This document shows, piece after piece, positions 1 to 64,000 of a DNA stretch of 64,000 nucleotides. This DNA is from Limisphaerales bacterium (GTDB taxonomy: Bacteria; Verrucomicrobiota; Verrucomicrobiia; Limisphaerales; JADJPG01). Made by a program: the position numbers and the translations under genes. Under the pieces are notes generated by a model. It had not been told where the DNA came from and made no database searches. It saw nothing but the letters and a program-made list of their open reading frames with translations. The stretch's first letter is position 1. Each line of letters begins with the position of its first letter. The stretch is taken from positions 202,321 to 266,320 of the forward strand of contig JBGATF010000010.1 of the NCBI GenBank assembly GCA_044229355.1, read 5' to 3'.

Positions 1-347
1 GGCGTTTGAGGCTGGCCTTGAGGATGTAATCGTCGGCGCCTTCCCGGATGCATTCGACGGCCACTTCCTCCGAGCGGGTGCCGGTGACGAGGATGAACGG
101 GACGTCGAGTTCCAGCTCACGCAGGGCGTGGATGGCCTGCAGGGCGTCGAATTCCGGGAGCGTGAAATCGGAGAGAATGACGTCCGGCCGGCCGTCGTCG
201 AGGGCGGCGAGGAAGGCGTCGCGGGTTTCGACGCGGCGACTTCGGTACGAGAGGCCACTGTCGCAGAGCTCCCGTTCAATCAATTCGGCGTCCTGCGCGA
301 TGTCTTCGATGATCAGGATATCCAAGTCTTTTTTCATCCCGGTCAGC
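1..347 (-). CDS. response-regulator receiver (REC/CheY-like) domain protein; C-terminus cut by window edge
   Basis: Minus-strand translation from the ATG at 345-347: MKKDLDILIIEDIAQDAELIERELCDSGLSYRSRRVETRDAFLAALDDGRPDVILSDFTLPEFDALQAIHALRELELDVPFILVTGTRSEEVAVECIREGADDYILKASLKR. This has the REC acidic pocket (EDI), the phospho-acceptor Asp in ILSDF, and the conserved T and K. It is absent from the ORF track because it runs off the window edge. Confidence 0.7.
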
Positions 348-574
348 TGCGGCGGCGCCGTTTTCGTAGCAATTCCGCTTCAGCTGGTCGAGGGGAAAAC
401 TCGGAAAAGTCGCTGGCGGCCCGGAACATAGGACGGAGCAATTGTCATTTGGCAGGCAAGGCCCCGAGTTCCGAGGCCGGGCAGGCCGGCGGCGCGCTGT
501 CGGTCGCGGCGGAATCGCGGCTGCCATCGGCTGCCGCGGCCGGGCGATTCCGACGGCGACCTGACAGTTTGGAC

Positions 575-2139
575 TCAGGGGGCCGGCGGCGTGGGGTGCG
601 GGGGGGCTGGATCGCGAACAAAGAGCTCGATCTTTTTCCGTTCGAGCGTGGTGCCTTCGGATTGGAAGAGATCGGCCAGAGCGTTGTTGTAGTCGCGGAT
701 GGCGCCGATCTCGGCGCTGCGGGCCTCGGTGAGGTCCTTTTGGAGTTGGAGCACCTCGAAGCTCGTCGTCGTGCCGGCCTGGAGTCGTTTCTGGCCGCCG
801 TCGAGCGCCTGCTCGGCGTAGATTCGCGCCTGGCGGGTGGACTCGATTTTGTCGAGCGCGGTGCGGACGGAGGTCAGGTTGTTGTCGATTTCGAGCAGGG
901 CGGTTTGCTCCTGCTTTTTCAGCAGGAGATCGGCCTGATTGGCGATGACCTTCTGGCGGTTGACATTCTCGCGGGCGGCCTTGTTGCTGAGCGGAATGGA
1001 GGCGACGGCGCCGATGGTCCACGACGGCTGGTCACGGCGGGCGATGTTGGCGAAGGAGTCGCTGAATTCGCGGGCGCCGGCGCCGCCGTAGCCGTAGCTG
1101 CCGGTGAGATCGAATTGGGGCAGGCGCTGGTTGCGGGCGTATTTCAGCTCGACAGCCTGGTTCTCGACGGCGCGGCGGGCCTGGAGAACATCGGGTCGTT
1201 TGGCGAGGCCGGTATTCCAGCTTTCGTAGATGTCGAATTGCTGGGGCACCGCCACGAGCTTTTCCACGGGCTGGAGCGAGGTGTCGTGAATGGTGCGGAG
1301 GTTGACCGAGATGAGGCTCTTGAGGGTGTTCTGTGCGCCGCCGAGTTCGCCCTGGGCCTGGCTGAGGGCGGCTTGGCGGGTAAAGACGGCCGACTCGGAC
1401 TGCTTTTCATCGAGCGAGGCGAGGATGCCGACCTGGACCTTTTTCTTGTTATCGGACAGGAGCTGGCGGGCGAGGCGGAGGGATTCCTCCTGGACCGTCA
1501 CGTTTTCGCGCGAGTAAATGAGGTTGTTATAGGCTTTTTCCACAGCGGTGATCACGTCGATCATGCGGCTGCGCAGGTCGAGCTCGGATCCCCGGATTTC
1601 GCTCCGGGCGATGGCCAGGGCCCGGCGGGTATCATCAATAAGAAAATTCCTAAGGACGGGTTGGGTCAGGTTGATTCCGATGCCGCCCTGAGTGTCCTCG
1701 AAAAAGTCGCGCAGGAGCGGGTCGAGTCGGTTGGGTTGGTCGCCATGACGGTCCGTGATGTTGCCGCCGAGGGAGTAGGTGAGGCCGGACGGGGCCAGGC
1801 CGGCCACGGAAGCACGGAAGGCATCGGATTCGGCGCTGGCGCCGTCGTAGGTCAGGAGGGTGTTGGGGTCGCGCCCGCCGGCGGTGGTGGAGTCGCTATG
1901 AACTCCGGAGAGGAGCAGGCTGGGGTCGTAGCGAGCCCAGACGCTCCGCAGATTGATCAGGCTCAGCTCCGGGCGCGTCCGTTCGATCTGAAGATCGAGA
2001 TTTTCCTGGAGGGCGAGGTCGAAGCATTCCTGGAGGGTGATGGGCCGGACGGAATTGGTGACCTGGGCGGCGGCCGGAACGGCGGCGAGCGCGAGAGCTG
2101 CGACCCAGCCGGAGGTGCGAAGAGAGTTAGGATTCGTTG

Positions 2140-2143
<4 letters not shown>
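575..2143 (-). CDS. TolC-like outer-membrane efflux factor (OMF family)
   Basis: ORF 575..2320; the likely true start is MTTNPNSLRTSGWVAALALAAVPAAAQ (signal peptide) at ~2143, which overlaps the stop of the upstream permease (ATGA). Two OEP-type repeats (LQECFDLALQENLDLQIER... and ...YNNALADLFQSEG) with a coiled-coil-rich middle are typical of TolC/OprM. Confidence 0.8.
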
Positions 2144-3357
<1,214 letters not shown>

Positions 3358-3379
3358 GGGCGGGGCGGTTCGGCGGCGC

Positions 3380-4141
3380 TCAGCTGGTCAGTTGGACGGC
3401 CTGCTGCTCCAGCTTGACCTTGCGGATTTCCTCGGCGGCGTCGAGCCGATCGGAGACGGGTTCATCGCGCACGATTCGGCCATCGCGCATGACGACCATG
3501 CGGAGACAGAAGCGGGCGATGTCCAGCTCGTGGGTGACCATGATGATCGTGATGCCGCGCCGGTTCAGGTCCTGGAAGATGCCCATGATCTCCATGCTGG
3601 TGAGCGTGTCGAGGTTGCCGGTGGGCTCGTCGGCGAGGAGAAGCTTGGGCTGATTGATGAGGGCGCGGGCGATGGCGACGCGTTGTTGCTGGCCGCCGGA
3701 GAGCTGGTTGGGGTGGTGATCGACTCGTTCCCCCAGCCCGACCAGGGTCAGCGACTGGATGGCCCGCTCCCGCAGCACGCGCCGGCTGATCCCGCTGCGG
3801 CTGTAGAGCAGGGGCAGCTCGACATTTTCGAGGGCAGAGGTGCGGGAGAGCAGATTGAAGCCCTGAAAGACGAAGCCGATCTTTTCATTGCGCAGATCGG
3901 CGAGGTCATCGCGATTCAGGCGGCCAACGTCGACCCCGTCGAGCAGGTAGCGCCCTTCCGTCGGCCGATCGAGGCAGCCGATCGTATTCATCATCGTGGA
4001 CTTGCCGGAACCGCTTGCGCCCATGATGGCGACGAATTCGCCCGGACCGATCTGCAGCGAGACCCCTTTGACCGCCTGAACCTGCAGCTCGCCGGTCTGG
4101 TAGGTCTTGATGAAGTTCTCGAGCTTGACGACGGCGTCCAT
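3380..4141 (-). CDS. ABC transporter ATP-binding protein (MacB/LolD-type)
   Basis: Walker A GASGSGKST, Q-loop, ABC signature LSGGQQQRVAIARAL, Walker B LLLADEPTGNLD, H-loop VTHE. Confidence 0.9.
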   Translation of the reverse strand: MDAVVKLENFIKTYQTGELQVQAVKGVSLQIGPGEFVAIMGASGSGKSTMMNTIGCLDRPTEGRYLLDGVDVGRLNRDDLADLRNEKIGFVFQGFNLLSRTSALENVELPLLYSRSGISRRVLRERAIQSLTLVGLGERVDHHPNQLSGGQQQRVAIARALINQPKLLLADEPTGNLDTLTSMEIMGIFQDLNRRGITIIMVTHELDIARFCLRMVVMRDGRIVRDEPVSDRLDAAEEIRKVKLEQQAVQLTS

Positions 4142-4194
4142 GGGGTGGGTGAGCGGGCCGGTTCGGAGGTTCGCAGGTCAGTGGTCCGCTTGAC

Positions 4195-5673
4195 TCAGCG
4201 CGGGCGGAATCCTCCAAACGGGGAGCCGCCCGGGCCGCCGGGACCGCCGGGACCGCGGTTGGCGCCGCCGAATGCGGTGGTGGCGGTGGTTGCGACATTG
4301 AGCCCGGTGACGACAACGTCCCCTTCATTCAACCCTTCGAGAATTTCGGTGTGGGTGGAATCGGCAATGCCGGCTTTGACGACCACCGGATTGAGGATGG
4401 TTTTTTCCTGTCCGGAAGAGGAGTCCTTCTCCAGCAGGTAGACAGTGCGCCGGACCGGTCCATCGGTGGCGCCGCCGCCGCCGCCACCGCTGCCTCGGCC
4501 GCCGGGGCCGCCGCCTTCGCCGAAGCGAGCGCGCATGCGGCTGCGAAACTCCTCCCGCTGCTCGGGGGTCATGCTTTCCATCCGGCGGCGCATTTCGTCG
4601 CGGTTGGGGCGTTCGCCGCCCGCGCTGCCGCTGTCGCCGGGACCGGGGCCGGGCCCGGGGGAGGCACCGGCTTCGGGAGACGTGGCGGCGGTGGTCGGAC
4701 CGGCCGCGGGAGCATTGGTGCCGCCCTTGATGACGGCGTTTTCGGGCGGGCGAAAGCGGAGGGCGGCATTGGGAATTTTGAGGACGCCGCGCCGCTGGGC
4801 GGTGACGATGGAGGCGTTGGCCGTCATGCCCGGGCGCAGCTTGAGGTCGTCGTTGTTGACGTCGACGACGCTGACGTAATTGACGACGTTTTGGTTGGTC
4901 ACGGGCGCGTAACGGACCTGGGTGACTTCGCCGCGGAACTGGCGGCCCGGAAAAGCGTCGACGGTAAAATTGACGCGCTGGCCTTCCAGGACGCCGCCGA
5001 CGTCGGCTTCGGAGACCATGGCCTCGATGCGCATGCTCCGCAGGTCGTTGGCGATGTTGAACAGCGTGGGGGCGTTGAAGCTGGCGGCGACGGTCTGGCC
5101 GACGTCGACCGCGCGGGAGATGACGACGCCGTCGATGGGGGCGTAGATGGTGGTGCGTTCGAGGTCGACCCGGGATTTTTTGAGGGCGGCCTCGCGGATG
5201 CGGACCGCGGCCTCAGCCTGGTGGAGCTCGATCAAGGTGCGGTCGTATTCGGCGTTGGCGATGAGTTGATTGGTTCGGAGCTGGTCAGCGCGGCGGAGGT
5301 TGAGCTCGGCCAGTTCGAGGGACGCCTTGGTGTTGGCGAGTTCGGCTTCGGCCTGGGTGATGTTTTGAAGGTAAGTGGAGGGGTCGATTTGCGCGACGAT
5401 CTGGCCATTGGTGACGCGGGAATTGAAGTCGGCGCCAAGCGCGGTGATGATGCCGGAGACCTGGCTGCCGACGGTGACGTTTTTGACGGCGCTGAGCTGG
5501 CCATTGGCGGTGACGGTCTGGACGATGTCCCCCCGGGCGACGGTGGCGGTTTTGTAATCGGGCTCGGCAGTTTTGCGGTCCTGTTGATACCACCGCCAAC
5601 CGGCGTAGCCGCCGCCGACCAGGAGCAGGAGGAGGAGCCATTTGCCCCAGCCGGATCGTTTCTTCGCAGTCAT
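4195..5673 (-). CDS. MacA/HlyD-family periplasmic adaptor (membrane fusion protein) with a long Gly/Pro-rich C-terminal tail
   Basis: ORF 4195..5748; start likely at MTAKKRSGWGKWLLLLLLVGGG (TM anchor). Lipoyl/beta-barrel motifs (TVARGDIVQTVTANGQLSAV..., coiled-coil hairpin, ...GMTANASIV). The ~180 C-terminal residues are low-complexity (GPGPGPGDSGSAGG...[19 protein letters not shown]...GGPGGPGGSPFGGFRPR). Confidence 0.8.
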   Translation of the reverse strand: MTAKKRSGWGKWLLLLLLVGGGYAGWRWYQQDRKTAEPDYKTATVARGDIVQTVTANGQLSAVKNVTVGSQVSGIITALGADFNSRVTNGQIVAQIDPSTYLQNITQAEAELANTKASLELAELNLRRADQLRTNQLIANAEYDRTLIELHQAEAAVRIREAALKKSRVDLERTTIYAPIDGVVISRAVDVGQTVAASFNAPTLFNIANDLRSMRIEAMVSEADVGGVLEGQRVNFTVDAFPGRQFRGEVTQVRYAPVTNQNVVNYVSVVDVNNDDLKLRPGMTANASIVTAQRRGVLKIPNAALRFRPPENAVIKGGTNAPAAGPTTAATSPEAGASPGPGPGPGDSGSAGGERPNRDEMRRRMESMTPEQREEFRSRMRARFGEGGGPGGRGSGGGGGGATDGPVRRTVYLLEKDSSSGQEKTILNPVVVKAGIADSTHTEILEGLNEGDVVVTGLNVATTATTAFGGANRGPGGPGGPGGSPFGGFRPR

Positions 5674-5890
5674 GTTCGTGTCAAAATCGCGGCCGGCCGC
5701 CTCCCGCAGGGAAGCGCACTCGAGCGGCGAATGGCAGACAGCATCCACAGGCTGCCGCTTGAGAAAAGGATATTCTTCAGGACCGGAAGTCAGTCCAACC
5801 CGGCCTCACCCAGGACGAACCGCGGCGCAGGTCGGTGAAGATTTCTGGAGCCCGATGTCCTAAAGACACGGCGAGAGCGACCGGGTTACG

Positions 5891-6058
5891 GGGGATTGAA
5901 GAGGGGGAGGGGGGAGGGGCGAGTGATGAGTGATGAGTGATGAGTGATGAGTGGCGAGGGACGAGGGGCGAGGGGGCGACTGATTTCGGCGTTCGGCGTT
6001 CGACGTTCGGCGTTCGGCGTTCGGCGTTCGGCGTTCGGACTTCGGACTTCGGACTTCG
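5891..6058. repeat. contiguous block of heptamer tandem arrays: (GAGGGGG)~3, (GAGTGAT)~5, (GCGAGGG)~3, (GCGTTCG)7, (GACTTCG)3
   Basis: Read directly: 5921-5954 gagtgatgagtgatgagtgatgagtgatgagtgg. 5989-6058 is gcgttcg x2, acgttcg, gcgttcg x4, gacttcg x3. The G-rich heptamers at 5891-5920 could form a G-quadruplex on the + strand. The block is intergenic, between the hybrid HK 3' end and the macA 5' end. Confidence 0.9.
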
Positions 6059-6082
6059 AACTTTTGACTCTGACCCGTGGGC

Positions 6083-8902
6083 CTAGAAATCGAGGCATTC
6101 GCGGACGGTTTTGGCGAGGAGGGGAGGCGGGTATGGTTTTTGGAGGAAGCGGGATGGCGGGAGGGCGGCATCGCCGTTTCTGTTTTCGTCGCCCATGATC
6201 TCGGTGCTGTAGCCGCTGGTAAAGATGACGCGGAGGTCGGGCTTGCGCGTTTTCAGTTCCTCGGCGAGCTCGCGGCCGGTCATGCCTTCGGGCATGACCA
6301 TGTCGGTGAGGAGGAGGTCGACCTTGCCTTGATTCTGGTCGAAGACTTTGAGGGCCTCGTGGCCGGTGGCGGCCTCGAGGACGTGATATTGATAATCGTT
6401 GAGAATGACGCGGGCGAGTTCGCGGAGGACGGGCTCGTCCTCGACGAGGAGGATGGTTTCGGAGCCGCCGCGGACGGCGGTTTTGGCGGGTTTCTTCTCG
6501 TGGGTGGTGCCGAGTGATTGGGCGCTGGCCGGGACGAAGACGCGGAAGGTGGTGCCGACGCCTTCCTCGCTGTCGACCTCGACCCAGCCCTGGTGCTGTT
6601 TGACGATGCCGTAGACGGTGGCGAGGCCGAGGCCGGTGCCCTTGCCGACTTCCTTGGTGGTGAAGAACGGCTCGAAGATACGATTGAGGGTTTGTCGCGA
6701 CATGCCTAACCCGTTGTCCGTGACCGAGAGCACGACGAAGGAGCCGGTGTGGGCGTCGGGATTTTGCGCGACATAAGCGTCTTCGATCGCGCGGAAGGAG
6801 GTGGTGATGGCGAGTTTACCGCCTTTGGGCATGGCGTCGCGGGCGTTGACGGAGAGGTTCATGATGACCTGCTCGATCATGCCGGCGTCGGCTTCGATGG
6901 CGGGGAGGTTGGGGCCGCAGTGGGTTTCGAGGTGGACATCCTCGCCGATCAGGCGCTGGAGCATGCGCGCGAGATTGTGGAGGAGGTTGTTCAAGTCGAG
7001 CGTGCAGGGCTGCATGCGCTGTTTGCGGCTGAACGTCAGCAGTTGCTGGGTGAGGCTGGAGGCGCGGCGCGCGGCGGCGGAGACCTGGCGGAGGGGTTCG
7101 GCGAAGGCGTGGGCGGCGTCGCACTGGCCGAGGAGCCGGTCGGAATGGCCCTGGATGATGGTGAGGATGTTGTTGAAATCGTGGGCGACGCCGGCGGCGA
7201 GTTGGCCGATGGATTCGAGCTTTTGCGAATGGCGAAGCTGGGCCTCGAGATTCAGCCGCTCGGTGATGTCGACGCCGTAGCAGTGCACGACCTGGCTGGC
7301 GATAATGGGGAAGAAGGACCAGGCGAGGGTGCGGCCGTTGATTTGGATGGGGTCCAGATGGCAGCTTTGGCCGAGGCGCAGGCATTCCTGGGCGACGGCG
7401 CCGGCATTGGGGGCGAGGATGGCTTCGGGGTCATCAACCTTGAGCGATGCGGCCATCTCGCGGGCGGCGTTGTTCAGGTAGGTGAGCGTGCCATCGGCGG
7501 CCAGCTCGAGGACCGGGTTCGGATTGAAGCGGGGAAAGGCGGCCAGCTTGCGAATTTCGGCCTCGGCGCGTTTTCGTTCCGTGATGTCACTGAGGGTGCC
7601 GAAGATGCCGCACACGTCATCGCCGGCCGTGAGGATGGGTTGGGCGTAGACCTCCATCCAACGGAACGTTCCGTCGGCGGCCTCATAGCGGGTTTCGTCG
7701 CGGCAGAAGCTTTTCGAGCGGGAAAGCACGTCATTCACGATCTCCGTGTGACGCTCGCGATCCTCCGGGTGAAGGAAGTCGCAGTAGGAACGCCCGTAGG
7801 ATTCGCGGACCTTGTGTCCAGTGATGTCGGTCCAGGCCGCGTTCAGGTAGGTCCAGCGTCCCTCGCGGTCGGTCTGGAAGATGACCTCCTTGATGTTTTC
7901 GACGACGGATCGGTATTTGATCTCGCTGGCGTCGAGGGCTTCGGCGGACAACTTCCGATCGATGCAGAGGGCGACGCCGTTGGCGACAGAGGCCATTTCC
8001 TGGAGGATGGACTCCGCCAGCGGGCGGGTGGAGAAGAGAGACATCAGGCCCACCAGGCGGTCTTCGAGCAGGAGGGGGTAGCCGGCGTAGGCGGTGATGC
8101 TCTCGCGTTCGATCCAGTCGCGATCGGCGACCCGGGAGTCGCGGGAGAGTTTGTTGATGAGAATGGGCCGGCCCTCGGCGATGAGGGGGAGGTCGAGAGC
8201 GAGCTTGGGTTTGCGGGAGGCGATCGGGCCGGTCTCATCGCCGGCGCCGGCGCTGGCGACGAGTTTCAGTCCGGGCTGGCTGGGATCGCAAATCCAGATC
8301 CGGGCCCGGGCGGCGCGGAGGTATTGCACCATGGCGGCCGCACAGCGATGGAGGATGGTGTTGAGCGGATCGGAGCGGGTCAGGGCGAGCCCGACGTCTT
8401 CGCCGAAGGCGGCGAGGCGCGCCTGCTCGGCAGCGGCGCGCTCGGCGGCCCGCCGGCGTTCGGCGGCATAGCGGATGGATCGTTCGAGCGTGGGGGCGTC
8501 GAGGCGGCCCTTGACGAGATAGTCGGCCGCGCCGGCGCGCATGGCCTCCATGTCGATCTCGTGCTCGCCTTGTCCGGTGAGGAGGATGACCGGTGATTTG
8601 CAGCCCTGCTCCTGGGCGGCCCGGAGGAGGTCGATGCCGGTCTGGGCGCCCAACCGGTAGTCGACGAGGCAGACGTCATGCTGGTTGCGGACGAGGGCCT
8701 CGAGGCCGGCCGCCCAGGATTGCTTCCAATCGATTTGGACCTGCAGGCCACGGAACTCGCGAAAGAGCTCGCCGGTCAGGATATAATCGTCCTCGTCGTC
8801 CTCCACGAGGAGGATGCGCAGGGCGTCGATGGGCTGGCTGTTGGGCAAGCGGGCGGGGGTGGTCAGGGTGCAGCGGCCGGCAGCTCCACGAGGTTGAACC
8901 AA
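6083..8902 (-). CDS. hybrid sensor histidine kinase (REC-GAF-PAS/PAC-HisKA-HATPase-REC)
   Basis: 939 aa. N-terminal REC ([18 protein letters not shown]...VCLVDYRLG...TGQGEHE), GAF-like and PAS/PAC segments, HisKA ([16 protein letters not shown]), HATPase_c (DNGLGM...[15 protein letters not shown]), C-terminal REC ([13 protein letters not shown]...[15 protein letters not shown]). The annotated start overlaps the upstream REC gene by ~40 nt, so the true start may be an internal GTG/TTG. Confidence 0.8.
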
Positions 8903-9327
8903 TACCCGGCGAGGGCTTTCATGACCTCGACGAGCGAGTGGAACGAGACTGGTTTGGCGATGAATGAGTTGGCCCCGAGGTCATAGATGCGCTCGATGTC
9001 GGTGTCGGCGCGCGAGGTGGTCAGGACGACGACGGGGATGCGGCGCAGTTCGGGGTGCAGCTTGATTTCGCGCAGGGCGTCGCGCCCGTCTTTTCGCGGC
9101 ATGTTCAGGTCGAGCAGGATCAAGCCGGGCCGGGGCGAACGGGCGGGGTCGAGATAAGGGCCGCGCCGCAGCAGATAGTTCAGCAGCTCCTCGCCGTTTT
9201 CAACGCAGTGCAACTCCGCGGACACCTGGCATTCCGCGAGGGCATCCCGCGCGAGCAGACGGTCGTCGTCGTCGTCGTCGGCCATGAGGATGACGGCGCG
9301 CTTCGGGTTGAGGTTGGCGGAGCTCAT
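8863..9327 (-). CDS. single-domain response regulator (CheY-like)
   Basis: 154 aa: VILMADDDDDDRLLARDAL...LILLDLNMPRKDGRDALREIK...VVVLTTS...ANSFIAKP. Complete REC and no output domain. 4-nt overlap with the upstream kinase stop. Confidence 0.8.
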   Translation of the reverse strand: MSSANLNPKRAVILMADDDDDDRLLARDALAECQVSAELHCVENGEELLNYLLRRGPYLDPARSPRPGLILLDLNMPRKDGRDALREIKLHPELRRIPVVVLTTSRADTDIERIYDLGANSFIAKPVSFHSLVEVMKALAGYWFNLVELPAAAP

Positions 9328-11156
9328 GCGGCCGGGGCGGAGGAAGCAGGCGTGGGTGTCGGCAGAGGCGGGCGGCCCGCGTCGGCGCGGGGGGACTCGG
9401 CGTCCGGGCGGGCGCCGGCCTGGCGGGTGGGGAGGGTGACGATGAAGGTGGCGCCCTCTCCTGGGCGGCTGTGCGCGTGGATGGCGCCGCCGTGGCGGTC
9501 GGTGATGCGCCGGCAGACGGCGAGGCCGACGCCGGTGCCTTCAAACTCGTTCCGGCCGTGGAGCCGTTGAAAGACGGCGAAGATTTTATCGAGATATTTT
9601 TCGTCGAAGCCGATGCCGTTGTCCTGGACGGTAATCTCCGCCTGTTCGGCGTAGGGGTCCTCGCCGGTCGTGAACGGGCTGCGGAGGGTTCGGGCCGAGA
9701 TCCGCACGAGCGGCGGCTGGCCGGGCGGCTGGAACTTGAGGGCGTTGCCGATCAGATTGAGGAAGAGCTGGCGCATTTGCAGCGGGTCAGCCTCGATTTT
9801 GGGGAGGTCGCCCAGCTCGATGCGGGCCTTGGTTTGTTCGATTCGATATTCGAGATCGCCGAGCACGCCGCGGATGACGCCATTGAGGTCGACGGTGACC
9901 AGCGGCTGGGTCGTGCTGATGACCCGGGAGAAGGTGAGGAGATCGTTGATCAGCGTCTGCATGCGGGCGGCGGCATTTTGCATTCGCTCGAGATAATCCC
10001 GGCCGTCGGCCAATTGGACCGCGTCGCAGCGGCTTTTGAGGCGGTCGCCGAACGCCTGGATTTTTCGCAGGGGTTCCTGCAGGTCGTGGGAGGCGACATA
10101 GGCGAACTGCTCGAGCTCGGCGTTGGAGCGGGCCAGTTCCGCAGCCTTGCGGTTGAGCGTTTCCTCGGCCCGCTTGCGTTCGGTGATGTCCTTGAAGATG
10201 ACCACCGCGCCGACCTCCTTGTCCTTTTCGAAGATGGGTGTGCGGACGTACTCGGCCGGGAAGCTGGTGCCATCGCGGCGGTAGAACGGAATGAAATCCG
10301 GGGTGTCGCCGGCGGCGGGGCCGGCTGGGAGGGGCAGGGTGCCGGCGTGGTGATGGAACACCTCGCGTTCATCCTTGCCGACGAGCTCGTCGACTTTCCA
10401 GCCGGTGATGCGCGCGGCGGCGGGATTGACGAACGTGGTCCGGCCCTGGAGGTCGAGGCCGTAGATGCCTTCGCCGGCGGAGTTGAGGATCGACTCGTAG
10501 CGGCGCTGGAGTTTTTGCAGTTCCTGGGTGCGGGCCTGGACGTGCAATTCGAGCACGTCCTTGGAGCGCTCGAGTTCCTTGGCTTGCTGAGCCATGACGC
10601 GCTCGGCCTGGCGGCGGTCGTTCAGCTCCTTTTGCAGCCGGGCGTGGGCCTCGGTCAGGTCGGCCGTGCGGGCCTGCACCCGACGGTCCACCTCGAGGGC
10701 GGACTTTTGCACGTCGTCCTCGAGGCGTCGCCGCTCGGTTTTCTGGATCCCGAGCTCGACCTGAATTGATTCGAGCTGGGCGGCGAGGGAGGTGGCGGCG
10801 TTGGCCTGGCGGCCGGCCTGGCGGATCCAGGACTCGCGCCACGCGAGCACGGCGACCCAGAAAAGGACGAGGCTGGCGCTGAGGGCGATGATTGAAACGA
10901 GGGAGAGGTTCTGCAGCCAGTCGCGGGTGCGTTGAACGGCTTCAGCGGTGGCGACGGACGAGGCGGCGGACTCGAGCCCGGCGAGTCCGGCGAGCTCGCG
11001 GAAGCCCTGAGCGCCCTGGTTGCTGATCCAGTAGAGGCAGAGGGCCAGGATGGCGAGGGCGGCGGCTCCCACCGCGACGAGCCGCCGGCTGAACCGGGAA
11101 CGGCCGGGGGGTCGCTCCGGGTTGGGTGCTGGGTGGCCTGTGCTGCTCACCTCCAT
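9324..11156 (-). CDS. membrane sensor histidine kinase (2 TM, coiled-coil, PAS, HisKA, HATPase_c)
   Basis: 610 aa. TM1 LVAVGAAALAILALCLYWI, TM2 LSLVSIIALSASLVLFWVAVLAW, a long coiled coil, PAS (GEGIYGLDLQGRTTFVNPAAARITGW), HisKA (FAYVASHDLQEPLRKI), HATPase (DNGIGFD...GTGVGLAVCRRI). Confidence 0.8.
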   Translation of the reverse strand: MEVSSTGHPAPNPERPPGRSRFSRRLVAVGAAALAILALCLYWISNQGAQGFRELAGLAGLESAASSVATAEAVQRTRDWLQNLSLVSIIALSASLVLFWVAVLAWRESWIRQAGRQANAATSLAAQLESIQVELGIQKTERRRLEDDVQKSALEVDRRVQARTADLTEAHARLQKELNDRRQAERVMAQQAKELERSKDVLELHVQARTQELQKLQRRYESILNSAGEGIYGLDLQGRTTFVNPAAARITGWKVDELVGKDEREVFHHHAGTLPLPAGPAAGDTPDFIPFYRRDGTSFPAEYVRTPIFEKDKEVGAVVIFKDITERKRAEETLNRKAAELARSNAELEQFAYVASHDLQEPLRKIQAFGDRLKSRCDAVQLADGRDYLERMQNAAARMQTLINDLLTFSRVISTTQPLVTVDLNGVIRGVLGDLEYRIEQTKARIELGDLPKIEADPLQMRQLFLNLIGNALKFQPPGQPPLVRISARTLRSPFTTGEDPYAEQAEITVQDNGIGFDEKYLDKIFAVFQRLHGRNEFEGTGVGLAVCRRITDRHGGAIHAHSRPGEGATFIVTLPTRQAGARPDAESPRADAGRPPLPTPTPASSAPAA

Positions 11157-11259
11157 ATTATCGGATTCGGGAAGGGGCTCTTAACCGGGATCCGGGCGAT
11201 GGCGGCGGCGGCGCAGGCGGGGCTGGTCTAAGGCTGTGGGTTTGTCGTAGCCTTGGGCT

Positions 11260-12099
11260 GTGAGCCAGCCGATTCAAGACATGGGGATCATTGCCGGGGC
11301 GCGGACGTTGCCGTTGTTATTTGCGCGCCAGGCGCGGGCGATGGGCGTGGGCCGGCTGGTGGCGGTGGCCTTCACCGGTGAGACCTCGCCGGAAATCGCG
11401 GCGGTGGTGGACGAGGTGGTCTGGCTGAAAGTTGGGCAGCTCGGCAAATTGATTCAGGCGTTTACGGAGCGCGGGGTTCGCCGGTGCGTGATGCTGGGGC
11501 AGATTGCGCCGCGCAATCTGTTTGATGTGCGTCCGGACCTGCGCGCGATGGGCCTGCTCTTGCGCCTGAAGGAGCGGAATGCGCACACCATATTCGGCGC
11601 GATGGCGGACGAGCTTCAGAAGGAAGGGGTTGAGGTGGTGGAGGCCACGCCCTGGCTGCGTCCGCTCATGCCAGGGCCGGGATTTCAGATCGGGCGCCGT
11701 TTGACGGACGAGCAGGGTGCCGACGTGCGATTTGGCTTTCGCATGGCCAAGGAGATCGCGCGGCTGGAGATTGGCCAGTCGGTCGTGGTCAAGCAGGGCA
11801 CGGTTTTGGCGGTGGAGGGGTTCGAGGGCACGGACAAGTGCCTGGCGCGGGGCGGAGAGCTGGCCGGCAAGGAGGGCGGGGCGGTGGCCGTGAAGGTGGC
11901 GCGGGAGAAGCACGACATGCGATTTGACGTGCCGTGCATTGGGCAACGAACCATGGAAGTGTGCGCGTCGGCGCGGGTGTCGGTGCTGGCGGTGGAGGCA
12001 GGCCGGACGCTGTTTCTAGAGGAGGCTGAATTGGAGGCGCTGGCGAAGCGCCACGGGATTACGGTGCTGACGACCGACGGGTCGGGGCCGACGGCTTGA
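11260..12099 (+). CDS. lpxI: UDP-2,3-diacylglucosamine hydrolase LpxI (DUF1009 family)
   Basis: 279 aa. N-terminal MGIIAGARTLP; motifs GQSVVVKQGTVLAVEGFEGTDKCL and RFDVPCIGQRTMEVCASARVSVLAVEAGRTLFLEEAEL match the LpxI N- and C-domain architecture as I remember it. Confidence 0.7.
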   Translation: MSQPIQDMGIIAGARTLPLLFARQARAMGVGRLVAVAFTGETSPEIAAVVDEVVWLKVGQLGKLIQAFTERGVRRCVMLGQIAPRNLFDVRPDLRAMGLLLRLKERNAHTIFGAMADELQKEGVEVVEATPWLRPLMPGPGFQIGRRLTDEQGADVRFGFRMAKEIARLEIGQSVVVKQGTVLAVEGFEGTDKCLARGGELAGKEGGAVAVKVAREKHDMRFDVPCIGQRTMEVCASARVSVLAVEAGRTLFLEEAELEALAKRHGITVLTTDGSGPTA

Positions 12100-12130
12100 A
12101 GGGCTGGTTTCCGGGCGGTTCCTGGCGGCG

Positions 12131-12577
12131 TTATTCGGCCGCGGGGGAGAGGACGCGGCGCGTGACGAAGCCGGCGGCGATGAGGCCGGCGACGATGGCG
12201 ATCCAGCGGAACTGCCCTGAATTCTCGGCCCAGGTTTCCTCGGCCGTGGAGGGCTGGGCGACGGGGGTGCGCGCGTTGGCGAGAACGCTGGAGGTTTCTT
12301 CGCGGAGGCTCGTGGCGAGGTTGGTTTTGAAATTCATCCGTTCCTCGTGGCGGACGCGCGCGAGGCGATCCCGGTCGGCTTTGGATTCGCGGCCCATGCG
12401 ATCGCGCCATGCGCTTTGCTGCGCGAGACTGGCGTGTTCCAGCTCGGGCGGGAGCGGGTCGATGGCGAGAGCCGGCAGCGATGCCCCGGCGAGCAGGGCG
12501 GCCGCCACGGCGGCGTGCAGGCGGGGACGACGGGTCCCCGTGGGGGCTGTCCGGGCGGATTGAGTGCTTCGGCTCAT
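12131..12577 (-). CDS. hypothetical secreted/membrane-anchored protein
   Basis: 148 aa. N-terminal signal peptide (LHAAVAAALLAGASLPALA) and a C-terminal hydrophobic helix (FRWIAIVAGLIAAGFVTR). No recognisable domain. Confidence 0.35.
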   Translation of the reverse strand: MSRSTQSARTAPTGTRRPRLHAAVAAALLAGASLPALAIDPLPPELEHASLAQQSAWRDRMGRESKADRDRLARVRHEERMNFKTNLATSLREETSSVLANARTPVAQPSTAEETWAENSGQFRWIAIVAGLIAAGFVTRRVLSPAAE

Positions 12578-12601
12578 GGAATAGGCGCGGGATCGCGGCG
12601 G

Positions 12602-14311
12602 TTACTGGCCGGTGGAGATGGAGGTGGACGACGTTGAGCAGAAGCCCTCGATCGGGGCGATCTCGGTGAAGCTGGAGATGCGGCAGAGGGCCGCCTTGGG
12701 CAGGCCAAGATCGATGTAGCGATTGGGATCGGTGGAATACCGGCTATGGATACGGGAGTCGTAGTTGAACTTCGCGGTCGACGTGAAAACGATGGCCTCA
12801 TCGCGGGAGATGATGGCGCCGTTCATGACCAAGTTGGCGCGGGCGGGCCGCATGGCGGCGGCGTGGTTGCAATAGAAAATTCCCTCGAGCTTGTTGAAAT
12901 CATTGGAAGAGAGCGTGTCGTAGTCAACTGGCGTGGAACTCGAGCCGGACGTCGGATAGCCCTGGATCCGGTTGGCGCGCGCCGTGTTCATGATCACGTC
13001 GTTGGAATAATTGTAGGCCTGATCGACCACGCCATCGCCATCGGAGTCATACCAGGCGCTGTTGGGCTCACCGGTGCCCGACGTGTTCCAGAACTTAACT
13101 CCGTCATCGGCGGTGCCGGGGATGCCGTCCGCCCCGAGATTGCCTTCCGCGCCCACCCATTTGAGGCCGTAGGGGCTCGGGTCGACACAGGCCGCTTTCC
13201 AGGCGGAGCTGTTGACCTGGCCGCCGAAGATGCTTTCGCGAACAGCGAACGCGATGAGGTCCTTGTTGGCGTCGAGATTGTTTTTGACCCAGGAATCCCG
13301 CGCGGTGGAATTTTGCGTCTCGGGGGGCGTGCTGAAATCGGGCCCATTGACGTAGGTCATATCGCCGGCGATGTAGAGGCTGCCGCCAACGTAGAGTGTG
13401 CCCTGGCCGGTGATGGGGCCGGAGATGATGACGTCGCCGGGGATGACGACGGGCCCGTTGATGCGGATGGGGTTGGCGGCGGTGCCTTTGAGGTAGAGTC
13501 CAGGCTGGCTGCTGTTGGTGTGGACGGCGGAGACGAGGAGGGTGCTGCCGACGGAGAGAGTGCCGCTTTTGGCCGCGGCGATGGACTCGTAGTAGGCGAA
13601 GCTTTTCAGATTCGGCATTTGCAGGCGGGGCGCGCCGTCGTGGAGGTAGCTGACGGGATCCGAGCCGGCGAGGCCGCTGATGGGGACGCTGCCGCTAAAG
13701 CGGTCGATGCGGGTTCCGTCGGAGGAGATGTTGCCGGACGCGAGAACGACGCCGTTGACGGAGGGGCTGCCGCGGAAGTCGAAGTCACCGTTGGCGCGGT
13801 TGCCGCCGTTGCCGGTGATGCTGGAGCCCCACCACCAGCCCCAGTTGTTGAGGAAGTACTCGTAGTCGAAGACCTCGCTGGGCGGGTTTTTGAGCACGGT
13901 GGCGCGGACGGTGCGCACGCGGTTGCCGACCTTGGCGGAGGCGGTGACGAGGAACTGATTGGCCTCGCCGCTGGGGTGGTTGCCGATGGTAAGCCAGGCA
14001 TCCTGGAAGGCGGTCGTTCCGGACCCCCGGAGGTTGGCCATGTATTCCATGCTGATGCCGTTGCCGGTGACGGAATAGGTGCCGATCGGGCTGGCGGTGT
14101 CGGCGATGTGCTGGGCGCCCCAGTTGAGCACGTTTTCGGCGTGATAGAATGCTTCGGACGTGTCCCAACGATGATGGGACGCGCGCAAGCGGTCGCCGCT
14201 GAAGGACAGCAGGCTCAGCGCGCCGATTCCGAGGAGAAAGCCGAAGACGACGACACCGATGAGCACGGAGCCGGTCTCGTTCCGGGCGGGTTTTAAATGA
14301 TTTGATTTCAT
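12602..14311 (-). CDS. GspK/PulK-like minor pseudopilin, unusually large (~570 aa) with beta-helix-like repeats
   Basis: N-terminus (R)NETGSVLIGVVVFGFLLGIGALSLLSF resembles the GspK anchor (GS-h-L-I-x-V-L... hydrophobic). It lies downstream of two prepilin-type genes. Gly-rich repetitive segments (VVIPGDVIISGPITGQGTLYVGGSLYIAGD) suggest a beta-solenoid. The start is ambiguous (14329 or 14311). Confidence 0.45.
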   Translation of the reverse strand: MKSNHLKPARNETGSVLIGVVVFGFLLGIGALSLLSFSGDRLRASHHRWDTSEAFYHAENVLNWGAQHIADTASPIGTYSVTGNGISMEYMANLRGSGTTAFQDAWLTIGNHPSGEANQFLVTASAKVGNRVRTVRATVLKNPPSEVFDYEYFLNNWGWWWGSSITGNGGNRANGDFDFRGSPSVNGVVLASGNISSDGTRIDRFSGSVPISGLAGSDPVSYLHDGAPRLQMPNLKSFAYYESIAAAKSGTLSVGSTLLVSAVHTNSSQPGLYLKGTAANPIRINGPVVIPGDVIISGPITGQGTLYVGGSLYIAGDMTYVNGPDFSTPPETQNSTARDSWVKNNLDANKDLIAFAVRESIFGGQVNSSAWKAACVDPSPYGLKWVGAEGNLGADGIPGTADDGVKFWNTSGTGEPNSAWYDSDGDGVVDQAYNYSNDVIMNTARANRIQGYPTSGSSSTPVDYDTLSSNDFNKLEGIFYCNHAAAMRPARANLVMNGAIISRDEAIVFTSTAKFNYDSRIHSRYSTDPNRYIDLGLPKAALCRISSFTEIAPIEGFCSTSSTSISTGQ

Positions 14312-14349
14312 GGGTGTAAACGTCGACACCGCATCCCTGCGTGCTGGGG

Positions 14350-14943
14350 TCAGTTCCGATACCGGACGGTGAAATAGCGGTTGACCGGGATCTTCTTAAA
14401 ACTGTTGGTCGACGCGCGGCGCGTCGAATAGCCGTCGTCATCGAACTTCATCACCACGTTGATGGTGGCCCGGTCGAGGACATTTCCCGCCTTGAGCGCG
14501 GGGTAAAAGTAAACGTCCCGCAGCGCGGTCATCTTGTCGGGCTTGAACAGGACCACTTCGTCGCCGTTCACGTTCCGGTTCGGGTCGTGGTAGAGCTTGC
14601 CCGTGTTGGCGTCGAAGTAGAGTTGCTGGCGCGGGCTCGAAGCGTTCGTGGCCACGATAACGCGGCGGAAGAACGTGGGGTTTCCGGAGACGGCATCCAC
14701 AAACTCGGTGGATTCTGTTGCGCTCATGGAGCGCAGGATCTGGGCGACCCGATCCTGGACGAGGCCCGCCCGGCTTTGAACCGAGCCATCAGCCAGCCCG
14801 CGCTTCTGTTCCAGGGCCATCTGGAAAACGAGCGTCAGGATGGCTCCCACGACCAGGACCGAGACGGACGCAGCCATCATGACTTCCATGACGGTATACC
14901 CTCGCCGGCCCGGGCGGCGGTTGGGATGAAGGTTGATTTTCAT
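14350..14943 (-). CDS. prepilin-type N-terminal cleavage/methylation domain pseudopilin (GspJ/PilW-like)
   Basis: N-terminus ...RRGYTVMEVMMAASVSVLVVGAILTLVF has the class-III signal G|[FY]T[LV][MI]E followed by a hydrophobic helix. Confidence 0.6.
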   Translation of the reverse strand: MKINLHPNRRPGRRGYTVMEVMMAASVSVLVVGAILTLVFQMALEQKRGLADGSVQSRAGLVQDRVAQILRSMSATESTEFVDAVSGNPTFFRRVIVATNASSPRQQLYFDANTGKLYHDPNRNVNGDEVVLFKPDKMTALRDVYFYPALKAGNVLDRATINVVMKFDDDGYSTRRASTNSFKKIPVNRYFTVRYRN

Positions 14944-14958
14944 GGCAGGCGGGCTGGG

Positions 14959-15478
14959 CTAGAGGTCTCGGAACCGCGCGAGATCCATGCGGGCGGTCAG
15001 CTTGCCTCCGCGTTGCAGCGGGGCGTCCCAGCGGAACTCGACCTTCAGCTGTTTAGTGTAGTCCGTCCCGCCCTGTTGCGTCGTGGTCAGGATGACCCGC
15101 ATCTCCGGGTTTCGCGGCGTGAGCCAGACCAACTCGGGATGGAAGACGGTGTAGTCCACGCTGGAAATGCTGAACCAGCTCTCGCCGGCGGGAATGCGGA
15201 TGTTGGGCGTGCCGCCGGTGCCGTCGCAAATGCCGTTCAGCGCGCAGCCCCGTTTCAAATCCGTGAACGGAATGGCTTTCGCGAGCTCCAAGTAGTGTTC
15301 GGCGAAATCGAGGACGACGCCGCTGTCCTTGTCCTTGGCGGTTTGGATGCGGCTGAGGGCCATGCTCGACATGCCGGCCATGACAAAAACCCCGACCAGC
15401 GTCATGGCCACCACCACCTCGATCATGGTGAAGCCCGCGGCGCGCCCTAATCGGCGGTAAATTTTACTCGTAACCATG
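14959..15478 (-). CDS. prepilin-type pseudopilin (GspH/I-like)
   Basis: Track ORF 14959..15753; the plausible start is MVTSKIYRRLGRAAGFTMIEVVVAMTLVGVFVMAG at ~15478. The GFTMIEV prepilin motif is clear. Confidence 0.6.
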
Positions 15479-15778
15479 CCCACACGTACCTTTCCGGCGG
15501 TCCCATCAGCAAGTCGCATTCCCGTGAACGGACTGCGCCCTGGCAGCGGGATCGCCAGATGGATAATCGCCAGAACAGGCCGGGCCTTTAATGCGTTCGC
15601 GGGCCTGGTCCGGGTGAACGCCAAGGATGCGTGTCCTGGATTGGGACACGCCTGTCTGGAGGATGGACTTGGGTCGACTTCCGCATTGCGCGGGTGCCGC
15701 GGAAGATCTATTTGTCTCGGCCACGCTGGCTGGGCCGGCCTGGCTGGCGGCAAGGAATTTTTGGTTTGTGATCATAAC

Positions 15779-16306
15779 ATGACGTCTCATGAATTGTTCG
15801 GAGTGATGCCACGGGCCGTGGCGGAAGAGATCCTGGAGTTTGCCCATTCCAAGGAGAAACCGGTCTATCGCGCGGCGCTGGAAGCGGTGGCTGGGGCGCG
15901 GAAGGTTCGCGCCGTGTTTCTCGAGCGCCAGCCCCGCGCGGAGCGTTATGAGGCCATGATCACCTCGTTGAGCCGCCCGCAGATGGAGATGGCCGCCGAC
16001 GGGCTCATCCGGAACTGGCTCTTGAAAGGTCACGCCGGAGTACTGAGCGGCTTCATGGACGCGCTGGGAATTGCCCATGAGAATGGCGTGGTGAACGAGT
16101 TGCCCGCTGCTGTGGACGACGCCCGGCTGCGCAATGCCGTGGAGGCAATTCTCTCCCGGCACCCGGCGCCGGCGGTGGCGGTGTATCTGCACGCGTTCAA
16201 CGGCATGAACAGTGAAAATTGGGCCAACCTCGAGGCCCTCCTCCGGGCCGAGCCGCGACTGCAGTGGTCCAGCTTGGCCGCGCCGACCGCCGGCCGGCCG
16301 GCCTAG
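15779..16306 (+). CDS. hypothetical protein (helical)
   Basis: Track ORF 15476..16306; the likely start is ATG 15779 (MTSHELFGVMPRAVAEEILEFAHSKEK...). Upstream of that the ORF reads antisense to the pseudopilin gene. No recognised domain. Confidence 0.35.
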   Translation: MTSHELFGVMPRAVAEEILEFAHSKEKPVYRAALEAVAGARKVRAVFLERQPRAERYEAMITSLSRPQMEMAADGLIRNWLLKGHAGVLSGFMDALGIAHENGVVNELPAAVDDARLRNAVEAILSRHPAPAVAVYLHAFNGMNSENWANLEALLRAEPRLQWSSLAAPTAGRPA

Positions 16307-16371
16307 ACGGAATCGCCTCGTGGACCAGGCTTGGGCTTGACAGTTGGTCGCGGTGGGATTGGCATCGCGCC

Positions 16372-17160
16372 ATGCACACGACCCCAATCAAACAGTTGTT
16401 TACCCTGGCCCTCGGCCTTTGCGCCCTCATGAGTTCCTCCTCGATCCTGCCGGCGGCCGAACCGGACTCCCGTTGCTTCGAACTGCGCACTTACTACGCG
16501 GCCGAGGGCAAGCTCGACGATTTGAACGCGCGCTTTCGCCAGCACACGTGCGCCCTCTTCACCAAGCACGGAATGGAAAACATCGGCTACTGGATGCCGA
16601 TCGAGAACCCTGACCACCAGCTGATTTATCTGCTCGCATTTCCCAGCCGCGCGGCACGTGACCAGTCCTGGAAGGCCTTCGGCTCGGACCCGGAATGGCA
16701 GAAGGTTGTCAAAACCTCCGAAGCCCACGGCCGTCTGGTGACGAAAGTTGAGTCGCGTCTGCTGACGGCGACGGATTTCTCTCCGGCCGTTCGGACTGCC
16801 CTGAAGAATCCGGAGCGGGTTTTTGAGCTGCGGACCTATACGGCGTCCCCGGGCAACCTGGGGGCCCTCGACAGCCGGTTTCGCGACCACACGGTCGCGC
16901 TTTTCCGCAAGCACGGCATGGAGAACTTTGGCTACTGGCATCTGCTGCCGGGACAAAAGGGCGCGGACGAAACGTTGGTCTACCTTCTGGCCCATGCCAG
17001 CAAGGAGGCCGGGGACGCGTCCTTCAAGGCCTTCCGCGAGGACCCCGACTGGGTGGCCGCGCGCAAGGCTTCCGAAGAGAAGGCCGGGGGTTCGTTGACG
17101 GCCAAGGATGGGGTGAAATCCGTTTTCCTGAAACCAATGGATTATTCGCAGACGAAGTAA
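16372..17160 (+). CDS. NIPSNAP-family protein with tandem NIPSNAP domains and signal peptide
   Basis: Starts MHTTPIKQLFTLALGLCALMSSSSILPAAEP (signal). Two repeats: FELRTYYAAEGKLDDLNARFRQHTCALFTKHGMENIGYW and FELRTYTASPGNLGALDSRFRDHTVALFRKHGMENFGYW. Confidence 0.65.
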   Translation: MHTTPIKQLFTLALGLCALMSSSSILPAAEPDSRCFELRTYYAAEGKLDDLNARFRQHTCALFTKHGMENIGYWMPIENPDHQLIYLLAFPSRAARDQSWKAFGSDPEWQKVVKTSEAHGRLVTKVESRLLTATDFSPAVRTALKNPERVFELRTYTASPGNLGALDSRFRDHTVALFRKHGMENFGYWHLLPGQKGADETLVYLLAHASKEAGDASFKAFREDPDWVAARKASEEKAGGSLTAKDGVKSVFLKPMDYSQTK

Positions 17161-17232
17161 GGTCGTTTCCGCCGGGGCCACGTCTGGCTCCACTCGCGGT
17201 GTGACGATGGGGCGGACCTCGCGTGTCGTCGG

Positions 17233-17898
17233 TTGGCGGCATCTTTACCGATCTTGCGAAAAGGGCGATCGGATGGCGGGGGCGGGCTCCTGGGCATTGT
17301 CCCTGCTCCCGTTGGGCGCATGAACGCGCCAGCGCACGGGAATCCCGGCGGTGCCGGGGAAGCGGACACTGTCATCCTTCACCTCAGTCGATTCGCCCAT
17401 GGGGCGATGGAAGGTGCGGGGTCGGAATTTGAGGATGACGGCGAGACGGCGCTGATTCGGAAGGCGGCGGTGGACACGGTGGCGCACACGGAGAAGCCGG
17501 TCATCGTGCCGCAGTCGGCGGCGCCCCTGTCTCCGGATGAATTGCTGGGGGCGGTGGCGTATTGCTATGTGAAGGGGGTGTTCAGCTCGGATGACGTGGA
17601 GCGCAAGATGTTGCGCGACCCGGAATTTCGGGAAGCGCTGGATGGAGTGGTGCCCGACCCGGCAACCATCCGCCGGTTTCGGCGACTGAACCGCGAGGCG
17701 ATCCAGACGGTGCTGGAGAAATTCTACGCGATCCTGCGCCAGCGCCAAAAGAACGTCCGCGAAGCCTCATTGGCCTGCGGGCCGGATGGCAAATCCTGCC
17801 CGCCGGTGGAAGGCGGCAACACGGCGGTGTTCGTGAAGCGCGAGGCCATCGACCAGCTGGACCGTGCCACGTTTGTGGATCGCATGTCCGATTTCTGA
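17233..17898 (+). CDS. DUF772 (IS5/IS1182-family transposase N-terminal domain) protein with no DDE domain; possible IS remnant
   Basis: Segment LLGAVAYCYVKGVFSSDDVERKMLRDPEFREALDGVVPDPATIRRFRRLNREAIQTVLEKF matches the DUF772 consensus as I remember it (LL...Y..SdR.le..l.d...FR.F.G....PDhsTlsRFRnRL). The ORF stops ~60 aa later and no DDE catalytic domain follows. The start is uncertain (17233, 17320 or 17407). Confidence 0.35.
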   Translation: MAASLPILRKGRSDGGGGLLGIVPAPVGRMNAPAHGNPGGAGEADTVILHLSRFAHGAMEGAGSEFEDDGETALIRKAAVDTVAHTEKPVIVPQSAAPLSPDELLGAVAYCYVKGVFSSDDVERKMLRDPEFREALDGVVPDPATIRRFRRLNREAIQTVLEKFYAILRQRQKNVREASLACGPDGKSCPPVEGGNTAVFVKREAIDQLDRATFVDRMSDF

Positions 17899-17907
17899 GC
17901 AGCCGGC

Positions 17908-19314
17908 TCAGAACTCCACGGGGCTCTGGCGCGGAATTTGTCCGGCGAGTTCCTCGGCAGGGTAGGTCCAGATCTCAGCCAGCGTCGGGTGGTAGTGGGG
18001 AGTTGCGGCGAGTTGATGGACCGCGAGCCGGCCGGCCATCGCCACTACGATCTCGTGGATGAGCTCTCCGGCGGCCGGCCCGACGCAGGTTCCACCCAGA
18101 ATTTCACCCGTTTGGGGATCGGCGAGGAGTTTCACAAATCCATCCCTGGCTTCCATGATCAGAGACTTGCCGTGGTCCTGAAATGGATACGTGGCGACAA
18201 GGTGCGGCACCGAGCCGGCCCGGGCCGCTTCCTCAGTCAGGCCGACGCCGGCGAGGGCCGGCTCGGTGAAGATGACGAAGATCAGCAAGCGATAGTCCAT
18301 CGACCTGAGCCGGTCCGGCGTCAGAATGTTTTGCGCGGCCGTCTCGCCTTGCTGAATGGCGATGTGGACAATCTCATACGGGCCCGTGCAATCCCCGGCG
18401 GCAAAGATGTGCGGGATTGAGGTTCGCTGCTGAGCGTCCGTCACGATGCGCGGCCCGACGGTGACGACGCCAGCGTTGGCCAGCGCGAGCGGCTCTGTGT
18501 TCGGCATCCGGCCCAGCGCGACGAGGATCTCGTCCGCGCGCGCTTCCAACGTTTGGCCATCCTGCTCGAAGGTGACAACCTTCTGTCCGCGGTCCACGCG
18601 TGCGTCCAGCAGTTTTGTGCCGGTGTGCAGCCGCAGCCCTTCATTGCGCAACGCGTTCTCCACCGCCAGGGCAGCGTCGGCATCGAAATCACGCAGAATT
18701 CGGCGGCTGCGCTGGATCAAGGTGACGTCGACGTCGAAGCGGGCGAAGAACTGGGCCAGCTCGACGGCCACGGCGCCACCTCCGAGAACGATGAGCGAAC
18801 GCGGCGGCTGCGGCAGGCTGAGGGCTTCGTCGCTGGTGATGTACCCGACCGCGTGCAGGGCCGGCAGGGGCGGCGGAGCGACGGTCGACCCGGTGGCGAG
18901 GACGAAATGCCGGGCGGAGATCCGGCGCCCGTCGTCGAGGGTCAGCGTGTGGGCGTCAACGAACCGCGCGCCGGATCGGACGAACGCGAACCGCCCATCA
19001 GCGAGTTGCTGGCGACGATAGTCGGCGAAGTCCCGAATCTGGGCGTTTTTTCGCGCCATTACGGCGGTCCAGTCAAATGGCACCGGGCCCGGCTGCAAAC
19101 CCCAGGTGGCGCCGTGACGGGCGAGGTGGCGGACTTCGGCGGCATACAGCAGGGCTTTGGTCGGCATGCAGCCGCGAAGAATGCAGAGCCCGCCGACCTC
19201 GCGTCCGCCTTCGAGCACGGCGGTTTTCAGCCCGCCGGCGGCGGTGGTGCGGGCGGCGGCGTAGCCGGCGCTGCCGCCGCCCACCACGATGACGTCATAA
19301 TCGAAGGCGCTCAT
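17908..19314 (-). CDS. class-I pyridine nucleotide-disulfide oxidoreductase (dihydrolipoyl dehydrogenase / mercuric reductase / transhydrogenase family)
   Basis: 468 aa. FAD-binding YDVIVVGGGSAGYAAA, redox-active disulfide GGLCILRGCMPTK, NAD site VLGGGAVAVELAQ, C-terminal dimerisation domain with HPTLAE. Confidence 0.75.
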   Translation of the reverse strand: MSAFDYDVIVVGGGSAGYAAARTTAAGGLKTAVLEGGREVGGLCILRGCMPTKALLYAAEVRHLARHGATWGLQPGPVPFDWTAVMARKNAQIRDFADYRRQQLADGRFAFVRSGARFVDAHTLTLDDGRRISARHFVLATGSTVAPPPLPALHAVGYITSDEALSLPQPPRSLIVLGGGAVAVELAQFFARFDVDVTLIQRSRRILRDFDADAALAVENALRNEGLRLHTGTKLLDARVDRGQKVVTFEQDGQTLEARADEILVALGRMPNTEPLALANAGVVTVGPRIVTDAQQRTSIPHIFAAGDCTGPYEIVHIAIQQGETAAQNILTPDRLRSMDYRLLIFVIFTEPALAGVGLTEEAARAGSVPHLVATYPFQDHGKSLIMEARDGFVKLLADPQTGEILGGTCVGPAAGELIHEIVVAMAGRLAVHQLAATPHYHPTLAEIWTYPAEELAGQIPRQSPVEF

Positions 19315-20138
19315 GATTCCTTGGCTGGCGCCCGCCGAAGCCGGCGCGGATGCGAATACACATTCATGCGATCGTCGCGCAGAAAGCCAACCAGGGTCTG
19401 GCCGCTGCGCGCCGCGAATTCCACGGCCAGGCTGCTTGGCGCCGACACGGCCGCGACAATCGGGATGCCGGCGGCGAGAGCTTTCTGGACGATTTCAAAC
19501 GACGCACGCCCGCTGACGAGAAGGGCGTGATTGGCCCAGGGCAGGAGGCCATGGAGCGCTCCGTAACCCACGACCTTGTCGACCGCGTTGTGGCGTCCCA
19601 CGTCTTCACGGACCACGAGCAAATTGCCGGAGGCATCGGCGAGGGCGGCCGCGTGCAGCCCGCCGGTGCGGGCGAAGGTGGGTTGAGCGAGACTGAGTTC
19701 CTCCGCGGCGCGGCGCAGCGCGTGCGGGGAAATGGTGACACGGCTCTTGACGGCGGGAAAGTGCTGGTGAACGGCGGCAATCGACGCCTTCCCGCACAGC
19801 CCGCAACTGGAACTCATGTAGACGTTGCGGCGCAGCCGTTCGAGGCTGATGGGAACGTCCGCTGCGAGGAACACCTGAAGAACATTGCCACCGCGAATTC
19901 GTGGGTGGGGACGGATGCGGGCGATATCAGCCGCCTGCGTGATCAGCCCTTCGGTCCAAAGGAAGCCGGCGGCCAGTTCGTCGTCGTGGCCGGGGGTTCG
20001 CATGGTCACGACCACAGGTTGAGTCTCGACCTGGATCTCCAGCGGTTCCTCAACCGCCAGTTCGTCGATGGCGGTTCTGGGCTGCTGGCTCCGCCGCCAG
20101 CGGAGGACGCGGCGGCGCGCAGTGGTCGCTGTGCCCAT
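19311..20138 (-). CDS. fdhD: formate dehydrogenase accessory sulfurtransferase FdhD
   Basis: 275 aa. TPGHDDELAAGFLWTEGLI, catalytic SCGLCGK, VGRHNAVDKVVG. 4-nt overlap with the downstream oxidoreductase. Confidence 0.8.
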   Translation of the reverse strand: MGTATTARRRVLRWRRSQQPRTAIDELAVEEPLEIQVETQPVVVTMRTPGHDDELAAGFLWTEGLITQAADIARIRPHPRIRGGNVLQVFLAADVPISLERLRRNVYMSSSCGLCGKASIAAVHQHFPAVKSRVTISPHALRRAAEELSLAQPTFARTGGLHAAALADASGNLLVVREDVGRHNAVDKVVGYGALHGLLPWANHALLVSGRASFEIVQKALAAGIPIVAAVSAPSSLAVEFAARSGQTLVGFLRDDRMNVYSHPRRLRRAPAKES

Positions 20139-20148
20139 GCCCGGGCGC

Positions 20149-20688
20149 TTACTGGGCGGTCTTGGCGGTCTCGATCAGCTTGCGAAACTGCGGCTGGGAT
20201 TCCTTCACGAGTTTGGCGGGGCCGGTCATGCGCACAAAGACGTTGCCCTCGTCGCTTTCGAGGATCGCGCCGAGCAGCATGGCGTTGGCCTGGGCGGTCT
20301 TGGCCCCACCGGGCATGCCGCTCAAGTAGGTGCCTTCGGCCTGCACGAGCGTGGCGTTGCGGCCACCGGCCTTGATCTGTTCCGTCTTGCTGTTGAGCTT
20401 CTCCCGCGGCTCCTGGAACTGGCTTAGCCAGCGGTCGATGTTGGCCTGGGTGCCGCCCGCGCCGCCTGCGCCGAAGAAAAAGAAGACAACCTCGGCGGTC
20501 GATTTGTCGGCGCCGGTGACTTTCAACTGGGCCTTGCGCATGGCGGAGGTCGTCTCGACCCAGCTCCAGCTATCCGGGCGGGTAAAGGTGAACTCGCTGA
20601 CCTTGAACGTGGCCGGAGCGTCGGCCGCGACCGCGGAGCTCAGGGCCGCCAGGAGTGTGGTGAAGGTGATGAGCACGAACGTTTTCAT
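20149..20688 (-). CDS. hypothetical secreted protein
   Basis: Track ORF 20149..20730; the likely start is MKTFVLITFTTLLAALSSAVAADA (signal peptide) at 20688. No recognised domain. Confidence 0.4.
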   Translation of the reverse strand: MKTFVLITFTTLLAALSSAVAADAPATFKVSEFTFTRPDSWSWVETTSAMRKAQLKVTGADKSTAEVVFFFFGAGGAGGTQANIDRWLSQFQEPREKLNSKTEQIKAGGRNATLVQAEGTYLSGMPGGAKTAQANAMLLGAILESDEGNVFVRMTGPAKLVKESQPQFRKLIETAKTAQ

Positions 20689-20970
20689 ATTAATTCGTCG
20701 AGGAAACCAATGCGTTTGTCTGGCCGTCATGCTGTCGAACCGACGTCCGAATGCAAAGCAGTTTCTCCGCCTCGGGGAACGTCCGGTCTTTCATGGCAAT
20801 CTTTTTGCCGAACATCTTTCTTCCATCGCTTTTTCGGCCGGGGAGCGGGAGTGCCCTCCGGGACGAAAATGCCGGCGACGACGAATCGGGATTGGCAAAA
20901 AAATGTTGGGCAAAAAGATTGCCCGTACAAACCGCCTGGAATCGATCAGTCGCCACTGGGGAATCCACGA

Positions 20971-23052
<2,082 letters not shown>

Positions 23053-23079
23053 TTAACTGAACGGCAGGGGGAGAAGTGC

Positions 23080-23137
23080 GAAGTCCGGCGTTCGACGTTT
23101 GAAGTTTGAAGTTTGAAGTTTGAAGTTTGAAGTTTGG
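23080..23137. repeat. heptamer tandem repeat (GTTTGAA)5 preceded by cgaagtccggcgttcgacgtt, related to the 5.9-kb repeat block
   Basis: 23097-23137 gtttgaa x5 then gtttgg. The 13-mer ggcgttcgacgtt is identical to 5995-6007. cgaagtccg is the reverse complement of cggacttcg at 6036-6044. Confidence 0.85.
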
Positions 23138-23138
23138 T

Positions 23139-24083
23139 CTATTCCTCCACGCGTGTGGGCACCCAATCGACGGTGCGGAGCTCTTCGTTGAATTCGAATT
23201 CCGATTTGCCCTGGATCGAGTCGCCGTCGAGGACGCCCCAGTATTTGGTCACCGTGACGGTGCCGAACCGCTCGCGCTCGACTTCGAATGAAATATTTCC
23301 GTCTTTGAATGTCGCGTTGGTGATTTCGGTGTCGCCGCTGCGACCTTTCATTTTGCCCGTCAATTTGTCGCCTTCGAGCTTGAGCACGACCTCGCTGCGG
23401 AAGCCGCCGCCGCGTCCGGCTCCGCCGCCGCCCGAACGTCCGCCCGGGGCGGGACCCTGGCTGGCACTGGAGTTGGCGGTGGTGCCGGCTCCGGTCGCTC
23501 CCGCGCCAGCGGCATTGCCGGTCCCCGGTCGTCCGCCTCCGGGGCCGCGTCCGAAGTTCACCTCCCACCGCCAGGTGCCGGTTGGCGAATCCGAGGCGCG
23601 CCGAGCTTCCCACGGATAGGTCGCCTTTTCCCCGGTCCAATCCGACTCGATCGTGCCGTTCAGCAATCCTTCGGTCAGCCGCCCCGAGTAACGGGTGGTG
23701 ACCTTGCGGCCCGCGTGTTCGCGCACGACCAACCAGCTGACGCGGTCGCCGTCGACATGACCGTCGCTGATGGGGACCTCGGTGCCTGGGCCGATCAGCG
23801 ACGTGCCAGTGAGGAGGTTGCCGTCGAATTTAATCCTGGCGCGCGGCTGGGACTTTGTTCCGTCGGGCATGATGAAGGTCCACTTCCAGGTGCCTTGGAG
23901 CTTTGGCTTGGCCGGCAACTCGGCCGCCAGCGAGCTGCTCGCGTAAAGAGCGAGCGCGGCGACGAGCCCGAGGGTGGCGTGCAGCGCCCGGAGCGGCCGT
24001 GCCGCGGCGAGGCGACGGCCCTCGCTGTGCAGGAGGGGAGAAGGAAGAGTGGGCATAGGATGGTTGGGGTTGCTGCGCGTCAC
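23139..24083 (-). CDS. hypothetical secreted two-domain protein with Gly-rich linker
   Basis: 314 aa. Signal peptide (LHATLGLVAALALYASSSLAAE), two beta-rich halves separated by GRGPGGGRPGTGNAAGAGATGAGTT...GGRSGGGGAGRGGG. Confidence 0.4.
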   Translation of the reverse strand: MTRSNPNHPMPTLPSPLLHSEGRRLAAARPLRALHATLGLVAALALYASSSLAAELPAKPKLQGTWKWTFIMPDGTKSQPRARIKFDGNLLTGTSLIGPGTEVPISDGHVDGDRVSWLVVREHAGRKVTTRYSGRLTEGLLNGTIESDWTGEKATYPWEARRASDSPTGTWRWEVNFGRGPGGGRPGTGNAAGAGATGAGTTANSSASQGPAPGGRSGGGGAGRGGGFRSEVVLKLEGDKLTGKMKGRSGDTEITNATFKDGNISFEVERERFGTVTVTKYWGVLDGDSIQGKSEFEFNEELRTVDWVPTRVEE

Positions 24084-27000
24084 GGCGTGCGCGCCGGCAC
24101 GGCGTAGCGCAGGGAGATTTTTTCCTCGTTGCGGTTGTTACGGCCGCTGAATTTGACTTCCATTTTGCTTCCGTGGTCGATGACGGTGACGAAGCCGAAG
24201 CCGCCCTCGCCGTCGCGCTCGCGGACGCGATACACGCCCTGGCTGTAGGGGCCGCCTTTGAGCGACGGGTTTTGGTCGAGAGGCGCGGCGCACATGACGG
24301 GGATGTGGACGCCGCCGCCGGTGGCGAAGTCACCATTGCTCCCATCATCTGCCGCCAGCATGTGGGAATCGCCGTGGAGGATGGCGACACCCTGGATGTG
24401 GTTTTCCTTGATGAAGTCGCAGATCTCGCGGCGCTCGGTGGCGAAGACGCTCCAATGATCCTGGTCGCCGATCGACGGGGCGTTGGTTTGCGCGCCGCCG
24501 CGACCGCCGGTGCCGCCGCGGCCGCCGCCCGGACCGCGCGCACGTCCGCCGTCCCGGTTGGTCCGCGCGGAGGGCGAATTGGTCAATGTGGTGTGGTGCA
24601 GATAACCCCAGTCGTTGGTGGTCACGCGGTAATAGTTGGTTCCGATCTGGCCGAGCCATGGGACGGTGCTGACCCAGAAGATGACGGGATATTTGCCGTT
24701 AGCCGCCAGCAGCTCTTGCTTGAACCACTCCTTTTGCCGGGCGCCCATCATGGACTTGGTCGCGTCGTCCTTGTTTGTGACGGAGTCCCGCTCGGAGCGC
24801 AGGTCAGTGATGATGAATTTAGTCCGGCCGACATTGAAGGACTGGTAAATCGCCTCGGGGCCTGCGCCGGTGACCAGAGGATAATGCGGGACATATTCCC
24901 GGTAGGCCATTCGGACGGCTTCGTGCGACAGGGCGTTTTTGTTGGCGTTGTTTCCGCCGTAATCGTGGTCGTCCCACACGTAGAAAAAGGCCGTGCTGCG
25001 ATAGAGTCGGGATTGCTGGGGCGAGGTCAGGACCAGGTCGTAGGCCTGACGGAACTTGTCGATGCTGCTGTTCGTCAGATCGAGATAATGAAAGTCCCCG
25101 ATGTTCATGTAGAACAGCGGGTGATTTTCGCGAATGGCGTCGAAGATGTCGCTGGTCGATGCCGTGCGTGCGCACGAGGCATAGGCGAAGCTGAACGATT
25201 TCGGGTCCGGTGGAAACGTGCGAAACTGCCCGCTCTTGCCGCGCTCCAGGCGGCCGTTCACTTCAACGACGTAGTAATATTGCGTGTCGGGCGCGAGCTG
25301 GCTGAGCTGGAATGCGACGACGTCGTAATGACTGGTGGACGATTGGGCGGGCCCGAAGTAGCGAAGGCCGGTGAGGTTTGATCTGGTGGTGAGGCCGAGG
25401 CGCGCATGCAGGCCGGGGCGGGAGAGCCGGACCTTGGCGTTGGCTTCGGTGGTGGCGACACCTCCGACCCACGGCCCGCGGGCGATCTCGGAATAGGCCA
25501 CTCCGAGCTGTTCAAAAAGGAATGAGTAACGATCCACGCGCTGGGCCACCCGTTCGTCGAGGGGGGTACCCAATCCATGCCCGCTCGTGGCGCTGGTGCG
25601 CAGCAGCACGGGACGACGCGACGCGGTGGCGGTCTGGAGGCGCGCGGCCATCTTGCGGGAGTGACCGGGATTGACCCGGCCGTCGTGCGCCCCGGTCATG
25701 AGGAGCACGGCCGGATAGGCCACCCGGTCGGTCACGCGGTGGTACGGGGAGTAGGCGTGCAACGCCTTGAATTGCGCCGGATCTTTGACCGAGCCGTACT
25801 CCGTGGTGTTGAATTGACCGTTGGGATCCAGTTCCACCCGCAACATGTCGAACAAGCCGACTTCAGCCACCGCCGCCCGGAACAGGTCCGGCCTCTGGGT
25901 CAGGGCGGCTCCGACCAACAGTCCGCCGTTGCTGCCGCCATGGATGGCCAGCCGGGCCGCTGACGTGTAATTCGATCGGATGAGCAGTTCGGCGCAGGCG
26001 ATGAAATCGTCGAAGACATTTTGCTTCTGCAACAGCCGGCCCCCGTCGTGCCACGCTTCGCCGAGCTCACCGCCGCCCCGCAGGCGCGCGATGACGACCT
26101 GGCCGCCTTGATCAAACCAGACCCGCCGCGTGAAGTCGAAATGCGGCACCTGACTGATGCCGAAGCCACCATAGCCCGTCAGGATGGTCGGCGTCTGGCC
26201 GTCCAGGGACTGGCCACGCCGGCGCAGAATGGTCATCGGGACGCGGGTCCCATCCTTCGAATGGGCGGCCGCCCGCACGACTTCGATATCCCGGAAGTCC
26301 GCCGGGGTGATCCCTTCGAGCGCGGTGTCGAGCATGCGCGTCGGGCTGACGGCCGGGTTGTAGACCTGCCATTCATATGGCGCGGTGTAGGTTTCGGTGC
26401 GGACCAGCACCTCATCGCCCCGGGGGCAGAACATCTCGTCGACCGCGAACAGGCTGTTGATCGGCAGGCGCCACTCGTTGCGCGGACCGCGCGGCGGCCG
26501 GCCGGAGCGCCCTTCGTCCGCATTCGTCGACCCGGTTGAATTCGGATTCGCATTGGCTCCACCGCTTTCCGGTTCCTGCCCGGACGTGTTGCCTTCCGCA
26601 TTGCTCGCCGATCCGGCGGCCGGGGTGTTTCCGGTCTGGCCCTCCTGGTTCTCGTTGGATCCCGCGGCCTCTGAAGATTCGGTTTCGCCCGATTCCGGCT
26701 GGCCGGTGGCCGACAGATAGAAATCGTGAAACCGGAGCGAGGCCGCCCCGCCGATGCGGTCTTCGATGTACAAACCGCGGGCCGAGGTCACGAAACTGGC
26801 GATGGCGTTGGTCCGGGCATTGATGACCTCGATGGCAGCCGAGAGCCGTTCCTCGGCCAGGGGCAGCCGGAGGATTCGTCCCATCGGCGCGTCCTTCGTC
26901 GACAAGAGGTAGAGCGCGTTGTCCCGCGGCCACTCGATGTAGATGGGGTCGCGACCGAACTGGATCGACTTGACCTTGTCGGCCGCTCCCGCGACTTGGC

Positions 27001-27892
27001 GCCACTTCCCCGCCGGGTCGCGCAGAAAGTGCAGAAAATCTCCGCCGTCACCGTCGCCCACCGAGGCCAGCAGGTATTTGCCGTCGTCGCTTGTCTTGAG
27101 CTGCACCTCGCCGATGCGGGGAAATTCGCGCCCGAGCTCGTAGCGATCCGCGGCGGCGGGCGTGCCGAGTTGATGGAAATAGACCTGTTGATAAAAGCGC
27201 GCGTCGGCTGGCGGGCGTTCCTCCGGCGCCGGGTAGCGAGTGTAGAAGAAACCCGAGCCGTCGTGGCTCCACGCCACGCTGCCGCCCGCCGTGGGGAATT
27301 GGACACGCGGGATGATGTCGGCGCGCCGCGTTCCGGAGGCGACTGCAAACACGTAAAGAGTCCCAGCCTCGCTGCCGGATTCGGACAACGACACCGCGAT
27401 GAGGCTGCCGTCGGGCGACGGCTCGTAAAAATCGATGCTGGTGCCGCCGCGGGGATCGAGGGCGTTGGGATCGATGACGACCCGTTCCGAGGAAAGATTG
27501 GTCAGCGACGTGAAGGTCACGAGGACCGACTGTTGCGCGGGCGGCTTGAACGCGATGGCGAAATACGCGCCGCGCCGCGCGCGCAGGTCGGAGTAATCCG
27601 CCGACACCACGCCGTAGAGTCGCTCCAGCTGGTAGACCAAATCCTTCCTCGTCGGGAGTGAGTCCAGGTGTTCGCGGGCGGCGCGGTTCTGGGCTTCCGT
27701 CCAGGTGCGGACCGCCGCGGATTCACCGTTCTCCAGCCATTGATACGGATCCTCCACCGCGATCCCGTGATAGTCGTTGCGGACAGGCTGGCGGGGGGTG
27801 CGCACCGTGGCGGCGGGGGAATCGATTCCGGTCAGCCAGCAGAAAATCGCGACGGCCAGCATGGACATGGCGTTCGGGCGAAGGCGGTGCAT
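24080..27892 (-). CDS. secreted fusion protein: prolyl oligopeptidase (S9A, N-terminal ~810 aa) plus PhoD-like metallophosphatase (C-terminal ~450 aa)
   Basis: One continuous 1270-aa ORF. N-terminal signal peptide; YHGIAVEDPYQWLEN (POP N-terminal motif), a beta-propeller region, catalytic GGSNGGLLVG / AHDGRV / SGHG triad. Then the PhoD_N beta-sandwich (YYYVVEVNGRLERGKSGQFRTFP) and PhoD motifs FAYASCAR, GDFHYLD, WDDHDYGGNN, GDSHM. A ~90-aa low-complexity insertion (QPESGETESSEAAGSNENQEGQTGNT...) sits in the POP part. Confidence 0.75.
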   Translation of the reverse strand: MHRLRPNAMSMLAVAIFCWLTGIDSPAATVRTPRQPVRNDYHGIAVEDPYQWLENGESAAVRTWTEAQNRAAREHLDSLPTRKDLVYQLERLYGVVSADYSDLRARRGAYFAIAFKPPAQQSVLVTFTSLTNLSSERVVIDPNALDPRGGTSIDFYEPSPDGSLIAVSLSESGSEAGTLYVFAVASGTRRADIIPRVQFPTAGGSVAWSHDGSGFFYTRYPAPEERPPADARFYQQVYFHQLGTPAAADRYELGREFPRIGEVQLKTSDDGKYLLASVGDGDGGDFLHFLRDPAGKWRQVAGAADKVKSIQFGRDPIYIEWPRDNALYLLSTKDAPMGRILRLPLAEERLSAAIEVINARTNAIASFVTSARGLYIEDRIGGAASLRFHDFYLSATGQPESGETESSEAAGSNENQEGQTGNTPAAGSASNAEGNTSGQEPESGGANANPNSTGSTNADEGRSGRPPRGPRNEWRLPINSLFAVDEMFCPRGDEVLVRTETYTAPYEWQVYNPAVSPTRMLDTALEGITPADFRDIEVVRAAAHSKDGTRVPMTILRRRGQSLDGQTPTILTGYGGFGISQVPHFDFTRRVWFDQGGQVVIARLRGGGELGEAWHDGGRLLQKQNVFDDFIACAELLIRSNYTSAARLAIHGGSNGGLLVGAALTQRPDLFRAAVAEVGLFDMLRVELDPNGQFNTTEYGSVKDPAQFKALHAYSPYHRVTDRVAYPAVLLMTGAHDGRVNPGHSRKMAARLQTATASRRPVLLRTSATSGHGLGTPLDERVAQRVDRYSFLFEQLGVAYSEIARGPWVGGVATTEANAKVRLSRPGLHARLGLTTRSNLTGLRYFGPAQSSTSHYDVVAFQLSQLAPDTQYYYVVEVNGRLERGKSGQFRTFPPDPKSFSFAYASCARTASTSDIFDAIRENHPLFYMNIGDFHYLDLTNSSIDKFRQAYDLVLTSPQQSRLYRSTAFFYVWDDHDYGGNNANKNALSHEAVRMAYREYVPHYPLVTGAGPEAIYQSFNVGRTKFIITDLRSERDSVTNKDDATKSMMGARQKEWFKQELLAANGKYPVIFWVSTVPWLGQIGTNYYRVTTNDWGYLHHTTLTNSPSARTNRDGGRARGPGGGRGGTGGRGGAQTNAPSIGDQDHWSVFATERREICDFIKENHIQGVAILHGDSHMLAADDGSNGDFATGGGVHIPVMCAAPLDQNPSLKGGPYSQGVYRVRERDGEGGFGFVTVIDHGSKMEVKFSGRNNRNEEKISLRYAVPARTP

Positions 27893-28090
27893 GGCAGAGT
27901 AATGAAGGACCGTCCCGCCCGGCGCAAGCGCGCAGTTGCGCGCAGAGTTGGAGAGATTAAAGCCGTGCCGCAGACCCGCCCGCCCATCCGCGCCCGATCA
28001 CGCCTGGCCTCTCCAAATGCGTTCGAATGGCGCACGAACCGCAAGGGAAGTCCCGGAAATGAGCCGGAGGCTTCTCGCGCTCGCACAGCG

Positions 28091-29269
28091 TCAGCGCACG
28101 TTACCGGCTCGGAGCTGGGCGAGTGGATAAAACGTTTCGCGCCAGCGGATCCCCCCGCGACACGAGGCCTTCGCGGCCGAGTTGATCAGCGCGTAGAAGA
28201 AGATGGGAAACATCAGCGGGATGAGCAGCGCGCCGCCCAGGCGCCAGCGCAAGCGTCGGGCCAGAACCATCCCGGGAACGATCAGCGAAAGCGGGGAAAG
28301 CGCGGCGGCTATACCTACAGGTGTACCGGAGAGAAGTCCGAGAATGATCACGGCCGAAGTAGAAAGCGCCACGACGGTCCCGAGCAAGACGAGCGAGGTT
28401 CGATATTCCAGCGCGGCGAAATAATTCTTCTCCATTATTTTTACGATGCTGAAGGCATTCCGGCCCCAATACGCCTCCACATCGTCGCCGCCGATAAACC
28501 CTCGCGTGCGTTTTCCGGCGCGCCGGAGAAGGAGCCCCAGCTTCATGTCGTCGAGGACGGTCAGCCGGAGCGCCTCGTACCCACCGCACTGCCGGTACGC
28601 CGCCGTCCGCACGAGATTAAACGCGCCGAATCCGAGGAAACGCTTTCCCGTGTCGCGATTCACTTCCGAAAACCAGTTGGCGGTCCCGGTGAGAAATAAC
28701 AGATGCGAGGCCACCAGGCCTCGCGTTTTTACAGAGATGCCGGACGCCAGCGTGATGTGGTCCACGTGTTCGCGTTCGGCGAGGCGGCAGGCTCTCGCGA
28801 TCACGTCTGGTTTCAACCAGCAATCCGCATCGGTAAACAGGATCCATTCGCCGGTGGCCGCGCCGGCGCCGAGGTGGCACGCGTGACACTTGCCGAGCCA
28901 GCCCTCGGGCAAGTTCGCCACGCGTTTTATCTGGATGCGGGGGTCTTCGTCCGAAAGCCGCCCGAGGATCGCGGCGGTCTGATCCTTGGAGCGATCGTCC
29001 ACAAGGATGATTTCCAGGTCCACGCCCAGTTGCTGAAGGAGGCACCGAATGGTCTGTTCGACGCGTGCCTCTTCGTCGCGCGCCGCGATGACCACTGAGC
29101 AGCGCACTTTGCCGTTGGCTGGCGGCAATTGATCCGAGGACGGCAATCGCGGCACCCAGCGCAAGTGCCACAATGTGACGACCGTCATGGCGAAGAACGC
29201 GGCCGCGGTGCCGCTGTAGAGGATCGTCATCCACATCCGCCGTGGATCGTCGCGAGAAACGTCCAACAA
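28091..29269 (-). CDS. family-2 glycosyltransferase (membrane-associated)
   Basis: 392 aa. GT-A motifs CSVVIAARDEEARVEQTI, DxD in ILVDDRS and FTDADC, C-terminal TM helices. Confidence 0.7.
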   Translation of the reverse strand: MLDVSRDDPRRMWMTILYSGTAAAFFAMTVVTLWHLRWVPRLPSSDQLPPANGKVRCSVVIAARDEEARVEQTIRCLLQQLGVDLEIILVDDRSKDQTAAILGRLSDEDPRIQIKRVANLPEGWLGKCHACHLGAGAATGEWILFTDADCWLKPDVIARACRLAEREHVDHITLASGISVKTRGLVASHLLFLTGTANWFSEVNRDTGKRFLGFGAFNLVRTAAYRQCGGYEALRLTVLDDMKLGLLLRRAGKRTRGFIGGDDVEAYWGRNAFSIVKIMEKNYFAALEYRTSLVLLGTVVALSTSAVIILGLLSGTPVGIAAALSPLSLIVPGMVLARRLRWRLGGALLIPLMFPIFFYALINSAAKASCRGGIRWRETFYPLAQLRAGNVR

Positions 29270-29388
29270 GCAATGACCGTCTACAGGATTCTGGGGGATC
29301 GTTTAATGCCGCTGGATTGATCGCTTGGCCCCGGCGCTCAGCGTGCGCTTGATATGGCGCGGCAGCCTGGGATGGAAAAGCTGGGCCG

Positions 29389-30189
29389 CTACCGTTGGCT
29401 GCCAACGAATGCGGCGAACAATCCGGCGACGAGCGCGAGGACCAAAAGGCCGAACAAGATCCAGACCACGATGGAGGTGCGGTATTTGATGTGAGGCGTC
29501 TGCTGGATGACGGCTTGATACTCGTCGGAGAACACCGTTTGTCCCTTTTGACTGAAGACGAGGTAGAGGATGTAACCGTTGATCAGCGTCCCGAGCGGGA
29601 ACCCGAGCAGGCCGAGGCCGGAAAGAATTCCGGTGGGGACGCGCGCCCATTTTTGCAGGCGCCGGAGGCCTGTGCCCACCCAGAGCTGGCCCGCGCCCAG
29701 CAAGAGGAGAAAGACTCCGACCAAGATGGCTAACCGGGGGCCATCCCTGGTGATCGACAGGAAACTCATCAATCCGACGAGCAACAGCCCTGCGCCGCCC
29801 AGATAGTAGAGCAGTCCGACCGATTTGATCGATGCTTCGTGTTTGAGGTGCTCCTTTCTCATTTGCTCGGCCGCAGTGCTGCCGCTCGCGCCTTCTTTCA
29901 GCCGCTGCAGGGCGAGGGGTTTGCACGCGGCACAGTAGACCGCGCCGGAGAGCGGGATGACCTCTGCGGCCGGAAAGGTGTGTCCGCAGCCGGCGCAAAT
30001 CGATCCGCTGGTTGCTGCGCGGGGCAGATCGGGTGTGGAGGCGACATGGCCGTACGGCTGCCAGTCGGCCATTCCTTCGCGCCAGACCAACGTTTGGGAA
30101 GTGACGACGCCTTGTTGAACGAGCTGCTGGAATTCATCTTCGTTCACCGGCCCTTTTTGTTCGGCTCCAGTCGCGTAGTGCCAGTTCAT
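29389..30189 (-). CDS. DUF4339 (GYF-like) domain membrane protein with Cys-rich zinc-ribbon-like segment and 4 TM helices
   Basis: Track ORF 29389..30297; the likely start is MNWHYATGAEQKGPVNEDEFQQLVQQGVVTSQTLVWREGMADWQPY (DUF4339 motif W-Y-Y...GP...L..L...G.I...T.VW..GM..W.P) at 30189. Followed by CAGCGH...CAAC and four hydrophobic helices. Confidence 0.55.
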   Translation of the reverse strand: MNWHYATGAEQKGPVNEDEFQQLVQQGVVTSQTLVWREGMADWQPYGHVASTPDLPRAATSGSICAGCGHTFPAAEVIPLSGAVYCAACKPLALQRLKEGASGSTAAEQMRKEHLKHEASIKSVGLLYYLGGAGLLLVGLMSFLSITRDGPRLAILVGVFLLLLGAGQLWVGTGLRRLQKWARVPTGILSGLGLLGFPLGTLINGYILYLVFSQKGQTVFSDEYQAVIQQTPHIKYRTSIVVWILFGLLVLALVAGLFAAFVGSQR

Positions 30190-30230
30190 GCGTGGATTGC
30201 TGGTGTTGCTGAGGGACGGTCGGGGCCAGT

Positions 30231-31136
30231 TCAAGAACGCCGATACTTGGATCCGGACGGCATGGTTTTGAAGCGATCGAGCGCGCTGCGTTTCCAATCG
30301 CCGCCTTCGCTCCCGGAGTGGTGCGTGTAGGGAGTTCCTGTTGTCGACGAAGGGGCGGGCGCGGGCGTGGCCGCACTCGCCGGGGCCGTGTCGCTGGCCG
30401 TCGCCGGAGTTGGCGCCGTCGCTGGCGGGCGCGCGGGCTCAGGAGCCGGGGTGGGCGACGGGCGACGTTCGAAAAACGAGGTCGAGACAAATGCGCTTGG
30501 CGAAGGCGCCGGCGCGGGTGTGGTCGCGGGTGTGGTCGCGGGCGGAGCGGCTGGTGAAACGGCCGGGGGAGCCGGCGTGGCGTGGCGGCTGGGCAGGGGC
30601 GGGGGCGTGGCGAGGTCGGAATCGTCAACCTGCCAGCCGAGGCGGACGCTCGGCGTGGGCCCGACATGCACCTCGACATTTCGGTAATGCAGCGTGGAGA
30701 GGCGGAGCTTTTCGCTGACTCCGTCGGCCTTGGCCAGGGCGGCGAGCAGGCCGTAGATGGTCTGCCGGCTGGAGTGAGTCGACATCAGAGATCGCAGGGT
30801 GGGCTCCGAGACCGCGGAGATTTTGTGGAAATGAACGATCAGGCGCTGGATGGGGCTAATCTCCATGTCGACCGCGGCCAGGGCATAGCCGGCCTCGGCG
30901 AAAACTTCGGCGTGGTCGTTAATCTCCCGCAAGGCCTGGGCGAGGCGATCGTCGCTGTCCGCGCGCAGGCCGGTGACGCTGGATTGGACGTCCATGCGCA
31001 ATTGTTGGAGCTGGCCGGCGGTCATCAGGACGGTATCGCGCAACTGGGCGGCCTGGCCGGGGGCGGCTTCGACGACCTGCTTCAGGTGGGCGGCCTTTTG
31101 GCTGAGGTCCTGGATTTTGGTGATGAACTTTTTCAT
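30231..31136 (-). CDS. hypothetical protein: helical N-domain plus Pro/Ala/Thr-rich disordered C-terminal half
   Basis: 301 aa. MKKFITKIQDLSQKAAHLKQVVEAAPGQAAQLRDTV... then PPPLPSRHATPAPPAVSPAAPPATTPATTPAPAPSP...PAPEPARPPATAPTPATASDTAPASAATPAPAPSST. 40 bp downstream of the giant ATPase gene, same strand. Confidence 0.4.
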   Translation of the reverse strand: MKKFITKIQDLSQKAAHLKQVVEAAPGQAAQLRDTVLMTAGQLQQLRMDVQSSVTGLRADSDDRLAQALREINDHAEVFAEAGYALAAVDMEISPIQRLIVHFHKISAVSEPTLRSLMSTHSSRQTIYGLLAALAKADGVSEKLRLSTLHYRNVEVHVGPTPSVRLGWQVDDSDLATPPPLPSRHATPAPPAVSPAAPPATTPATTPAPAPSPSAFVSTSFFERRPSPTPAPEPARPPATAPTPATASDTAPASAATPAPAPSSTTGTPYTHHSGSEGGDWKRSALDRFKTMPSGSKYRRS

Positions 31137-31177
31137 GGCGGAAGGAGGATCAGGGGAGCGGGCGTCAGGAAGCGGCT

Positions 31178-34100
31178 TCAGGCCGGGGGTGGTTGCGGCG
31201 GCTTGCGTTTGGGCGGCAGCGGGGGTGGGGCGGGATCGTTGGCGGGGTTAGGAGGGGGAGCCGAGCTGTCCTCCTTTTGCTGCAGCACCTCATGAAATTT
31301 TTCGAGGAACGCACGTTCATTGGTGAGCATTTCCTGGGTCAATTCGATCTCGACGGTGCCTTGCTTGGCGCGGGCGGCGAGGAGTTCCTGGGAGGAACGG
31401 AGGTGATCGCGTTGCTGGGCGGCGAGGTCTTTGAGCGTCGCGAGCGTGCTGTGAATCATCTCGAGCTCGTGGGAGAGGCTCTCGACTTTTTCGGCCATGG
31501 CACCGGAGTGGACGGCGGTGATGGCGCGGCTGAGATCCTCGCGCAGGGCCTTGAGGCCTTCGGCCAGTTGGGTGCCGACGCCGTTGCCATCGGGCCGCGC
31601 CGCCGGCGTCGAAGTCGTGGGGGGCGTGGGGGAGGGGACGGCGACCGGAGCCAGGCGTTGTTCGACGGTCTGGCGCAGAGACTCGAGCGTTTGACTGAGT
31701 GGGCTGAGATCGAGGGTCGGCGGCGCGGCTGGTTGGGCGAGGCGACGTTCGAGGGCACTGCCAATGGAAGTGAGGCCTCCACGGAAATCGGAGAGCTGAG
31801 CCACGATGCGGCCGACCGGATCGGAACTGTCCCCGCCGCGCGCGAGCAGGTTTCGGCGAAACGTGGCTTTGATTTCGTCCCACCGGGTTTGTTCAGCGGA
31901 GGAGAGCACGCCGGTGAGCTCTTTGAATTTCAAGAGATTGGCCTCGGCGCCGGTGGTGAGGTTCTGGGATTCGCCGCGATAATGATCGGCGAGGAGGGCG
32001 CGGACCTCCTCGTCGTTCATGGCCGAGACCACCTTTTCCGCGAGCCGGTTCATATTCCGGTAGGAGCCCTGCAGGCGGAAGGGAGGCTCGGTGCGGAACT
32101 CGTCGGCCTGGGCGGCAGAGTGGATATACTCCTGGTTGACGCGAAGGACGACCTCCCGGATGGCGACCAGCTTTTTCAGGACGCCGACGATCTCGTCGAC
32201 GTCCTGCTGGGAGTAGCTGCCTTCGAAGCCGGCCTCGGAGCGCTCGCCGGTGGACGCGAGGCGGATGAAGGCGCGGATGTCGGCCTGGCTCTTGTTGGCG
32301 AGTGGCGCAAGGACGGGATTGGAGGTGACCGCGTTTTCGAGGTAGCTGGCTTTGAACCACTCAGCGCTGCCGCCGATGATGTCGCCGAGGTTGTAGGTGT
32401 CGGCCCGGTTGGCGAGCATGTCGGGCAGCTTGAATTTCTGGCCGGTCTCGGTGTAGGGGTTGCCGGCCATGACGACGACGACCTTGCGTCCGCGCAGGTC
32501 GTAGGTGCGGGGGCGTCCACGCCAGACGCCTTCGATTTTTCTCTGTCCGTCGCAGAGCGAGATGAATTTCTGGAGGAACTCGGGGTTGGTGTGCTGGATG
32601 TCGTCGACGCAGATCATGACGTTGTCGCCCATCTCGAGCGACAGGTTGAGCTTCTCGATCTCTTCCCGGGCGGCGGCGTTGGGCGCTTCGGCCGGGTCGA
32701 GCGACGTGACGGCGTGCCCGAGGGCGGGGCCGTTGATCTTGACGAAGATGATGCCGAGCCGGCTCGCGATGTACTCCATCAGCGTGGTTTTGCCATAGCC
32801 GGGCGGGGAGATGAGGAGGAGCAGGCCCATCAAGTCGGTGCGTTTCGCGTCGCCGGCGGCGCCGATCTGCTTGGCGAGATTGTCGCCGATGAGCGGCAGG
32901 TAGACCTCGTCGATGAGCTGGTTGCGCACGAAGGACGTGAGGACGCGGGGCTTGAGTTCGTCCAGACGCAGCGGGGCGCGCTCGCGGTCGATGAGCTGCT
33001 GCTTGAGGCGGTGATATTGCTGAAAGCGCGGGACGACGTCGCGCTCGAAGCGCCGGAGCTTGTCGGTAAACGTGAGGTAGTGAAACGAATAGGTGCTGCC
33101 CTGGACGACGGCGTGGGCGCCCCGCATGCCCTCGAGCATGCGGGTGGCGGTGGCGGCAACCGGGGATCGCTGCAGTGCGTCGCCGCAATACAGGATGGCG
33201 GCGACCTCCTCGCGGTGGTTGGCGGCTTCGGGGCGGTCGAGGAGAAATCCGCGGACCCAGTCGCGGACGAGTTCGAGCTCACTGGCGGGGTGCTGGGCGA
33301 GCGTTTGGCGGGCTTGGGCAAACCCGGCGTCGCTGCCCTTGCCGGCGAGGTGGCGGGCGAACGCCGCGGCCAGTTGGTCGGCCTCCTGGCTGACGACGAA
33401 GCGGTCGTCGCCGACAAGTTCGTGGAAAAGATATTCGCCGGCGTCGGCGGCGATCGCGACGGGAAAAAGCGCGGTTTGTTCGATGAACGCGATGACGAGC
33501 GCCTGCAGTCCGCGGATGTAATCCAACTGGGCTGGGTCCCCGGGGAAGATGCGATTGCGTGCGGCGAAGCCTTTGAGCTTGGCGTCCCAGAGGGCGCGGG
33601 TCTCCGCCGGGCAGAACCGGTGCCAATAGACGAGGGCGCAGGCGCGGGCATCGGGATGGTAGCGGGCGAGCTGCAGCGCGACGTGAATCTCGGCGAGGGC
33701 GCGGAAGATCCTGGCGCCGTCGAGATCGTGAACGCCTTTGGTATAGCCTTCCTGGTAACGGCCGTTGATGAACTCGAGAAGGATGGCGTGGAGTTCGTCA
33801 TCGCTCAGTTTAACCGCGCCCGTCAGGTCGATCTTCCCGGCGCCCGAATCCGGGGGTGACTGCGGGATTGCGCGGGCCGGCGTCGTGGCTGTTCCGCCGG
33901 TTCCGGCGGGGGGGGCTGACGGGATCGACAAGGCTCCGTCGAGGGCCGCCTTGAGAAGTTGCCAGGCCAAATATTCGGCCCGGTAGACGGTGGCGTTTTC
34001 CGAGATGACTTCCTGGTCCCAGACGTCGCGGGTGGCGGCGAAGGCGTCGTCGTTGACGGGCTGGAAGAACCGGGTGCTGGTGAGGTGCAGGTGCGGGACG

Positions 34101-36823
34101 CCGTCGCGGTTGACGAGGGTGAGGTCGAGCGGCTGGGTGTTGATGTTGAACCGGTGGCGGCCGAGGCGGATGACGGGGGTTCCGCCGACGAAGAGCTCCC
34201 GGCGATCCTTGAGCTGGCGGATGGCATCCTGCTGGGCGCTTTTCAAGCGGCCCTGGAGGTCGTCGGCCTTGACCGAATCCTCGAGCGCGAGGAGCTGGGC
34301 GATGATCTCGCGCACCTTGGTGATCATCTGATCCGACGCCATGTAGGCGTGGATTTCCTCGAGCGATTTGAACCCGGCCAGCCGGTTCTGGACGACCTTG
34401 AGAATGCGTTCGGCGGCGGTCAGGAGCGCGGCGGCGCGGCGGTGGCGCTGTTCCACGAGGGCGACCTTGCGCTGTTCAAACGCCTCGTAGAGGGACGAAC
34501 GTTTCTCGGCCAGCTCGACGGTGTATTCTTCGAAATCAGCGAAGGCGCCCTCGAGTTCCTCGAGCTGGACGGAGAGGCGATTGAGGTAATCGTCGCACTT
34601 GCCCGGGGTGTCGCACAGGTCGACGTAGCTGGCGGCCGACTGGCTGAGCAGCTTCATCTGCGCGCCAAACTGGGCGGCGCCCTCGGCGGCGACGAGGGAC
34701 TGGAGGCGCTTTTTCAGCGCGGCCTTGACCTGGTTCAGGGTGGAATAAATCGCTGTGATGCTGTCGATGATCCGCGTGGTCTCGGTGGCGTCGTCGATGC
34801 GCAGGCTGTTGACGATTTCAATCAGCATCTCCAGCTCGCTGCCGGCCGCGGCGGTGGCCTTCTCAATCTGGCGGCCTTCGGCGGCCTTGGTGATTTTCTC
34901 GACGGCGGCGAGCTGGGCGTCGGCCTGTTGCCGATAGGGGTCGAGGGCGGCGGGTTTGAGCAGGAACTGGACGCAGGCCCGGGCCAACTCGTCGGTGCGC
35001 TCGATGACAGCCTGCTCGGACTGCGAGATTTGGGTCAGGTCGACGTAGCGGACCTCCTTGAGCGCGATCAGCTCGCCGCGGAGCTGACGCAAGGCGGTGA
35101 GATTTTGGACGAACTCCTCGAGGCGGTTGAGGCTGGAGCGGCGGACGAGTTGAAAGCGCTCGTCGCAGCGTTGGCGGGCGTCCTTGACCCGCTGCGCAGC
35201 CTCGCGTTGGAGGCGGCGAACCTTGTCGAATTCGTCGACGGCCTGATCGGCGGCGTCGCGCACGGCGCGGACGGCGGCGTCGATCTGGTGGCACTCGGCG
35301 TGAGCGAGCCAGGGGTAGGAGTCGAGCAGGGCGTTGCTGCGTTTGACGAGGTCGACGTAGAGCTCGGCGTAGGGATGTTCCTTGCGCGCGAGGGTGAGGA
35401 TCTCCTGACATTCGGCCAGGGCGCGAACAACGTCCTTGTTGCCGACCTGGTACAGAAACGCGTCCTTTTGGCCCGGAGGCTCGTGGCCGGGCAGGTGGAA
35501 GGGCGTCTGGCGGAGCTGCACCATGTGGTGCTTCTGCGGCTCCGCGTCGGCGCGAAAGAGCAGAAGGTTGCCATCGGCGAAGAGGGAGAAGCCATGGCAG
35601 GTGATGCGTTCCTCGACGCGCTGGGCGATGAGGCGATAGGGCATCAGCACATATTCGCCCGTGTCGTGGGCGTAAAAGACGTAGAGGGTGTCCTCGCCAT
35701 TGGGGGCGGAGACCACCCGCTCCAGGGTCAGGCCGGTTTCGCGGCCGTCAAATTGTTTGAGCTCGCCGGTCCCGAGGTAATAGCCGTCGGGGAAGATGAG
35801 GCCGTGCTCCTCGGGCAGGCGGCAGCATGATTGGCCGATGGAGTCGACGCGGACGACGGACTGCTGCTTTTCGTTGAAGATGAAATAGCGGGCGGCGCGT
35901 TCCTTGTACGGCCGGATTTTCAGGAGGATCAGGTGATCGAGAATGGCGTAGGCGATCTCCGCGTCGTCGACCTTTTGAAACTTGTCATCGACCGGCTCGG
36001 CGTGAATGCCCTCGCCGGTCGCGGTGTTGTCTTCGACCTTGATCGTCAGGTCGCCGCCGACGCATTCGACAAAGACGCGATCCTCGATCGAGATGTGGGG
36101 ATGATCGCCGTAGCGGAAGGACTCGCGATCGGGCGTGATCCAACGAAAATCGTGGGGCGGCGGGAAGGCGGACTTGCGGAATTCGGTTTCGCTGCGGCCG
36201 TCGAGGTAGCGAAGCTGGCCGCCATTGAATTCCCATTTGAAGACGGCGAGGTCGTTCAGGGCCGGGCCGATGGAGAACACCATGTACAACCGGCCGGCGA
36301 GGAGCGAGAACTTGGCGAAGGCGGCCTTCTCATAGACGTTGTAGAGCCGCTTGAAGTCGGCGATGAAGTTCTTGTCCTGGAGAATCTCGACGCCGACGTC
36401 CCGAAACGTGCCGGCGGCCATGTCTCGCTCATAAACGGCGAAGACGTCGGGCAAATCGATCTCCTTTTTCAGGCCGAAACGGACGTTGAAGCCGAAGAGA
36501 AACCGTCCGCGGCCGAGCTGGACCATGTCGCGGGGGATGCAGTTGTGAGCCGTGACGACGCGATCCGCCTGCAGAAGTTTGTATTCGATGGCGCCGAACA
36601 CTTCCTGGCGTCGGGCATCGAGGCGGGCCATGCGTTCGCGCAGCAGGTCGCCCTGGGTCTGCAGCCGCTGGCGGATGAGTTCGTAGGTGGCGCTGCCGAG
36701 GGCGGCGGAGGCATCCGGCGCGGGTCCGGAGCTGGCGGCGCTGGAGGCGGGCGCGGTCGCAGTTGCGTCCGCGGCCGCGGCTGCGGGCGGCATCGGCGTG
36801 GACGTGTCGCCGGGCTCAGCCAT
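31178..36823 (-). CDS. giant (1881 aa) protein with a single MoxR/AAA_5-like AAA+ ATPase module near the C-terminal third, extensive coiled-coil, Pro-rich termini
   Basis: Walker A LLLISPPGYGKTTLMEYIA, Walker B VMICVDDIQ, then ...RKVVVVMAGNPYTETGQKFKLPDMLANRADTYNL (AAA_5-type sensor-1 hhhATxNP and arginine). The N-terminal ~480 aa are beta-rich, the central ~700 aa helical/coiled-coil, and both termini are Pro/Ala-rich. 52 bp downstream of the flotillin gene. Confidence 0.6.
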   Translation of the reverse strand: MAEPGDTSTPMPPAAAAADATATAPASSAASSGPAPDASAALGSATYELIRQRLQTQGDLLRERMARLDARRQEVFGAIEYKLLQADRVVTAHNCIPRDMVQLGRGRFLFGFNVRFGLKKEIDLPDVFAVYERDMAAGTFRDVGVEILQDKNFIADFKRLYNVYEKAAFAKFSLLAGRLYMVFSIGPALNDLAVFKWEFNGGQLRYLDGRSETEFRKSAFPPPHDFRWITPDRESFRYGDHPHISIEDRVFVECVGGDLTIKVEDNTATGEGIHAEPVDDKFQKVDDAEIAYAILDHLILLKIRPYKERAARYFIFNEKQQSVVRVDSIGQSCCRLPEEHGLIFPDGYYLGTGELKQFDGRETGLTLERVVSAPNGEDTLYVFYAHDTGEYVLMPYRLIAQRVEERITCHGFSLFADGNLLLFRADAEPQKHHMVQLRQTPFHLPGHEPPGQKDAFLYQVGNKDVVRALAECQEILTLARKEHPYAELYVDLVKRSNALLDSYPWLAHAECHQIDAAVRAVRDAADQAVDEFDKVRRLQREAAQRVKDARQRCDERFQLVRRSSLNRLEEFVQNLTALRQLRGELIALKEVRYVDLTQISQSEQAVIERTDELARACVQFLLKPAALDPYRQQADAQLAAVEKITKAAEGRQIEKATAAAGSELEMLIEIVNSLRIDDATETTRIIDSITAIYSTLNQVKAALKKRLQSLVAAEGAAQFGAQMKLLSQSAASYVDLCDTPGKCDDYLNRLSVQLEELEGAFADFEEYTVELAEKRSSLYEAFEQRKVALVEQRHRRAAALLTAAERILKVVQNRLAGFKSLEEIHAYMASDQMITKVREIIAQLLALEDSVKADDLQGRLKSAQQDAIRQLKDRRELFVGGTPVIRLGRHRFNINTQPLDLTLVNRDGVPHLHLTSTRFFQPVNDDAFAATRDVWDQEVISENATVYRAEYLAWQLLKAALDGALSIPSAPPAGTGGTATTPARAIPQSPPDSGAGKIDLTGAVKLSDDELHAILLEFINGRYQEGYTKGVHDLDGARIFRALAEIHVALQLARYHPDARACALVYWHRFCPAETRALWDAKLKGFAARNRIFPGDPAQLDYIRGLQALVIAFIEQTALFPVAIAADAGEYLFHELVGDDRFVVSQEADQLAAAFARHLAGKGSDAGFAQARQTLAQHPASELELVRDWVRGFLLDRPEAANHREEVAAILYCGDALQRSPVAATATRMLEGMRGAHAVVQGSTYSFHYLTFTDKLRRFERDVVPRFQQYHRLKQQLIDRERAPLRLDELKPRVLTSFVRNQLIDEVYLPLIGDNLAKQIGAAGDAKRTDLMGLLLLISPPGYGKTTLMEYIASRLGIIFVKINGPALGHAVTSLDPAEAPNAAAREEIEKLNLSLEMGDNVMICVDDIQHTNPEFLQKFISLCDGQRKIEGVWRGRPRTYDLRGRKVVVVMAGNPYTETGQKFKLPDMLANRADTYNLGDIIGGSAEWFKASYLENAVTSNPVLAPLANKSQADIRAFIRLASTGERSEAGFEGSYSQQDVDEIVGVLKKLVAIREVVLRVNQEYIHSAAQADEFRTEPPFRLQGSYRNMNRLAEKVVSAMNDEEVRALLADHYRGESQNLTTGAEANLLKFKELTGVLSSAEQTRWDEIKATFRRNLLARGGDSSDPVGRIVAQLSDFRGGLTSIGSALERRLAQPAAPPTLDLSPLSQTLESLRQTVEQRLAPVAVPSPTPPTTSTPAARPDGNGVGTQLAEGLKALREDLSRAITAVHSGAMAEKVESLSHELEMIHSTLATLKDLAAQQRDHLRSSQELLAARAKQGTVEIELTQEMLTNERAFLEKFHEVLQQKEDSSAPPPNPANDPAPPPLPPKRKPPQPPPA

Positions 36824-36874
36824 GATGATGATGGCGGCGGTGGCGGCTGGGGCGGTGGGGTTGGCCGCCGGTCG

Positions 36875-39049
36875 TCATGCTTTGGTTTCGAGGTTCTCGG
36901 TGAGCGCCTCGGCGGCGGCGACGTTGGCGAGGCCGGTCGCCTTGGCGGTGTCGAGCGCCGCGCGGATCAGCCCTCGCACGGAGGAGTCCTTGGTCGTGGT
37001 CAGCAATCGGCCGAGGAGGGCCGCCACGGTCAGGTTTTTGACATCGGCCGAGGAGATCCCGAAATCGGCGATCCACTGTTTGAGCTGGGACCTGAAGTAA
37101 TCGCCATCGCCGTTGAAGAAGGTGTTCTTCACGTCGGTCAGCGTGCGGCTGTTGAGGACCATGCGATCGACGGATTTGCCGGTGCTGACGGCGCGGACGA
37201 CTTTTTCGAAGAAGTCGTTTTCGCCGCCGACGATGTCGATATTGGCGTGTCGGAGGGCCTCGCCCACGAGCTGGGAATTGGCCTGGGCGATGTCTTTTTG
37301 CACATGGATGGCGGCGAGATCGACGTCGCGTTCCTTGGCGAGGCGGAGTTTGAACTCCTCGTGTTCGCGGCCGGCCTCGTGGAGCAGCTTCATGGCCTCG
37401 GCTTTTTGCTGGATGGCCTTCGCCTCGGCCGAGCCGCGGGCTTCGATGCCGGTGGCGACGGCCAATTCCCGTTCCTTGGTTCCCTCGGCCTCGGCCTCCG
37501 CCTGCGTTTGGGTGTTATCGGCGTGGACCTTGCCCTTGGCCTTGATCACTTCGGCTTCGGCGAGGCCGACATCCCGGATGGCGAGGGCTTCAGTTTGTTT
37601 CGCCGTGGCCTTGGCCGCGATGATCTTGGCCTCCGCCAGCCCGTGGGCGGCCTCGCGGGCGGCGATGGCTTCGGCTTCCTGGAGGGCGGCGTGCCGGCGT
37701 TTCTCCGAGGCCTTGGCCTCGGCGTCAGCGATCGTCTGGAGGCGCTCGGCTTCGCGCTGGGCGGCTTCGCGGGCCGCTTCGGCCGAGGTGACGAGTTTGA
37801 TCTTGTCGGCCTCCGCGAGGTTGCGCTCGGCTTCCTTTTGGGCCTCCGAGGCGACGACCTTTTCGACCTGATCCTTTTTGGCGTTCATCTCGGCCTCGAT
37901 CAGGGTGACCTCGCGCACGCGCTCGGCGGTCATGCGCGCCTCGATGTTCAACTTTTCCTCCTCCTGCTGGACGACGGCCTTTTGTTCGGCCACGACGACG
38001 GCGCGCTTCCGTTCCACCTCGACGCCGGCCTCGGCGACCTTGACGTCCTTGTCCATCTCGGCGAGGCGGACGGTGCGTTCGCGGCGCACGCGGGCCTCTT
38101 CGCCCTCCTGGACGGCCTCCTGCTCGAGGCGTTGCTTTTCCTTTTTCACGGTGAACTCGCGCTCCTGGACGGCACGGTTCATGTCCTCGGTGCGGAGGCG
38201 GATGGATTCGTCGGCTTCGAGGCGCTTGCCTTCGACCTCTTGGCGGCGGGCTTCGATCACCTTGCGCGACTCGGCCTCCTCGTTGGCCTTCACCTCAGTG
38301 ATGGCGCGGGTTTGTTTGGCGGTGTCCTCCTCATTGCGCCGGCGCTGTTCACGTTTGGCGATCTCGGCATCGGCGTTCTCCTTTTCCACCTGGACCTGGG
38401 CGCGCTGGGTGAATTCGTTGGCGATGACGCGTTCGCGCTGGGTGATTTCGGTGATCTTCTTGATGCCCTCGGCGTCGAGCACGTTGCTGGGGTCGTGCTG
38501 GTCAAGCGGGGTCTGCTCGATGTAGTCGATGGCGACGTCCTGCAGGAAAAAGCCGTCGAGGTCCTTCCCGATGGTGTTTTGGATCTGGTCGCGAAACTTG
38601 ATGCGCTCGGTGAAGAGCTCGTGAAACTCCATTTGTTTGCCAGCGGTTTTCAGGGCCTCCGAAAATTTTGCCTCGAAGAGCTCGCGCAGTTGGGTGATGT
38701 CCGAAACGCGCTCGGGCGTGAGCATTTGGGCGACCTTGCGGACGCTTTCCACGGTGGATTCCACGCGAATGTAGAAGGCCACGATGATGTCCGCGCGGAT
38801 GTTGTCCTTGCAGACGAGGCCGTCCTTGCCTTTGCGGGAGATCTCGAGCTTTTTCACCGAGATGTCGACGATGTGATAGGTCTGAATGGCGGGGATGCGG
38901 AGCATCCAATCGAAGGAGATGTTGACTCCGCCGAAGCCGGTGCGGAGCCCCGCGCGTCCGGGCTGGATCTTTCGAACGCAGACAAAAAAAGCGGCCAGCA
39001 GACCGGCGAGGACGAGAAAACCAACAACCGCGAGGATGAATGGAGTCAT
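36875..39049 (-). CDS. flotillin-like SPFH/band-7 protein with an exceptionally long E/A/K/R-rich coiled-coil
   Basis: 724 aa. N-terminal TM (ILAVVGFLVLAGLLAAFFV), SPFH domain (...IPAIQTYHIVDISVKKLEI...DIIVAFYIRV...), ~350 aa of flotillin-type EA repeats (AEAEVIKAKG, AEAKIIAAKATAKQTEALAIR ...) and a flotillin C-terminal region. Confidence 0.8.
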   Translation of the reverse strand: MTPFILAVVGFLVLAGLLAAFFVCVRKIQPGRAGLRTGFGGVNISFDWMLRIPAIQTYHIVDISVKKLEISRKGKDGLVCKDNIRADIIVAFYIRVESTVESVRKVAQMLTPERVSDITQLRELFEAKFSEALKTAGKQMEFHELFTERIKFRDQIQNTIGKDLDGFFLQDVAIDYIEQTPLDQHDPSNVLDAEGIKKITEITQRERVIANEFTQRAQVQVEKENADAEIAKREQRRRNEEDTAKQTRAITEVKANEEAESRKVIEARRQEVEGKRLEADESIRLRTEDMNRAVQEREFTVKKEKQRLEQEAVQEGEEARVRRERTVRLAEMDKDVKVAEAGVEVERKRAVVVAEQKAVVQQEEEKLNIEARMTAERVREVTLIEAEMNAKKDQVEKVVASEAQKEAERNLAEADKIKLVTSAEAAREAAQREAERLQTIADAEAKASEKRRHAALQEAEAIAAREAAHGLAEAKIIAAKATAKQTEALAIRDVGLAEAEVIKAKGKVHADNTQTQAEAEAEGTKERELAVATGIEARGSAEAKAIQQKAEAMKLLHEAGREHEEFKLRLAKERDVDLAAIHVQKDIAQANSQLVGEALRHANIDIVGGENDFFEKVVRAVSTGKSVDRMVLNSRTLTDVKNTFFNGDGDYFRSQLKQWIADFGISSADVKNLTVAALLGRLLTTTKDSSVRGLIRAALDTAKATGLANVAAAEALTENLETKA

Positions 39050-39262
39050 TTCAGTGGGGTGGGTTCAGCGGTCGGCGTGAGGTGATGGGAGACGGTCCAC
39101 GGGAAACAGCAGCCCGAATTGGTCGGCGGATTCTGGACGGCGTTTCGGACGCACGCCCGTGAGTAGCAAAATCGCCGCAGGCGATCCAATAGAATTTCCC
39201 GGGGACTTTTGAATCGATTTCAATATTCGGGCGCGCAGGGACGTCCAGACTCCACCAACAAC

Positions 39263-40714
39263 ATGAAAACCACCAATCGCCGGACATTTCTCAAGAGCGC
39301 TGCCGTCTCCGCCACCGCGGTGAGCTGGAGCGCCCGATCGTGGGCGCAGGTCGCGGGCGCCAATTCGGACGTGCGCTACGCGGTGATCGGCTTCAACGGC
39401 CGCGGGCGGGACCACTTGGGCGGATTGAGCAAGGTGAAGGGATGCCGGCTGACGGGACTGTGCGATGTGGACAGTGCGGTGCTGGACAAGGAGCGCCAGG
39501 CCTGGGCGGAGAAGGGGTTGGTGACGGAGGCGGTGACGGACCTGCGAAAGCTCCTGGAGAGCAAAAATGTCGATGCGGTTTCCATCGCCACGCCAAACCA
39601 CTGGCATTCGCTCGCGGCGATCTGGGCGATTCAGGCGGGCAAGGATGTGTATGTGGAGAAGCCGGTTTCGCACAACGTATTTGAGGGGCGCAAGCTCGTT
39701 GAGGCGGCGCGCAAATATCAGAAAATTGTCCAGACAGGAACGCAAAGCCGGAGCAGCCAAGGAATCCGCGAGGCCGTGGCCTGGGTGCGCGCCGGCAACC
39801 TCGGCCGGATTCTCGTCGCGCGAGGCCTTTGCTACAAGCCGCGCCCGAGCATCGGGAAGGTCATGGAGCCGCAGCCGCCGCCCGCGACGGTGAATTACGA
39901 TTTGTGGTGCGGTCCGGCCCCCATGGACCCGATCCGCCGCCAGAAGTTCCATTATGACTGGCACTGGATCTGGAACTACGGCAACGGAGACTTGGGCAAT
40001 CAGGGCATCCACCAGATGGACATCGCGCGCTGGTTCCTGGGCGAGATGGAGCTATCGCCGCGTGTTCTCAGCGTCGGCGGACGCCTCGGTTACGACGATG
40101 ACGGCGAAACCGCCAACACCCAGCTGGTGTTCCACGATTACGAAAAGGCGCCGCTGGTTTTCGAGGTTCGTGGCCTGCCTGACCGAAAGGAGGCCAAGGC
40201 CATGAGCACGTATCCCGCCGGCACGGGCGGCAGCGTGGCCGTCGTGGTCCACTGCGAAGGCGGGTACGTGGTCGTGCCCAATTACTCCAGCGCCACGGCC
40301 TACGATCGGGATGGATCCCAAATCAAGAAGTGGTCGGGCTCCTCGGATCACTATCAGAATTTCATCAACGCGGTTCGCAGTCGCAAGCACACCGACCTGA
40401 ATGCGGACATCCTCGAAGGCCATTTGAGCAGCGGACTTTGCCACACCGGGAATGTATCCTATCGACTGGGCCAGCCGGATTCGCTGCCAGCCATGCGGGG
40501 GCGCCTCCAGCGGGACATCGTCAAGAGCGAGGCCTTCGAGCGCATGGTGGATCATCTGCGGGCGAACGAGGTGGACCTGGATCTGACCAAGGCCACCCTG
40601 GGGGTTCCGCTGGCGATGGACGCGAAGGCTGAGAAGTTTGTCGGCAATGATGCGGCCAACCTCCTGCTGACCCGCGAGTATCGCAAGCCGTACGTGGTGC
40701 CGGACGTCGTGTAG
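39263..40714 (+). CDS. Gfo/Idh/MocA-family oxidoreductase with twin-arginine signal
   Basis: Start MKTTNRRTFLKSAAVSATAVSWSARSWAQ (TAT motif RRTFLK). Rossmann VIGFNGRGRDHLGG, family motif EKPVSHNVFEGRKLVEAARKY. Confidence 0.8.
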   Translation: MKTTNRRTFLKSAAVSATAVSWSARSWAQVAGANSDVRYAVIGFNGRGRDHLGGLSKVKGCRLTGLCDVDSAVLDKERQAWAEKGLVTEAVTDLRKLLESKNVDAVSIATPNHWHSLAAIWAIQAGKDVYVEKPVSHNVFEGRKLVEAARKYQKIVQTGTQSRSSQGIREAVAWVRAGNLGRILVARGLCYKPRPSIGKVMEPQPPPATVNYDLWCGPAPMDPIRRQKFHYDWHWIWNYGNGDLGNQGIHQMDIARWFLGEMELSPRVLSVGGRLGYDDDGETANTQLVFHDYEKAPLVFEVRGLPDRKEAKAMSTYPAGTGGSVAVVVHCEGGYVVVPNYSSATAYDRDGSQIKKWSGSSDHYQNFINAVRSRKHTDLNADILEGHLSSGLCHTGNVSYRLGQPDSLPAMRGRLQRDIVKSEAFERMVDHLRANEVDLDLTKATLGVPLAMDAKAEKFVGNDAANLLLTREYRKPYVVPDVV

Positions 40715-40732
40715 CTTGCCGGGAATGGATTC

Positions 40733-41647
40733 ATGAAAACCCGAACAGGCGGCGCGGTGACACCGGAACACGCCCCCCGGAGCGGGGGTCGTCAGGGCGG
40801 GAGTTCATCCCCGCCGACGTTGGCCGGGTCGGGCCGCGCGCGAAGTCGGACCTGGAGGGCGAGGCGCTGGCTGCCGCTCATGGCTGGGGCGTGCGTTTGG
40901 AGCGTCGCAACCACGGGAGGCGCGGCGGATCGGCCCGGGCGGGGGGCGGGGCCGGTGACGGGGGCGCTGATTGTTCCGCTGCGAATTCCCCCGGAGTATC
41001 GGGTCGTTTACGAGCAAACATTCACCACGCGGGAGGGCTTGGGCGAATTTGTTTTTTCGGATCCGGCGGCCTGGCGTTTCGCGAGCACGAACGGAAACGG
41101 TGCGCTCGAACTGGCGCACCAGAGCCGGTATCAACCGCCGGTGCGTTCGCCGGTGAACATCGCCCTCCTCGCGGGCCAGCGCTTCGGCGACTTCATTCTC
41201 GAGGTGGATCTGATTCAGACGGGCAAGGAGTATGGGCACCGTGACATGTGCGTTTTTTTCGGGATGCAGGACCCCACCCATTTTTACTACACGCACATTG
41301 CAACGGCCGCCGACGACCATGCCCATAATACGTTCATTGTGACCAACGCGCCGCGGGTCAAAATCGCCCGTGAGACCACCGCTGGCGTGAGCTGGGGGCT
41401 GGGAGTCTGGCACAAGGTTCGGATCGAGCGCACGTTGGCGGACGGGGGCATCAAGGTTTACTTCGACGACTTTTCCAGGCCCATCATGGTGGCCGAAGAC
41501 AAAACATTTGGGTGGGGGTATGTCGGGTTTGGATCGTTCGACGACACCGGCATGGTGGACAACATCCGGATCTGGGGGCCGCGAGTGGAGGCCGGACAGG
41601 CGGGGTTTTTCCGCCGGGCACCGGGCGCGGGGGAATCGTCGCGGTAA
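40733..41647 (+). CDS. DUF1080 (3-keto-disaccharide hydrolase-like, concanavalin-type) domain protein
   Basis: 304 aa. Arg-rich N-terminus with a possible signal (RRWLPLMAGACVWSVATTGGAA), then a DUF1080-like beta-sandwich (FGDFILEVDLIQTGKEYGHRDMCVFFGMQDP...WHKVRIERTLADGGIKVYFDD). This family typically neighbours Gfo/Idh/MocA genes. Confidence 0.5.
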   Translation: MKTRTGGAVTPEHAPRSGGRQGGSSSPPTLAGSGRARSRTWRARRWLPLMAGACVWSVATTGGAADRPGRGAGPVTGALIVPLRIPPEYRVVYEQTFTTREGLGEFVFSDPAAWRFASTNGNGALELAHQSRYQPPVRSPVNIALLAGQRFGDFILEVDLIQTGKEYGHRDMCVFFGMQDPTHFYYTHIATAADDHAHNTFIVTNAPRVKIARETTAGVSWGLGVWHKVRIERTLADGGIKVYFDDFSRPIMVAEDKTFGWGYVGFGSFDDTGMVDNIRIWGPRVEAGQAGFFRRAPGAGESSR

Positions 41648-42208
41648 AAACCCGGTGCGGACCGGGCCCAGTGAAAGCTGGGCGGAAGGGGTGGCGAGCA
41701 TTCGATGGAAACGAATCCCGTGTGATTACGTAGGGTATCCATCCGTAACTTTTGCTCTTGCCATGGTGGGTGAGTTTTGCGTTTGGAAAGTGCCCGGTTG
41801 ACTTGCTCACAAGGGAAAGTACGGACCGAGGCGGCGGCGGTGGACGATTCGCCGCGATTTTGGCTGATTTCGGGCTCGAAATGGCGCGGCTGCGGGGTGT
41901 GAACAACGAGTGAACAAGACTTAATATATTGTCCTAGTCAGCCTGCCGGGCTTAACCTACAACCCTCGCAGCGTTCAGCAGCGCGGCATGATTCACAGCG
42001 GAAACTCTGCGGAGAAGGACTGTTTGGTCGGTCCCGACTCAAGTCTCTGAATAGCAATCGGCTCGGATCAGATTTTGCGAGGGATTCGGCGGGATCGGTG
42101 GAGTGCAAAGTGCGTCATGACCGGGATGGCTGCTGAAGAAGATCGCGACGGACAGCGGCTCTGGGAATGTTCCCGGCCGAATGTGGTGAATAAGACTTTA
42201 AATCGGAC
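41648..42208. promoter_or_regulatory. dnaA upstream region; candidate oriC / dnaA promoter with degenerate DnaA-box-like 9-mers and a short AT-rich patch
   Basis: At 561 bp it is the longest non-coding stretch in the window, and its GC is lower. 9-mers within 2 mismatches of TTATCCACA/TGTGGATAA: TGTGAACAA (41897), AGTGAACAA (41908), TGATTCACA (41988), TGTGGTGAA (42181). AT-rich gacttaatatattgtcctag at 41917-41936. Confidence 0.25.
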
Positions 42209-43636
42209 TTGGCAATGACCGGAACGCAAGCATCGGCGGAGAAGGTTTGGGCGGCTGCACAACAGGTGTTGAAGACCCTGTTGACCCCGGAGATTTATAA
42301 TCTTTGGTTCGCGTCGCTGCGGGCGGGCTCGCTGGATGACGAGAAGCTGGTCTTGGAGGTATCGAACGAGTTTTGCGAGCTCTGGCTGCAGGACAATTAC
42401 CTGAGCCTGTTGAACGACGTCCTGGCGCAGGTGACCGGCCAACGGTTGGAGGTGGCGTTCAAGGTCCGGGCGGGAGACGCGCTGGTGAAGGCGCGGACGG
42501 GTGCGGACGCGGAGGACGGGGCCAAGGCCGGTCCGCCGGAGGCGGGTTCCGCCCGGCCCTCGGCCCGGGAAGCAGCCTCGGAGGACGACCAACGTTCGGC
42601 GGCGCTGCTGCGGGAGATCTCTTTTAATCCCAAGAACACCTTCGAGACGTTCGTGGTGGGGAGCAACAACACGTTTGCCCATGCGGCCGCGATGGCGGTG
42701 GCGCAGTCGCCGGGCAAATCCTACAACCCGCTCTTTGTCTATGGCGGGGTTGGCCTGGGCAAAACCCACTTGCTGCACGCGATCGGCCAGTATGTGGTCG
42801 GTCACAAAAAGGGCGCGCGGGTCACCTACGTTTCCACGGAGAAGTTTACCAACGAGTTCATCGACGCCATTCAAAACAATCAACTGGTGCGATTCCGTCG
42901 GCGGTATCGCCAGACCGACGTGTTTCTGATGGACGACGTGCAATTCCTGGCGGGCAAGGAGCGCATTCAGGAGGAGTTCTTCCACACCTTCAACACGCTG
43001 CACGACGCGCGAAAGCAGATCGTGCTGACCTGCGACCGGCCGGCCAGCGAGATCCAGGGCTTGGAGCAACGCCTGGTTTCGCGTTTTGAGTGGGGATTGG
43101 TCACCGACCTGCAGCCGCCGGATGTGGAGACGCGCCTGGCAATCCTGCGCAAGAAAGGCAAGGTCATGGGCGTGGATCTGCCGGAGGACATCGTGCAATT
43201 CCTCGCCCAGCGCATCCGGACCAACATCCGGCGTCTCGAAGGCGCGCTGGTGCGGGTGACGTCGTACGCGTCGCTGACGGGCAAGGCGCTGACGATGGAT
43301 GTGGTGGAGGGCTTGCTGCGGGAAATCCTGCACGAAGAAGGCCGTTATACCATCAGCATCGATCTGATCCAGAAGAGGGTGGCGGAACATTTCGACATCC
43401 GTCTGGCGGACATGACGAGCAAGCGCCGCCCGGAAAACATTGCGTTTCCGAGGCAGATCGCGATGTACCTGTCGCGCCAGATGACGGAGAGCTCACTCAA
43501 CACCATTGGCGAGGCGTTCGGCGGGCGGGATCACGGCACGGTGCTGCACGCGTGCCGGCTGGTGCGGGATCGCATGCAGGTTGACGCCAGCGTTCGCCAG
43601 GTGGTCAGCTACCTTGAGAAGCAGCTGATGCGTTGA
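42209..43636 (+). CDS. dnaA: chromosomal replication initiator DnaA
   Basis: 475 aa. Domain I, disordered linker, AAA+ (NPLFVYGGVGLGKTHLLHAIG; Walker B FLMDDVQF; sensors), C-terminal DnaA-box-binding HTH (IAMYLSRQMTESSLNTIGEAFGGRDHGTVLHACR). Confidence 0.9.
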   Translation: MAMTGTQASAEKVWAAAQQVLKTLLTPEIYNLWFASLRAGSLDDEKLVLEVSNEFCELWLQDNYLSLLNDVLAQVTGQRLEVAFKVRAGDALVKARTGADAEDGAKAGPPEAGSARPSAREAASEDDQRSAALLREISFNPKNTFETFVVGSNNTFAHAAAMAVAQSPGKSYNPLFVYGGVGLGKTHLLHAIGQYVVGHKKGARVTYVSTEKFTNEFIDAIQNNQLVRFRRRYRQTDVFLMDDVQFLAGKERIQEEFFHTFNTLHDARKQIVLTCDRPASEIQGLEQRLVSRFEWGLVTDLQPPDVETRLAILRKKGKVMGVDLPEDIVQFLAQRIRTNIRRLEGALVRVTSYASLTGKALTMDVVEGLLREILHEEGRYTISIDLIQKRVAEHFDIRLADMTSKRRPENIAFPRQIAMYLSRQMTESSLNTIGEAFGGRDHGTVLHACRLVRDRMQVDASVRQVVSYLEKQLMR

Positions 43637-43736
43637 TCGGGGCACCCGATTTCCGCCGCGCGTCCGCGGGCTTCCGACCCGCCTCCCATTTTTCTCTGGG
43701 CATCAGGATCCCCAGTGCTTAAGAATCCGCCCGTTC

Positions 43737-44492
43737 ATGTTGGGTACCGGCATCATCAAGGGCCTGGTCGAGACGGCCCGCAACTTCGTCGGCACATACA
43801 CCGACGAAGCGCGGTTGACCACGGTCGAATACCCGGAAGAGCGAATCGCGCCGAAGGAGAACGCGCGTCAGTTTCCATTTCTGGTTTTCGACGGGGACGA
43901 CTGGCAGAAGGGCCTCCGGTGCGTGGCGTGCCAGATCTGCGAGAAGGAGTGTCCGCCCCAGTGCATCTACATCGAGAAGAGCAAGGACAAGAAGCCGGAT
44001 TTCGTGGGCAAGACCCAATTCTATCCGGCCACCTTCGACATCGACGTCTCGGTCTGCATGAGCTGCCAGATTTGCGTCGAGGTATGTCCGTTTGATGCGA
44101 TCAAGATGGATCAGGAGTATGAACTCTCGACCGACAACCGGTTTGGAGGTCTTTTGGTGCACAAGGACAGGCTGGCCAAGCCCAACGACTATTACCGAAA
44201 AATTCACCCGACCGAAGCCGGCGAGATCGATGCGCGGCGTGCGGACGACGTGAAGAAGGCGGAGGAGAAGGCGAAGGCCGACGCGGAGGCGAAAGCGAAA
44301 GCGGCGGCCGAAGCGAAGGCCAAGGCAGCGGCGGCAGCGGCGGCACCAATCCCGGGGGGGGCTGCCGGCGGCGTGGCCGCGGCGAAATCGGAATCCGCAG
44401 TCGTTCCGGCGCCGGCGGGAACGCCCGCGGCAAGCGGTGCGAAGCCCGGCAGCGCGCCGACGGCGCCCGCCGGGGGCGAGGCGAAGGGATAA
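43737..44492 (+). CDS. nuoI: NADH-quinone oxidoreductase subunit I (2x[4Fe-4S]) with Lys/Ala-rich C-terminal extension
   Basis: CVACQICEKECP and CMSCQICVEVCP ferredoxin motifs. The ~100-aa tail is KKAEEKAKADAEAKAKAAAEAKAKAAAAAAAPIPGG... Confidence 0.85.
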   Translation: MLGTGIIKGLVETARNFVGTYTDEARLTTVEYPEERIAPKENARQFPFLVFDGDDWQKGLRCVACQICEKECPPQCIYIEKSKDKKPDFVGKTQFYPATFDIDVSVCMSCQICVEVCPFDAIKMDQEYELSTDNRFGGLLVHKDRLAKPNDYYRKIHPTEAGEIDARRADDVKKAEEKAKADAEAKAKAAAEAKAKAAAAAAAPIPGGAAGGVAAAKSESAVVPAPAGTPAASGAKPGSAPTAPAGGEAKG

Positions 44493-44500
44493 GCGGCGGC

Positions 44501-45721
44501 ATGACAACCCTGGATCAATTTCCCATCGCGATCAAAGCGGCCATTTTGAACCTTTCGATCTGGCCGGAGGCGCTGAAACCGCTCCTCTCAGCGCTCCTGT
44601 CGATTGGGCCAATCATTTTGGTTTTCGCGACGATGTTCGGAGTTTTGACGGTGGTTGAGCGGAAGGTTCTGGGCCGGATTCAAAATCGGCGCGGACCGAA
44701 CCGGGTGGGCATCCCGTTCACAAACATCCGGCTGGCGGGGTTTGGGCAGTTCATCGCGGACGGGATCAAATCGCTCACCAAGGAAGACGTCGTGCCGCGG
44801 GCCGCCGACAAGGTGGTCCATTACCTGGCGCCCATTGCGCTGGTCGTTCCCGTGTTGCTGGCGTATTCGGTCCTGCCCTTTGGCAAGGGCTTGGTGGCGC
44901 TCGATCTCAAGGAGACCGGACTGCTGTTTTTTTTCTCTGTGGGGGCGGCAACCGAGTTGAGCGTGTTCATGGCGGGCTGGTCGAGTCGTAACAAATATTC
45001 GTTGCTCGGCGCCATGCGGGCGATTGCCCAGATGATATCCTATGAGCTGCCGTTGATCCTGTCCACGCTGACGGTGGTGATGCTGACGGGCTCGCTGTCG
45101 CTGGTGGCGATTGTGGAGCGCCAGGCGGCGGAGGCGGCGGTGCTGCCGGGGGGCATCCATGCCTGGAACGTTCTGACTCCCTGGGGGCTGGCGGGTTTTC
45201 TTTTGTTCATGGTGGCGGCGGCGGCGGAGTCGAATCGCACGCCATTCGACCTGCCGGAGGCCGAGTCGGAGCTGGTGGCGGGCTATTTCACCGAATACAG
45301 CGGGTTCAAATTCGCGCTGTTCTTCCTGGGCGAATACTTCGGGCTGTTCGCCATTTGCGGGCTGGGCATCACGTTGTTTCTGGGCGGGTGGTCCGCGCCG
45401 TTTGCCTTTCTGGAGTTTATTCCGACCTGGCTGTGGTTCTTTGGAAAGCTGCTGGCCCTGCTCGGATTCTTCATCTGGACGCGGGGGACGATTCCACGAC
45501 TGCGGGCGGATCAGCTGATGAACCTGGCGTGGAAATTTTTGCTGCCCATGACGCTTGTCAATGTGGTGGTGGCCGCGGTCTGGCATTTCACGGGCGAGGC
45601 CGGATGGAATGTAGTCGTGCGGTGGGTGGTGGGGCTGGCGTTGTTGTTCGCCCCGTATTGGCTGCTGGGCCGAAACTTTGAGACATCTGTGGGCAAGCGA
45701 ACGTATCGATATGCAAGCTGA
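44501..45721 (+). CDS. nuoH: NADH-quinone oxidoreductase subunit H
   Basis: RIQNRRGPNRVGIPFTNIRLAGFGQFIADGIKSLTKEDV is the canonical NuoH/ND1 motif. 8+ TM helices; ~70-aa C-terminal extension. Confidence 0.85.
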   Translation: MTTLDQFPIAIKAAILNLSIWPEALKPLLSALLSIGPIILVFATMFGVLTVVERKVLGRIQNRRGPNRVGIPFTNIRLAGFGQFIADGIKSLTKEDVVPRAADKVVHYLAPIALVVPVLLAYSVLPFGKGLVALDLKETGLLFFFSVGAATELSVFMAGWSSRNKYSLLGAMRAIAQMISYELPLILSTLTVVMLTGSLSLVAIVERQAAEAAVLPGGIHAWNVLTPWGLAGFLLFMVAAAAESNRTPFDLPEAESELVAGYFTEYSGFKFALFFLGEYFGLFAICGLGITLFLGGWSAPFAFLEFIPTWLWFFGKLLALLGFFIWTRGTIPRLRADQLMNLAWKFLLPMTLVNVVVAAVWHFTGEAGWNVVVRWVVGLALLFAPYWLLGRNFETSVGKRTYRYAS

Positions 45722-45793
45722 CGCCGGGTGGATGCAGGGCGAGCTCGGGGCGGGGAACGCAGCGGGCGGCGCGGCGGGAGGACGCCTGCGCGC

Positions 45794-46333
45794 ATGACTC
45801 TGCCGTTTCTCCTCGTCGGCGCATTGACGGCGGGCAGTGCGATGGCTGCCATGGCGTTGCGCAACCTGGTGCATTGCGCGCTTTGCCTCGTGGTCGCGTT
45901 TGCCGGCCTGGCTGCGTTATTCCTGCAGCTCGATGCCGAGTTTGTGGGCCTGGTCCAAATCCTGGTTTACATCGGAGCGGTCTCGATCTTGATCGTGTTT
46001 GCGATTCTCTTGACCCGCGGCACTGAGCCGGCGCCGCCGGCGCCGATCACCACGGCCACGCCGTGGGCGATCGCCATTGCCGTCGCGGTGTTGGTGGTGA
46101 TGGTGGGAGCGCTGCAAGGCACCCGCGCGCTGCGAGTGGAAGCCCCGGAGACGGCGACGGCGGTTTCGGTGCCGGTCAAGGCGCTGGGCACGAAACTGAT
46201 GCAGGAATACGTCGTGCCATTGGAGGTGATGGGCTTGTTGCTGACGGCGGCCTTGATCGGGGCGGTCATCGTCGCGCTGCCGGAGCGCGGGGCAGGGACG
46301 CGGGCAGATGACGGGAAAGGGGGATCGGCTTGA
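45794..46333 (+). CDS. nuoJ: NADH-quinone oxidoreductase subunit J
   Basis: Track ORF 45728..46333; the likely start is [14 protein letters not shown] at 45794. ND6-like helices (...[24 protein letters not shown]). Confidence 0.8.
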
Positions 46334-46641
46334 GCCCTCTCGGCGGCTACCTGCTTCTCAGCGCGGTGCTGTTTTGCGTCGGGCTGGCTGGCGCGCTGGC
46401 GCGGCGCAACGCCATCATGGTCCTGGTGGGCATCGAGCTGATGCTGAACGCGGCGAATCTGAACTTCATTGCCTTCTGGCGATATGGTCCGAACCCGGAA
46501 GCCTTGCAGGGAGTGCTCTTTGTGATCTTCGCGATTGCCGTGGCAGCGGCGGAGGCGGCGGTCGGCCTGGCGTTGATCATCGCCATTTACCGATTCTACC
46601 GGACGACGAATGTGGATGAAGTGGAGGGGATGAAGGGGTGA
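46329..46641 (+). CDS. nuoK: NADH-quinone oxidoreductase subunit K
   Basis: ~103 aa, 3 TM: [41 protein letters not shown]... (ND4L signature). Probable TTG start overlapping the nuoJ stop. Confidence 0.8.
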
Positions 46642-48884
46642 GCTTCGACCCGCGTTATCTTTGGTTGATTCCGGCACTGCCGCTGGTCGCGGCCGGCTTG
46701 ATCGCGCTGGCTCGCCAACCGCGGCGATTGTTGGCCGCGAGCCTGGCCATTGGCGCGATGGTCCTGGCGTTCCTGCTGGCCGTCGCGGCCTTTGGATCGA
46801 CCCTCGGCGGACACGCCACCCCGGTGCAGCGGGTTCATAATTTCGACTGGTTCGTGCTTGGCGAAACCACCTTCCGCCTCGGCTGGCTGCTCGACCCTCT
46901 TTCCGCGGCCATGCTGGTGATGATCACTTTTGTCGGCACGCTGATATTCATCTTCAGCGTGGGCTACATGGCCCACGACAAAAACTTCACGCGGTTCTTT
47001 GGATTTCTCGCCCTCTTTGCCGCGGCCATGCTCGGCCTCGTCATCGCCAACAACCTGCTGTTGCTCTTCATGTGCTGGGAACTGGTGGGGCTTGCGTCGT
47101 ATTTGCTGATCGGATTTTGGTATCACAAGCCCAGCGCGGCAGCGGCGGCGAAGAAGGCCTTCATCACCACGCGGATTGGGGATGTCTTCTTCTTTCTCGG
47201 ATTGCTTTGGCTGAGTGCGGAGACCGGCACGCTGCTGTTCTACGATGGCGGGGCGGGTTGTCTGGAGCAGACGGCCCTCGCGTCGTTGGTCGGCCGGACC
47301 ACGCTGATTGGCATGGGCGTGAGCACCGGAATTTCATTGCTGATCTTTTGCGGGGCGGTTGGCAAGTCCGGCCAGGTCCCGTTGCATGTCTGGCTCCCGG
47401 ACGCCATGGAAGGCCCGACGCCGGTCAGCGCATTGATCCACGCCGCGACGATGGTGGCCGCCGGAGTGTTTTTGGTGGCACGGGTATACCCGCTGATGTC
47501 AGCCGTCCCGGCCGGCGTGGCGGCTGAAGTCGCGTCGCATGGGGCGCCGGCAGCGCTGGTTTCGACCGTGTCCGCGGGGGAAGCACCCGTCCGGGCGGCG
47601 GACGCCGGGACTGGCTCGACCGCGAGCGGGGCGGGCGGGGGCGTACGAGGCTCGACCGGCGAACCGACGCAGGCCGGGCCGGTTTCGTTCGCGTTGCAGG
47701 TGGTGACGTGGGTCGGAGCCATCACGGCGTTGTTCGCCGCACTGGTGGCGGTGGCCCAAACGGACATCAAGCGGATCCTTGCCTACTCAACGGTCTCGCA
47801 GCTGGGCTTCATGTTCATCGGCCTGGGTGTGGGGGGAGTGGCGGTGGGCATGTTTCATTTGCTCACCCATGCGTTCTTCAAGGCGTTGTTGTTCCTCGGC
47901 TCGGGGTCGGTCATTCACGGCTGCCATGAGGAGCAGGACATCCGGCGGATGGGCGGGTTGCGCAAGCTGATGCCGTATACCTTCGCGACGTACGCGATCG
48001 GCATGCTGGCACTCGCGGGTTTCCCGCTGCTCTCCGGATTCTTCAGCAAGGACGAGATTCTGCATTCGGCGTGGCGCTGGTCACCGAGCAAGTGGCCTTT
48101 TGTGTTCGGGCTGGCGGGTGCCTTCCTGACCGCCTTCTACATGACGCGGCAGGTCTGGTATGTGTTTTTCGGTCATCGGGCATCTCATGCTTCGGCGCTC
48201 GGAACTGCGCACGGACCGGCGGAAGTGCACGGAGAGGCTCACGATCCCGGGACCCCGCACGAGAGTCCGCCGGTGATGACAGCTCCGTTGATCATTCTGG
48301 CGGCTTGCACCCTGCTGCTGGGCGCCTTCGGCACCCCGATGTGGCCGTGGTTCCACTCCTACCTGAGCGGACACGGAACGCCGTCCTGGGTCGGCGCGGT
48401 GGGAGTGGAAACGCTGGGGATCATGGCGCTTTCTGCGGTTGTTGCCGTGGGAGGAATGGTCATCGGCTGGCGGTTTTACACCCGGCGGGGTCCGGGGACG
48501 GCGAAGGAACCGGACCCGCTCGAGCGCTGGAATTCCGAATGGTTCGGGGTGTTGCGCGGCAAGTTTTTCATCGACGACCTTTACGAAAAATCCGTGCTCC
48601 GGGCCAATGCCTGGGGCGCGCGCATGGCACGATGGCTGGATGAACGGTTCCTGGGCCTCGTCGTGCAAGCGGTGTCCTACGTCGCGATTGGGCTGTCGTG
48701 GCTGAACCGTCTGGTCGACGAGTATGTGGTCAACTTTGGGTTCGATCGGGGGTGCGGCGGACTGCGGAACGGTGCGCGGTGGGTGTCGTTCTGGCAGAAC
48801 GGCCAGGTGCAGCGGTATCTGCGGGTGATTGGGGTGGCCCTGGTCCTGTTCGCGGTAATCTTTGCGTGGGGAGGCCGACGATGA
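46638..48884 (+). CDS. nuoL: NADH-quinone oxidoreductase subunit L (with ~55-aa low-complexity insertion)
   Basis: [33 protein letters not shown] is the NuoL/ND5 signature. C-terminal long horizontal-helix region. Insertion ...[37 protein letters not shown].... Confidence 0.9.
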
Positions 48885-50437
48885 GGGGTTTCCCGTGGCT
48901 GAGCGCCTTGACGCTGATTCCGCTCCTGGGCGGGTTCCTGGTGGCCGGCCTGGACGCGCGCCGCCGTTGGCTCGCGAAATTTCTCGGGGTGACCTTCATG
49001 TTTGTGGTGCTCGGGTGCACGCTCCATCTCTGGAGAGTGTTCGACGCCACCACCGGTGTGCCGCAGTTCGTGGAGCGCCACGAGTGGATTCCGTCGGTCA
49101 ACGTGCAGTATTTCCTGGGCCTCGACGGGCTGGGGCTGCTCATGGTGTTGCTCGTGGCGATGATCCTGCCGTTCGCGTTGCTGGCGTCGGGGGAGACGGG
49201 TCCGCGGACGAGGGTTTATGTCGCGCTAATGCTGTTTTTGGAGGCGGGGTTGTTTGGGGCGTTCACCGCGCTGAACTTTGTCCATTGGTTTTTGTTTTGG
49301 GAGCTGAGCCTCGTTCCGGCGTATTTCCTGATCAAACTTTGGGGTGGTCCGGAACGCTCGGCGGTGGCCAACCAGTTCTTTGTCTACACGATGGTGGGCA
49401 GCGTGACGCTGCTGTTGTCGATGCTGGCGGTGTTTGCGGTGACAGGCAGCTTCGACTTTCTGGTGCTGGCGGAGAAAGGGCGGAGCGGGGAACTGGAATC
49501 GCTGTTGAACCTGCGAATCCCGGGTCTCTACGGGCTGTCCTCGCGTGGGCTGGCGTTGTTGATTTTTGGCGGGGCGTTCCTCGGCTTTGCCGTCAAGGTG
49601 CCGGTCTGGCCGTTCCACACGTGGCTGCCGGCGACCTATGCGGAGGCTCCGACCGGGGTGTCGATGGTGCTGACGGGAGTGATGTCAAAGATGGGCGTCT
49701 ATGGATTTCTGCGAATTCTGCTGCCGATTTTTCCGGAGCAGATGCGCTGGGCGCAGTCGTGGCTGCTCTGGCTGGCGGTGGCGACGATCGTGATGAGCGC
49801 GTCCGCGGCGTTGGCCCAGCGGGATCTGAAGCGGATGGTGGCCTACTCCTCGATCAACCATCTGGGCTATTGCCTGCTGGGAATTTTTGCAGCCGTGCAA
49901 ATCACCGGGACGGAGCCGCGATGGACGACGGAGAAGGCGGCGGCCTTGAACGGGGTGGTGTTGCAGATGTTCAGCCACGGCATCACGGCGGCGGCATTGT
50001 TTTATTTTGTCGGTTTGATGGAACGCCGGGCGGGCCGGCGGGGGCTGGATGACTTTGGGGGCCTGCGGGCGGTGGCGCCGGTCTTCTGTGGGCTGATGGG
50101 TATTTCCATTTTTGCCTCGCTCGGTCTGCCCGGTTTGAGCGGCTTCGTGGGGGAGTTTTTGATTTTCAAGGGCGTCTTTCCGCTGGCCGGCTGGGCGGCG
50201 GCGCTGTCGGTATTGGGGCTGCTGGTCACCGCGATCTTTTTGCTGACGATTCTACAGCGGGTATGGAGCGGGCCACTGGCGGAGCGCTGGCTGGGATTTC
50301 GGGATCTTTCGTTCGGGGAGGGGCTGTTGGCGGTTCCGGCGCTGGTCCTGATGCTGGTGCTCGGGGTGTGGCCGCAAATCGCGCTGCAAATCATCAACCC
50401 CACCGTGCTCCAGTGGGTGGAGGGACTGAAGGTTTAG
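48882..50437 (+). CDS. nuoM: NADH-quinone oxidoreductase subunit M (copy 1)
   Basis: Track ORF starts at 48698, but the real start is [21 protein letters not shown] at ~48882 (ATGA overlap with nuoL). HTWLPATYAEAPTGVSMVLTGVMSKMGVYGFLR matches the NuoM/ND4 motif. Confidence 0.85.
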
Positions 50438-50438
50438 C

Positions 50439-52034
50439 ATGCTTGCCTGGCCCGTCTATTTATCGTTCATCGGCGTTGCCTGGGTGCTGCTCTTGAAACC
50501 GGACGACGCGGCCGGCGCGCGGCGGGTGGCGCTGTTGTCGGCCGTGGCCGGGCTGGCGTGCGCGCTGGCGGGCGCTTTGCAATACTCGGCGGCGGCGGGT
50601 CTAATCAGCCTCGCCAACGTGCCCTGGGTGCCGGGCCTGGGCATCCGCTATCATCTGGCGGCCGACGGCATCAGTGTGACACTGGTGGTGCTGACCGGGC
50701 TGGCGGCAGTGGTGGGCGTGCTGTTTTCCTGGAATGTTGAGCGCCGGGCGAAGGAGTTCTTTGCGTTCTATCTGGCGCTGATCGCCGGGGTCTACGGCGT
50801 GTTTCTCAGCGTCGATTTGTTTCTGCTCTTTGTGTTCTACGAACTGGCCATTGTCCCCAAGTATTTTCTGATCGCCATCTGGGGATCCACCAATCGGGAA
50901 TACGGGGCGATGAAGCTGGCCCTCTATTCGTTTGTGGGCAGCGCGATGGTGTTGGTCGGGATACTCGCGGCCTTTGTCATGGCGGGGGCCACCACGTTTG
51001 ATCTCACCGAACTGGCGAAGTTTTCCTTCCCGCGGGATTTTCAGATGTGGGCCTTTCCGCTGACGTTTGTCGGTTTCGCGATTCTGGCGGGGTTGTGGCC
51101 GTTTCACACCTGGGCTCCGACGGGCCATGTGGCGGCGCCCACCGCTGCGTCGATGTTGCTGGCGGGCGTCATCATGAAGCTGGGGGCCTATGGGTGTTTG
51201 CGGGTGGCGATGGTCTTGTTTCCGCTGGGGTTGAGTGACTGGACCAGCCCGGTGCTTGGGCTGCATTCGTGGCGGGAGGTGTTTGGGCTGATGGCGGCCA
51301 TCGGCGTGGTCTACGGCGCGACGGTGGCGCTCGTGCAGAAGGATTTCAAATTCGTCATCGGCTATTCCAGCGTGAGCCACATGGGCTTCGTGCTTTTGGG
51401 TTTGATGACCCTGACCACGATCGGCCTGAGCGGCGCGGTGCTGCAGATGTTTTCGCATGGGGTGATCGCCGGACTCCTGTTTGGCGTGGTCGGGCGGATG
51501 GTCTACGAGCGCGCGCACACGCGCGAATTGGAGCAGCTGGAGGGCATGCACCTCGCCCGAAGGATTCCTTTTGCCGCGGTGACCTTCGTGATCGCCGGAT
51601 TGGCGTCGATGGGCCTGCCGGGATTCAGCGGCTTTGTGGCCGAGTTCCAGGTCTTGATTGGCGCGTGGCAGGCGTTCCCGGGCTTTGGGGTGCTGGCGGG
51701 CGCCGGGATTGTGATTGGAGTGGCCTACACGCTGCGTGTGGTGCAGAAGGCGTTTTTCCACGATGCGGCCATGGCTGTCGCCGCCCCCGGTCCGGTGGCA
51801 GCGACGGGCCCGGCTGGCGGCATGGGGGCGGCCGTCCACGCGGCCGGACCTGCGTCGGAGGCGGAGGCGGATCATGAGTTTGCGGAGATCAGCGTCCCGG
51901 AGCGGCTGGGGGCGATTCTGCTGATCGCGACCACGCTGATCATCGGCCTATTCCCGCGGCTGCTGCTGGATCTGATTGCGCCGGCGCTGCACTCACCACT
52001 GTTCGAGAAAGTGGTGAAAGGAGGCGGTCAATGA
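50439..52034 (+). CDS. NuoM-like antiporter subunit (copy 2; paralogous second M)
   Basis: HTWAPTGHVAAPTAASMLLAGVIMKLGAYGCLR is a NuoM-type motif (not the NuoN WxPDxYEGAP). 531 aa with a ~45-aa Ala/Gly-rich insertion near the C-terminus. Confidence 0.75.
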   Translation: MLAWPVYLSFIGVAWVLLLKPDDAAGARRVALLSAVAGLACALAGALQYSAAAGLISLANVPWVPGLGIRYHLAADGISVTLVVLTGLAAVVGVLFSWNVERRAKEFFAFYLALIAGVYGVFLSVDLFLLFVFYELAIVPKYFLIAIWGSTNREYGAMKLALYSFVGSAMVLVGILAAFVMAGATTFDLTELAKFSFPRDFQMWAFPLTFVGFAILAGLWPFHTWAPTGHVAAPTAASMLLAGVIMKLGAYGCLRVAMVLFPLGLSDWTSPVLGLHSWREVFGLMAAIGVVYGATVALVQKDFKFVIGYSSVSHMGFVLLGLMTLTTIGLSGAVLQMFSHGVIAGLLFGVVGRMVYERAHTRELEQLEGMHLARRIPFAAVTFVIAGLASMGLPGFSGFVAEFQVLIGAWQAFPGFGVLAGAGIVIGVAYTLRVVQKAFFHDAAMAVAAPGPVAATGPAGGMGAAVHAAGPASEAEADHEFAEISVPERLGAILLIATTLIIGLFPRLLLDLIAPALHSPLFEKVVKGGGQ

Positions 52035-53533
52035 ATTACACGCAGTTGTTGACCGGGCTTGGTCCGGAGGCGCTGGTTGTGCTGGCGGTGCTGGGCGTGC
52101 TTTTCGTGGATGCCGCCGTGATGCGGGGTGAGACGGTGTCAGCGCGGTTGCGTTGGGCGGCTGGCCTGACGGTGTTCGGTTGTGGAGCGGCGGCGGCCGC
52201 GCTCTATCTGCTGCCTTCCGCAACGCCGCTCGAATTGGGGGGCGGGATGATTGAGATCAATCCACTGACGCAGCTCGTCAAGACCGTCCTGCTGGTGTTG
52301 GCGGCGGCCACGGCGTTGATCTCAATGGATGGGCGGTTCACGCGCCATGTGGGTGAGTATTACGCGCTGCTGCTGCTCGCAACCGTGGGCGCGATGTTCC
52401 TGGTCAGCGCGGGCAATGTCCTGATGATTTTCGTGTCGCTGGAGTTGCTGAGCCTGTCGCTTTATGTGCTGACCGCGTTCAATAAAGCGGATGTCCGCGC
52501 GGCGGAATCGGCCTTGAAATATTTTTTGTTTGGCGGCATCTCCGCGGCGTTTTTGCTGTTTGGGTTGAGCCTGTTTTATGGGCTGACCGGAACGCTTTCC
52601 TTGCGGGAGATGGCGCCCCGCCTGGCCGGCTCGGCCGGGGATCCGCTGGTGGTGATGGCGACCTTGATGGTGTTCATCGGTTTCGGCTTCAAGGTGGCGG
52701 CGGTGCCGTTTCACCTGTGGGCGCCGGATGCGTATCAGGGCGCTCCCTTGCCGAGCGCGGCTTACATCGCATCGGCGTCGAAGGTGGCGAGCTTCTATGT
52801 GCTGGCGCGGTTGCTGATGACGGGCTTGAACGGAGTCGAAGGCAGCGGGGGCTGGCATGGCTTCAACGCCGGCTGGGTGCCGGTGCTGGCGGTCGGAGCC
52901 GCGCTTTCGGTGGTCGTCGGCAATCTGGCGGCGATTGCGCAGGGCAGCGTTCGCCGCTTGCTGGCCTATTCCGCGGTGGCGCATTCCGGTTACATGTTGA
53001 TTGGTGTCCTCGCGGGCCACAAATCCGATGGGCTGGCCTCGTTGCTTTACTATGTCACGACCTACGCGGTCACGGCCGTGGGGACGTTCGCGGTTGTTGG
53101 GTTGGTGCAGTCCCGGTCGGGAGACGATCATCTCTCGGCGTTCGCCGGATTGCGGCATCGCTCCCCGCTGCTTTCGGTCTGCCTGATGGTCTTTTTGTTG
53201 TCCATGGCGGGGATCCCGCCGCTGGCCGGTTTCTTTGGCAAATTTTACCTCTTCAAGGCGGCCCTGTTTGAATCGGGGACGACGCAACAGACGACGTTGC
53301 TCTGGCTGGTGGTTCTGGCGATCGCGATGAGCGCCGTGTCGCTGTATTACTACCTTCAGGTTTTGAAGCAGGTTTTCGTCGTCGATCCGCCCCCGGGCGA
53401 GCCCAAAGTGCAGGCGGACCCGTTAACGCATTGGGTCATCGGGTTGGCGGGTCTGGCGGTCGTGGTGCTCGGTTGCCTGCCGGACCTGCTGCTGTCTCCG
53501 TTGGCGCTCGCGATAAAAGCTGCGGGGCTGTAG
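52031..53533 (+). CDS. nuoN: NADH-quinone oxidoreductase subunit N
   Basis: HLWAPDAYQGAPLPSAAYIASASKVASF is the NuoN/ND2 signature. Overlaps the previous stop (ATGA). Confidence 0.85.
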   Translation: MNYTQLLTGLGPEALVVLAVLGVLFVDAAVMRGETVSARLRWAAGLTVFGCGAAAAALYLLPSATPLELGGGMIEINPLTQLVKTVLLVLAAATALISMDGRFTRHVGEYYALLLLATVGAMFLVSAGNVLMIFVSLELLSLSLYVLTAFNKADVRAAESALKYFLFGGISAAFLLFGLSLFYGLTGTLSLREMAPRLAGSAGDPLVVMATLMVFIGFGFKVAAVPFHLWAPDAYQGAPLPSAAYIASASKVASFYVLARLLMTGLNGVEGSGGWHGFNAGWVPVLAVGAALSVVVGNLAAIAQGSVRRLLAYSAVAHSGYMLIGVLAGHKSDGLASLLYYVTTYAVTAVGTFAVVGLVQSRSGDDHLSAFAGLRHRSPLLSVCLMVFLLSMAGIPPLAGFFGKFYLFKAALFESGTTQQTTLLWLVVLAIAMSAVSLYYYLQVLKQVFVVDPPPGEPKVQADPLTHWVIGLAGLAVVVLGCLPDLLLSPLALAIKAAGL

Positions 53534-53555
53534 TCGCCGGCGCGGCGACTTTTTC
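53533..53555 (+). terminator. intrinsic terminator after nuoN
   Basis: gtcgccg-gcg-cggcgac hairpin (53533-53549) immediately followed by ttttt (53550-53554). Confidence 0.6.
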
Positions 53556-53692
53556 CGGGACGCGGCGGGCAGAGAGGCGTTTCCGGAGGGGCTGTCCCTC
53601 GAGGGCCCCGAGACCTCCCACATGGGCGTGCGATTGCCGAGTCCGACAATCCGCCATCGGAAATCAAAAATCGCATATCCCCCCTGGTTCGT

Positions 53693-53731
53693 AAAAAGAA
53701 CTGCCCCGTCGCGTTTGGGCGGACGGGGCAG
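53693..53731 (-). terminator. probable intrinsic terminator for the porin gene (minus strand)
   Basis: Stem ctgccccgtc / gacggggcag (53701-53710 / 53722-53731) with an 11-nt loop. On the minus strand it is followed by a U-run (plus-strand aaaaagaa at 53693-53700). Confidence 0.45.
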
Positions 53732-53769
53732 TTCGGGAACCCGCCGGGCGATTGGCCCGGCATTGAGAA

Positions 53770-55101
53770 TTAGAATCTTAACGAAGCATCGACCTGGAGA
53801 CGGCTCATGTCGCTATTCGATCCGGCCGGGGTCTCATTGATGTTGAACGCCCGGAAGTAGCTAACCGTAAGGGTGAGCGCATCGGTGGGTGAGTAAGAGG
53901 CCTTGACCACATGGCCTCGCACGTTGGTCCCGGCGACGTAGCCGCTGAGGCCGGAGTTGGGATAGGCGGCTTCGTTGAAGGCTCCCCAGTCGGAGTCGGT
54001 CATCTCCTCGTACCACATGTCGCCGCCCATGTATTTGTAGCGGTAGGTGAGGTCCCAGAGTCCGCGCTTGCCGGACTTGCCGAGGGTCAGGCCGACGTCC
54101 CACCCGATATTCCGCTCGTCGGCGGCGACATTGTTGACGTAATCGCCGAAGAGTTTGATGGGGAAGGCGGCGTTGTAGAGGGGAAACGACTCGAGGGTGT
54201 AGGTGAGGGCGGCGTCGAGGATAACCGGGTTGAAATTAACGGCGGGAGCCGTGCTGGCCTTCCGCGTGTTGCCGCCATTGACATTGGGGACATTCGCCGA
54301 GATGAGGTTCTCGTCGTTGGCGATGGAGAGCATGGCGGCGCCGAGCGAAGAGGAGAATTGCTGGCTCCAGCGGGCGTCCCAGCGGATCTGTGCGCCAACC
54401 AGGAACGGGTCTTGGGCGTCGGTGGCCAGTTCGTCCAGCACGAACGCGCCCCCATTGAACTTGAGGGAGTGGTTGTCGTTCGCCCGATAGGTCAGGTTGA
54501 GACCGCCGCCTTCCGGCGTGTAGTCATTGTCGAAAATCATGTCGGAGACCGTGAACGGGTTCTCCATTTTGCCGATGGTGACCGAGCCGCTGAGTTCCTT
54601 GCTGTTGAGGAACGCCCATTTGCCGTAGGCGAGATCGATGTAGACGAACTTCTTCGCCGCGTTGTCGCGCAGCGTGGTATTGCCGGAAATGGGATCGCCG
54701 CCAAATGATCCCGAAGGATCGCTAGACGTCAGGCGGAAGCCGACTTCAAAATTGTCCTTGATGGTGGCGACAGCTCCGACGCGGAGGCGATAGCGCCAGC
54801 GATTGCGTTGGATGAAGGCATCATTGTCGGAAAAGAAACTCTCGAATCGTCCGCGAAAATCGCCGTTCAGCTTGAGAGCCGTGACCCAGTCCAGCATGCC
54901 ACTTCGGACCTGGTAGGACTTCTGAAACCCTTTGTCGGTTTCGGTTTTGAGGTCGTTGGCCTCCTTGGCGGTGAGCACGCCCTTGTCGACGAGTTTGTTG
55001 AGCAAGGCGTCGGCAGACTGGGCCGCAGCCTCGGTCCCCGCCAGGGCGGTGGCGGCCAGGCCCGCAGCGATGGCGGCGGGCTTGAGATCGATAGTTTTCA
55101 T
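53770..55101 (-). CDS. putative outer-membrane beta-barrel porin
   Basis: Likely start MKTIDLKPAAIAAGLAATALAGTEAAAQ (signal). N-terminal coiled-coil/periplasmic segment, then alternating-hydrophobic beta strands. The C-terminal ...RLQVDASLRF ends in Phe, typical of OMPs. Confidence 0.55.
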   Translation of the reverse strand: MKTIDLKPAAIAAGLAATALAGTEAAAQSADALLNKLVDKGVLTAKEANDLKTETDKGFQKSYQVRSGMLDWVTALKLNGDFRGRFESFFSDNDAFIQRNRWRYRLRVGAVATIKDNFEVGFRLTSSDPSGSFGGDPISGNTTLRDNAAKKFVYIDLAYGKWAFLNSKELSGSVTIGKMENPFTVSDMIFDNDYTPEGGGLNLTYRANDNHSLKFNGGAFVLDELATDAQDPFLVGAQIRWDARWSQQFSSSLGAAMLSIANDENLISANVPNVNGGNTRKASTAPAVNFNPVILDAALTYTLESFPLYNAAFPIKLFGDYVNNVAADERNIGWDVGLTLGKSGKRGLWDLTYRYKYMGGDMWYEEMTDSDWGAFNEAAYPNSGLSGYVAGTNVRGHVVKASYSPTDALTLTVSYFRAFNINETPAGSNSDMSRLQVDASLRF

Positions 55102-55244
55102 GATGGTGTCAGACAATCGGAACATTTGGAGTTCGTGAGGAGGCTAGGAGCCGTTCGTTACGGGTGTGCGGCGCAATTGTTACGAATGCGTGAACTGTGG
55201 GCCGGCGCCTCGACAAGCCCCGGGTGGGCAGCGAGGGGCGCGGT

Positions 55245-55901
55245 CTACTTCAGCGTTTTGATGAATTCGTCCGCCTTGGCGATCGAGGAGTTCATCTGGC
55301 TGATGAGCTTGGAGATTTCTCCCTGAATGTTGGTGGCCTCGCCCTTGAGCGAGGCGATCGCCTGTGCGTTGAGGTTGTGCTTGAGATAAAGCACGTGGTC
55401 TTTGAACTGGGTCAAAACGGGCGTCATGCTGCGGGCGGCCTCATTCAACGCGGCGCTGAGGCCGCGATAGCGTTCCCGCGTGGCGGCCAGTTGTTGCCGA
55501 CTGCCCTGCTGCAGAGCCGGCGTCGACATTTGCGCGATTTCCTGTTCCCACTCCGCGAAGAGATCCGACGCCACGGTTTCCATGTCCTTGATCCGCTTGC
55601 GCACGCCGTCGGCGCGGGCCGCGCAGTCGTCATACTCCGCCTGCAGCGCGTTGTAGGATTTTTCGAGTTGGCCTCCGTCAAACGCATAGAGCTGCTTCAG
55701 CTTGGTCATCGCGTCCTTGAATTCCTCGCCCGCCGCCTTCTGTTCGTCGCGGGCTTTCTCGACCCTCTCCTTGAGGATGTCGCGCTTGTGGACTCCGAAT
55801 TTTTCCCAGGCGGCGTAGTAGGTCGAGCGGCAACCGATGGAGAGGACGACACAAGAGGCAAGGCAGACCAAATGGATTACAGTGCGAGGGAGTCGAGTCA
55901 T
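55245..55901 (-). CDS. DUF2959-like lipoprotein (helical, coiled-coil)
   Basis: Lipobox VLSIG|C after a hydrophobic N-terminus (MTRLPRTVIHLVCLASCVVLSIGC). The rest is predicted helical with heptad-like spacing. Family assignment is from memory, low certainty. Confidence 0.45.
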   Translation of the reverse strand: MTRLPRTVIHLVCLASCVVLSIGCRSTYYAAWEKFGVHKRDILKERVEKARDEQKAAGEEFKDAMTKLKQLYAFDGGQLEKSYNALQAEYDDCAARADGVRKRIKDMETVASDLFAEWEQEIAQMSTPALQQGSRQQLAATRERYRGLSAALNEAARSMTPVLTQFKDHVLYLKHNLNAQAIASLKGEATNIQGEISKLISQMNSSIAKADEFIKTLK

Positions 55902-56066
55902 GGCGGCAGGTTAGGCAGCTGGAGTTGGAAATCAACCCTGGAGAGTTTTGCGAGAGTTTTGCGCCGCGTCGCGGCCCCAGCGCCTCCAGCCGTCCGGGCG
56001 CCGGCCACCTCCAGGGCGTCCCGAATTCTTCACCGGGGGATGTGCGCGGCGTTGCGCGCCCATCGC

Positions 56067-56097
56067 CCGACAGACAAAAGGCGCTGGTGCCAGGCAC
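56067..56097 (-). terminator. intrinsic terminator downstream of the giant LTD/CotH gene (minus strand)
   Basis: Perfect 12-bp inverted repeat ggcgctggtgcc-a-ggcaccagcgcc (56073-56097). On the minus strand it is followed by UUUUGUCUG (plus-strand cagacaaaa 56064-56072). Confidence 0.55.
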
Positions 56098-56136
56098 CAG
56101 CGCCTTGGAGAGTCCTCCTGGCTTCGAGGCCGGGCC

Positions 56137-59100
56137 CTATTCCAGAAGCAGCACGATTCGGTAGAACCGGCGCGCGGTCCAGGTGTTGTCGGTTAACTGC
56201 TCGATGCGGTCGACGCTTTGGGCCACCACGCCGCCGAGGCGGTTCCACTGGCCGGCCGCGAGATCGTCGGTGTACTGGACGATGTAACTTCGGTTGGCCA
56301 CAGCGGCGACCTTGATGATGGCGGTCCCGGGGGTCGTGGCCTGTTCCACCTTGAGGTAGCTGAGCGGGTTGTTCGGATCCGTGCCCGCCACGTATTCCTC
56401 GACGTTGGTCATGGTGTCGTGATCGAGGTCACCGGCGGCGTCGCTCGCGTCGCTCGGATTTAGTCCGAGGGCAGTCTCAACGGCGTCAGGAATGCCATCG
56501 CCGTCGGAGTCGGCCACCGTCGTGATCGTTGCGGTGGCGGAGGCCAGGCCCGGGGCCGAGTTGGCGATGTTCTTGACCACGGCCCGGTAGGCGGCGGTGC
56601 CGGGCGTGGCCGTCGCCCGGACGGTCACGACGTCGTTGGTGTCATAGGTCACGGTGGTGAGGATCGGAGTCGACCCGCGGCGCCATTCGTTGGTGAACGG
56701 AGGCGGGAAGCCATAATAGCTGAAGCCGAGCGTGAAGAGCGCGCCGACCGGCACGGTCTGCGGCGCGGGCTGAATGCCCGCGACGGGCCGGACCATCGGA
56801 TACAACGTGGCCGCGAGGCTCTCCACGGTGTCAATCGGATCCGCGGCGGTGCAATGGAACTGCCCGTAATTGCCGCGGGTGACACCGACGACCGTGTAGC
56901 TCGCGTTGGTGGCGTTGGCAATGGGCGCTCCGTTAAAATACCACTGATAGCGAATCGGGAACTGGCCGGGGCTGACGGCGCCGGCCGTGAACGTGACGTT
57001 CGTGGTCGGGGCAGCGAGCGGGTCGGGACGGACCAGGACCTTAACATCCGCGGGGTGGCTGACGAAGGCGGGCGGATAGAAGATCGACAGCGTCGCCTCG
57101 CTGCTGACGGTGCTGCCGCCGGAGTTGAAGACCACGCAGCTGTAGCGGCCGGACTGGTCCGGACGCAGCTTGGCGAGGGTCAGCGTGGCGCCGTTGGCGC
57201 CGTAGATATTCTGGCCATTGAATCGCCATTGATAAAAGAACGGGCTCGTGCCGTTGACTCCCACCGAGAACGACGCCGAGCGTCCGACGACGCCGGTGGT
57301 GTCGGTGGGTTGAGCAGCGACGGTTGGCGCGACGCCGCCTGGGACAAAAGGCGCACCGGCAGACGGACCGACCGCAGTCCAGTTGGTCGGGTCGTTGCCG
57401 TAGGCGGCGATGCTCAGGCGCTGGAGCGACGGCCCGATGCCATCGGCAGCGGCAGGCCAGGGCAGGGCGCTGGAATAGTCGACGGCGTCGACCAGGATGT
57501 AGGGGACGGTTCCGTCGAGATCGGGCGCGTCCGGCCGATAGAGGCGGAGAGAATCCCGACCATTGGCGAGATTTCCAGAGAACGGCCCGAAGAGCGGAAC
57601 GCTCGCCGGCACATTGAAGCGGCTGCGAAATCCGCTGGTGGCAGGTCCGTAAGCGGGGTTGAAGTTGACCAGCAGGACGTAGCCATTGGCGGGAAGCGTG
57701 ATGTTCCCGGGAAGATCGAGATCAACGCCGCCGCGGATACGCCAAGCGTTTTGGGGATTGGCCGGATCAAAGAGCGCGACCGGCGTGCCCGTGGTGTTGG
57801 CCAACTCGACGTATTCATCCACATTGTTGTCCACGCCGCCCGGCAGGTCGATCGGACGATAGTTGATTTCGCTGATCACCACGGTCCCGACCTTGGGACC
57901 TGCGTTGGGTCCGCCCAGCGTCGTGGTGGTTTGGGCGACAAAATGGATGTTTGTTTCGCTGTTCACATAGCGGCCGAACGACACGCCATTGGCTGCCGCC
58001 TCGAAGCTGTAGCCGTCGAAGTAGCCTGTGATCCCGGTGCCGTCGCCGGCGAAGACATAAACTTCATCTCCATTGGAGCTGAGGGAAAAGGCGGTCGGCG
58101 ATCCGGGCGCGTTGAAGTCCGCCTCGGTGAACACGGCATAGGCGCCGGCCGCAATCGTGCGGCCGTCCGGGATGCGGTATTTTCGAGGATAGCCGAGATC
58201 GTCGGAAAGGAACCAGCCGCCGATGTTCACCGTCTCGCTGTTGGGGTTGTACAGCTCGATCTGATCGACCGTCGGCAGATCGGTGTGAGTCAGGATCTCG
58301 GTGATGAGAATCGGGAGAACGGGCGGCGCGGCCGACGGGTCGGCCTGGGCAGGCGAGCCGAGATCGTGGAAGCTGGGGCGCCAGCTGGCTTTCAGATCCC
58401 AGGAATCCCAAGGGGCGGCGTCGTCCACAATGACGAGGGCGGCGCCGGGCCCGTCGGTGGAGGGATACCATGAGTTGTTGAAGGTGAAGTCCATGACCTT
58501 CTCGCCGACGGCGTCGTCGAGCTGGATGTTTTCGCCACTGTTATCGAGAGAGCCGATGTATTGGCCGGCGACGGGCAGGCTGCTGCCGTAGCGGGAGTTG
58601 AAGGCGGCGCTGTTGCGCACGACGAGGACATAGGCGCCGGGCGCGAGCGAGGTGATCGCGCTGCCGGTGAACGAGAACTCAACTCCGGCCGTGAAGCGAA
58701 CGCCGCTCAGGTCCAGCGTCGAGGGCCCGGTATTGCGGAGTTCGATGTATTCGTAATCTTCCGCGTCATAGGCCGGCGAGGCGCCGGGGGCTGCCTTGGC
58801 GGGGTGATACATGATTTCCGTGACCCGCAGGTATTGCTGGGCCGGGCTGGGGTTGCCGGAGTAGGTGTTGGTCGTGACGATGCGACCGACTTTGTCGCTC
58901 AGCACGACGGTCTCGCCGCGGGCGGAGAGCTGGCCTTTGTAGGGGCCCTCGATGTAGAGACTCATGCCGCCGCGGGGCGCGGTGGCGCGACTGCGGAAGG
59001 CCTTCTTGTTGGCGACCACGTACAGGCGGTTGGTCGGGGCTCCGCCGCGGGGGATGACGACGCCGCCCTGGAAGGTGTGCTCGACCGCGCCGGACAACTT

Positions 59101-62100
59101 CCAGCCGGAGATGTCGACGGCAATGTTGTTGGTGTTGATGAGCTCGATGTATTCCTCCTGCTGGTTGCCGGAAGACGGTTGGTAATCGAAGCTGCCGACC
59201 AGGATTGTGACATTGGTGGGCTGCGCGTCGGGGAATTCGGTCGGGATGCCCATCTTTCGATCGAAGATGAACGCTCGGCGACGCGGCATGTAATTGGTCC
59301 GCATCTCGTCGAGCGACTGGGCCATGGACTGATAATAAACGCTGGTCGTGGGGATCGGGCCGACGGCGGCGGTGCTGCCGTCACCCCAAGTGCCCCACCT
59401 GGCAAGATCGAGCGCTGCGTCTGGAGCGATCTTTGGATACCACTCATCGATGGCCGCCTCGAAGTACAGAGCCGACGCCGGCGTGCCATTGGTCTGCATC
59501 AACTCGTCCATGATGGTGCGCACCCGGCGAAGGTACATCTGGCGGGTGGCGTCGATGCCACGGCCGAGGGGCATGTTCAGAACAACCTGGAAGAATCCGT
59601 TGTTGTCCCAGTTGCCCCAAATCCGGTTCTCCGGATACACGGTGGGATCCCAGTAACTCATGGTCCCGTGCCAGTTGCGGCCGAACGACAGGTCGATGTC
59701 CCAGGGGAAGGACTGCCATTCGCCGGTGCCTTCGGTGTCCTGGTAAAGGTAGTAATTCTTGTGGCAGCAGTCCCAGTCGCTGGTGACCGAGCGGGCGGCG
59801 AGGGAGTTGAGCACCTCCGCGACGTCGACGTTGTCATACATGTAACGCACCCGATTGGTGAGCGCGCCCTCGAGGATCATGCCATTCATCAGCCGGACCA
59901 GGTCGCTGTTGCCCTCCTCCTTGCGGGTTTTCTTTTCGGAGTTGGGGTCGGAGCCGATGGTGGTGTTGCCGATGGCGGTGAACGTATTGTAGACCTTGTA
60001 GAGCGCGCCGCGGGGATCCCGGCCAATCCGCTTCAAGTAGGCCGCGTCGCCGTTTTCGACCATGTGCCAGTCGCCGTAAAAATTGCCGTTGGTCTGGACG
60101 CGAACCGGGACGACGTAGTGATACGGAGAGCCGGCGGGCTTGAAGGTGTATTCATACGCCAGGACGTTGCGGATGTGCGCCTTGTCGGGGTAGGTGGTCA
60201 GCAGGTTGACGTCGTCCACGCGCGGAATGCCGGGGCCGGGATTGAAGTGGTGATCGCCGTTAAAGTCGATGTCGTAGCTCTTCTTGGGGAAGCCGGAGCT
60301 GGACTGGCCGTGGCGGTTGATGCCGATGTTGTCGTAGAACTCGCCCAGATAGTAAATCGAGCAGGGAGCACGGACCGTCGAGTTGCCATTGGCGGAGGTC
60401 AGGTTCGCCGGGGTGATGAAGAGATGGAGAACCGGCAGCGGATTGGTGAGCGACGGATTCTGGACGACCGTGCCGAAATATTGTGACGACTGGGTGGGGT
60501 CGCTGAATCGCGGCTCGCGGGTCGAGTTACCCTGGGTGTCCGCAGCCACGATGTAGTACCGAATCATCTCTCCAAAGGTGGAGAGCTGGTGCGGGATTGA
60601 CGCGCCATAGATTCCGTCGCCGGGCAGTGTGTCGCCATGGAGGCCGTCGTCAAACATCGGCACGTTGGCCTCGCTGCCGAACATGACCCGGTAGTAGAGC
60701 TGGATGTTGGTGGCGGTGTTAAAGGTCGGCGTGATCCGGGCGGTCACGACAAGGTCATCCGTGTCGAGCGGGTCGGTGGGCGCGTGCTCGATGCGGGAGA
60801 TAATCGGGCCAAGCGTCGCTGTGCCGGGCCCGTTGGCCGAACCCGGAGTTGGCAGGAGGAAATAGTTCCGGGAGTTGGGGTCGAGCGCCACGATCGTCGC
60901 CTCAAGTTGCGGGGCGATGAGAAAATCGCCGTCGGTGGTCGAACTGTTCAGACCCTGGATGGCAAGGACGTTGACGCCGTTGTGCAGCAAGTCGAGGACC
61001 CGAGTGAGGTCAATCAGCTCGGACTGGACGGCATCCGAATCCGACCGCACGCCGTCGGCGGTCGAATTCCAGATGGCCGGGTCGGGCGCGTGACGGGAGA
61101 CGAGCGGGCTGCCGTTGAGGTAGGCGGCGAAGCCGTCGTCGTAGCGCAGGTTCAGGCGCAGGCCGACGATGGCGGCGGCGTTGCTGACCGTAAAGGGAAT
61201 GCGCAGGTAGGCCGAGGAATTGATGTTCGTCATCAAGGTGCCCACATCCGTTTGGAATTGATTGGCCAGGGTGGTGGCGCCCCGGATGATGGCTGAAAAA
61301 TAGGTCTCGTCACCGACGATATCCGTGCCGGGTTCAAGGACGAAGTCGATGGTGTCTCCGGCCTGGACCGTGAAATTGAGGGTCTTGGTCTGGCCGTTGG
61401 TGTTGTTGCCGGTCAGGGTCAACGTGTCGCGCGAGGCGTTGTTCTGGAAGACGCGACCGGTCACGCCACCGCCGGTTGGGTCCTTCTTCGCGAGCCGCCA
61501 CTCAATTGAGATGGGGCCGGAGATCTCGCTGACCCACCGGCGGATGACCTGGTGCTCGAGCCCGTTCGTGGTGGCGGTGGGATAGATGCTGGGCCGCCAC
61601 GAATCCTTCGCGATCATGTCGAATGGCGGCTCGCCGGAGAACCAGCGCCAGACCGCGCCATCCCAGAAGTTCGCGCGGCTGTGCGGGCCGGTGCCGGACG
61701 GAAACGCGTTGAAGCGGGAGGCGGAGTAGGTCAGGGACGAGTTCGTCTTAATCCAGAATCCATACGACCAGTTGTTGAAGCCCTGCACGCCGGAGTCCGA
61801 CCAATCCGCCATCGAGTCCGCCACGACCGTGGAGTCGAGCGGGTCGGCGGTGGAGTTATTTTCAAAGCCCACGGCGGCGTTGACCGGGGCCCAGGCGCTG
61901 TCGTCGAAACCCGGGGCAATCCAGTCCGCTGCCAGGTTGCCGTTGAGCGGGACAGTGAATCGGCTGGCGCTGGCCGGAGTGACGAGAGCGATCTGCGATT
62001 GGACGGTGGCGATGCCGTAGGAGATGTCCGCGGCCTGGAGCGGATAGCGTGGGGCCACGGCCGACACGATGGTCAACCCGTCGGGCTTGACCAGGGCCAG

Positions 62101-62517
62101 ATACTCGCCGGTGTTGTCGAGGCGGAAATTGGTGTGCAAGGGACGTCCGGCAATCCGGCGGTCCTTGTTGGAGGCGAAGACCACGACATAAGCGTTGGCC
62201 GAGATGTTGGTGGCTGGAAAACGCCATTTGGCCAGGTTGTTCGGGTTGTCGGTCAGGCTCCAGTTCAGGAGATTCACGTCGTTGGTCCCGGCGTTATAGA
62301 TCTCGATCCAGTCCTCGTAGTCGCCGTTTTCGTCCGGCAGAATGCCGTCGTTCTCGGCCATGAACTCGCTGATGACCAGATCGTCAAGCGCCTGGGCCAG
62401 CGGCGCTCCGGCAAAAAGACTGGCCAGGGTCAGGAGCAGGATCAGGACGGACGGGGTCAAGCGTGGATATTTCATGGGAGTTAACCTGATTGTCACAGTT
62501 GCGTTGAACTGGTTCAC
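56137..62517 (-). CDS. giant (2126 aa) secreted multi-domain protein: >=4 lamin-tail domains (LTD), CotH-kinase-like domain, Ig I-set domain, TSP3/Ca-binding-like Asp-rich repeats
   Basis: Signal peptide (MKYPRLTPSVLILLLTLASLFAGAPLAQA). LTD motifs VISEFMAENDG...DWIEIYNAGTNDVNLLNWSL, RVTEIMYHPA...EYIELRNTGPSTLDLSG, LITEILTHTD...QIELYNPNSETVNIGGWFLSD, VISEINYRP...EYVELANTTG. CotH-like core (GALYKVYNTF...DWDCCHKNYYLYQD...WDIDLSFG). Ig (GRYSCVVFNSGGSTVSSEATLSI). Asp-rich DSDGDGIPDAVETALGLNPSDASDAAGDLDHD. Confidence 0.75.
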   Translation of the reverse strand: MNQFNATVTIRLTPMKYPRLTPSVLILLLTLASLFAGAPLAQALDDLVISEFMAENDGILPDENGDYEDWIEIYNAGTNDVNLLNWSLTDNPNNLAKWRFPATNISANAYVVVFASNKDRRIAGRPLHTNFRLDNTGEYLALVKPDGLTIVSAVAPRYPLQAADISYGIATVQSQIALVTPASASRFTVPLNGNLAADWIAPGFDDSAWAPVNAAVGFENNSTADPLDSTVVADSMADWSDSGVQGFNNWSYGFWIKTNSSLTYSASRFNAFPSGTGPHSRANFWDGAVWRWFSGEPPFDMIAKDSWRPSIYPTATTNGLEHQVIRRWVSEISGPISIEWRLAKKDPTGGGVTGRVFQNNASRDTLTLTGNNTNGQTKTLNFTVQAGDTIDFVLEPGTDIVGDETYFSAIIRGATTLANQFQTDVGTLMTNINSSAYLRIPFTVSNAAAIVGLRLNLRYDDGFAAYLNGSPLVSRHAPDPAIWNSTADGVRSDSDAVQSELIDLTRVLDLLHNGVNVLAIQGLNSSTTDGDFLIAPQLEATIVALDPNSRNYFLLPTPGSANGPGTATLGPIISRIEHAPTDPLDTDDLVVTARITPTFNTATNIQLYYRVMFGSEANVPMFDDGLHGDTLPGDGIYGASIPHQLSTFGEMIRYYIVAADTQGNSTREPRFSDPTQSSQYFGTVVQNPSLTNPLPVLHLFITPANLTSANGNSTVRAPCSIYYLGEFYDNIGINRHGQSSSGFPKKSYDIDFNGDHHFNPGPGIPRVDDVNLLTTYPDKAHIRNVLAYEYTFKPAGSPYHYVVPVRVQTNGNFYGDWHMVENGDAAYLKRIGRDPRGALYKVYNTFTAIGNTTIGSDPNSEKKTRKEEGNSDLVRLMNGMILEGALTNRVRYMYDNVDVAEVLNSLAARSVTSDWDCCHKNYYLYQDTEGTGEWQSFPWDIDLSFGRNWHGTMSYWDPTVYPENRIWGNWDNNGFFQVVLNMPLGRGIDATRQMYLRRVRTIMDELMQTNGTPASALYFEAAIDEWYPKIAPDAALDLARWGTWGDGSTAAVGPIPTTSVYYQSMAQSLDEMRTNYMPRRRAFIFDRKMGIPTEFPDAQPTNVTILVGSFDYQPSSGNQQEEYIELINTNNIAVDISGWKLSGAVEHTFQGGVVIPRGGAPTNRLYVVANKKAFRSRATAPRGGMSLYIEGPYKGQLSARGETVVLSDKVGRIVTTNTYSGNPSPAQQYLRVTEIMYHPAKAAPGASPAYDAEDYEYIELRNTGPSTLDLSGVRFTAGVEFSFTGSAITSLAPGAYVLVVRNSAAFNSRYGSSLPVAGQYIGSLDNSGENIQLDDAVGEKVMDFTFNNSWYPSTDGPGAALVIVDDAAPWDSWDLKASWRPSFHDLGSPAQADPSAAPPVLPILITEILTHTDLPTVDQIELYNPNSETVNIGGWFLSDDLGYPRKYRIPDGRTIAAGAYAVFTEADFNAPGSPTAFSLSSNGDEVYVFAGDGTGITGYFDGYSFEAAANGVSFGRYVNSETNIHFVAQTTTTLGGPNAGPKVGTVVISEINYRPIDLPGGVDNNVDEYVELANTTGTPVALFDPANPQNAWRIRGGVDLDLPGNITLPANGYVLLVNFNPAYGPATSGFRSRFNVPASVPLFGPFSGNLANGRDSLRLYRPDAPDLDGTVPYILVDAVDYSSALPWPAAADGIGPSLQRLSIAAYGNDPTNWTAVGPSAGAPFVPGGVAPTVAAQPTDTTGVVGRSASFSVGVNGTSPFFYQWRFNGQNIYGANGATLTLAKLRPDQSGRYSCVVFNSGGSTVSSEATLSIFYPPAFVSHPADVKVLVRPDPLAAPTTNVTFTAGAVSPGQFPIRYQWYFNGAPIANATNASYTVVGVTRGNYGQFHCTAADPIDTVESLAATLYPMVRPVAGIQPAPQTVPVGALFTLGFSYYGFPPPFTNEWRRGSTPILTTVTYDTNDVVTVRATATPGTAAYRAVVKNIANSAPGLASATATITTVADSDGDGIPDAVETALGLNPSDASDAAGDLDHDTMTNVEEYVAGTDPNNPLSYLKVEQATTPGTAIIKVAAVANRSYIVQYTDDLAAGQWNRLGGVVAQSVDRIEQLTDNTWTARRFYRIVLLLE

Positions 62518-62698
62518 GACGTTGGACCTAATGCTTGGATACGACCGGCGATCGGCTCGTCATGGGCAAATACGGTGCCCGCGTTGCTGACCGGACGGGA
62601 ACGTTGGGTTGCCGGGACTATGTCGGAGGGGATCGCATTTCTCAACCTCAAAATTCGGAGATTGGAGCGGACAGCGGCCCGAGGCTAGACTTTGCCCC

Positions 62699-63799
62699 AT
62701 GCCGAACGCCGTTGTCCTTGAGAAATTCAAAGAGCCGCTGCAGCTCCGCTCGTTTCCCTTGCCGGACGTCCTGGAGCCTGGCGCCGCCTTGGTGCGGACC
62801 GAGATGGCCGGCATCTGCGGGACCGACGTGCACCTGTGGAAGGGCGAGCTGCCGATTCAACTGCCCGTGATTTTGGGGCACGAGACGGTCGGGCGCCTGG
62901 AAGCGCTCGGGGCCGGTCTGGACCGGGACTGGACCGGCCAGCCGTTGCGCGTGGGGGACCGGGTGACCTGGACCTCAACGACGTCCTGCGGCCAATGCTA
63001 TTACTGTGCCGAGAAAAGACAGCCGACCCGATGCCCCCAACGGCGCGCGTATGGCATCGGGCACCGGTGCGACGCCGAACCGCACTTTCTGGGCGGTTAC
63101 GCGGAGTACCATTACCTCCGCCCACGGGCGAATATCTTCAAGCTTCCGGATGATTTGGCGACCGAGGCCGTCATCGGGGCGGGCTGTGCTCTCATCACCG
63201 CGATTCATGGGATTGAACGCACGGGGATTGATTGGCGCGATCGGGTCGTCGTTCAGGGGGCGGGGCCGGTCGGCATTGCGGCGCTGGCTGTCGCCCGAAG
63301 CGCGGGGGCCGGCGAGGTGATCGTGGTGGGCGCCCCGCGCGAACGGTTGGACCTGGCTAAACGGTTTGGGGCGGACCACGTGATCGATCTGGACGACATG
63401 CAAACCGGCGCCGAGCGCATTGCTGCGGTCCGTCAGCGGACCGGAGGATATGGCGCGGATGTGGTCCTCGAGTGCGCGGGCGTGCCGGCGGCAGTGGGGG
63501 AGGGAATGGAAATGTGCCGGGACGGTGGAAAGTATCTGATCCTCGGTCACTATTGTGACGCCGGCCCGGTTTCATGGAATCCCCACGTGGTGACGCGGAA
63601 GCAATTGACCGTCACGGGTTCGTGGTCGAGCGAGCCGAGGCACATGCGGGCCGCGCTCGACTTTTTGCGGGCAACGGGCGACCGATTTCCCTTTGCGTCG
63701 ATGGTGTCCCACCGCTTTCCCCTGGCCCTCGCCAATGAGGCCTTGCAGACCACGGCGGCGTGGCGATGCGCCAAGAGCGTGTTTGTGCCCGGGTCGTGA
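62699..63799 (+). CDS. Zn-dependent alcohol dehydrogenase (MDR superfamily; sorbitol/threonine-DH-like)
   Basis: Start MPNAVVLEKF (track ORF begins upstream at 62609). Catalytic Zn GICGTDVHLW...GHETVG, structural Zn Cys cluster CGQCYYCAEKRQPTRC, Rossmann VVVQGAGPVGIAALAVAR. Confidence 0.8.
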   Translation: MPNAVVLEKFKEPLQLRSFPLPDVLEPGAALVRTEMAGICGTDVHLWKGELPIQLPVILGHETVGRLEALGAGLDRDWTGQPLRVGDRVTWTSTTSCGQCYYCAEKRQPTRCPQRRAYGIGHRCDAEPHFLGGYAEYHYLRPRANIFKLPDDLATEAVIGAGCALITAIHGIERTGIDWRDRVVVQGAGPVGIAALAVARSAGAGEVIVVGAPRERLDLAKRFGADHVIDLDDMQTGAERIAAVRQRTGGYGADVVLECAGVPAAVGEGMEMCRDGGKYLILGHYCDAGPVSWNPHVVTRKQLTVTGSWSSEPRHMRAALDFLRATGDRFPFASMVSHRFPLALANEALQTTAAWRCAKSVFVPGS

Positions 63800-63870
63800 G
63801 TGGTTAACCCGCATATTTCATGCTGAGCTTGAATCGCGAACACCTTGATGGGAGGACGGAGGGTAGATGA

Positions 63871-64000
63871 CATGAAGAAGCTGGCAGGCGCCCTCACTCG
63901 AGGAACACGCTGCCAGCCGTATGAACTACAACCTAAAGAAATCCACGCAATCCACCGCCGGTCAACCCAAACGTTATGGTCTGGTCAAGCTGGCCCAGGA
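63871..64000 (+). CDS. 5' fragment of an ORF continuing beyond the window (MKKLAGALTRG...)
   Basis: ATG at 63871, open to the window end. Local GC is lower than the window average. Too short to assign. Confidence 0.15.

Follow-up and report, generated by a model that had tools for sequence, protein, structure and literature searches.

Two compound arrays of tandem heptanucleotides, one upstream of the DNA ligase gene ligA and the other upstream of a macA-like gene, are present in the 64,000-nucleotide stretch of Limisphaerales DNA analysed here (the window). They are heptanucleotide LSSRs that probably grew by slippage and are probably near-neutral in the spacers at gene 3′ ends. Both arrays have a 7-nt periodicity, draw on a common unit family, are lineage-specific and occupy intergenic positions at gene 3′ ends. 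Period 7 dominates in the lineage, and units of the form GRMGTTY recur across phyla, clustered by genome. Slippage as the generator, near-neutrality and the order of the unit mutations are what we infer. The arrays belong to a documented class of bacterial repeats, the origin of which is still unexplained. The source organism is a soil-type Verrucomicrobium; the window DNA is Verrucomicrobiota-like as judged by LigA homologues, with a GC content of approx. 64%.

The array upstream of ligA (locus 2) lies among the following features.

20971-23010, minus strand: ligA (NAD-dependent DNA ligase), downstream of locus 2, from Pfam matches and homologues
23011-23056, minus strand: conserved promoter-like or 5′ leader core of ligA (AAAAAACTGTTCAAGC...ATTCCCGCTGATC), from alignment, with blastn homology to 23047
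23062-23138, plus strand: compound heptamer array of locus 2, from TRF, our own period scan and a 7-nt register print-out
23086-23099, plus strand: locus 2 copy of the exact 14-mer CGGCGTTCGACGTT, composed of the units GGCGTTC and GACGTT(T)
23097-23136, plus strand: perfect (GTTTGAA)5.7 core of locus 2 (TRF period 7, 100% matches, score 80)
23139-24083, minus strand: hypothetical gene of 314 aa without Pfam match, with an orthologue in the nearest relative

Locus 2 takes up the spacer from the stop codon of the hypothetical gene to the conserved promoter-like core of ligA. Measured from the TAG of the hypothetical gene (23139-23141) to the ATG of ligA (23010), the spacer is 128 bp long, both genes being on the minus strand. 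Two nucleotides separate the stop codon from the array, which ends 59 nt from the ATG and halts approx. 10-20 nt upstream of the promoter-like core. This core is common to relatives with 82% and 75% LigA identity, and positions 23011-23056 represent a candidate ligA promoter; a consensus promoter scan of the region gave no match. In the 7-nt register the array reads GGGAGAA, GTGCGAA, GTCCGGC, GTTCGAC, five copies of GTTTGAA and GTTTGGT, i.e. approx. 10 units with a period of 7 nt. Shifted by three bases, from 23069, it reads GAAGTGC, GAAGTCC, GGCGTTC and GACGTTT followed by five perfect copies of GAAGTTT. The (GTTTGAA) repeat that the initial annotation had placed after a 13-mer was confirmed as a perfect array of 5.7 copies, equivalent to (TTCAAAC)n on the strand of the flanking genes.

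The second array (locus 1) and its neighbours are arranged as follows.

4195-5673, minus strand: macA-like membrane-fusion protein gene, the first in a macAB-OEP operon (ATG at 5673 from the alignment with the relative)
5737-5778, minus strand: conserved upstream element of macA (GAAGAATATYCTTTTCTC...GCCTGTGGATGCTGTC), from alignment and blastn with the relative
5880-5985, minus strand: C-rich, G-poor sub-region of locus 1 on the sense strand of the flanking genes
5896-6079, plus strand: compound heptamer array of locus 1, approx. 26 units, from TRF, period scan and register print-out
5994-6007, plus strand: copy of CGGCGTTCGACGTT within the (GGCGTTC)n array of locus 1, exact match
6083-8902, minus strand: CckA-like hybrid sensor histidine kinase (stop codon 6083-6085)

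Locus 1 is situated between the stop codon of the CckA-like kinase, approx. 12-18 nt from the end of the array, and the macA promoter region. Its units follow each other in the order (GGGGGAG)3, (GAGTGAT)4.7, approx. four GAGGGGC, (GGCGTTC)7.7, approx. four GGACTTC and GAACTTT, with one GACGTTC variant inside the (GGCGTTC)7.7 stretch. TRF assigned period 7 to 7.7 copies at 95% and to 4.7 copies at 100%. The mechanical ORF of the macA-like gene begins at 5748 as opposed to the ATG at 5673 indicated by alignment; the latter is most likely the true start codon, which would place the array approx. 225-405 nt upstream. On the macA side, homology with the relative stops at 5778, approx. 120 nt ahead of the array, and the conserved element at 5737-5778 is likely a candidate promoter or operator of macA.

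The relatedness of the two loci beyond chance is supported. The 13-mer GGCGTTCGACGTT at 23087-23099 is, as had been noticed before, identical to 5995-6007, and the exact match is one base longer, resulting in the 14-mer CGGCGTTCGACGTT at 23086-23099 and 5994-6007. When the two loci were shuffled 20,000 times, a common 13-mer arose in only 6 cases, and none of 683 other 184-nt windows has a 13-mer in common with locus 2. With up to one mismatch the 13-mer has 6 matches (0.32 expected). Two consecutive GRMSTTY units occur 16 times as compared to 0.26 expected from shuffles, always on the plus strand and always within the two loci. Local alignment widens the similarity to approx. 41 nt including a G-rich lead-in of approx. 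12 nt, and the unit types follow in the same order and in the same orientation relative to the flanking genes. Period 7 alone yields arrays within the window, the other periods from 4 to 12 yielding none. Two further signs of kinship carried less weight. The 9-mer CGAAGTCCG (23078-23086) is indeed the reverse complement of CGGACTTCG, which is found three times in locus 1, and is uninformative because 19 of the 83 unrelated loci taken from relatives contain the inverted 9-mer. The 16-mer described as an imperfect palindrome pairs at just 6 of 8 positions. Nor did the statement hold that the loci do not look like two independent microsatellites: the arrays are of the microsatellite type, and their sole tie is the heptamer unit family together with the short G-rich lead-in.

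The nearest relative, GCA_044230345.1, with a LigA 82% identical and DNA approx. 80% identical, was compared by blastn. It aligns to the window in the following segments.

627-5778: aligns to contig L001 of the relative
6083-18642: aligns to contig L202 of the relative
21005-23047: aligns to contig L001 of the relative
23143-27816: aligns to contig L001 of the relative

Near the loci, only 5779-6082 and 23048-23142 are unaligned to the relative, and these are the array-bearing segments; 5779-6082 aligns to neither of the two contigs. Homology in the kinase gene terminates exactly at the stop codon (6083). The spacer of the relative between the hypothetical gene and ligA comprises 64 bp and is free of repeats. 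Furthermore, macA follows directly after ligA in the relative, where a MatE gene adjoins the stop codon of the kinase. From the unaligned segments and the array-free spacers of the relative, it follows that both arrays are lineage-specific. As read from the alignment, locus 1 fills the junction left by a lineage-specific translocation of an approx. 15-kb block, the other junction of which (20731-20970) is without an array. Thus, the suggestion that the repeats might mark rearrangement points applies to locus 1, which lies exactly in the lineage-specific junction, but not to locus 2, which lies in an otherwise syntenic spacer, where alignment with the relative revealed no duplication at the insertion point. 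The regulatory or recombination site that had been proposed would, if fixed, be at variance with the lack of conservation of the arrays at the orthologous spacers in the nearest relatives.

The relative carries (GAATGAC)n and an inverted copy in its OEP-kinase spacer, where the window has none. In the single array-bearing pair of contigs with 99.96% identity, the copy number of (GAATGAC)3.4 is identical in both. A metagenome scan with the conserved ligA promoter core for strain variants of the array gave no match. Contigs L190 and L193, which are 97% identical, differ by an indel that is a gene cassette and not an array.

Heptamers prevail among short tandem repeats in the lineage. In 973 kb of unselected DNA around ligA, derived from 83 loci (the window, L001, L002 and 80 metagenomic relatives), a period of 7 accounts for 19 of the 36 arrays with short periods (2-15), with many different units. 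The ligA-upstream spacer of other relatives contains unrelated heptamers, (ATTGCGG)4 in L131 and (CTATTCG)4 plus (AATTTTG)4 in L175. Different heptamers in the same ligA spacer indicate repeated independent births and not a conserved site. Outside the window, no array of the GRMGTTY family was found in the 973-kb sample, and therefore the family common to the two loci is specific to this genome among the sampled relatives.

The arrays are young, lineage-specific expansions, most likely produced by slippage. A few seed units would have expanded through slipped-strand mispairing in replication or repair, and point mutations would then have created new unit variants that were re-amplified. At locus 2, the units may have changed from GGCGTTC via GACGTTC/GACGTTT to GAAGTTT, and at locus 1 from GGCGTTC via GGACTTC to GAACTTT. 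The loci would look alike since the genome, as do other array-rich genomes, re-uses one favoured family (G-R-M-G/C-T-T-Y), and mobile or regulatory copying would not have taken part. The arrays would persist where they are least harmful, that is in the non-conserved part of the spacer after the stop codon and upstream of the next promoter core. Two observations speak against slippage alone, namely the re-use of the same heptamer family at separate loci and the occurrence of the same units in distant phyla. Also against the slippage reading, the G-rich lead-in, unit order and orientation common to the loci hint at a common template or a polar process. The extreme composition of the sense strand (36-55% C, 8-9% G) likewise leaves some weight to a role in transcription termination.

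The position of the arrays relative to genes was counted with our own rough GC3-based gene caller in loci with at least 52% GC, the sample having been selected for one motif family. By this caller, approx. 76% of the heptamer arrays are outside predicted genes, and the array-bearing spacers are co-directional in 39, convergent in 13 and divergent in 4 cases, where spacer length predicts 27.6, 13.0 and 15.4, respectively (chi-square p = 0.0014). The median distances in co-directional spacers are 57 nt from the stop codon to the array and 93 nt from the array to the next start codon. According to these rough counts, arrays avoid promoter-only DNA and gather just past gene ends, and those of the window do likewise. 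The location upstream of the ligA and macA start codons, which the initial annotation had emphasized, is right in outline, but the closeness to the upstream stop codons is more telling. Because arrays avoid divergent spacers and sit nearer to the stop than to the start codon, the emphasis on the start codon was misplaced. Array orientation showed no relation to local GC skew (62 positive versus 56 negative). Heptamer arrays are open in most reading frames.

A location just past gene ends would also suit Rho-loading (rut) or insulator spacers, in which the C-rich RNA of the 3′ tail halts read-through before the next promoter. We consider such a function unlikely. On the sense strand, locus 2 contains 36% C and 9% G over 70 nt, and locus 1 contains 55% C and 8% G over 106 nt. 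This corresponds to the unstructured, C-rich and G-poor RNA of at least approx. 60-80 nt after a stop codon that characterises rut sites, a match in composition only. The heptamer parts are wholly unpaired in minimum-energy RNA folds (z = −1.7 and +2.7 for the two loci), and the spacer RNA of locus 1 folds worse than 200 of 200 shuffles (z = +2.7). No intrinsic terminator was detected in either spacer. Moreover, the arrays are located 2-18 nt past the stop codons, and arrays across genomes favour spacers with a gene 3′ end. However, of the 48 co-directional spacers, 27 have a C-rich and 18 a G-rich sense strand, a preference that is not significant, and the orthologous spacers of relatives function without arrays. 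In addition, any strand-biased tandem repeat is unstructured by construction, and rut sites lack a defining sequence.

Further signals were sought in the same DNA. Neither array contains inverted repeats, consensus scans for sigma-70-type promoters and intrinsic terminators found no match in either spacer, and Rfam at the gathering score found none in the whole window. Several known types of element were considered and rejected. CRISPR was ruled out since the units abut without spacers and are just 7 nt long. Only the short (GGGGGAG)3 part of locus 1, which is on the non-sense strand, could qualify as a G-quadruplex. An imperfect palindrome of approx. 20-40 nt able to form a stem-loop, as in REP/BIME elements, is missing, and so are the TIRs, the target-site duplication and a conserved body common to copies that would denote a MITE.

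The units of the window are widespread. A scan for (GRMGTTY)4 in 185,579 genomes, one per species, revealed (GRMGTTY)n with n of at least 4 in at least 119 stretches from many phyla. Among the stretches listed, approx. 30 (about a quarter) belong by title to Verrucomicrobiota, approx. 17 to Cyanobacteria (Nostoc, Calothrix and others), approx. 15 to Bacteroidota and approx. 11 to Acidobacteriota; Planctomycetota, Myxococcota, Chloroflexota, Streptomyces, Burkholderiales and Pseudomonas are represented as well. Nine genomes give 21 of the 119 stretches listed, with 2-4 loci each among the matches listed, and one Verrucomicrobiae MAG harbours four separate GGCGTTY arrays. By our own arithmetic on the stretches listed, this clustering per genome is far above that of random draws from 185,579 genomes. 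Mixed arrays with units of the window are common elsewhere, for instance GGCGTTC with GACGTTC, GGCGTTT with GAAGTTT and GGCGTTY with GAAGTTT. The 13-mer GGCGTTCGACGTT itself was found inside arrays of 9 unrelated genomes. It had been taken as the mark of a dispersed family; the units are indeed dispersed within genomes and across phyla, but the 13-mer only marks where two frequent unit variants meet. The unit sequences GGCGTTC, GGACTTC, GTTTGAA and GAGTGAT are not reported in the searchable literature, where the matches were synthetic probe arrays only. In some genomes two arrays have short flanks in common (L027/L062 and L053/L055), and elsewhere inverted array pairs form hairpins of approx. 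45 bp (z = −9.9 in L048 and z = −2.5 in L001), the loops and flanks of which differ between loci.

There is a slim chance that the G-R-M-G/C-T-T-Y arrays constitute a sequence-specific class of elements across phyla, made or maintained by a dedicated process. One candidate would be polar, template-directed synthesis at junctions left by repair or rearrangement; another would be a binding protein that reads heptads and selects for them. If true, it would account for the same units in Verrucomicrobiota, Acidobacteriota, Planctomycetota, Cyanobacteria, Bacteroidota and Actinomycetota, and for the genome clustering, the preference for 3′-end spacers and the frequent hairpin-forming inverted pairs. 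In the window, it would account for the common polarity of the loci, their G-rich lead-in and the junction-filling array.

In a related scenario, which we regard as improbable, each 7-nt unit is the site of a trans-acting protein, either nucleoid-associated, regulatory or a single-strand binder of the cold-shock type. Selection for binding would hold one unit family per genome, and genome-specific families do recur, as illustrated by the nine genomes with 21 of the 119 listed stretches and by the GRMSTTY units of both window loci; the same units are also present in distant phyla. Binding of cold-shock proteins, one per heptamer, has been discussed for the TAACTGA repeats (PMC4679880). Yet both the position and the unit sequence differ between close relatives, the units inside an array diverge freely, and divergent promoter spacers are avoided by the arrays.

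Even less probable is a miniature mobile or REP-like element of which both loci are copies, as the initial annotation had offered, or filler at recombination or repair junctions. The 41-nt similarity includes the non-repeat G-rich piece and has the same polarity at both loci, locus 1 is placed exactly in the lineage-specific rearrangement junction, and other genomes contain paired arrays with short common flanks (L027/L062, L053/L055) and inverted pairs with long hairpins (L048). However, the local alignment score of 30 between the loci barely exceeds the null maximum of 29 in approx. 290 trials. The window loci are devoid of conserved flanks, TIRs, target duplications and a palindromic REP-like structure, the spacer of locus 2 is fully syntenic, and the other junction of the block at 20731-20970 is free of arrays. 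The inverted pairs elsewhere also have loops and flanks that vary from locus to locus.

As an essential housekeeping gene, ligA is an unlikely target of on/off switching. Phase-variable contingency loci, in which slippage alters promoter geometry and switches ligA or macAB, are the least probable reading: the perfect arrays, with 100% unit identity across 5.7 and 4.7 copies, would be expected to be hypermutable, and both are upstream of genes, but they lie outside ORFs and upstream of the conserved promoter-like cores, neither amid the −35 and −10 hexamers nor in a 5′ leader, and the one array-bearing contig pair with 99.96% identity displays no polymorphism. In pathogens, phase variation through intergenic SSRs is firmly documented (PMC12721329, PMC2651432), whereas LSSRs of 5-11 nt are, according to the account of Mrazek 2007 in PMC4679880, typical of environmental bacteria with large genomes and not of pathogens with contingency genes.

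Growth by slippage is in line with what has been described for the repeat class. In the summaries of Mrazek et al. 2007 given in PMC4679880 and PMC4692102, heptanucleotides are the most abundant class of long SSRs in many bacteria and are mostly intergenic. The same summaries report genome-characteristic units, length variation among close relatives, compound arrays and inverted pairs, and name polymerase slippage as the proposed cause, with the suggestion that the polymerase grips approx. 7 nt of DNA. The window arrays resemble the LSSR(5-11) of Mrazek, Guo & Shah 2007, as presented there, in that short head-to-tail units exceed chance, heptamers are commonest and the repeats are intergenic in environmental bacteria; in the window, the units likewise abut without spacers, the length is above chance, the position is intergenic and period 7 dominates. 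A difference is that the summaries in PMC4679880 and PMC4692102 do not describe Verrucomicrobiota.

Cyanobacterial STRR and the GGGGA(T/C)T repeats of Nostoc (PMC4692102) are tandem heptamers at many intergenic loci with few favoured units per genome. In the window, one heptamer family is present at two loci within 64 kb, and genomes of Nostoc and Calothrix carry GGAGTTT/GGAGTTC arrays of the family searched here. The STRR belong to another phylum, however, and in the window arrays only the small GGGGGAG stretch at locus 1 has G-quadruplex potential. In Xanthomonas, the GGGAATC repeats (PMC4692102) are intergenic heptamers that vary in length and sequence between close species at the same spacers and sometimes form inverted pairs, whereas the nearest relative lacks the window arrays in its orthologous spacers. 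A unit family spanning distant phyla is also known from the TAACTGA repeats, which occur in Beggiatoaceae, Cyanobacteria and Bacteroidetes (PMC4679880). Their compound intergenic arrays include other heptamers, and the spacers of relatives are shorter and free of repeats; an association with gene rearrangement has been suggested (PMC4679880). In contrast to arrays of the window type, which are nearer to stop codons and have no strand preference, the TAACTGA sets mostly precede start codons directly, in a single orientation and with few copies (2-6). REP/BIME and MITE elements are short, intergenic, dispersed and often located after gene ends as well, but differ from the window arrays by their palindrome, or TIRs plus target duplications, and by their conserved body.

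Taken alone, the two loci add little, being a typical case of the long-known heptamer excess in the under-studied Verrucomicrobiota. They illustrate that seemingly related repeat loci in one genome can be draws from a favoured unit family, a caution against assigning such loci too readily to mobile or regulatory elements. The residual interest resides in the recurrence of the same units across phyla and in the preference for gene 3′ ends. Cross-phylum recurrence, genome clustering, depletion in divergent spacers and hairpin-forming pairs sharpen the question why seven nucleotides and why these units. In the organism itself, the arrays flag very recent changes in spacers, one rearrangement junction included, and could serve as markers for strain typing.

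The genes ligA and macA are separated in the window by a block of about 15 kb, which is a lineage-specific translocation. In the nearest relative, GCA_044230345.1, macA directly follows ligA with no block in between, and the counterpart of the aligning part of the segment lies on a different contig, where the kinase stop adjoins a MatE gene. The block carries genes for a CckA-like kinase, a second kinase with a response regulator, LpxI, NIPSNAP, a DUF772 transposase fragment, a pyridine-nucleotide disulphide oxidoreductase and FdhD. Its extent is as follows.

Window 5779-20970: block between ligA and macA
Window 6083-18642: part of the block aligning to the nearest relative

GC skew on the plus strand is positive throughout window 1-64000 (0.03 to 0.22), independent of gene orientation, and most genes in the first 45 kb (window 1-45 kb) lie on the minus, C-rich strand.

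In a 75%-identical relative (L002), the spacer upstream of ligA (9843-9925) has a long inverted repeat, GTAGCATCCGACGTGAGCCGGATC ... GATCCGGCTCACGCCGGATGCTAC, where a heptamer array would stand; elsewhere in the same locus, (CACGCAT)4 at 6918-6943 ends 5 nt ahead of another gene's start codon. A pair of contigs with about 97% identity differs immediately downstream of ligA by a replaced low-GC segment of 0.67 kb in one (L190, 2377-3049) versus 1.37 kb in the other (L193, 4009-5376). This difference is a strain-variable cassette without relation to the heptamers. Within the ligA ORF itself, a 65%-identical relative (L171) has a 36-nt heptamer array, (CAGAAGG)5 at 10697-10732, across which the reading frame is apparently preserved.

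The spacer between the OEP and kinase genes of the nearest relative (L001, 17284-17446) contains (GAATGAC)n followed about 90 nt on by its inverted complement in TTCGTCA/TTCGGCC units, with a folding z of -2.5; the orthologous spacer of the window (399-627) is free of repeats. GAATGAC units also build an array in the more distant L170/L172, and ATTGCGG arrays occur in both L131 and L194. Arrays of the same unit family as in the window (GAAGTTT, GGCGTTY, GGAGTTT) form inverted pairs in other Verrucomicrobiota and in one Acidobacteriota genome, at the following loci.

L048, 6415-6518: inverted array pair
L111, 1175-1300: inverted array pair
L056, 2734-2844: inverted array pair
L092, L095 and L108: inverted array pairs around matches to the pattern (GRMGTTY)4

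The loop between the arms is short and not conserved. In L048 the two arms pair almost perfectly, giving a hairpin about 45 bp long with a folding energy of -69.7 kcal/mol (z = -9.9).

On the macA side of the block, the mechanical ORF of the macA-like gene (window 4195-5748) begins at GTG 5748. Alignment with the nearest relative indicates that translation would start at ATG 5673 (ATGACTGCGAAGAAACGATCC). Upstream of macA, a non-coding element on the minus strand (window 5737-5778), GAAGAATATYCTTTTCTC...GCCTGTGGATGCTGTC, is strongly conserved, being common to the window and the nearest relative against an overall DNA identity of about 80%. It is probably a promoter or operator of the macAB-OEP operon.

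What the first reader, a model, noticed from the sequence alone, without database searches (positions are those of the whole stretch)
24080..27892. Unusual single-polypeptide fusion of a prolyl oligopeptidase (S9A) and a PhoD-like phosphatase
Both halves are complete with intact catalytic residues (GGSNGG/D/H triad; PhoD FAxxSC, GDxxY, WDDHD, GDSH metal ligands). They are joined in one 1270-aa secreted ORF. A protease-phosphatase fusion could process phosphorylated, Pro-containing extracellular substrates, for example scavenging from phosphopeptides. I am not aware of this domain combination as a described family. A ~90-aa acidic, low-complexity insertion lies within the POP region.
Basis: partly seen in the sequence, partly recalled or inferred. 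Interest (0 to 1): 0.6.

Follow-up and report, generated by a model that had tools for sequence, protein, structure and literature searches.

The report
Exported peptidase–phosphatase fusion with partner gene
A soil-type Verrucomicrobial genome encodes one exported protein that joins a prolyl-oligopeptidase-like protease to a PhoD-type phosphatase; the fusion is real and common in that phylum, no paper we found describes it, and it usually sits beside a small unknown barrel protein, but both enzyme halves are known kinds.

Summary
Window 24080-27892 (minus strand) is one 1270-aa ORF with a signal peptide, Pfam Peptidase_S9_N + Peptidase_S9, then PhoD. It is not a frameshift or chimera. An independent assembly encodes the identical protein, and the best 120 database relatives (51-72% identity, named Verrucomicrobiota where named) share the architecture and a short conserved junction.

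Catalytic residues of both halves are near-invariant across 120 members. An AlphaFold model of a 1150-aa homolog has pTM 0.85.

New findings:
- A secreted 230-314-aa orphan protein (two avidin-like beta-barrels) lies directly downstream in 27 of 32 fused loci. It is absent from all standalone POP or PhoD-like loci checked.
- At least three lineages have lost the peptidase triad while keeping every phosphatase ligand, so the phosphoesterase is the constant function.
- The S1 Trp that stacks on proline in classical POPs is Asn here, so proline specificity is not assured.
- Both low-complexity insertions are hypervariable loops.

The phosphopeptide-processing idea is untested and somewhat weakened. 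No paper in the searched library describes the architecture; pipelines label it only "prolyl oligopeptidase".

Verdict: real; a new domain-architecture variant of known enzyme families, of moderate interest.

The parts
24080..27892 (-). Complete ORF of the POP-PhoD fusion protein (1270 aa plus TGA stop at 24082-24080)
   Evidence: ORF list; Pfam S9_N + S9 + PhoD; 120 best relatives with the same architecture; identical protein in an independent assembly.
27809..27892 (-). Predicted Sec-type signal peptide (about residues 1-28, MHRLRPNAMSMLAVAIFCWLTGIDSPAA); no twin-arginine motif
   Evidence: Read from the sequence. N-termini of 113 homologs all have a hydrophobic leader, and 30 have lipobox-like Cys. 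No signal-peptide predictor was run.
26717..27787 (-). POP N-terminal segment and beta-propeller domain (residues 36-392)
   Evidence: Pfam PF02897 E 3.9e-48. The homolog model matches closed POP 2bkl with TM 0.91 normalised to the target.
26468..26710 (-). Variable insertion 1: acidic low-complexity loop (residues 395-475) in a hairpin of the last propeller blade
   Evidence: Composition and net charge -7. Length 13-103 aa across 120 homologs, with no invariant columns. The flanking strands are E360-366 and E371-374 in the P0094 model.
25502..26455 (-). End of the propeller and the alpha/beta-hydrolase catalytic domain (residues 480-797). Triad codons: S654 25931-25933, D737 25682-25684, H772 25577-25579. 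Oxyanion Tyr is Y574. N695 replaces the S1 Trp.
   Evidence: Pfam PF00326 E 2.5e-53. PDB 2bkl E 2e-81 with residue alignment. Conservation 118/120, 120/120 and 119/120. W-to-N mapping.
25208..25501 (-). Short linker (residues 798-804) and PhoD_N-type beta-sandwich (805-895), starting with the conserved RGPW motif
   Evidence: R805, G806, P807 and W808 are invariant in 29 aligned sequences. PhoD_N is sub-threshold in the query (15.9 bits) but on record for many homologs. The model shows beta strands 701-789 in P0094.
24098..25207 (-). PhoD-type metallophosphoesterase core (residues 896-1265) with ligands C907, D933, Y936, D974, D975, N981/N982, D1175 and H1177
   Evidence: Pfam PF09423 at 84.6 bits. 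Motif-by-motif alignment to B. subtilis PhoD 2yeq. Ligand list from PMC4223295. Conservation 117-120 of 120.
24467..24592 (-). Variable insertion 2: Arg/Gly-rich loop (residues 1101-1142) inside the PhoD core, encoded partly by GC-rich 3/9/12-nt tandem repeats
   Evidence: Length 25-109 aa across homologs. Tandem repeats at 24493-24557. Low pLDDT for the matching loop in the model.
23139..24083 (-). Conserved downstream partner gene: a secreted orphan protein (314 aa from GTG 24083, which overlaps the fusion's stop as GTGA; or 305 aa from ATG 24056) made of two homologous avidin/streptavidin-like 8-stranded beta-barrels joined by a Gly-rich linker

Best explanation
The gene encodes an exported multi-domain hydrolase typical of a clade of Verrucomicrobiota. 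It is probably periplasmic or cell-surface, and is lipid-anchored in some relatives.

The N-terminal two-thirds is an S9A prolyl-oligopeptidase-type unit: a seven-bladed propeller capping an alpha/beta-hydrolase with Ser654-Asp737-His772. A roughly 7-residue linker joins it to a PhoD_N beta-sandwich and a PhoD-type Fe3+/Ca2+ phosphoesterase, whose ligands are Cys907, Asp933, Tyr936, Asp974, Asp975, Asn981/982, Asp1175 and His1177.

Shown:
- The ORF is real and both catalytic sites are intact and conserved.
- The fusion is fixed in a large clade.
- A secreted tandem avidin-like barrel protein is encoded immediately downstream in most fused loci and only there.
- The phosphoesterase ligands are never lost, whereas the peptidase triad has been lost several times.

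Inferred:
- In this organism the protein carries two hydrolytic activities, an oligopeptidase and a phosphodi-/monoesterase, at separate active sites on one rigid body.
- The phosphoesterase is the core function. The POP body adds peptide cleavage and probably a structural or substrate-handling role.
- The enzyme works with the barrel protein on extracytoplasmic organic phosphorus and nitrogen substrates.
- The peptidase's P1 preference may differ from strict proline.
For: - ORF and domains.
- Same architecture in all 120 best relatives, from four data sources, named Verrucomicrobia/-ota where named.
- Identical protein in an independent assembly.
- Catalytic and ligand residues conserved in 117-120 of 120 sequences.
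- Similar conservation of both catalytic domains (64% against 65-71% mean identity).
- POP half matches M. xanthus PEP (phmmer E 7e-104), and the model superposes on closed POPs at TM 0.91.
- PhoD motifs align one by one to B. subtilis PhoD, whose ligands were defined by structure and mutagenesis (PMC4223295).
- Full-length AF2 model of homolog P0094: pLDDT 85.9, pTM 0.85 over 1150 residues. The linker is short and the RGPW junction invariant.
- Leader peptides throughout the family.
- Partner gene linked specifically to the fused form.
- Peptidase-dead but phosphatase-intact members: L123, P0088, and P0103 on 14 contigs.
Against: - No activity was measured for either half.
- The S1 Trp (porcine W595) is Asn695, and that loop has low model confidence. 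Peptidase specificity, and even efficient catalysis, are therefore uncertain.
- One CaB ligand of B. subtilis PhoD (Asn271) aligns with an invariant Gly980. A neighbouring Asn982 may or may not compensate.
- The PhoD half is only distantly related to characterised PhoDs (E about 1e-7 to 2yeq; NCBIfam PhoD equivalog 30.5 bits against a cut-off of 1000).
- No Pho-regulon or transporter genes are conserved nearby, so a nutrient-scavenging role is only an inference.
- pTM is the only handle on domain packing. Coordinates could not be inspected, so the relative position of the two active sites is unknown.
Confidence: 0.55

Rival explanations
1. The two active sites act in sequence on the same molecules: phosphorylated, proline-containing oligopeptides are trimmed by the POP half and dephosphorylated by the PhoD half, or the reverse. 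The fusion exists to channel such substrates.
For: The fusion is fixed, has a very short conserved linker, and is predicted to be one rigid body. The partner gene accompanies only the fused form, which suggests the fused protein does something neither standalone enzyme does. Some structural neighbours of the partner barrels bind peptides: Gid4/Gid10 with N-terminal Pro/Gly peptides, and streptavidin with Strep-tag.
Against: The proline-stacking S1 Trp is replaced by Asn in the whole clade (PMC5589771). The peptidase triad is dispensable in at least three lineages that keep the phosphatase. Characterised PhoD enzymes act on teichoic acids, phospholipids and simple esters, not phosphopeptides (PMC4223295). 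Close relatives of the PhoD module are standalone or are fused to carbohydrate-binding, Ig-like or glycosyltransferase domains.
Confidence: 0.15
2. The protein is essentially a PhoD-type phosphoesterase. The POP body serves mainly as a non-catalytic module: a size filter, a substrate- or partner-binding platform, or a folding or anchoring scaffold. Its peptidase activity is residual or irrelevant.
For: Phosphatase ligands are invariant, whereas the peptidase nucleophile, oxyanion Tyr and His have been lost in L123, P0088 and P0103 with the POP fold retained. The S1 Trp is absent. The PhoD module recurs with many different accessory domains.
Against: In this window, and in 117 of 120 relatives, Ser-Asp-His, the oxyanion Tyr, Asn655 and Arg739 are all conserved. 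The POP catalytic domain is as conserved as the PhoD core, which argues for selection on catalysis. The same Trp-to-Asn clade includes many standalone POPs with intact triads.
Confidence: 0.2
3. Artefact: two adjacent genes (a POP and a PhoD-like phosphatase) were joined by a sequencing frameshift, a lost stop codon or a chimeric assembly.
For: None found. Long multi-domain ORFs in high-GC MAGs are a common place for such errors, which is why this was checked.
Against: The frame is continuous in all 120 best relatives from NCBI, JGI, ENA and Logan, in 27 metagenome loci, and in an independent assembly with 100% identity. The junction carries conserved residues. No split POP + PhoD gene pair was seen among 78 standalone POP loci or 23 standalone PhoD-like loci.
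Confidence: 0.01
4. The downstream barrel protein is a dedicated periplasmic inhibitor or chaperone of the fusion enzyme. It would resemble the operon-encoded 8-stranded beta-barrel inhibitors of secreted proteases: the serralysin inhibitors APRin/Inh, and the staphostatins. The analogy comes from general knowledge and was not tested here. The alternative is that the barrel protein carries substrate or product.
For: The pairing is strict, and the genes often overlap by 4 nt, which suggests translational coupling. The protein has its own leader. Its fold is a small up-and-down 8-stranded barrel. A lysozyme inhibitor (PliC) is among the structural neighbours.
Against: The best structural matches are ligand-binding avidins, with no sequence similarity to known inhibitors. 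Five fused loci, and the peptidase-dead P0103, lack the partner, while peptidase-dead L123 keeps it, so there is no simple link to protease activity. No complex prediction could be run.
Confidence: 0.1

Closest known systems
Bacterial prolyl endopeptidases / prolyl oligopeptidase, MEROPS S9A (Myxococcus xanthus PEP 2BKL; porcine POP 1QFM)
   Same: Same two-domain build, with a propeller and an alpha/beta hydrolase. Ser-Asp-His triad in a GGSNGG context. Oxyanion Tyr (Y574 = Y473). Arg739 = Arg643. Other S1 residues match: F577, L680, Y699, V740. phmmer E 7e-104. Model TM 0.91 to 2bkl.
   Different: The S1 Trp595 is Asn695 in the motif PNGxFN, a feature shared with a broad, apparently uncharacterised clade of standalone bacterial POPs. 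There is a lineage-specific ~80-aa disordered insertion in the last propeller blade. The C-terminus continues into a phosphatase. No NCBIfam equivalog reaches its cut-off.
Bacillus subtilis PhoD (PDB 2YEQ), the reference Fe3+/2Ca2+ phosphodiesterase/alkaline phosphatase
   Same: PhoD_N-type sandwich plus metallophosphatase core. The Cys (FAxASC), Asp/Tyr (GDxxY), Asp-Asp (WDDH) and Asp/His (GDxH) ligand motifs align. Pfam PhoD scores well above its threshold.
   Different: The relationship is very distant (E about 1e-7). There is no Tat signal, because the domain is internal and export must use the N-terminal Sec-type leader. No match to the C-terminal cap helix was seen; the aligned region ends at GDVH, and the Pfam match stops at profile position 273 of 343. 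The residue aligned to Asn271 is Gly. There is an Arg/Gly-rich variable insertion.
Standalone and multi-domain PhoD-like proteins of the same subfamily (for example P0152, 462 aa, labelled 'alkaline phosphatase D' by JGI; P0172 with CBM96 + Big_5; P0181 with CHB_HEX_C; P0210 with PMT)
   Same: The PhoD-like module is 40-56% identical, with PhoD_N + PhoD architecture.
   Different: These proteins have no POP domain and no partner gene nearby. Their accessory domains bind carbohydrate, are Ig-like, or are glycosyltransferases.
Avidin/streptavidin-like (calycin) 8-stranded beta-barrels, for the partner protein only
   Different: Identity is only 16-18%, and no hit to any Pfam family, the avidin family included, was listed even at E<=1. 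The protein is a tandem duplication. Biotin-binding residues were not examined. The family is restricted to the neighbourhood of the fusion gene.

Membership tests
Prolyl oligopeptidase family, MEROPS S9A | N-terminal beta-propeller domain (Pfam PF02897) capping the catalytic domain | tested here: met
   PF02897 E 3.9e-48, residues 36-392. The homolog model superposes on POP structures over ~700 residues.
Prolyl oligopeptidase family, MEROPS S9A | Alpha/beta-hydrolase domain (PF00326) with a Ser-Asp-His triad in a GxSxGG context, plus the oxyanion Tyr | tested here: met
   PF00326 E 2.5e-53. S654, D737, H772 and Y574 align with the catalytic residues of 2bkl and 3iuj. They are conserved in 118-120 of 120 sequences.
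Prolyl oligopeptidase family, MEROPS S9A | Proline-specific S1 pocket including Trp595 (porcine numbering), which stacks on the Pro ring | tested here: not met
   Asn695 occupies the Trp595 position, 41 residues after the Ser as in porcine POP with no indels. 2bkl, 3iuj and 1yr2 all have Trp. All 7 fusion loci and 33 standalone POP loci have F/Y-N there. The pocket definition comes from PMC5589771. The other pocket residues are conserved.
Prolyl oligopeptidase family, MEROPS S9A | Post-proline cleavage of oligopeptides shorter than about 30 residues | not testable with these tools
   Needs enzyme assays.
PhoD family phosphodiesterase/alkaline phosphatase | Match to Pfam PF09423 above the gathering score | tested here: met
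   79.7 bits for the full protein and 84.6 bits for the C-terminal half, against a cut-off of 27.
PhoD family phosphodiesterase/alkaline phosphatase | Fe3+ ligands Cys180, Asp207, Tyr210 and the bridging Asp436/His (B. subtilis numbering) | tested here: met
   C907, D933, Y936, D1175 and H1177 align in the FAxASC, GDxxY and GDxH motifs. Ligands are from PMC4223295. Conservation: C907 117/120 (Asp in the other 3), the others 120/120.
PhoD family phosphodiesterase/alkaline phosphatase | Ca2+ ligands Asp265, Asp266, Asn271, Asn272 | tested here: inconclusive
   D974 and D975 align and are invariant. N981 aligns with Asn272 and shows the N/D variation reported for that site. Asn271 aligns with the invariant Gly980, and the adjacent N982 (107/120) might substitute. 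Coordinates are needed to settle this.
PhoD family phosphodiesterase/alkaline phosphatase | N-terminal PhoD_N beta-sandwich domain (PF16655) | tested here: inconclusive
   The query scores 15.9 bits against a cut-off of 30. PF16655 is on record for many family members, and the model shows an all-beta domain at the right place.
PhoD family phosphodiesterase/alkaline phosphatase | Tat (twin-arginine) export signal, as in B. subtilis PhoD | tested here: not met
   The PhoD module is internal. The only leader is at the N-terminus of the POP half and has no RR motif. That canonical PhoD uses Tat export is general knowledge.
PhoD family phosphodiesterase/alkaline phosphatase | NCBIfam equivalog 'alkaline phosphatase PhoD' (NF058638) | tested here: not met
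   30.5 bits against a cut-off of 1000. It belongs to the family in the broad Pfam sense, but is not an equivalog of characterised PhoD.
Avidin/streptavidin family (partner protein) | 8-stranded up-and-down barrel of the avidin type | tested here: met
Avidin/streptavidin family (partner protein) | Sequence membership (a Pfam family match) and biotin-binding residues | tested here: not met
   No Pfam family was listed at E<=1. Identity to avidins is 16-18%. The biotin-contact residues themselves were not mapped.

The most novel reading that the evidence does not exclude
The fused enzyme and its barrel partner form a dedicated two-protein machine of soil and freshwater Verrucomicrobiota for one specific class of extracytoplasmic phospho-substrate, for example phosphorylated or phosphodiester-linked peptides or glycopeptides from cell walls or detritus. 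The POP propeller and cavity would select and hold the peptide part. The PhoD site would cleave the phosphoester. The tandem avidin-like barrels would capture a ligand or product, or regulate the enzyme. This would be a new mode of coupled organic N/P mineralisation. It would also be a new use of the POP fold, which is kept even where its catalytic triad is dead.
Probability: 0.12. Interest if true: 0.7.

Novelty: new variant of a known kind. Interest (0 to 1): 0.4.

Why it matters
Verrucomicrobiota are abundant soil and freshwater bacteria, and phoD is the standard marker gene for microbial organic-phosphorus mineralisation. This work shows that a sizeable Verrucomicrobial group of PhoD-like genes exists only as a fusion to a POP-type peptidase, which annotation pipelines label simply 'prolyl oligopeptidase'. 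It usually comes with a private accessory protein of unknown function.

That has two practical consequences:
- The phosphatase half is invisible in name-based surveys.
- The PhoD module's function here may be more specialised than generic phosphate scavenging.

The peptidase-dead variants and the Trp-to-Asn S1 pocket give enzymologists concrete, cheap experiments. The avidin-like partner is a new orphan family with a clear genomic hook. None of this overturns current understanding. It extends two well-known enzyme families with a new architecture.

Tried and rejected
It returned only 2 fused loci and 78 standalone POPs.
- Foldseek against afdb50, meant to show how UniProt describes this architecture, was unavailable.
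- I looked for a split POP + PhoD gene pair as 'Rosetta stone' evidence. The nearest standalone PhoD-like genes (P0152, P0153) have no POP neighbour, and none of the standalone POP loci has a PhoD-like gene within 8 kb.
- I looked for conserved Pho-regulon, transporter or other neighbours. Apart from the partner gene the contexts differ between loci: LigA and a GT2 glycosyltransferase here, other genes elsewhere.
- Promoter/terminator, Rfam and tRNA scans of the region and window found nothing informative.
- Literature searches for POP + PhoD, for PhoD + Verrucomicrobia + peptidase S9, and for PhoD-like + domain architecture + fusion + peptidase found no description. The single POP + PhoD hit was a typo for Rhodococcus.
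- I tested whether the fused genes form a single clade with an NJ tree of the PhoD halves. The partner-bearing fused genes cluster together. Basal fused groups interleave with a standalone clade, and there is no bootstrap support, so single versus multiple origin stays open.
- I considered that the downstream ORF in L117 might be a divergent partner. It is a formyltransferase.


Full report
**1. The observation**

Window 24080-27892 holds one uninterrupted ORF on the minus strand. It is 1270 aa with an ATG start. Pfam places three domains on it:
- Peptidase_S9_N at residues 36-392 (E 3.9e-48)
- Peptidase_S9 at 583-797 (E 2.5e-53)
- PhoD at 942-1185 (E 2.9e-22; 79.7 bits against a gathering score of 27)

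The N-terminus is MHRLRPNAMSMLAVAIFCWLTGIDSPAA|TV. It reads as a Sec-type leader and has no twin-arginine motif. This was judged by eye, because no predictor was available.

**2. Not an artefact, and not rare**

A search of 5.8 billion proteins gave 4712 hits. The best 120 all carry PF02897 + PF00326 + PF09423. They are 1039-1285 aa long and 51-72% identical to the query. They come from NCBI, JGI, ENA and Logan, and are named Verrucomicrobia/-ota/-iae where a name exists.

The identical protein is also encoded on an independent Logan assembly of SRR28480386. A metagenome scan seeded from the PhoD half found 27 more loci where the POP part runs straight into the PhoD part.

It is machine-annotated, almost always as 'prolyl oligopeptidase', and two JGI entries list both activities. 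Four full-text searches found no paper on it.

**3. Anatomy and conservation**

I aligned the query with 119 relatives. The key residues are conserved as follows.

| Residue | Conserved in |
|---|---|
| Ser654 | 118/120 |
| Asp737 | 120/120 |
| His772 | 119/120 |
| oxyanion Tyr574 | 118/120 |
| Cys907 | 117/120 (Asp in the other three) |
| Asp933, Tyr936, Asp974, Asp975, His976, His1173, Asp1175, His1177 | 120/120 each |

Cys-to-Asp is the PAP-like variant that the PhoD structure paper describes as a second subfamily (PMC4223295).

Mean identity to the query is similar in the POP catalytic domain (64%) and the PhoD core (65-71%). Both halves are therefore under comparable constraint.

The PhoD motifs align one by one with B. 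subtilis PhoD 2yeq, whose ligands were defined by structure and mutagenesis. One point stays open. Asn271 of PhoD aligns with the invariant Gly980, while Asn272 aligns with Asn981 (N in 107 sequences, D in 12, the variation reported for that site). The next residue, Asn982, might stand in for Asn271.

An AlphaFold2 model of the 1150-aa homolog P0094 has mean pLDDT 85.9 and pTM 0.85. Together with the 7-residue linker, this suggests one rigid body rather than beads on a string. Its POP part superposes on closed-form POPs (2bkl, TM 0.91 normalised to the target).

**4. The two low-complexity insertions**

It has net charge -7 and is rich in G/E/S/A/N. It sits between two strands of the last propeller blade. 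Across the family that loop ranges from 13 to 103 residues (median 22) and has no invariant column.

A second insertion, rich in Arg and Gly, spans residues 1101-1142 inside the PhoD core. It ranges from 25 to 109 residues across the family. It is partly encoded by GC-rich 3/9/12-nt tandem repeats at 24493-24557.

The partner gene in this lineage also carries a Gly-rich expansion that most relatives lack. All three look like lineage-specific, unconstrained expansions of surface loops, not functional hallmarks.

**5. The peptidase half is not a textbook POP**

In porcine POP the S1 pocket is formed by Phe476, Asn555, Val580, Trp595, Tyr599 and Val644, and the proline ring stacks on Trp595 (PMC5589771). 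The residue 41 positions after the nucleophile is Trp595 in porcine POP and Asn695 here. The three best bacterial structures (2bkl, 3iuj, 1yr2) all have Trp at that aligned position.

The motif is DPNGxFNxTEYG. It is shared by all 7 fusion loci examined and by 33 standalone POP genes among the 84 loci that could be aligned there. Those standalone genes come from Verrucomicrobiota, Acidobacteriota, Myxococcota, Planctomycetota and Actinomycetota. The other 44 loci have Trp.

The remaining pocket and oxyanion residues are conserved. The fused POP therefore belongs to a broad S9A subclade whose P1 preference should not be assumed to be proline; I found no characterised member. No NCBIfam equivalog reaches its cut-off.

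**6. The phosphatase half is a promiscuous module**

HMMER against 1.84 billion cluster representatives gave 5053 hits at E<=1e-3 and 1206 at E<=1e-30. Only two or three representatives are POP-fused, because the fused clade collapses at 50% identity. The next relatives (40-56% identical) fall into two groups:
- standalone 420-590-aa proteins, for example P0152, labelled 'alkaline phosphatase D' by JGI;
- multi-domain proteins carrying CBM96 + Big_5, CHB_HEX_C/Fn3_assoc, Big_7, a PMT glycosyltransferase or DUF7670.

The nearest standalone genes have no POP neighbour.

An NJ tree of 70 PhoD halves puts all partner-bearing fused genes except L123 in one clade. L123 and two fused groups without a partner branch near the base and interleave with a standalone clade. 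The tree has no support values, so one fusion with later loss and several independent fusions remain equally possible.

**7. A conserved partner gene**

Immediately downstream of the fusion (23139-24083, minus strand) lies an ORF of 314 aa. Its start is either GTG at 24083, overlapping the fusion's stop as GTGA, or ATG at 24056. It has its own leader peptide and no Pfam match.

| Set of loci | Partner present |
|---|---|
| First set of fused loci | 7 of 7 |
| Fused metagenome loci with enough downstream sequence | 20 of 25 |
| Total fused | 27 of 32 (25 of 29 after removing duplicates) |
| Further loci cut at the 5' edge, with PhoD half and partner | 9 |
| Standalone POP loci | 0 of 78 |
| Standalone PhoD-like loci | 0 of 23 |

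Starting instead from partner homologs leads back to a POP-PhoD gene each time. A 4-nt overlap occurs in several lineages.

The family is small and closed. A profile search gave 75 hits. All but the two weakest carry no Pfam domain, and every name given is 'hypothetical protein'; the organisms named are Verrucomicrobiota or Verrucomicrobiales.

**8. Peptidase-dead variants**

Three family members have lost the peptidase machinery while keeping every phosphatase ligand:
- L123: GGSNGG became GEDYGA, HDGRVNP became PESRFSP, SGHG became PAPD, and YGGFG became QGSEG. The partner is still downstream.
- P0088: Y574V, S654G, N655P, H772Q.
- P0103: Y574C, S654G, N655R. It occurs on 14 contigs from several samples, so it is not a sequencing error. 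It has no partner.

The reverse, an intact peptidase with dead phosphatase ligands, was not seen in 120 + 3 sequences. The phosphoesterase is therefore the constant function of the family. The POP body is kept even without catalysis, which points to a structural or substrate-handling role in addition to peptide cleavage.

**9. Most likely mechanism**

I think this is an exported hydrolase, periplasmic or surface-exposed. About a quarter of homologs have lipobox-like Cys motifs. It would have two independent active sites on one rigid body: an S9A-type oligopeptidase of uncertain P1 preference, and a PhoD-type Fe3+/Ca2+ phosphodi-/monoesterase. It would act together with a secreted tandem-barrel protein on extracytoplasmic organic matter.

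What is shown is the anatomy, the conservation, the gene linkage and the asymmetric loss of the two sites. Both activities, the localisation, the substrates and the partner's role are inferred.

It is weakened by the missing S1 Trp, by the dispensable triad, and by what is known of PhoD substrates (teichoic acid, phospholipid; PMC4223295). A scaffold-only role for the POP body is a serious rival for the family, but is less likely for this gene, where the triad is intact.

No conserved Pho-regulon or transport genes surround the locus. Its neighbours here are NAD-dependent DNA ligase, a GT2 glycosyltransferase and a GYF_2-domain membrane protein.

**10. Comparison, novelty and score**

Both enzyme halves belong to well-known superfamilies. 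The POP half meets the fold and triad criteria of S9A but fails the S1-Trp criterion. The PhoD half meets the Pfam and Fe-site criteria. It is inconclusive for one Ca ligand and for PhoD_N (15.9 bits against 30). It fails the Tat-signal and NCBIfam-equivalog criteria.

What is new:
- the fixed POP-PhoD architecture;
- its private avidin-like partner family;
- the pseudo-peptidase variants.

I rate it a new variant of a known kind, interest 0.4. It is a solid, testable lead for POP and PhoD enzymology and for phosphorus-cycling surveys, which would miss these genes by name. It is not a surprise at the level of mechanism or principle.

Noticed in passing
window 25808-25810 (codon of Asn695) and loci L008-L085: Asn replaces the proline-stacking S1 Trp (porcine W595) in the motif PNGxFN. 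The change is not limited to the fusion: 33 standalone POP genes from five phyla share it, including Myxococcus vastator (L025) and Solirubrobacter soli (L040). I know of no characterised member of this S9A subclade.
   Followed up: partly
window 23139-24083 (-): An orphan secreted protein made of two homologous avidin-like beta-barrels is tightly linked to the fusion gene (27 of 32 fused loci, never elsewhere). It has no Pfam family and is labelled 'hypothetical protein' in every source that names it.
   Followed up: yes
L123:3799-7356; proteins P0088 and P0103 (L171:4001-7639): These fusion-family members have lost the peptidase Ser, His and oxyanion Tyr but retain every PhoD metal ligand. 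They are natural pseudo-peptidase forms. P0103 occurs on 14 contigs.
   Followed up: yes
window 24467-24592, 26468-26710 and about 23400-23560: This lineage carries three independent low-complexity expansions in the two-gene cassette: an acidic S/G/N/E-rich loop in the propeller, an R/G-rich loop in the PhoD core, and a G-rich linker between the partner's two barrels. The PhoD-core loop overlaps GC-rich 3/9/12-nt tandem repeats, which suggests slippage-driven growth.
   Followed up: partly
window 24560-24571 (residues ~1108-1111) and homologs, for example P0099: A short 'RTNR' motif recurs in the otherwise variable insertion 2 across the family. P0099 has three copies of RTNR[NS]R. Its meaning is unknown.
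   Followed up: no
L007 (DATLZF010000853.1) and L010 (CAYVGC010000022.1): A fused POP-PhoD gene with its partner sits on a 5.5-kb contig binned as 'Candidatus Methylomirabilota'. A Verrucomicrobia-like POP sits on a contig binned as 'Bifidobacteriaceae'. Both are probably mis-binned MAG contigs rather than true taxonomic spread.
   Followed up: no
window 28091-29269 (-) and 29389-30297 (-): Upstream neighbours on the same strand are a family-2 glycosyltransferase and a GYF_2-domain membrane protein. A GYF_2 protein also lies near the fusion gene in L005. The other loci examined showed no GYF_2 or GT2 gene next to the fusion.
   Followed up: partly

Follow-up and report, generated by a model that had tools for sequence, protein, structure and literature searches.

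The 64 kb window analysed here (64,000 nucleotides) encodes a long flotillin-like protein followed by a giant AAA+ ATPase. With somewhat more confidence than doubt, we read the locus as the verrucomicrobial (Limisphaerales-type) version of a widespread module of scaffold and ATPase that carries out ATP-driven remodelling of flotillin-based membrane assemblies. The flotillin-giant pair is a widely conserved and already described gene pair. New here is the Limisphaerales-type variant, in which YqiJ/NfeD is gone from the operon and a third gene, p3, follows the giant.

The locus comprises four minus-strand genes. These encode the long SPFH/flotillin-like protein of the YqiK/FloT type (36875..39049, 724 aa), the giant soluble ATPase of the DUF3686 family (31178..36823, 1881 aa), the clade-specific p3 (30231..31136, 301 aa) and a GYF_2, zinc-ribbon and four-TM protein (29389..30189, 266 aa counted from its ATG). 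The ORF of the fourth gene was called as 29389-30297 with a TTG start, but translation more sensibly begins with the ATG at position 30189 (MNWHY...). The close spacing originally noted holds, with gaps of 51, 41 and 41 bp, the first corrected from 52, and none of the three contains a terminator-like hairpin. As predicted, a GT2 glycosyltransferase gene comes next (28091-29269; Pfam Glycos_transf_2, E 6.6e-25). The neighbours of the operon in the window are housekeeping genes, with dnaA and nuo nearby. The nearest homologues are from Verrucomicrobiota/Limisphaerales, so the guess of a PVC origin was correct.

The flotillin-like protein appears from its sequence to be a long, divergent YqiK/FloT-like membrane scaffold. 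A hydrophobic N-terminal membrane anchor (aa ~4-25) precedes a divergent SPFH domain (aa ~26-185), an E/A/K-rich helical region of ~400 aa (helices 193-601 in the AF2 model) and, at the C terminus, a conserved domain (aa ~600-715). The AF2 model is unreliable over the SPFH part, and the protein has no Pfam or NCBIfam match, even at E ≤ 10. We infer the SPFH domain by transitive homology: the protein aligns over its full length with the partner protein encoded on pQBR103 (34% identity, E 1e-84), which itself matches Band_7 at aa 33-183 (E 9e-11). Band_7 is detected in 6 of 37 syntenic flotillin-like partners. A Streptomyces “flotillin family protein”, likewise alignable over the full length, is 38% identical to the window protein (E 6e-114), and verrucomicrobial homologues, named flotillin or YqiK in their sources, are 76-89% identical. 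FloT and YqiK are about 509-553 aa long, and the window protein is thus about 170-215 aa longer.

The giant was originally described by its AAA+ module only. That module is indeed single, but the strongest signal in the protein had been missed: a DUF3686 domain at aa 61-503 (35315..36643, minus strand; PF12458, E 5e-164, profile positions 2-447 of 448). An N-terminal helix lies ahead of this domain. Ravi et al. 2024 (PMC11237479) assign the DUF3686 part to beta-propeller repeats and give the architecture as “Betapropeller+Coiled-coil+AAA-ATPase” (their Table S3). Also overlooked was a DUF7902 segment (aa 626-708, 34700..34948, minus strand; PF25472, E 9e-25), which sits within a long helical/coiled-coil region at aa ~505-900. 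Between the coiled coil and the AAA+ module lies a middle region. The C-terminal tail (aa ~1651-1881, 31181..31873, minus strand) consists of helical stretches and low-complexity segments and has a Pro-rich end (PPPLPPKRKPPQPPPA). Its length ranges from about 50 to >300 aa between loci and is not strictly tied to the presence of p3.

The AAA+ module spans aa ~1290-1650 (31874..32956, minus strand), with the Pfam matches at aa 1335-1463 (AAA, E 4e-6; AAA_5, E 1.6e-4). It has a Walker A motif SPPGYGKTT (K1345), a Walker B with DD instead of DE (D1407-D1408) and the further motifs AGNPYTE (N1455), LANRAD (R1473) and QGSYRNM (R1589). These residues, the Walker B DD included, are invariant in 51 diverse sequences at 30-48% identity. 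Because DD replaces DE, hydrolysis may be slow or regulatory. The label “MoxR/AAA_5-like” is not established, since the Pfam AAA and AAA_5 models tie at about 4e-9 across 11 diverse relatives. In a PDB profile search only the P-loop region aligned, to Rix7, p97 and RuvB; the best matches are classical AAA and RuvB P-loops. With the AAA+ clade ambiguous, a threading mechanism is indistinguishable from a non-threading one.

The gene order of flotillin and giant is kept across bacteria. Seventy-two loci extend far enough upstream to be informative, and in 69 of them (96%) the gene immediately before the giant, in the same orientation, encodes the flotillin. This strongly supports a functional link and the original view of the two as a genuine unit. 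The pair occurs in Verrucomicrobiota, Planctomycetota, Bacteroidota, Desulfobacterota, Kiritimatiellota, Clostridia and Fibrobacterota, as well as in Actinomycetota, Deinococcota and Gammaproteobacteria, covering at least seven phyla overall. Annotated plasmid or chromid loci with flotillin/SPFH followed by “DNA repair ATPase” are found in Hymenobacter, Pseudomonas (pQBR103), Streptomyces (two loci) and Deinococcus. In about 51 loci, a YqiJ/NfeD-like gene stands directly before the flotillin gene; the lack of an NfeD partner thus holds for the window clade, but not for most relatives. About 16-18 loci have CesT/Tir together with PspA genes upstream. The pair shares one gene cluster with CesT/Tir-like and PspA genes in Bacteroidota and on pQBR103, YjfI taking the CesT/Tir-like position on that plasmid.

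Identity to the closest relative (locus L089) is 89% for the flotillin and 83% for the giant, compared with 93% for DnaA and 87% for NuoH, and the gene order dnaA-GFO-flot-giant-p3 is preserved. The operon genes thus evolve at core-gene-like rates. The giant family is large, with >2,600 homologues, 433 clusters at 50% identity with E<1e-30, and members in at least 584 species-level genomes.

NCBI names this family “DNA repair ATPase”, and Pfam describes DUF3686 as “ATPase involved in DNA repair”. Taken at face value, the name would make the giant a DNA repair or SMC/Rad50-like ATPase whose adjacency to flotillin has no functional meaning. The long coiled coil and weak RuvB_N P-loop matches would fit such an enzyme, but the RuvB matches cover the P-loop only (21.9 bits against a cut-off of 282), and in the giant no domain for DNA binding, no nuclease and no ABC/SMC head was found. 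The 96% synteny with a membrane scaffold and the recurrent YqiJ and PspA neighbours point to a membrane role. In the literature searched, no paper mentions DUF3686 and none backs the name, which we regard as unsupported. A role in DNA repair, already disfavoured, is extremely improbable.

The third protein, p3, is a clade-restricted component of ~270-300 aa encoded after the giant where YqiJ/NfeD is absent from the operon. A helical hairpin (aa 2-74) opens the protein, and a compact alpha/beta domain extends to aa ~170. The disordered stretch that comes next (aa ~171-280) is a Pro-rich linker, and the C terminus carries the conserved motif GDWKRSALDRFKxMPxxSKYRR. Its original description as a disordered Pro-rich protein fits the linker, but not the well-folded N-terminal domain, which the AF2 model places at pLDDT 93-98 over aa 60-170. 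p3 lies directly downstream of the giant in seven loci (L001, L002, L009-L011, L013 and L089), often with a 4-bp overlap. The family comprises only 91 proteins, none with a Pfam domain or name. No PDB relative was found, and p3 is unrelated to the PspA and CesT/Tir profiles (PspA hhalign probability, 1.2%).

The fourth gene encodes a small membrane protein that matches Pfam GYF_2 (formerly DUF4339; E 5e-17) and a GltJ-like GYF region. Its CxxC...CxxC motif and four hydrophobic helices agree with the zinc-ribbon and GYF-like TM protein originally proposed. GYF domains bind Pro-rich peptides, and both p3 and the tail of the giant are Pro-rich. Together with the short, terminator-free gap to p3, this would fit a PVC-specific four-gene machine for endomembrane function or trafficking, in which the GYF-TM protein anchors the two Pro-rich tails. 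However, the GYF_2/TM gene is absent after p3 in every other locus examined, the closest relative included, and the core pair is present in many non-PVC phyla. We therefore consider such a machine very unlikely. The neighbouring GYF_2 gene may share a transcript with the operon, but since even the closest relative does not conserve it, it is probably a bystander outside the system.

Contrary to the original statement that no flotillin-AAA+ system had been described, exactly such an association was reported by Ravi et al. 2024 (mSystems, PMC11237479). Their purely computational study describes an operon of CesT/Tir, PspA, YqiJ/YuaF, a band-7+coiled-coil+flotillin protein and a beta-propeller+coiled-coil+AAA+ protein, together with abbreviated operons without PspA, and ties it to membrane-stress (PspA) systems. 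Our Flavobacteriaceae and Hymenobacter loci keep the published order CesT/Tir-PspA-YqiJ-flotillin-ATPase. The published operons, for example the neighbourhood of Dokdonia donghaensis ANH61663.1, share with the window the same two core proteins, order and architecture. Unlike them, the operon of the window clade lacks CesT/Tir, PspA and YqiJ genes and carries p3 downstream, which PMC11237479 does not mention. No homologue of PspA, YqiJ or CesT/Tir was detected within the 64 kb window, which makes the connection of this clade to the PSP response an indirect one.

We propose that the flotillin, like other SPFH proteins, would assemble into an oligomeric dome or ring at the cytoplasmic membrane face, and that the giant would dock on it via its propeller and coiled-coil parts. 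ATP hydrolysis could then drive assembly, remodelling or recycling of the scaffold in membrane stress or repair, and PspA polymers, where present, may also be acted on. p3 might serve as an adaptor or regulator, with its flexible Pro-rich segment tethering the folded head to a C-terminal docking motif. Precedents exist for both associations, SPFH-AAA+ in HflK/C-FtsH (PMC12048511) and SPFH-PspA in YdjI-PspA of B. subtilis (PMC8581546). From the original proposal, ATP-driven remodelling is retained as the most reasonable reading, but not a trafficking machine of all four genes.

Alternatively, the flotillin could be a platform only, on which the giant unfolds, extracts or assembles other microdomain membrane proteins or complexes, as an analogue of HflK/C-FtsH or prohibitin-m-AAA that has no protease domain. 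Partnerships between SPFH cages and AAA+ machines are known (PMC12048511), Ravi et al. suggest that the band-7, AAA+ and CesT partners of PspA act in assembly in a chaperone-like way (PMC11237479), and the pre-Walker A region and P-loop of the giant resemble the classical AAA unfoldases Rix7 and p97. Membership in the classical AAA clade is not established, however, given the AAA/AAA_5 tie. Pfam identifies no protease or recognisable substrate-binding domain in the giant, and no conserved client gene lies near the pair, where only YqiJ, PspA, CesT or p3 recur. Such client-directed quality control is possible but rather unlikely.

The original prediction also raised membrane-associated defence, here considered as abortive infection against phages or plasmids. 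PspA-type systems respond to phage-induced membrane damage, the flanking genes vary between genomes, and copies reside on large plasmids such as pQBR103 and on plasmids of Hymenobacter, Deinococcus and Streptomyces. The giant weakly matches the PADLOC model LmuB (E 8e-6), but only through its coiled coil (aa 565-908), and PADLOC gave no further match for the four proteins. No homologue occurs among 50,697 phage records, and no nuclease, toxin or sensor domain was found. Conservation akin to that of DnaA and NuoH, the retained local synteny with dnaA and nuo, and the housekeeping neighbours also argue against defence, which we judge improbable.

The proposed remodelling of a flotillin scaffold by the giant invites comparison with several known systems. 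Like the dynein-related MoxR/AAA_5 proteins, the giant has a single AAA+ module, and its AAA_5 match extends as far as the sensor-1 region (profile positions 2-128 of 139). In our reading of the alignment, the “NP” that follows sensor 1 and the “NRAD” appear to resemble MoxR-type motifs. Unlike those proteins, the giant lacks a VWA partner and scores equally well with the classical Pfam AAA model. E. coli yqiJK and B. subtilis yuaF-floT likewise encode an SPFH protein that is anchored in the membrane and has an EA-rich coiled coil, and most relatives of the window pair share their YqiJ-like gene before flotillin. The window flotillin differs in being too divergent for detection by Pfam Band_7 and Flot and in being coupled to a giant ATPase. 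HflK/C-FtsH and prohibitin-m-AAA pair an SPFH scaffold with an AAA+ machine at the membrane (PMC12048511). FtsH is a membrane-embedded AAA protease in a periplasm-facing cage, whereas the giant has no TM segment, carries coiled-coil and putative propeller modules, and is homologous to FtsH only in the generic AAA+ fold. No MIT domain was found in the giant, which is unrelated to Vps4 beyond AAA+, and p3 is not PspA-like. In ESCRT-III/PspA with Vps4-type AAA+ recycling factors, too, a polymeric scaffold bound to the membrane has an ATPase dedicated to it, and PspA itself is genomically linked to the flotillin-giant module in Bacteroidota and on pQBR103.

The minus strand of the window carries four closely spaced ORFs, which encode a flotillin-like protein (36875-39049, 724 aa), a giant AAA+ protein (31178-36823, 1881 aa), a third protein, p3 (30231-31136, 301 aa) and a GYF_2 protein (29389-30297). 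The last ORF opens with TTG, but an ATG at 30189 is the more sensible start (MNWHY...). The gaps are 51 bp between the flotillin-like gene and the giant and then 41 and 41 bp, none of the three contains a terminator-like hairpin, and a GT2 glycosyltransferase (28091-29269) comes next. The original prediction described these ORFs and their close spacing accurately. It also regarded them as a four-gene machine, which is not supported, as the gene combining GYF_2, a zinc ribbon and four TM segments occurs at this position in no other locus examined. In the closest relative among the matches listed, whose giant is 83% identical, genes for an ECF sigma factor and a Ser/Thr kinase come after p3. We regarded the GYF_2 gene as adjacent to the system rather than part of it. 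GYF domains bind Pro-rich peptides, so it may have a lineage-specific link to the system. Long antisense stop-free frames over the operon, reaching 1084 aa (39065-40012 on the minus strand, 35831-39085 and 31193-33859 on the plus strand), are high-GC artefacts and not genes.

The giant has a full-length DUF3686 domain (PF12458, aa 61-503, E 5e-164, profile positions 2-447 of 448), a DUF7902 domain (PF25472, aa 626-708, E 9e-25) inside the long helical region that forms its central coiled coil, and a C-terminal AAA+ module at aa 1335-1463. That there is a single such module had been seen correctly, and both DUFs had been missed. The N-terminal domain has a beta-propeller fold according to Ravi et al. 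2024 (PMC11237479). Exact look-up of the window giant returned no record. A word-indexed search found more than 2,600 homologues, and the family comprises 433 clusters at 50% identity (E<1e-30) in at least 584 species-level genomes. The window protein has the features of a DUF3686-family giant: DUF3686, the coiled coil with DUF7902, the AAA+ motifs and a flotillin gene upstream. In an alignment of 51 members, the window giant included (30-48% identity), the motifs SPPGYGKTT (Walker A), DDIQH, AGNPYTE, LANRAD and QGSYRNM are invariant, and Walker B is DD rather than DE. This invariance points to a selected site that probably hydrolyses nucleotides.

The AAA+ clade is less clear. The giant had been labelled MoxR/AAA_5-like, which is not established because Pfam AAA ties with AAA_5 (4.6e-9 vs 4.1e-9; 11 of 11 members) and a PDB profile search aligned only the P-loop region, to the classical AAA proteins Rix7 and p97 and to RuvB. 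Nor does a gene for a VWA-domain partner adjoin the giant in the window. NCBI names the protein 'DNA repair ATPase', which echoes the Pfam description. A role in DNA repair is unlikely: the RuvB matches are confined to the P-loop and lie far under cut-offs, and no DNA-related domain was found in the giant. The name is very probably wrong; it has been widely propagated and should not serve as a basis for inference.

The 724-aa protein is harder to recognize. It matched no model in Pfam (E<=10, including Flot, PF15975), NCBIfam or PADLOC and nothing among PDB sequences with phmmer, and PDB profile searches matched only the QmcA coiled coil, and weakly. Full-length alignment links it to the protein paired with the giant on Pseudomonas plasmid pQBR103 (34% identity, E 1e-84), which itself matches Band_7 (PF01145) at aa 33-183 (E 9e-11), and it aligns in a similar way to a 'flotillin family protein' of Streptomyces (38% identity, E 6e-114). 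Verrucomicrobial homologues carry the source names flotillin or YqiK, and six of 37 syntenic partners match Band_7 unaided. The flotillin assignment thus holds indirectly, with a putative SPFH domain recognized by transitive homology. A hydrophobic N-terminal anchor is evident in the sequence, and the E/A/K-rich helix spans about 400 aa, with continuous helices at aa 193-601 in the AF2 model. This model, built on a shallow 23-sequence alignment, has a mean pLDDT of 56.6 and falls below 50 in the putative SPFH part. The protein belongs to a subfamily of flotillins that are divergent and long (about 640-730 aa).

The pairing of the two genes is conserved. We scanned one genome per species for homologues of the giant and kept 80 loci from Verrucomicrobiota, Planctomycetota, Bacteroidota, Desulfobacterota, Kiritimatiellota, Clostridia and Fibrobacterota. 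Among the 72 loci with more than 2.5 kb of upstream DNA, 69 (96%) have a flotillin-like gene upstream of the giant on the same strand. A check for giants that never co-occur with SPFH genes therefore gave the opposite result, and the adjacency strongly supports the predicted functional pairing. Annotated records from Hymenobacter, P. fluorescens pQBR103, two Streptomyces plasmids and Deinococcus likewise list a flotillin/SPFH protein followed by a 'DNA repair ATPase'. The three exceptions (L025, L026 and L056) have unrelated ORFs upstream of the giant, which suggests rearrangement or insertion; one of those in L025 is DNA methyltransferase-like, judged from its N-terminus.

Other genes recur around the pair. 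In about 51 loci the flotillin gene is immediately preceded by a YqiJ/DUF1449 (NfeD-like) gene, and in about 16-18 loci from Bacteroidota a CesT/Tir-like and PspA pair lies further upstream. PspA also occurs in the Hymenobacter and pQBR103 neighbourhoods, in the latter with YjfI and other yjf-type genes. The pQBR103 locus (L004, 980-6104) is a same-strand cluster of the pair with yjfI, pspA(yjfJ), a rhomboid, DUF2491, DUF350, DUF1190 and a glutathionylspermidine-synthase-like gene; it is an E. coli yjf-type cluster for membrane stress and polyamines. Three conserved ORFs follow the giant in the Bacteroidota loci L034 (7084-9295), L067 and L075, and by their N-termini these appear to include DUF4178-like and DUF350 (YjfL)-like proteins, a polyamine/PspA-associated set.

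The window represents a variant of this arrangement. The absence of an NfeD partner beside the flotillin gene, noted in the original prediction, was borne out: tblastn found no YqiJ-like sequence in the window, and the other p3-bearing loci have none, in contrast to the roughly 51 loci with YqiJ. In a Limisphaerales-type clade (the window, L001, L002, L009-L011, L013 and L089), p3 (265-307 aa) sits after the giant, often with a 4-bp overlap. More distant members are L014 and L015, from marine Verrucomicrobiales and Pedosphaera MAGs, where the p3-like gene (15611-16465 and 8425-9318, respectively, both on the minus strand) and the giant are convergent. Next to the L014 copy comes a 234-aa ORF (16655-17359, plus strand) with an HKD (phospholipase D-like) motif, which recalls the PLD gene of some operons in Ravi et al. 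(PMC11237479). p3 and YqiJ are mutually exclusive in the loci sampled.

None of the 91 members of the p3 family has a name or a Pfam domain. The AF2 model (77 sequences) has a helical hairpin at aa 2-74 and a compact alpha/beta domain, with pLDDT 93-98 at aa 60-170, followed by a Pro-rich disordered linker and a short conserved C-terminal helix or motif. A lead toward a PspA/ESCRT-III-like protein (Pfam PspA_IM30, E 0.015) was rejected, as hhalign gave a probability of 1.2% against the PspA profile, and so was a CesT/Tir-like chaperone (profile-profile probability 0.45%). The predicted helices and four-stranded sheet are reminiscent of the 'PspAA' domain of Ravi et al., a likeness by topology only, PspAA having no Pfam model. 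p3 is not a piece split from longer giant C-termini, since an HMM run over all loci finds it only in the ten p3 loci and the window. What looks like a fusion in L010 is an overlap of reading frames, and p3 is not tied to a long C-terminal tail of the giant, as Planctomycetota and Desulfobacterota loci with YqiJ are also long-tailed.

The genomic setting bears on whether the operon could be a defence system, as had been suggested. The gene order dnaA-hyp-GFO-flot-giant-p3 is common to the window and GCA_044230345.1, and identities between the two are 93% for DnaA, 89% for the flotillin-like protein, 87% for NuoH, 83% for both the GFO oxidoreductase and the giant, and 61% for p3. Around the operon the window carries housekeeping genes (LigA, nuo genes, oxidoreductases). 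Against PADLOC-DB the component proteins gave only an LmuB match confined to the coiled coil (E 8e-6) and a PD-T4-6 match of low complexity (E 0.004); neither the flotillin-like nor the GYF protein matched any model. A search for phage homologues found none. Defence is thus unlikely, and conservation and neighbours are more in keeping with a cellular function and vertical inheritance than with a defence island. With two PspA queries, tblastn found no PspA gene in the window.

The dnaA-like gene (42209-43636, plus strand), separated from the upstream end of the operon by about 3 kb, is 93% identical to the DnaA-domain protein of L089, the closest relative among the matches listed, and is followed by nuo genes (NuoH, NuoL-like; 44501-45721 and 46638-48884, plus strand). 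GC skew remains positive throughout the 64 kb and does not change sign near dnaA. Elsewhere, the minus strand encodes a 1270-aa protein in which a prolyl oligopeptidase (Peptidase_S9_N and S9) is fused to a PhoD-like phosphatase domain (24080-27892) and a 2126-aa protein that combines four lamin-tail domains with a CotH kinase-like domain and Ig domains (56137-62517).

We infer that the giant is most likely an ATP-driven remodeller of the flotillin assembly under membrane stress. It would dock on this assembly through its propeller and coiled-coil parts and use ATP to assemble, remodel or recycle it, together with PspA where present; p3 may be a tethered adaptor or regulator in the Limisphaerales-type clade. 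SPFH proteins form membrane-attached rings or domes, with AAA+ machines and PspA among their known partners (PMC12048511, PMC8581546 and PMC13086221). The main rival makes the giant a client-directed unfoldase or assembly factor, with the flotillin merely as its platform. A sharper form of the remodeller reading, which we consider rather improbable, holds that the giant is a dedicated assembly/disassembly factor for flotillin domes, a 'Vps4 for SPFH scaffolds', and that in Limisphaerales-type Verrucomicrobia p3, a new orphan adaptor whose alpha/beta fold had not been seen before, replaced NfeD/YqiJ. Flotillin microdomains would then be actively turned over.

A 180-200 kDa ATPase as near-obligate genomic partner offers a testable handle on the role of bacterial flotillins and the control of their assembly. 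The partnership occurs in hundreds of species from many phyla, and culturable hosts include Pseudomonas (pQBR103), Proteus, Vibrio, Streptomyces, Hymenobacter and Flavobacteriaceae. As the verrucomicrobial variant shows, the system can dispense with NfeD/YqiJ or have it replaced, and p3 enters it as a further orphan family.

The original prediction knew of no described flotillin-AAA+ system. The association is already published, because Ravi et al. 2024 (mSystems, PMC11237479; preprint 2020) describe four-element operons that unite CesT/Tir-PspA, a band-7/coiled-coil/flotillin protein, a beta-propeller/coiled-coil/AAA+ protein and a YqiJ/YuaF-type 3TM protein, report that abbreviated operons without PspA are widespread, and give in Table S3 a Dokdonia operon whose gene order is identical to that of our Flavobacteriaceae loci. 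It is a computational observation only. Our literature searches found no paper naming DUF3686, none on 'DNA repair ATPase' together with flotillin and nothing on the association beyond Ravi et al.; the ATPase goes unmentioned in a survey of P. aeruginosa SPFH proteins. With the core association out since 2020 (preprint) and 2024, the advance is incremental. Other systems supply precedents: HflK/C is an SPFH partner of the AAA+ machine FtsH (PMC12048511), QmcA-YbbJ cages are an SPFH assembly, as cited in PMC13086221, and in B. subtilis YdjI connects PspA with the membrane (PMC8581546). The locus is a known gene pairing in a new form, with YqiJ and PspA absent from the operon and p3 gained.

Follow-up and report, generated by a model that had tools for sequence, protein, structure and literature searches.

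A giant DUF3686-family AAA+ ATPase with a predicted MoxR-like fold and a linked flotillin-like gene in a Limisphaerales bacterium

In bacteria, flotillins and PspA have been linked to the organisation of the membrane, to envelope stress and to tolerance of antibiotics, and we know of no energy-consuming machine that remodels either of them. The closest described arrangement is the PSP-associated operon of Ravi et al. 2024 (mSystems, PMC11237479), in which an ATPase of the family studied here has a flotillin-like neighbour. Its components include a YqiJ/YuaF-type 3TM gene, and some of the operons in proteobacteria also have a PLD/HKD hydrolase. Abbreviated operons that lack PspA were found there to be widespread, with the suggestion that PspA may be encoded elsewhere, and a chaperone-like or ESCRT-like role in sub-membrane dynamics was proposed; the AAA+ clade of the ATPase was not assigned. 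Shewanella SO1376-SO1377 represents a two-gene YqiJ-YqiK version that does not include the ATPase, and the ATPase is mentioned neither in a 2009 paper on SPFH evolution nor in a 2026 paper on Pseudomonas SPFH proteins. Our literature searches found no mention of DUF3686 or PF12458 and nothing relevant on 'DNA repair ATPase' combined with flotillin or on flotillin combined with MoxR, and neither experimental work on the DUF3686-AAA+ family nor a related solved structure was found in the literature or the PDB.

The 64,000-nucleotide stretch of DNA analysed here (the window) carries a version of this operon, in which a flotillin-like gene, the ATPase gene and a third gene, p301, follow one another on the reverse strand (Table 1). 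The result is confirmatory, since the operon type had already been described computationally in 2024; new in the present analysis are the placement of the ATPase by structure as MoxR-like, the invariance of DD in its Walker B, a count of how often it is linked to flotillin and the case against the name that the family carries in public databases.

Table 1. Positions in the window of the cassette genes and of the parts of the ATPase.
Feature	Residues	Nucleotides	Strand	Basis or remarks
p301	301 aa	30231..31136	-	41 nt past the ATPase stop; conserved ~175-aa N-domain and Pro-rich tail
ATPase, whole ORF	1881 aa	31178..36823	-	DUF3686-DUF7902-AAA+ protein; public name 'DNA repair ATPase'
N-terminal extension, Pro/Ala-rich, lineage-specific	1-45	36689..36823	-	Low alignment occupancy
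DUF3686 domain	61-503	35315..36643	-	Long N-terminal helix, ~29 beta strands, C-terminal helices
Helical arm	504-872	34208..35314	-	Composition, Pfam
DUF7902, within the arm	626-708	34700-34948	-	Pfam
Conserved middle domain, with insert at aa 951-1000	873-1060	33644..34207	-	Alignment
Pre-AAA linker region	1061-1329	32837..33643	-	aa 1180-1329 modelled
AAA+ core and lid	1330-1525	32249..32836	-	Pfam, alignment, AF2 model
Walker A, SPPGYGKT	1339-1346	32786-32809	-	
Walker B, MICVDD	1403-1408	32600-32617	-	
Sensor-1/Arg stretch, MAGNP...ANR	1452-1473	32405-32470	-	
Post-lid helical domain, conserved	1526-1700	31724..32248	-	Invariant PPFxLQGSYR; GSYR at nt 32057-32068
C-terminal tail, lineage-specific, Pro-rich end	1701-1881	31181..31723	-	Occupancy 0.2-0.4
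Flotillin-like partner gene	724 aa	36875..39049	-	51 nt upstream of the ATPase

The original prediction had named misassembly of several genes as an alternative to a giant intact protein. The ORF opens with ATG and contains no internal stops, and an identical 1881-aa protein is already present in an NCBI-derived collection; among the matches listed, the closest relatives are Verrucomicrobiota (Limisphaerales-type) MAGs. Fifty-four diverse full-length homologues, 1550-2036 aa in length, align collinearly with it at 30-48% identity, and because the domain order is identical in all of these, a fusion artefact is excluded, as are misassembly and a chance ORF. DUF3686 is matched at 546.5 bits against a gathering cut-off of 25 (E 5e-164) and DUF7902 at E 9e-25, and DUF7902 and the one C-terminal AAA module occur in the same order and at roughly the same positions as in other family members, the AAA module lying near aa 1130-1650 in every full-length one. 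The ATPase is a genuine, intact member of the DUF3686-AAA+ family (PF12458 and PF25472), and no transmembrane segment is found in its 1881 residues. Alignment occupancy is ~1.0 over most of the protein and falls to 0.2-0.46 at aa 1-45, 951-1000 and ~1700-1881, which places the conserved body at aa ~45-1700. The Pro/Ala-rich termini that had been pointed out are present as described; because occupancy there is low, they are lineage-specific and not family features, and together with the aa 951-1000 insert they are what this protein adds to other PF12458/PF25472 proteins. G+C in the window is 60-68%, for which reason many long spurious ORFs overlap the ATPase gene.

A genome scan placed the family in at least 588 species, from which 80 loci were fetched. 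The phyla represented include Verrucomicrobiota, Planctomycetota and Bacteroidota, other loci come from Desulfobacterales, Clostridia and Myxococcus, and members are carried on megaplasmids and plasmids as well, namely pQBR103 and plasmids of Hymenobacter, Deinococcus and Streptomyces.

The ATPase contains a single AAA module, as originally proposed, which is matched by Pfam AAA at aa 1335-1455 and by AAA_5 at aa 1335-1463, and no second P-loop was found in the protein. Midasin and dynein differ in having six concatenated modules per chain; with one module per chain, any ring formed by this ATPase must arise by oligomerisation. The Walker B motif follows the pattern hhhhDD, with DD in place of the usual DE, and the residues K1345 and T1346 of Walker A, D1407 and D1408 of Walker B, N1455 (in GNPYTE) and R1473 (in PDMLANR) are invariant across 55 sequences, which bears out the sensor-1 asparagine and arginine expected at MAGNP...R. 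The AAA core is 60-84% identical to the window copy across phyla.

To which AAA+ clade does this module belong? Its earlier description as AAA_5/MoxR-type fits the modelled fold and is left equivocal by sequence, where AAA outscores AAA_5 both in the full-length protein (PF00004 at 27.6 bits; PF07728 at 22.1 bits, with a cut-off of 22) and in the isolated module (30.8 versus 26.9 bits), and where both profiles match 40 of 40 isolated family modules. Searches of PDB sequences with the single protein, a full-length profile and an AAA-only profile returned only P-loop-level matches to p97 and RuvB, the profile matches being confined to the beta1-Walker A-beta2 stretch of those proteins, and for this reason the clade cannot be assigned by sequence. 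Weak RuvB_N and RuvB matches likewise fall on the P-loop. The segment from beta1 to beta2 resembles p97/Cdc48 at the sequence level; after beta2 there is no aromatic pore-loop motif, the conserved sequence at that point being GHxVTSLDP, and its absence makes a threading mechanism uncertain. In an AF2 model of aa 1180-1720 (pLDDT 90.1) a pre-sensor-1 beta-hairpin, with its strands at model residues 250-255 and 258-263, comes after Walker B and before sensor-1, there is no helix-2 beta-hairpin but a short helix and a conserved loop at model residues 186-203, and the best structural matches of the module are CbbQ and NorQ, with 13-14% sequence identity to MoxR structures. We conclude that the module forms an AAA+ lineage of its own, with a modelled fold that comes nearest to MoxR.

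Comparison with the MoxR and vWA pairs CbbQ/CbbO, NorQ/NorD and RavA/ViaA shows how far this protein departs from them. It is ~6 times larger, its model lacks the helix-2 beta-hairpin, its Walker B is DD and not DE, its beta1-beta2 segment is classic-AAA-like in sequence, and it has no vWA/MIDAS partner. The original prediction had seen neither a vWA partner nor a MIDAS motif, and both statements hold: none of the ORFs scanned within ~10 kb of the ATPase has a vWA match in Pfam, there is no DxSxS motif in the ATPase, the flotillin-like protein, p301, the GYF protein or the GT2 protein, and no vWA family appears among the conserved neighbours across 81 loci.

The N-domain had been suggested to be beta-rich, and an AF2 model of aa 30-520 (pLDDT 91.6) agrees, with ~29 strands in a DUF3686 domain that is predicted to be divergent and beta-propeller-like; the 13 residues at the start of the model (aa 30-42) have a pLDDT under 50. 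The arm that follows is helix-favouring by composition, with G+P at 2-5% and AELKRQ at 55-62%, and is probably a coiled coil; a weak PADLOC LmuB match at aa 565-908 (7.9e-6) is read as coiled-coil-type similarity. The helical or coiled-coil stretch of ~700 aa proposed earlier is recovered in this arm and in aa 1180-1329, where the model has helices and a small beta element, but it is not uniform, since aa 873-1060 form a separate conserved domain. This middle domain has no Pfam match, contains the invariant residues D873, G888, E942, G1030, H1032 and D1035 and an invariant G-x-H-D-x-D motif, and is broken by the lineage-specific insert, which is rich in Pro and Gly. In the post-lid domain, R1589 at the end of the invariant QGSYR motif is a candidate sensor-2 arginine.

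The usual companion of the ATPase gene is the flotillin-like gene. Of the 65 loci that have more than 2.6 kb of upstream sequence, 62 carry it upstream of the ATPase gene and in the same orientation; the remaining three have no flotillin-like neighbour. The two genes are tightly linked across phyla. In the 724-aa protein, an N-terminal TM helix, a divergent SPFH/band-7 region and a long coiled coil rich in Glu and Ala are followed by a flotillin-type (YqiK-like) C-terminus; NCBI, JGI and RefSeq give its homologues the names 'flotillin family protein', 'YqiK' or 'SPFH domain-containing protein'. Because no more than 2 of 24 diverse family members give a Pfam Band_7 match (best E 8e-7) and the family profile recovered neither a flotillin nor HflK/C from PDB sequences, the SPFH assignment is indirect, being transitive and based on third-party annotation. 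Further components vary between loci. A ~225-aa YqiJ/NfeD-like (3TM) membrane protein, with sub-threshold but consistent Pfam matches to YqiJ_N and NfeD, precedes the flotillin-like gene in 54 of 81 loci, and CesT_Tir_1 and PspA_IM30 extend the operon in 14-16 Bacteroidota loci and on one Hymenobacter plasmid, which reproduces the full version of the operon of Ravi et al. Thirteen of the Bacteroidota-type CesT/PspA loci also have a divergent LexA-like HTH-S24 regulator. Some Bacteroidota have ORFs between flotillin and ATPase; these encode small, unrelated proteins and do not amount to a conserved part of the operon. The cassette of P. fluorescens pQBR103 comes after yjfK/L/M/C-like genes, and a PLD family gene lies ~8.6 kb downstream. 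Compared with the published operon, the window cassette is more reduced, with no PspA, CesT or YqiJ anywhere in the 64 kb, and has p301 in addition. No terminator-like site is present in either of its intergenic gaps (flotillin-ATPase and ATPase-p301), which makes co-transcription of the cassette plausible.

The most likely role for the ATPase is in remodelling membrane-associated protein assemblies, with none in DNA repair. We hypothesize that it is a soluble cytoplasmic protein whose single MoxR-clade motor would form a ring, as MoxR ATPases do, and whose N-terminal helix, beta-propeller-like domain, ~370-aa helical arm and middle domain would serve as an adaptor in cis, standing in for the vWA/MIDAS adaptor. 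The gene would be co-transcribed with that of the membrane-anchored flotillin/YqiK-like SPFH scaffold and the two proteins would act together, such that propeller and arm may dock beneath the inner membrane on assemblies of flotillin (and of PspA/ESCRT-III-like proteins), and ATP hydrolysis by the ring may assemble, disassemble or remodel these assemblies or their clients in envelope maintenance or stress. We give slightly better than an even chance to this specific model, in which a MoxR-like motor carries its adaptor in cis and acts on or with flotillin (and PspA) assemblies. Several observations weigh against it: gene linkage is not proof of physical interaction, the flotillin-like partner is very divergent, the window has none of PspA, CesT and YqiJ, the Walker B is DD, no aromatic pore-loop motif is present and three of 65 loci lack flotillin.

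The public name would instead make the ATPase a repair factor, for example an SMC/Rad50-like or RuvB-like one. That name follows the Pfam description of PF12458 as an 'ATPase involved in DNA repair', and NCBI calls homologues 'DNA repair ATPase'; the RuvB-type P-loop matches, the match of the arm to the SMC-like LmuB, ligA at 8 kb from the ATPase in the window and the LexA-like regulator beside some Bacteroidota operons would be in keeping with it. However, these SMC-like and RuvB-like similarities are at the level of coiled coil or P-loop only, the protein has no repair-type domain and no conserved repair neighbour, and nothing that we found in the literature supports the name, so that a repair function appears improbable in the extreme. 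An ordinary MoxR chaperone that inserts metal cofactors or activates enzymes in the manner of CbbQ/O and NorQ/D, with its vWA partner encoded elsewhere, would fit the best structural matches and the JGI name 'MoxR-like ATPase' given to one homologue, but the absence of vWA from the conserved neighbour families and from ~10 kb in the window, the missing MIDAS motif, the ~1300 extra residues that supply built-in adaptor domains and the consistent partnership with flotillin make it very unlikely.

Two further alternatives keep the membrane scaffold and change what is done with it. In one, the ATPase would belong as NTPase to a mobile system for conflict or for defence against phages, with the scaffold as sensor or effector. 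The patchy distribution over many phyla, the megaplasmid carriage and the combination of a giant NTPase with propeller and coiled coil that is common in conflict systems speak for this, and the weak nSTAND_NTPase5 matches in 8 of 40 AAA segments, the PLD/HKD hydrolase of some proteobacterial operons (Ravi et al.) and the PLD gene downstream on pQBR103 could be read in the same way. Yet no PADLOC-DB v2 model matches the cassette beyond weak LmuB and PD-T4-6 (0.004, on p301), homologues number 0 in 50,697 phage records, the core cassette carries neither a toxin nor a nuclease as effector, conservation of the AAA core across phyla reaches a degree not seen in fast-diversifying defence genes, and the window flanks are housekeeping genes and not a defence island; we consider a defence role distinctly doubtful. 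Somewhat less doubtful, although still unlikely, is that the ATPase serves quality control by unfolding or extracting client membrane proteins that the flotillin cage corrals, comparable in function to FtsH in HflK/C but without a protease domain, and leaves the scaffold itself unchanged. The recurrence of AAA+/SPFH pairs, the p97/Cdc48-like beta1-to-beta2 segment and the topology, with a cytoplasmic ATPase and an N-terminally anchored partner, argue for it, and the overall fold that is MoxR-like and not classic-clade, GHxVTSLDP in place of an aromatic pore-loop motif and the lack of a conserved protease partner in the neighbourhood argue against it.

Scaffold remodelling, the preferred reading, can be taken one step further. 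A 2025 review states that bacteria have no known Vps4-like ATPase and that the roles of PspA's band-7 partners are undetermined. The DUF3686 ATPase could supply the ATP-driven remodelling that has been missing for sub-membrane scaffolds in bacteria, as a MoxR-derived ring that by means of its propeller and helical arms builds or dismantles flotillin cages and, where present, PspA/ESCRT-III polymers; we advance this tentatively and regard it as less probable than the general model, and if it were true the ATPase would be a functional analogue of Vps4. Vps4-ESCRT-III (Snf7/PspA superfamily) likewise joins an AAA+ ATPase to a PspA/ESCRT-III-like polymer, the coupling here being genomic and found in part of the family, with a role in polymer dynamics as a proposal. 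FtsH-HflK/C and prohibitin-m-AAA protease have in common with the present pair an AAA+ ATPase and an SPFH membrane scaffold, which is a functional analogy only. The family is widespread, its catalytic core is highly conserved and its linkage to flotillin is tight. With a MoxR-like motor, a putative cis adaptor instead of vWA and a flotillin partner, it becomes a tractable candidate for a scaffold-remodelling activity, under a corrected annotation.

The ends of the window cassette were also delimited. Upstream of the flotillin gene, the ORF at 39065..40012 (-) appears to be an Arg-rich antisense artefact of a GFO_IDH_MocA gene on the forward strand and is not counted in the operon. Downstream, p301 is not a displaced PspA, CesT or YqiJ (hhalign probability <=5%), and a weak PspA_IM30 match (E 0.015) looks like coiled-coil noise. 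In 4-5 related Verrucomicrobiota loci a p301 homologue comes right after the ATPase gene in the same orientation, and two loci, L007 and L008, have one close by on the other strand. Restricted to close Verrucomicrobiota relatives, p301 makes a third cassette gene that is specific to this lineage.

The giant ATPase (the 1881-aa DUF3686-DUF7902-AAA+ protein of the family publicly named DNA repair ATPase) carries a conserved middle domain at residues 873-1060 that matches no Pfam model. Residues D873, G888, E942, G1030, H1032 and D1035 are invariant, with the motif GVHDxDA, and this domain is a candidate binding site that could even be catalytic. The Walker B motif of the same protein reads hhhhDD in all 55 of the 55 aligned family members, as opposed to the usual hhhhDE, and such an invariant DD pair might correspond to slow or regulated hydrolysis.

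Features of the window and of homologous loci in other genomes (L-numbers)
Feature	Position	Strand	Remark
p301, 301 aa	30231-31136	-	41 nt downstream of giant ATPase
Giant ATPase middle domain (aa 873-1060)	33644-34207	-	
Giant ATPase Walker B	32600-32617	-	
GYF_2-domain protein gene	29389-30297	-	
Arg-rich ORF, 315 aa	39065-40012	-	directly upstream of flotillin gene
GFO_IDH_MocA oxidoreductase gene	39209-40714	+	
ORF, 1270 aa	24080-27892	-	
Proton_antipo_M gene run, four genes	46638-53533	+	
Putative porin gene	53770-55125	-	after Proton_antipo_M run, opposite strand
ORF, 2126 aa	56137-62517	-	
HTH + peptidase S24 (LexA-like) regulator, listed examples	L013:2038-2748; L024:1913-2731; L083:247-1032		
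P. fluorescens pQBR103 cassette locus (L082)	NC_009444.1 86965-106335		

The p301 protein belongs to no Pfam family; its conserved N-domain of ~175 aa is accompanied by a Pro-rich linker and, at the C-terminus, by a short basic motif (RFKxMP...). Its conservation is confined to close Verrucomicrobiota relatives, where the homologue lies on the same strand in five loci (L001, L002, L003, L004 and L006); in two others, L007 and L008, it has the opposite orientation. Comparison by hhalign showed no relationship of p301 to PspA, CesT or YqiJ. The neighboring GYF_2-domain protein weakly matches GltJ, a gliding-motility protein, over the latter's GYF region, and its own listed TTG start creates a 67-nt overlap with the end of p301, so the true start probably lies further downstream. 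On the other side of the cassette, the Arg-rich ORF most likely represents an artefact antisense to the oxidoreductase gene, whose product gives a weak, sub-threshold TAT signal match.

In Bacteroidota, the CesT-PspA-YqiJ-flotillin-ATPase operon is adjoined at ~13 loci by a divergent HTH-S24 regulator resembling LexA, which suggests that this extended operon is under the control of a self-cleaving repressor. The cassette is also carried by pQBR103, a 425-kb environmental megaplasmid, where it is directly preceded by yjfK/yjfL/yjfM/yjfC-like genes (DUF2491, DUF350, DUF1190 and glutathionylspermidine synthase-like) and a phospholipase D family gene lies ~8.6 kb downstream.

Elsewhere in the window, the 1270-aa ORF joins a prolyl oligopeptidase (S9 propeller and catalytic domain) to a C-terminal PhoD-like phosphatase domain in what looks like an unusual fusion. 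The 2126-aa ORF contains four lamin-tail domains, a CotH kinase and immunoglobulin domains, and the four consecutive Proton_antipo_M genes encode Mrp or complex-I antiporter-like subunits. GC skew of the plus strand is strongly positive (0.17-0.22) over 1-14000 and 30000-36000, where the long genes examined, the giant ATPase included, lie on the minus strand; the coding strand of these long genes is therefore C-rich relative to G.
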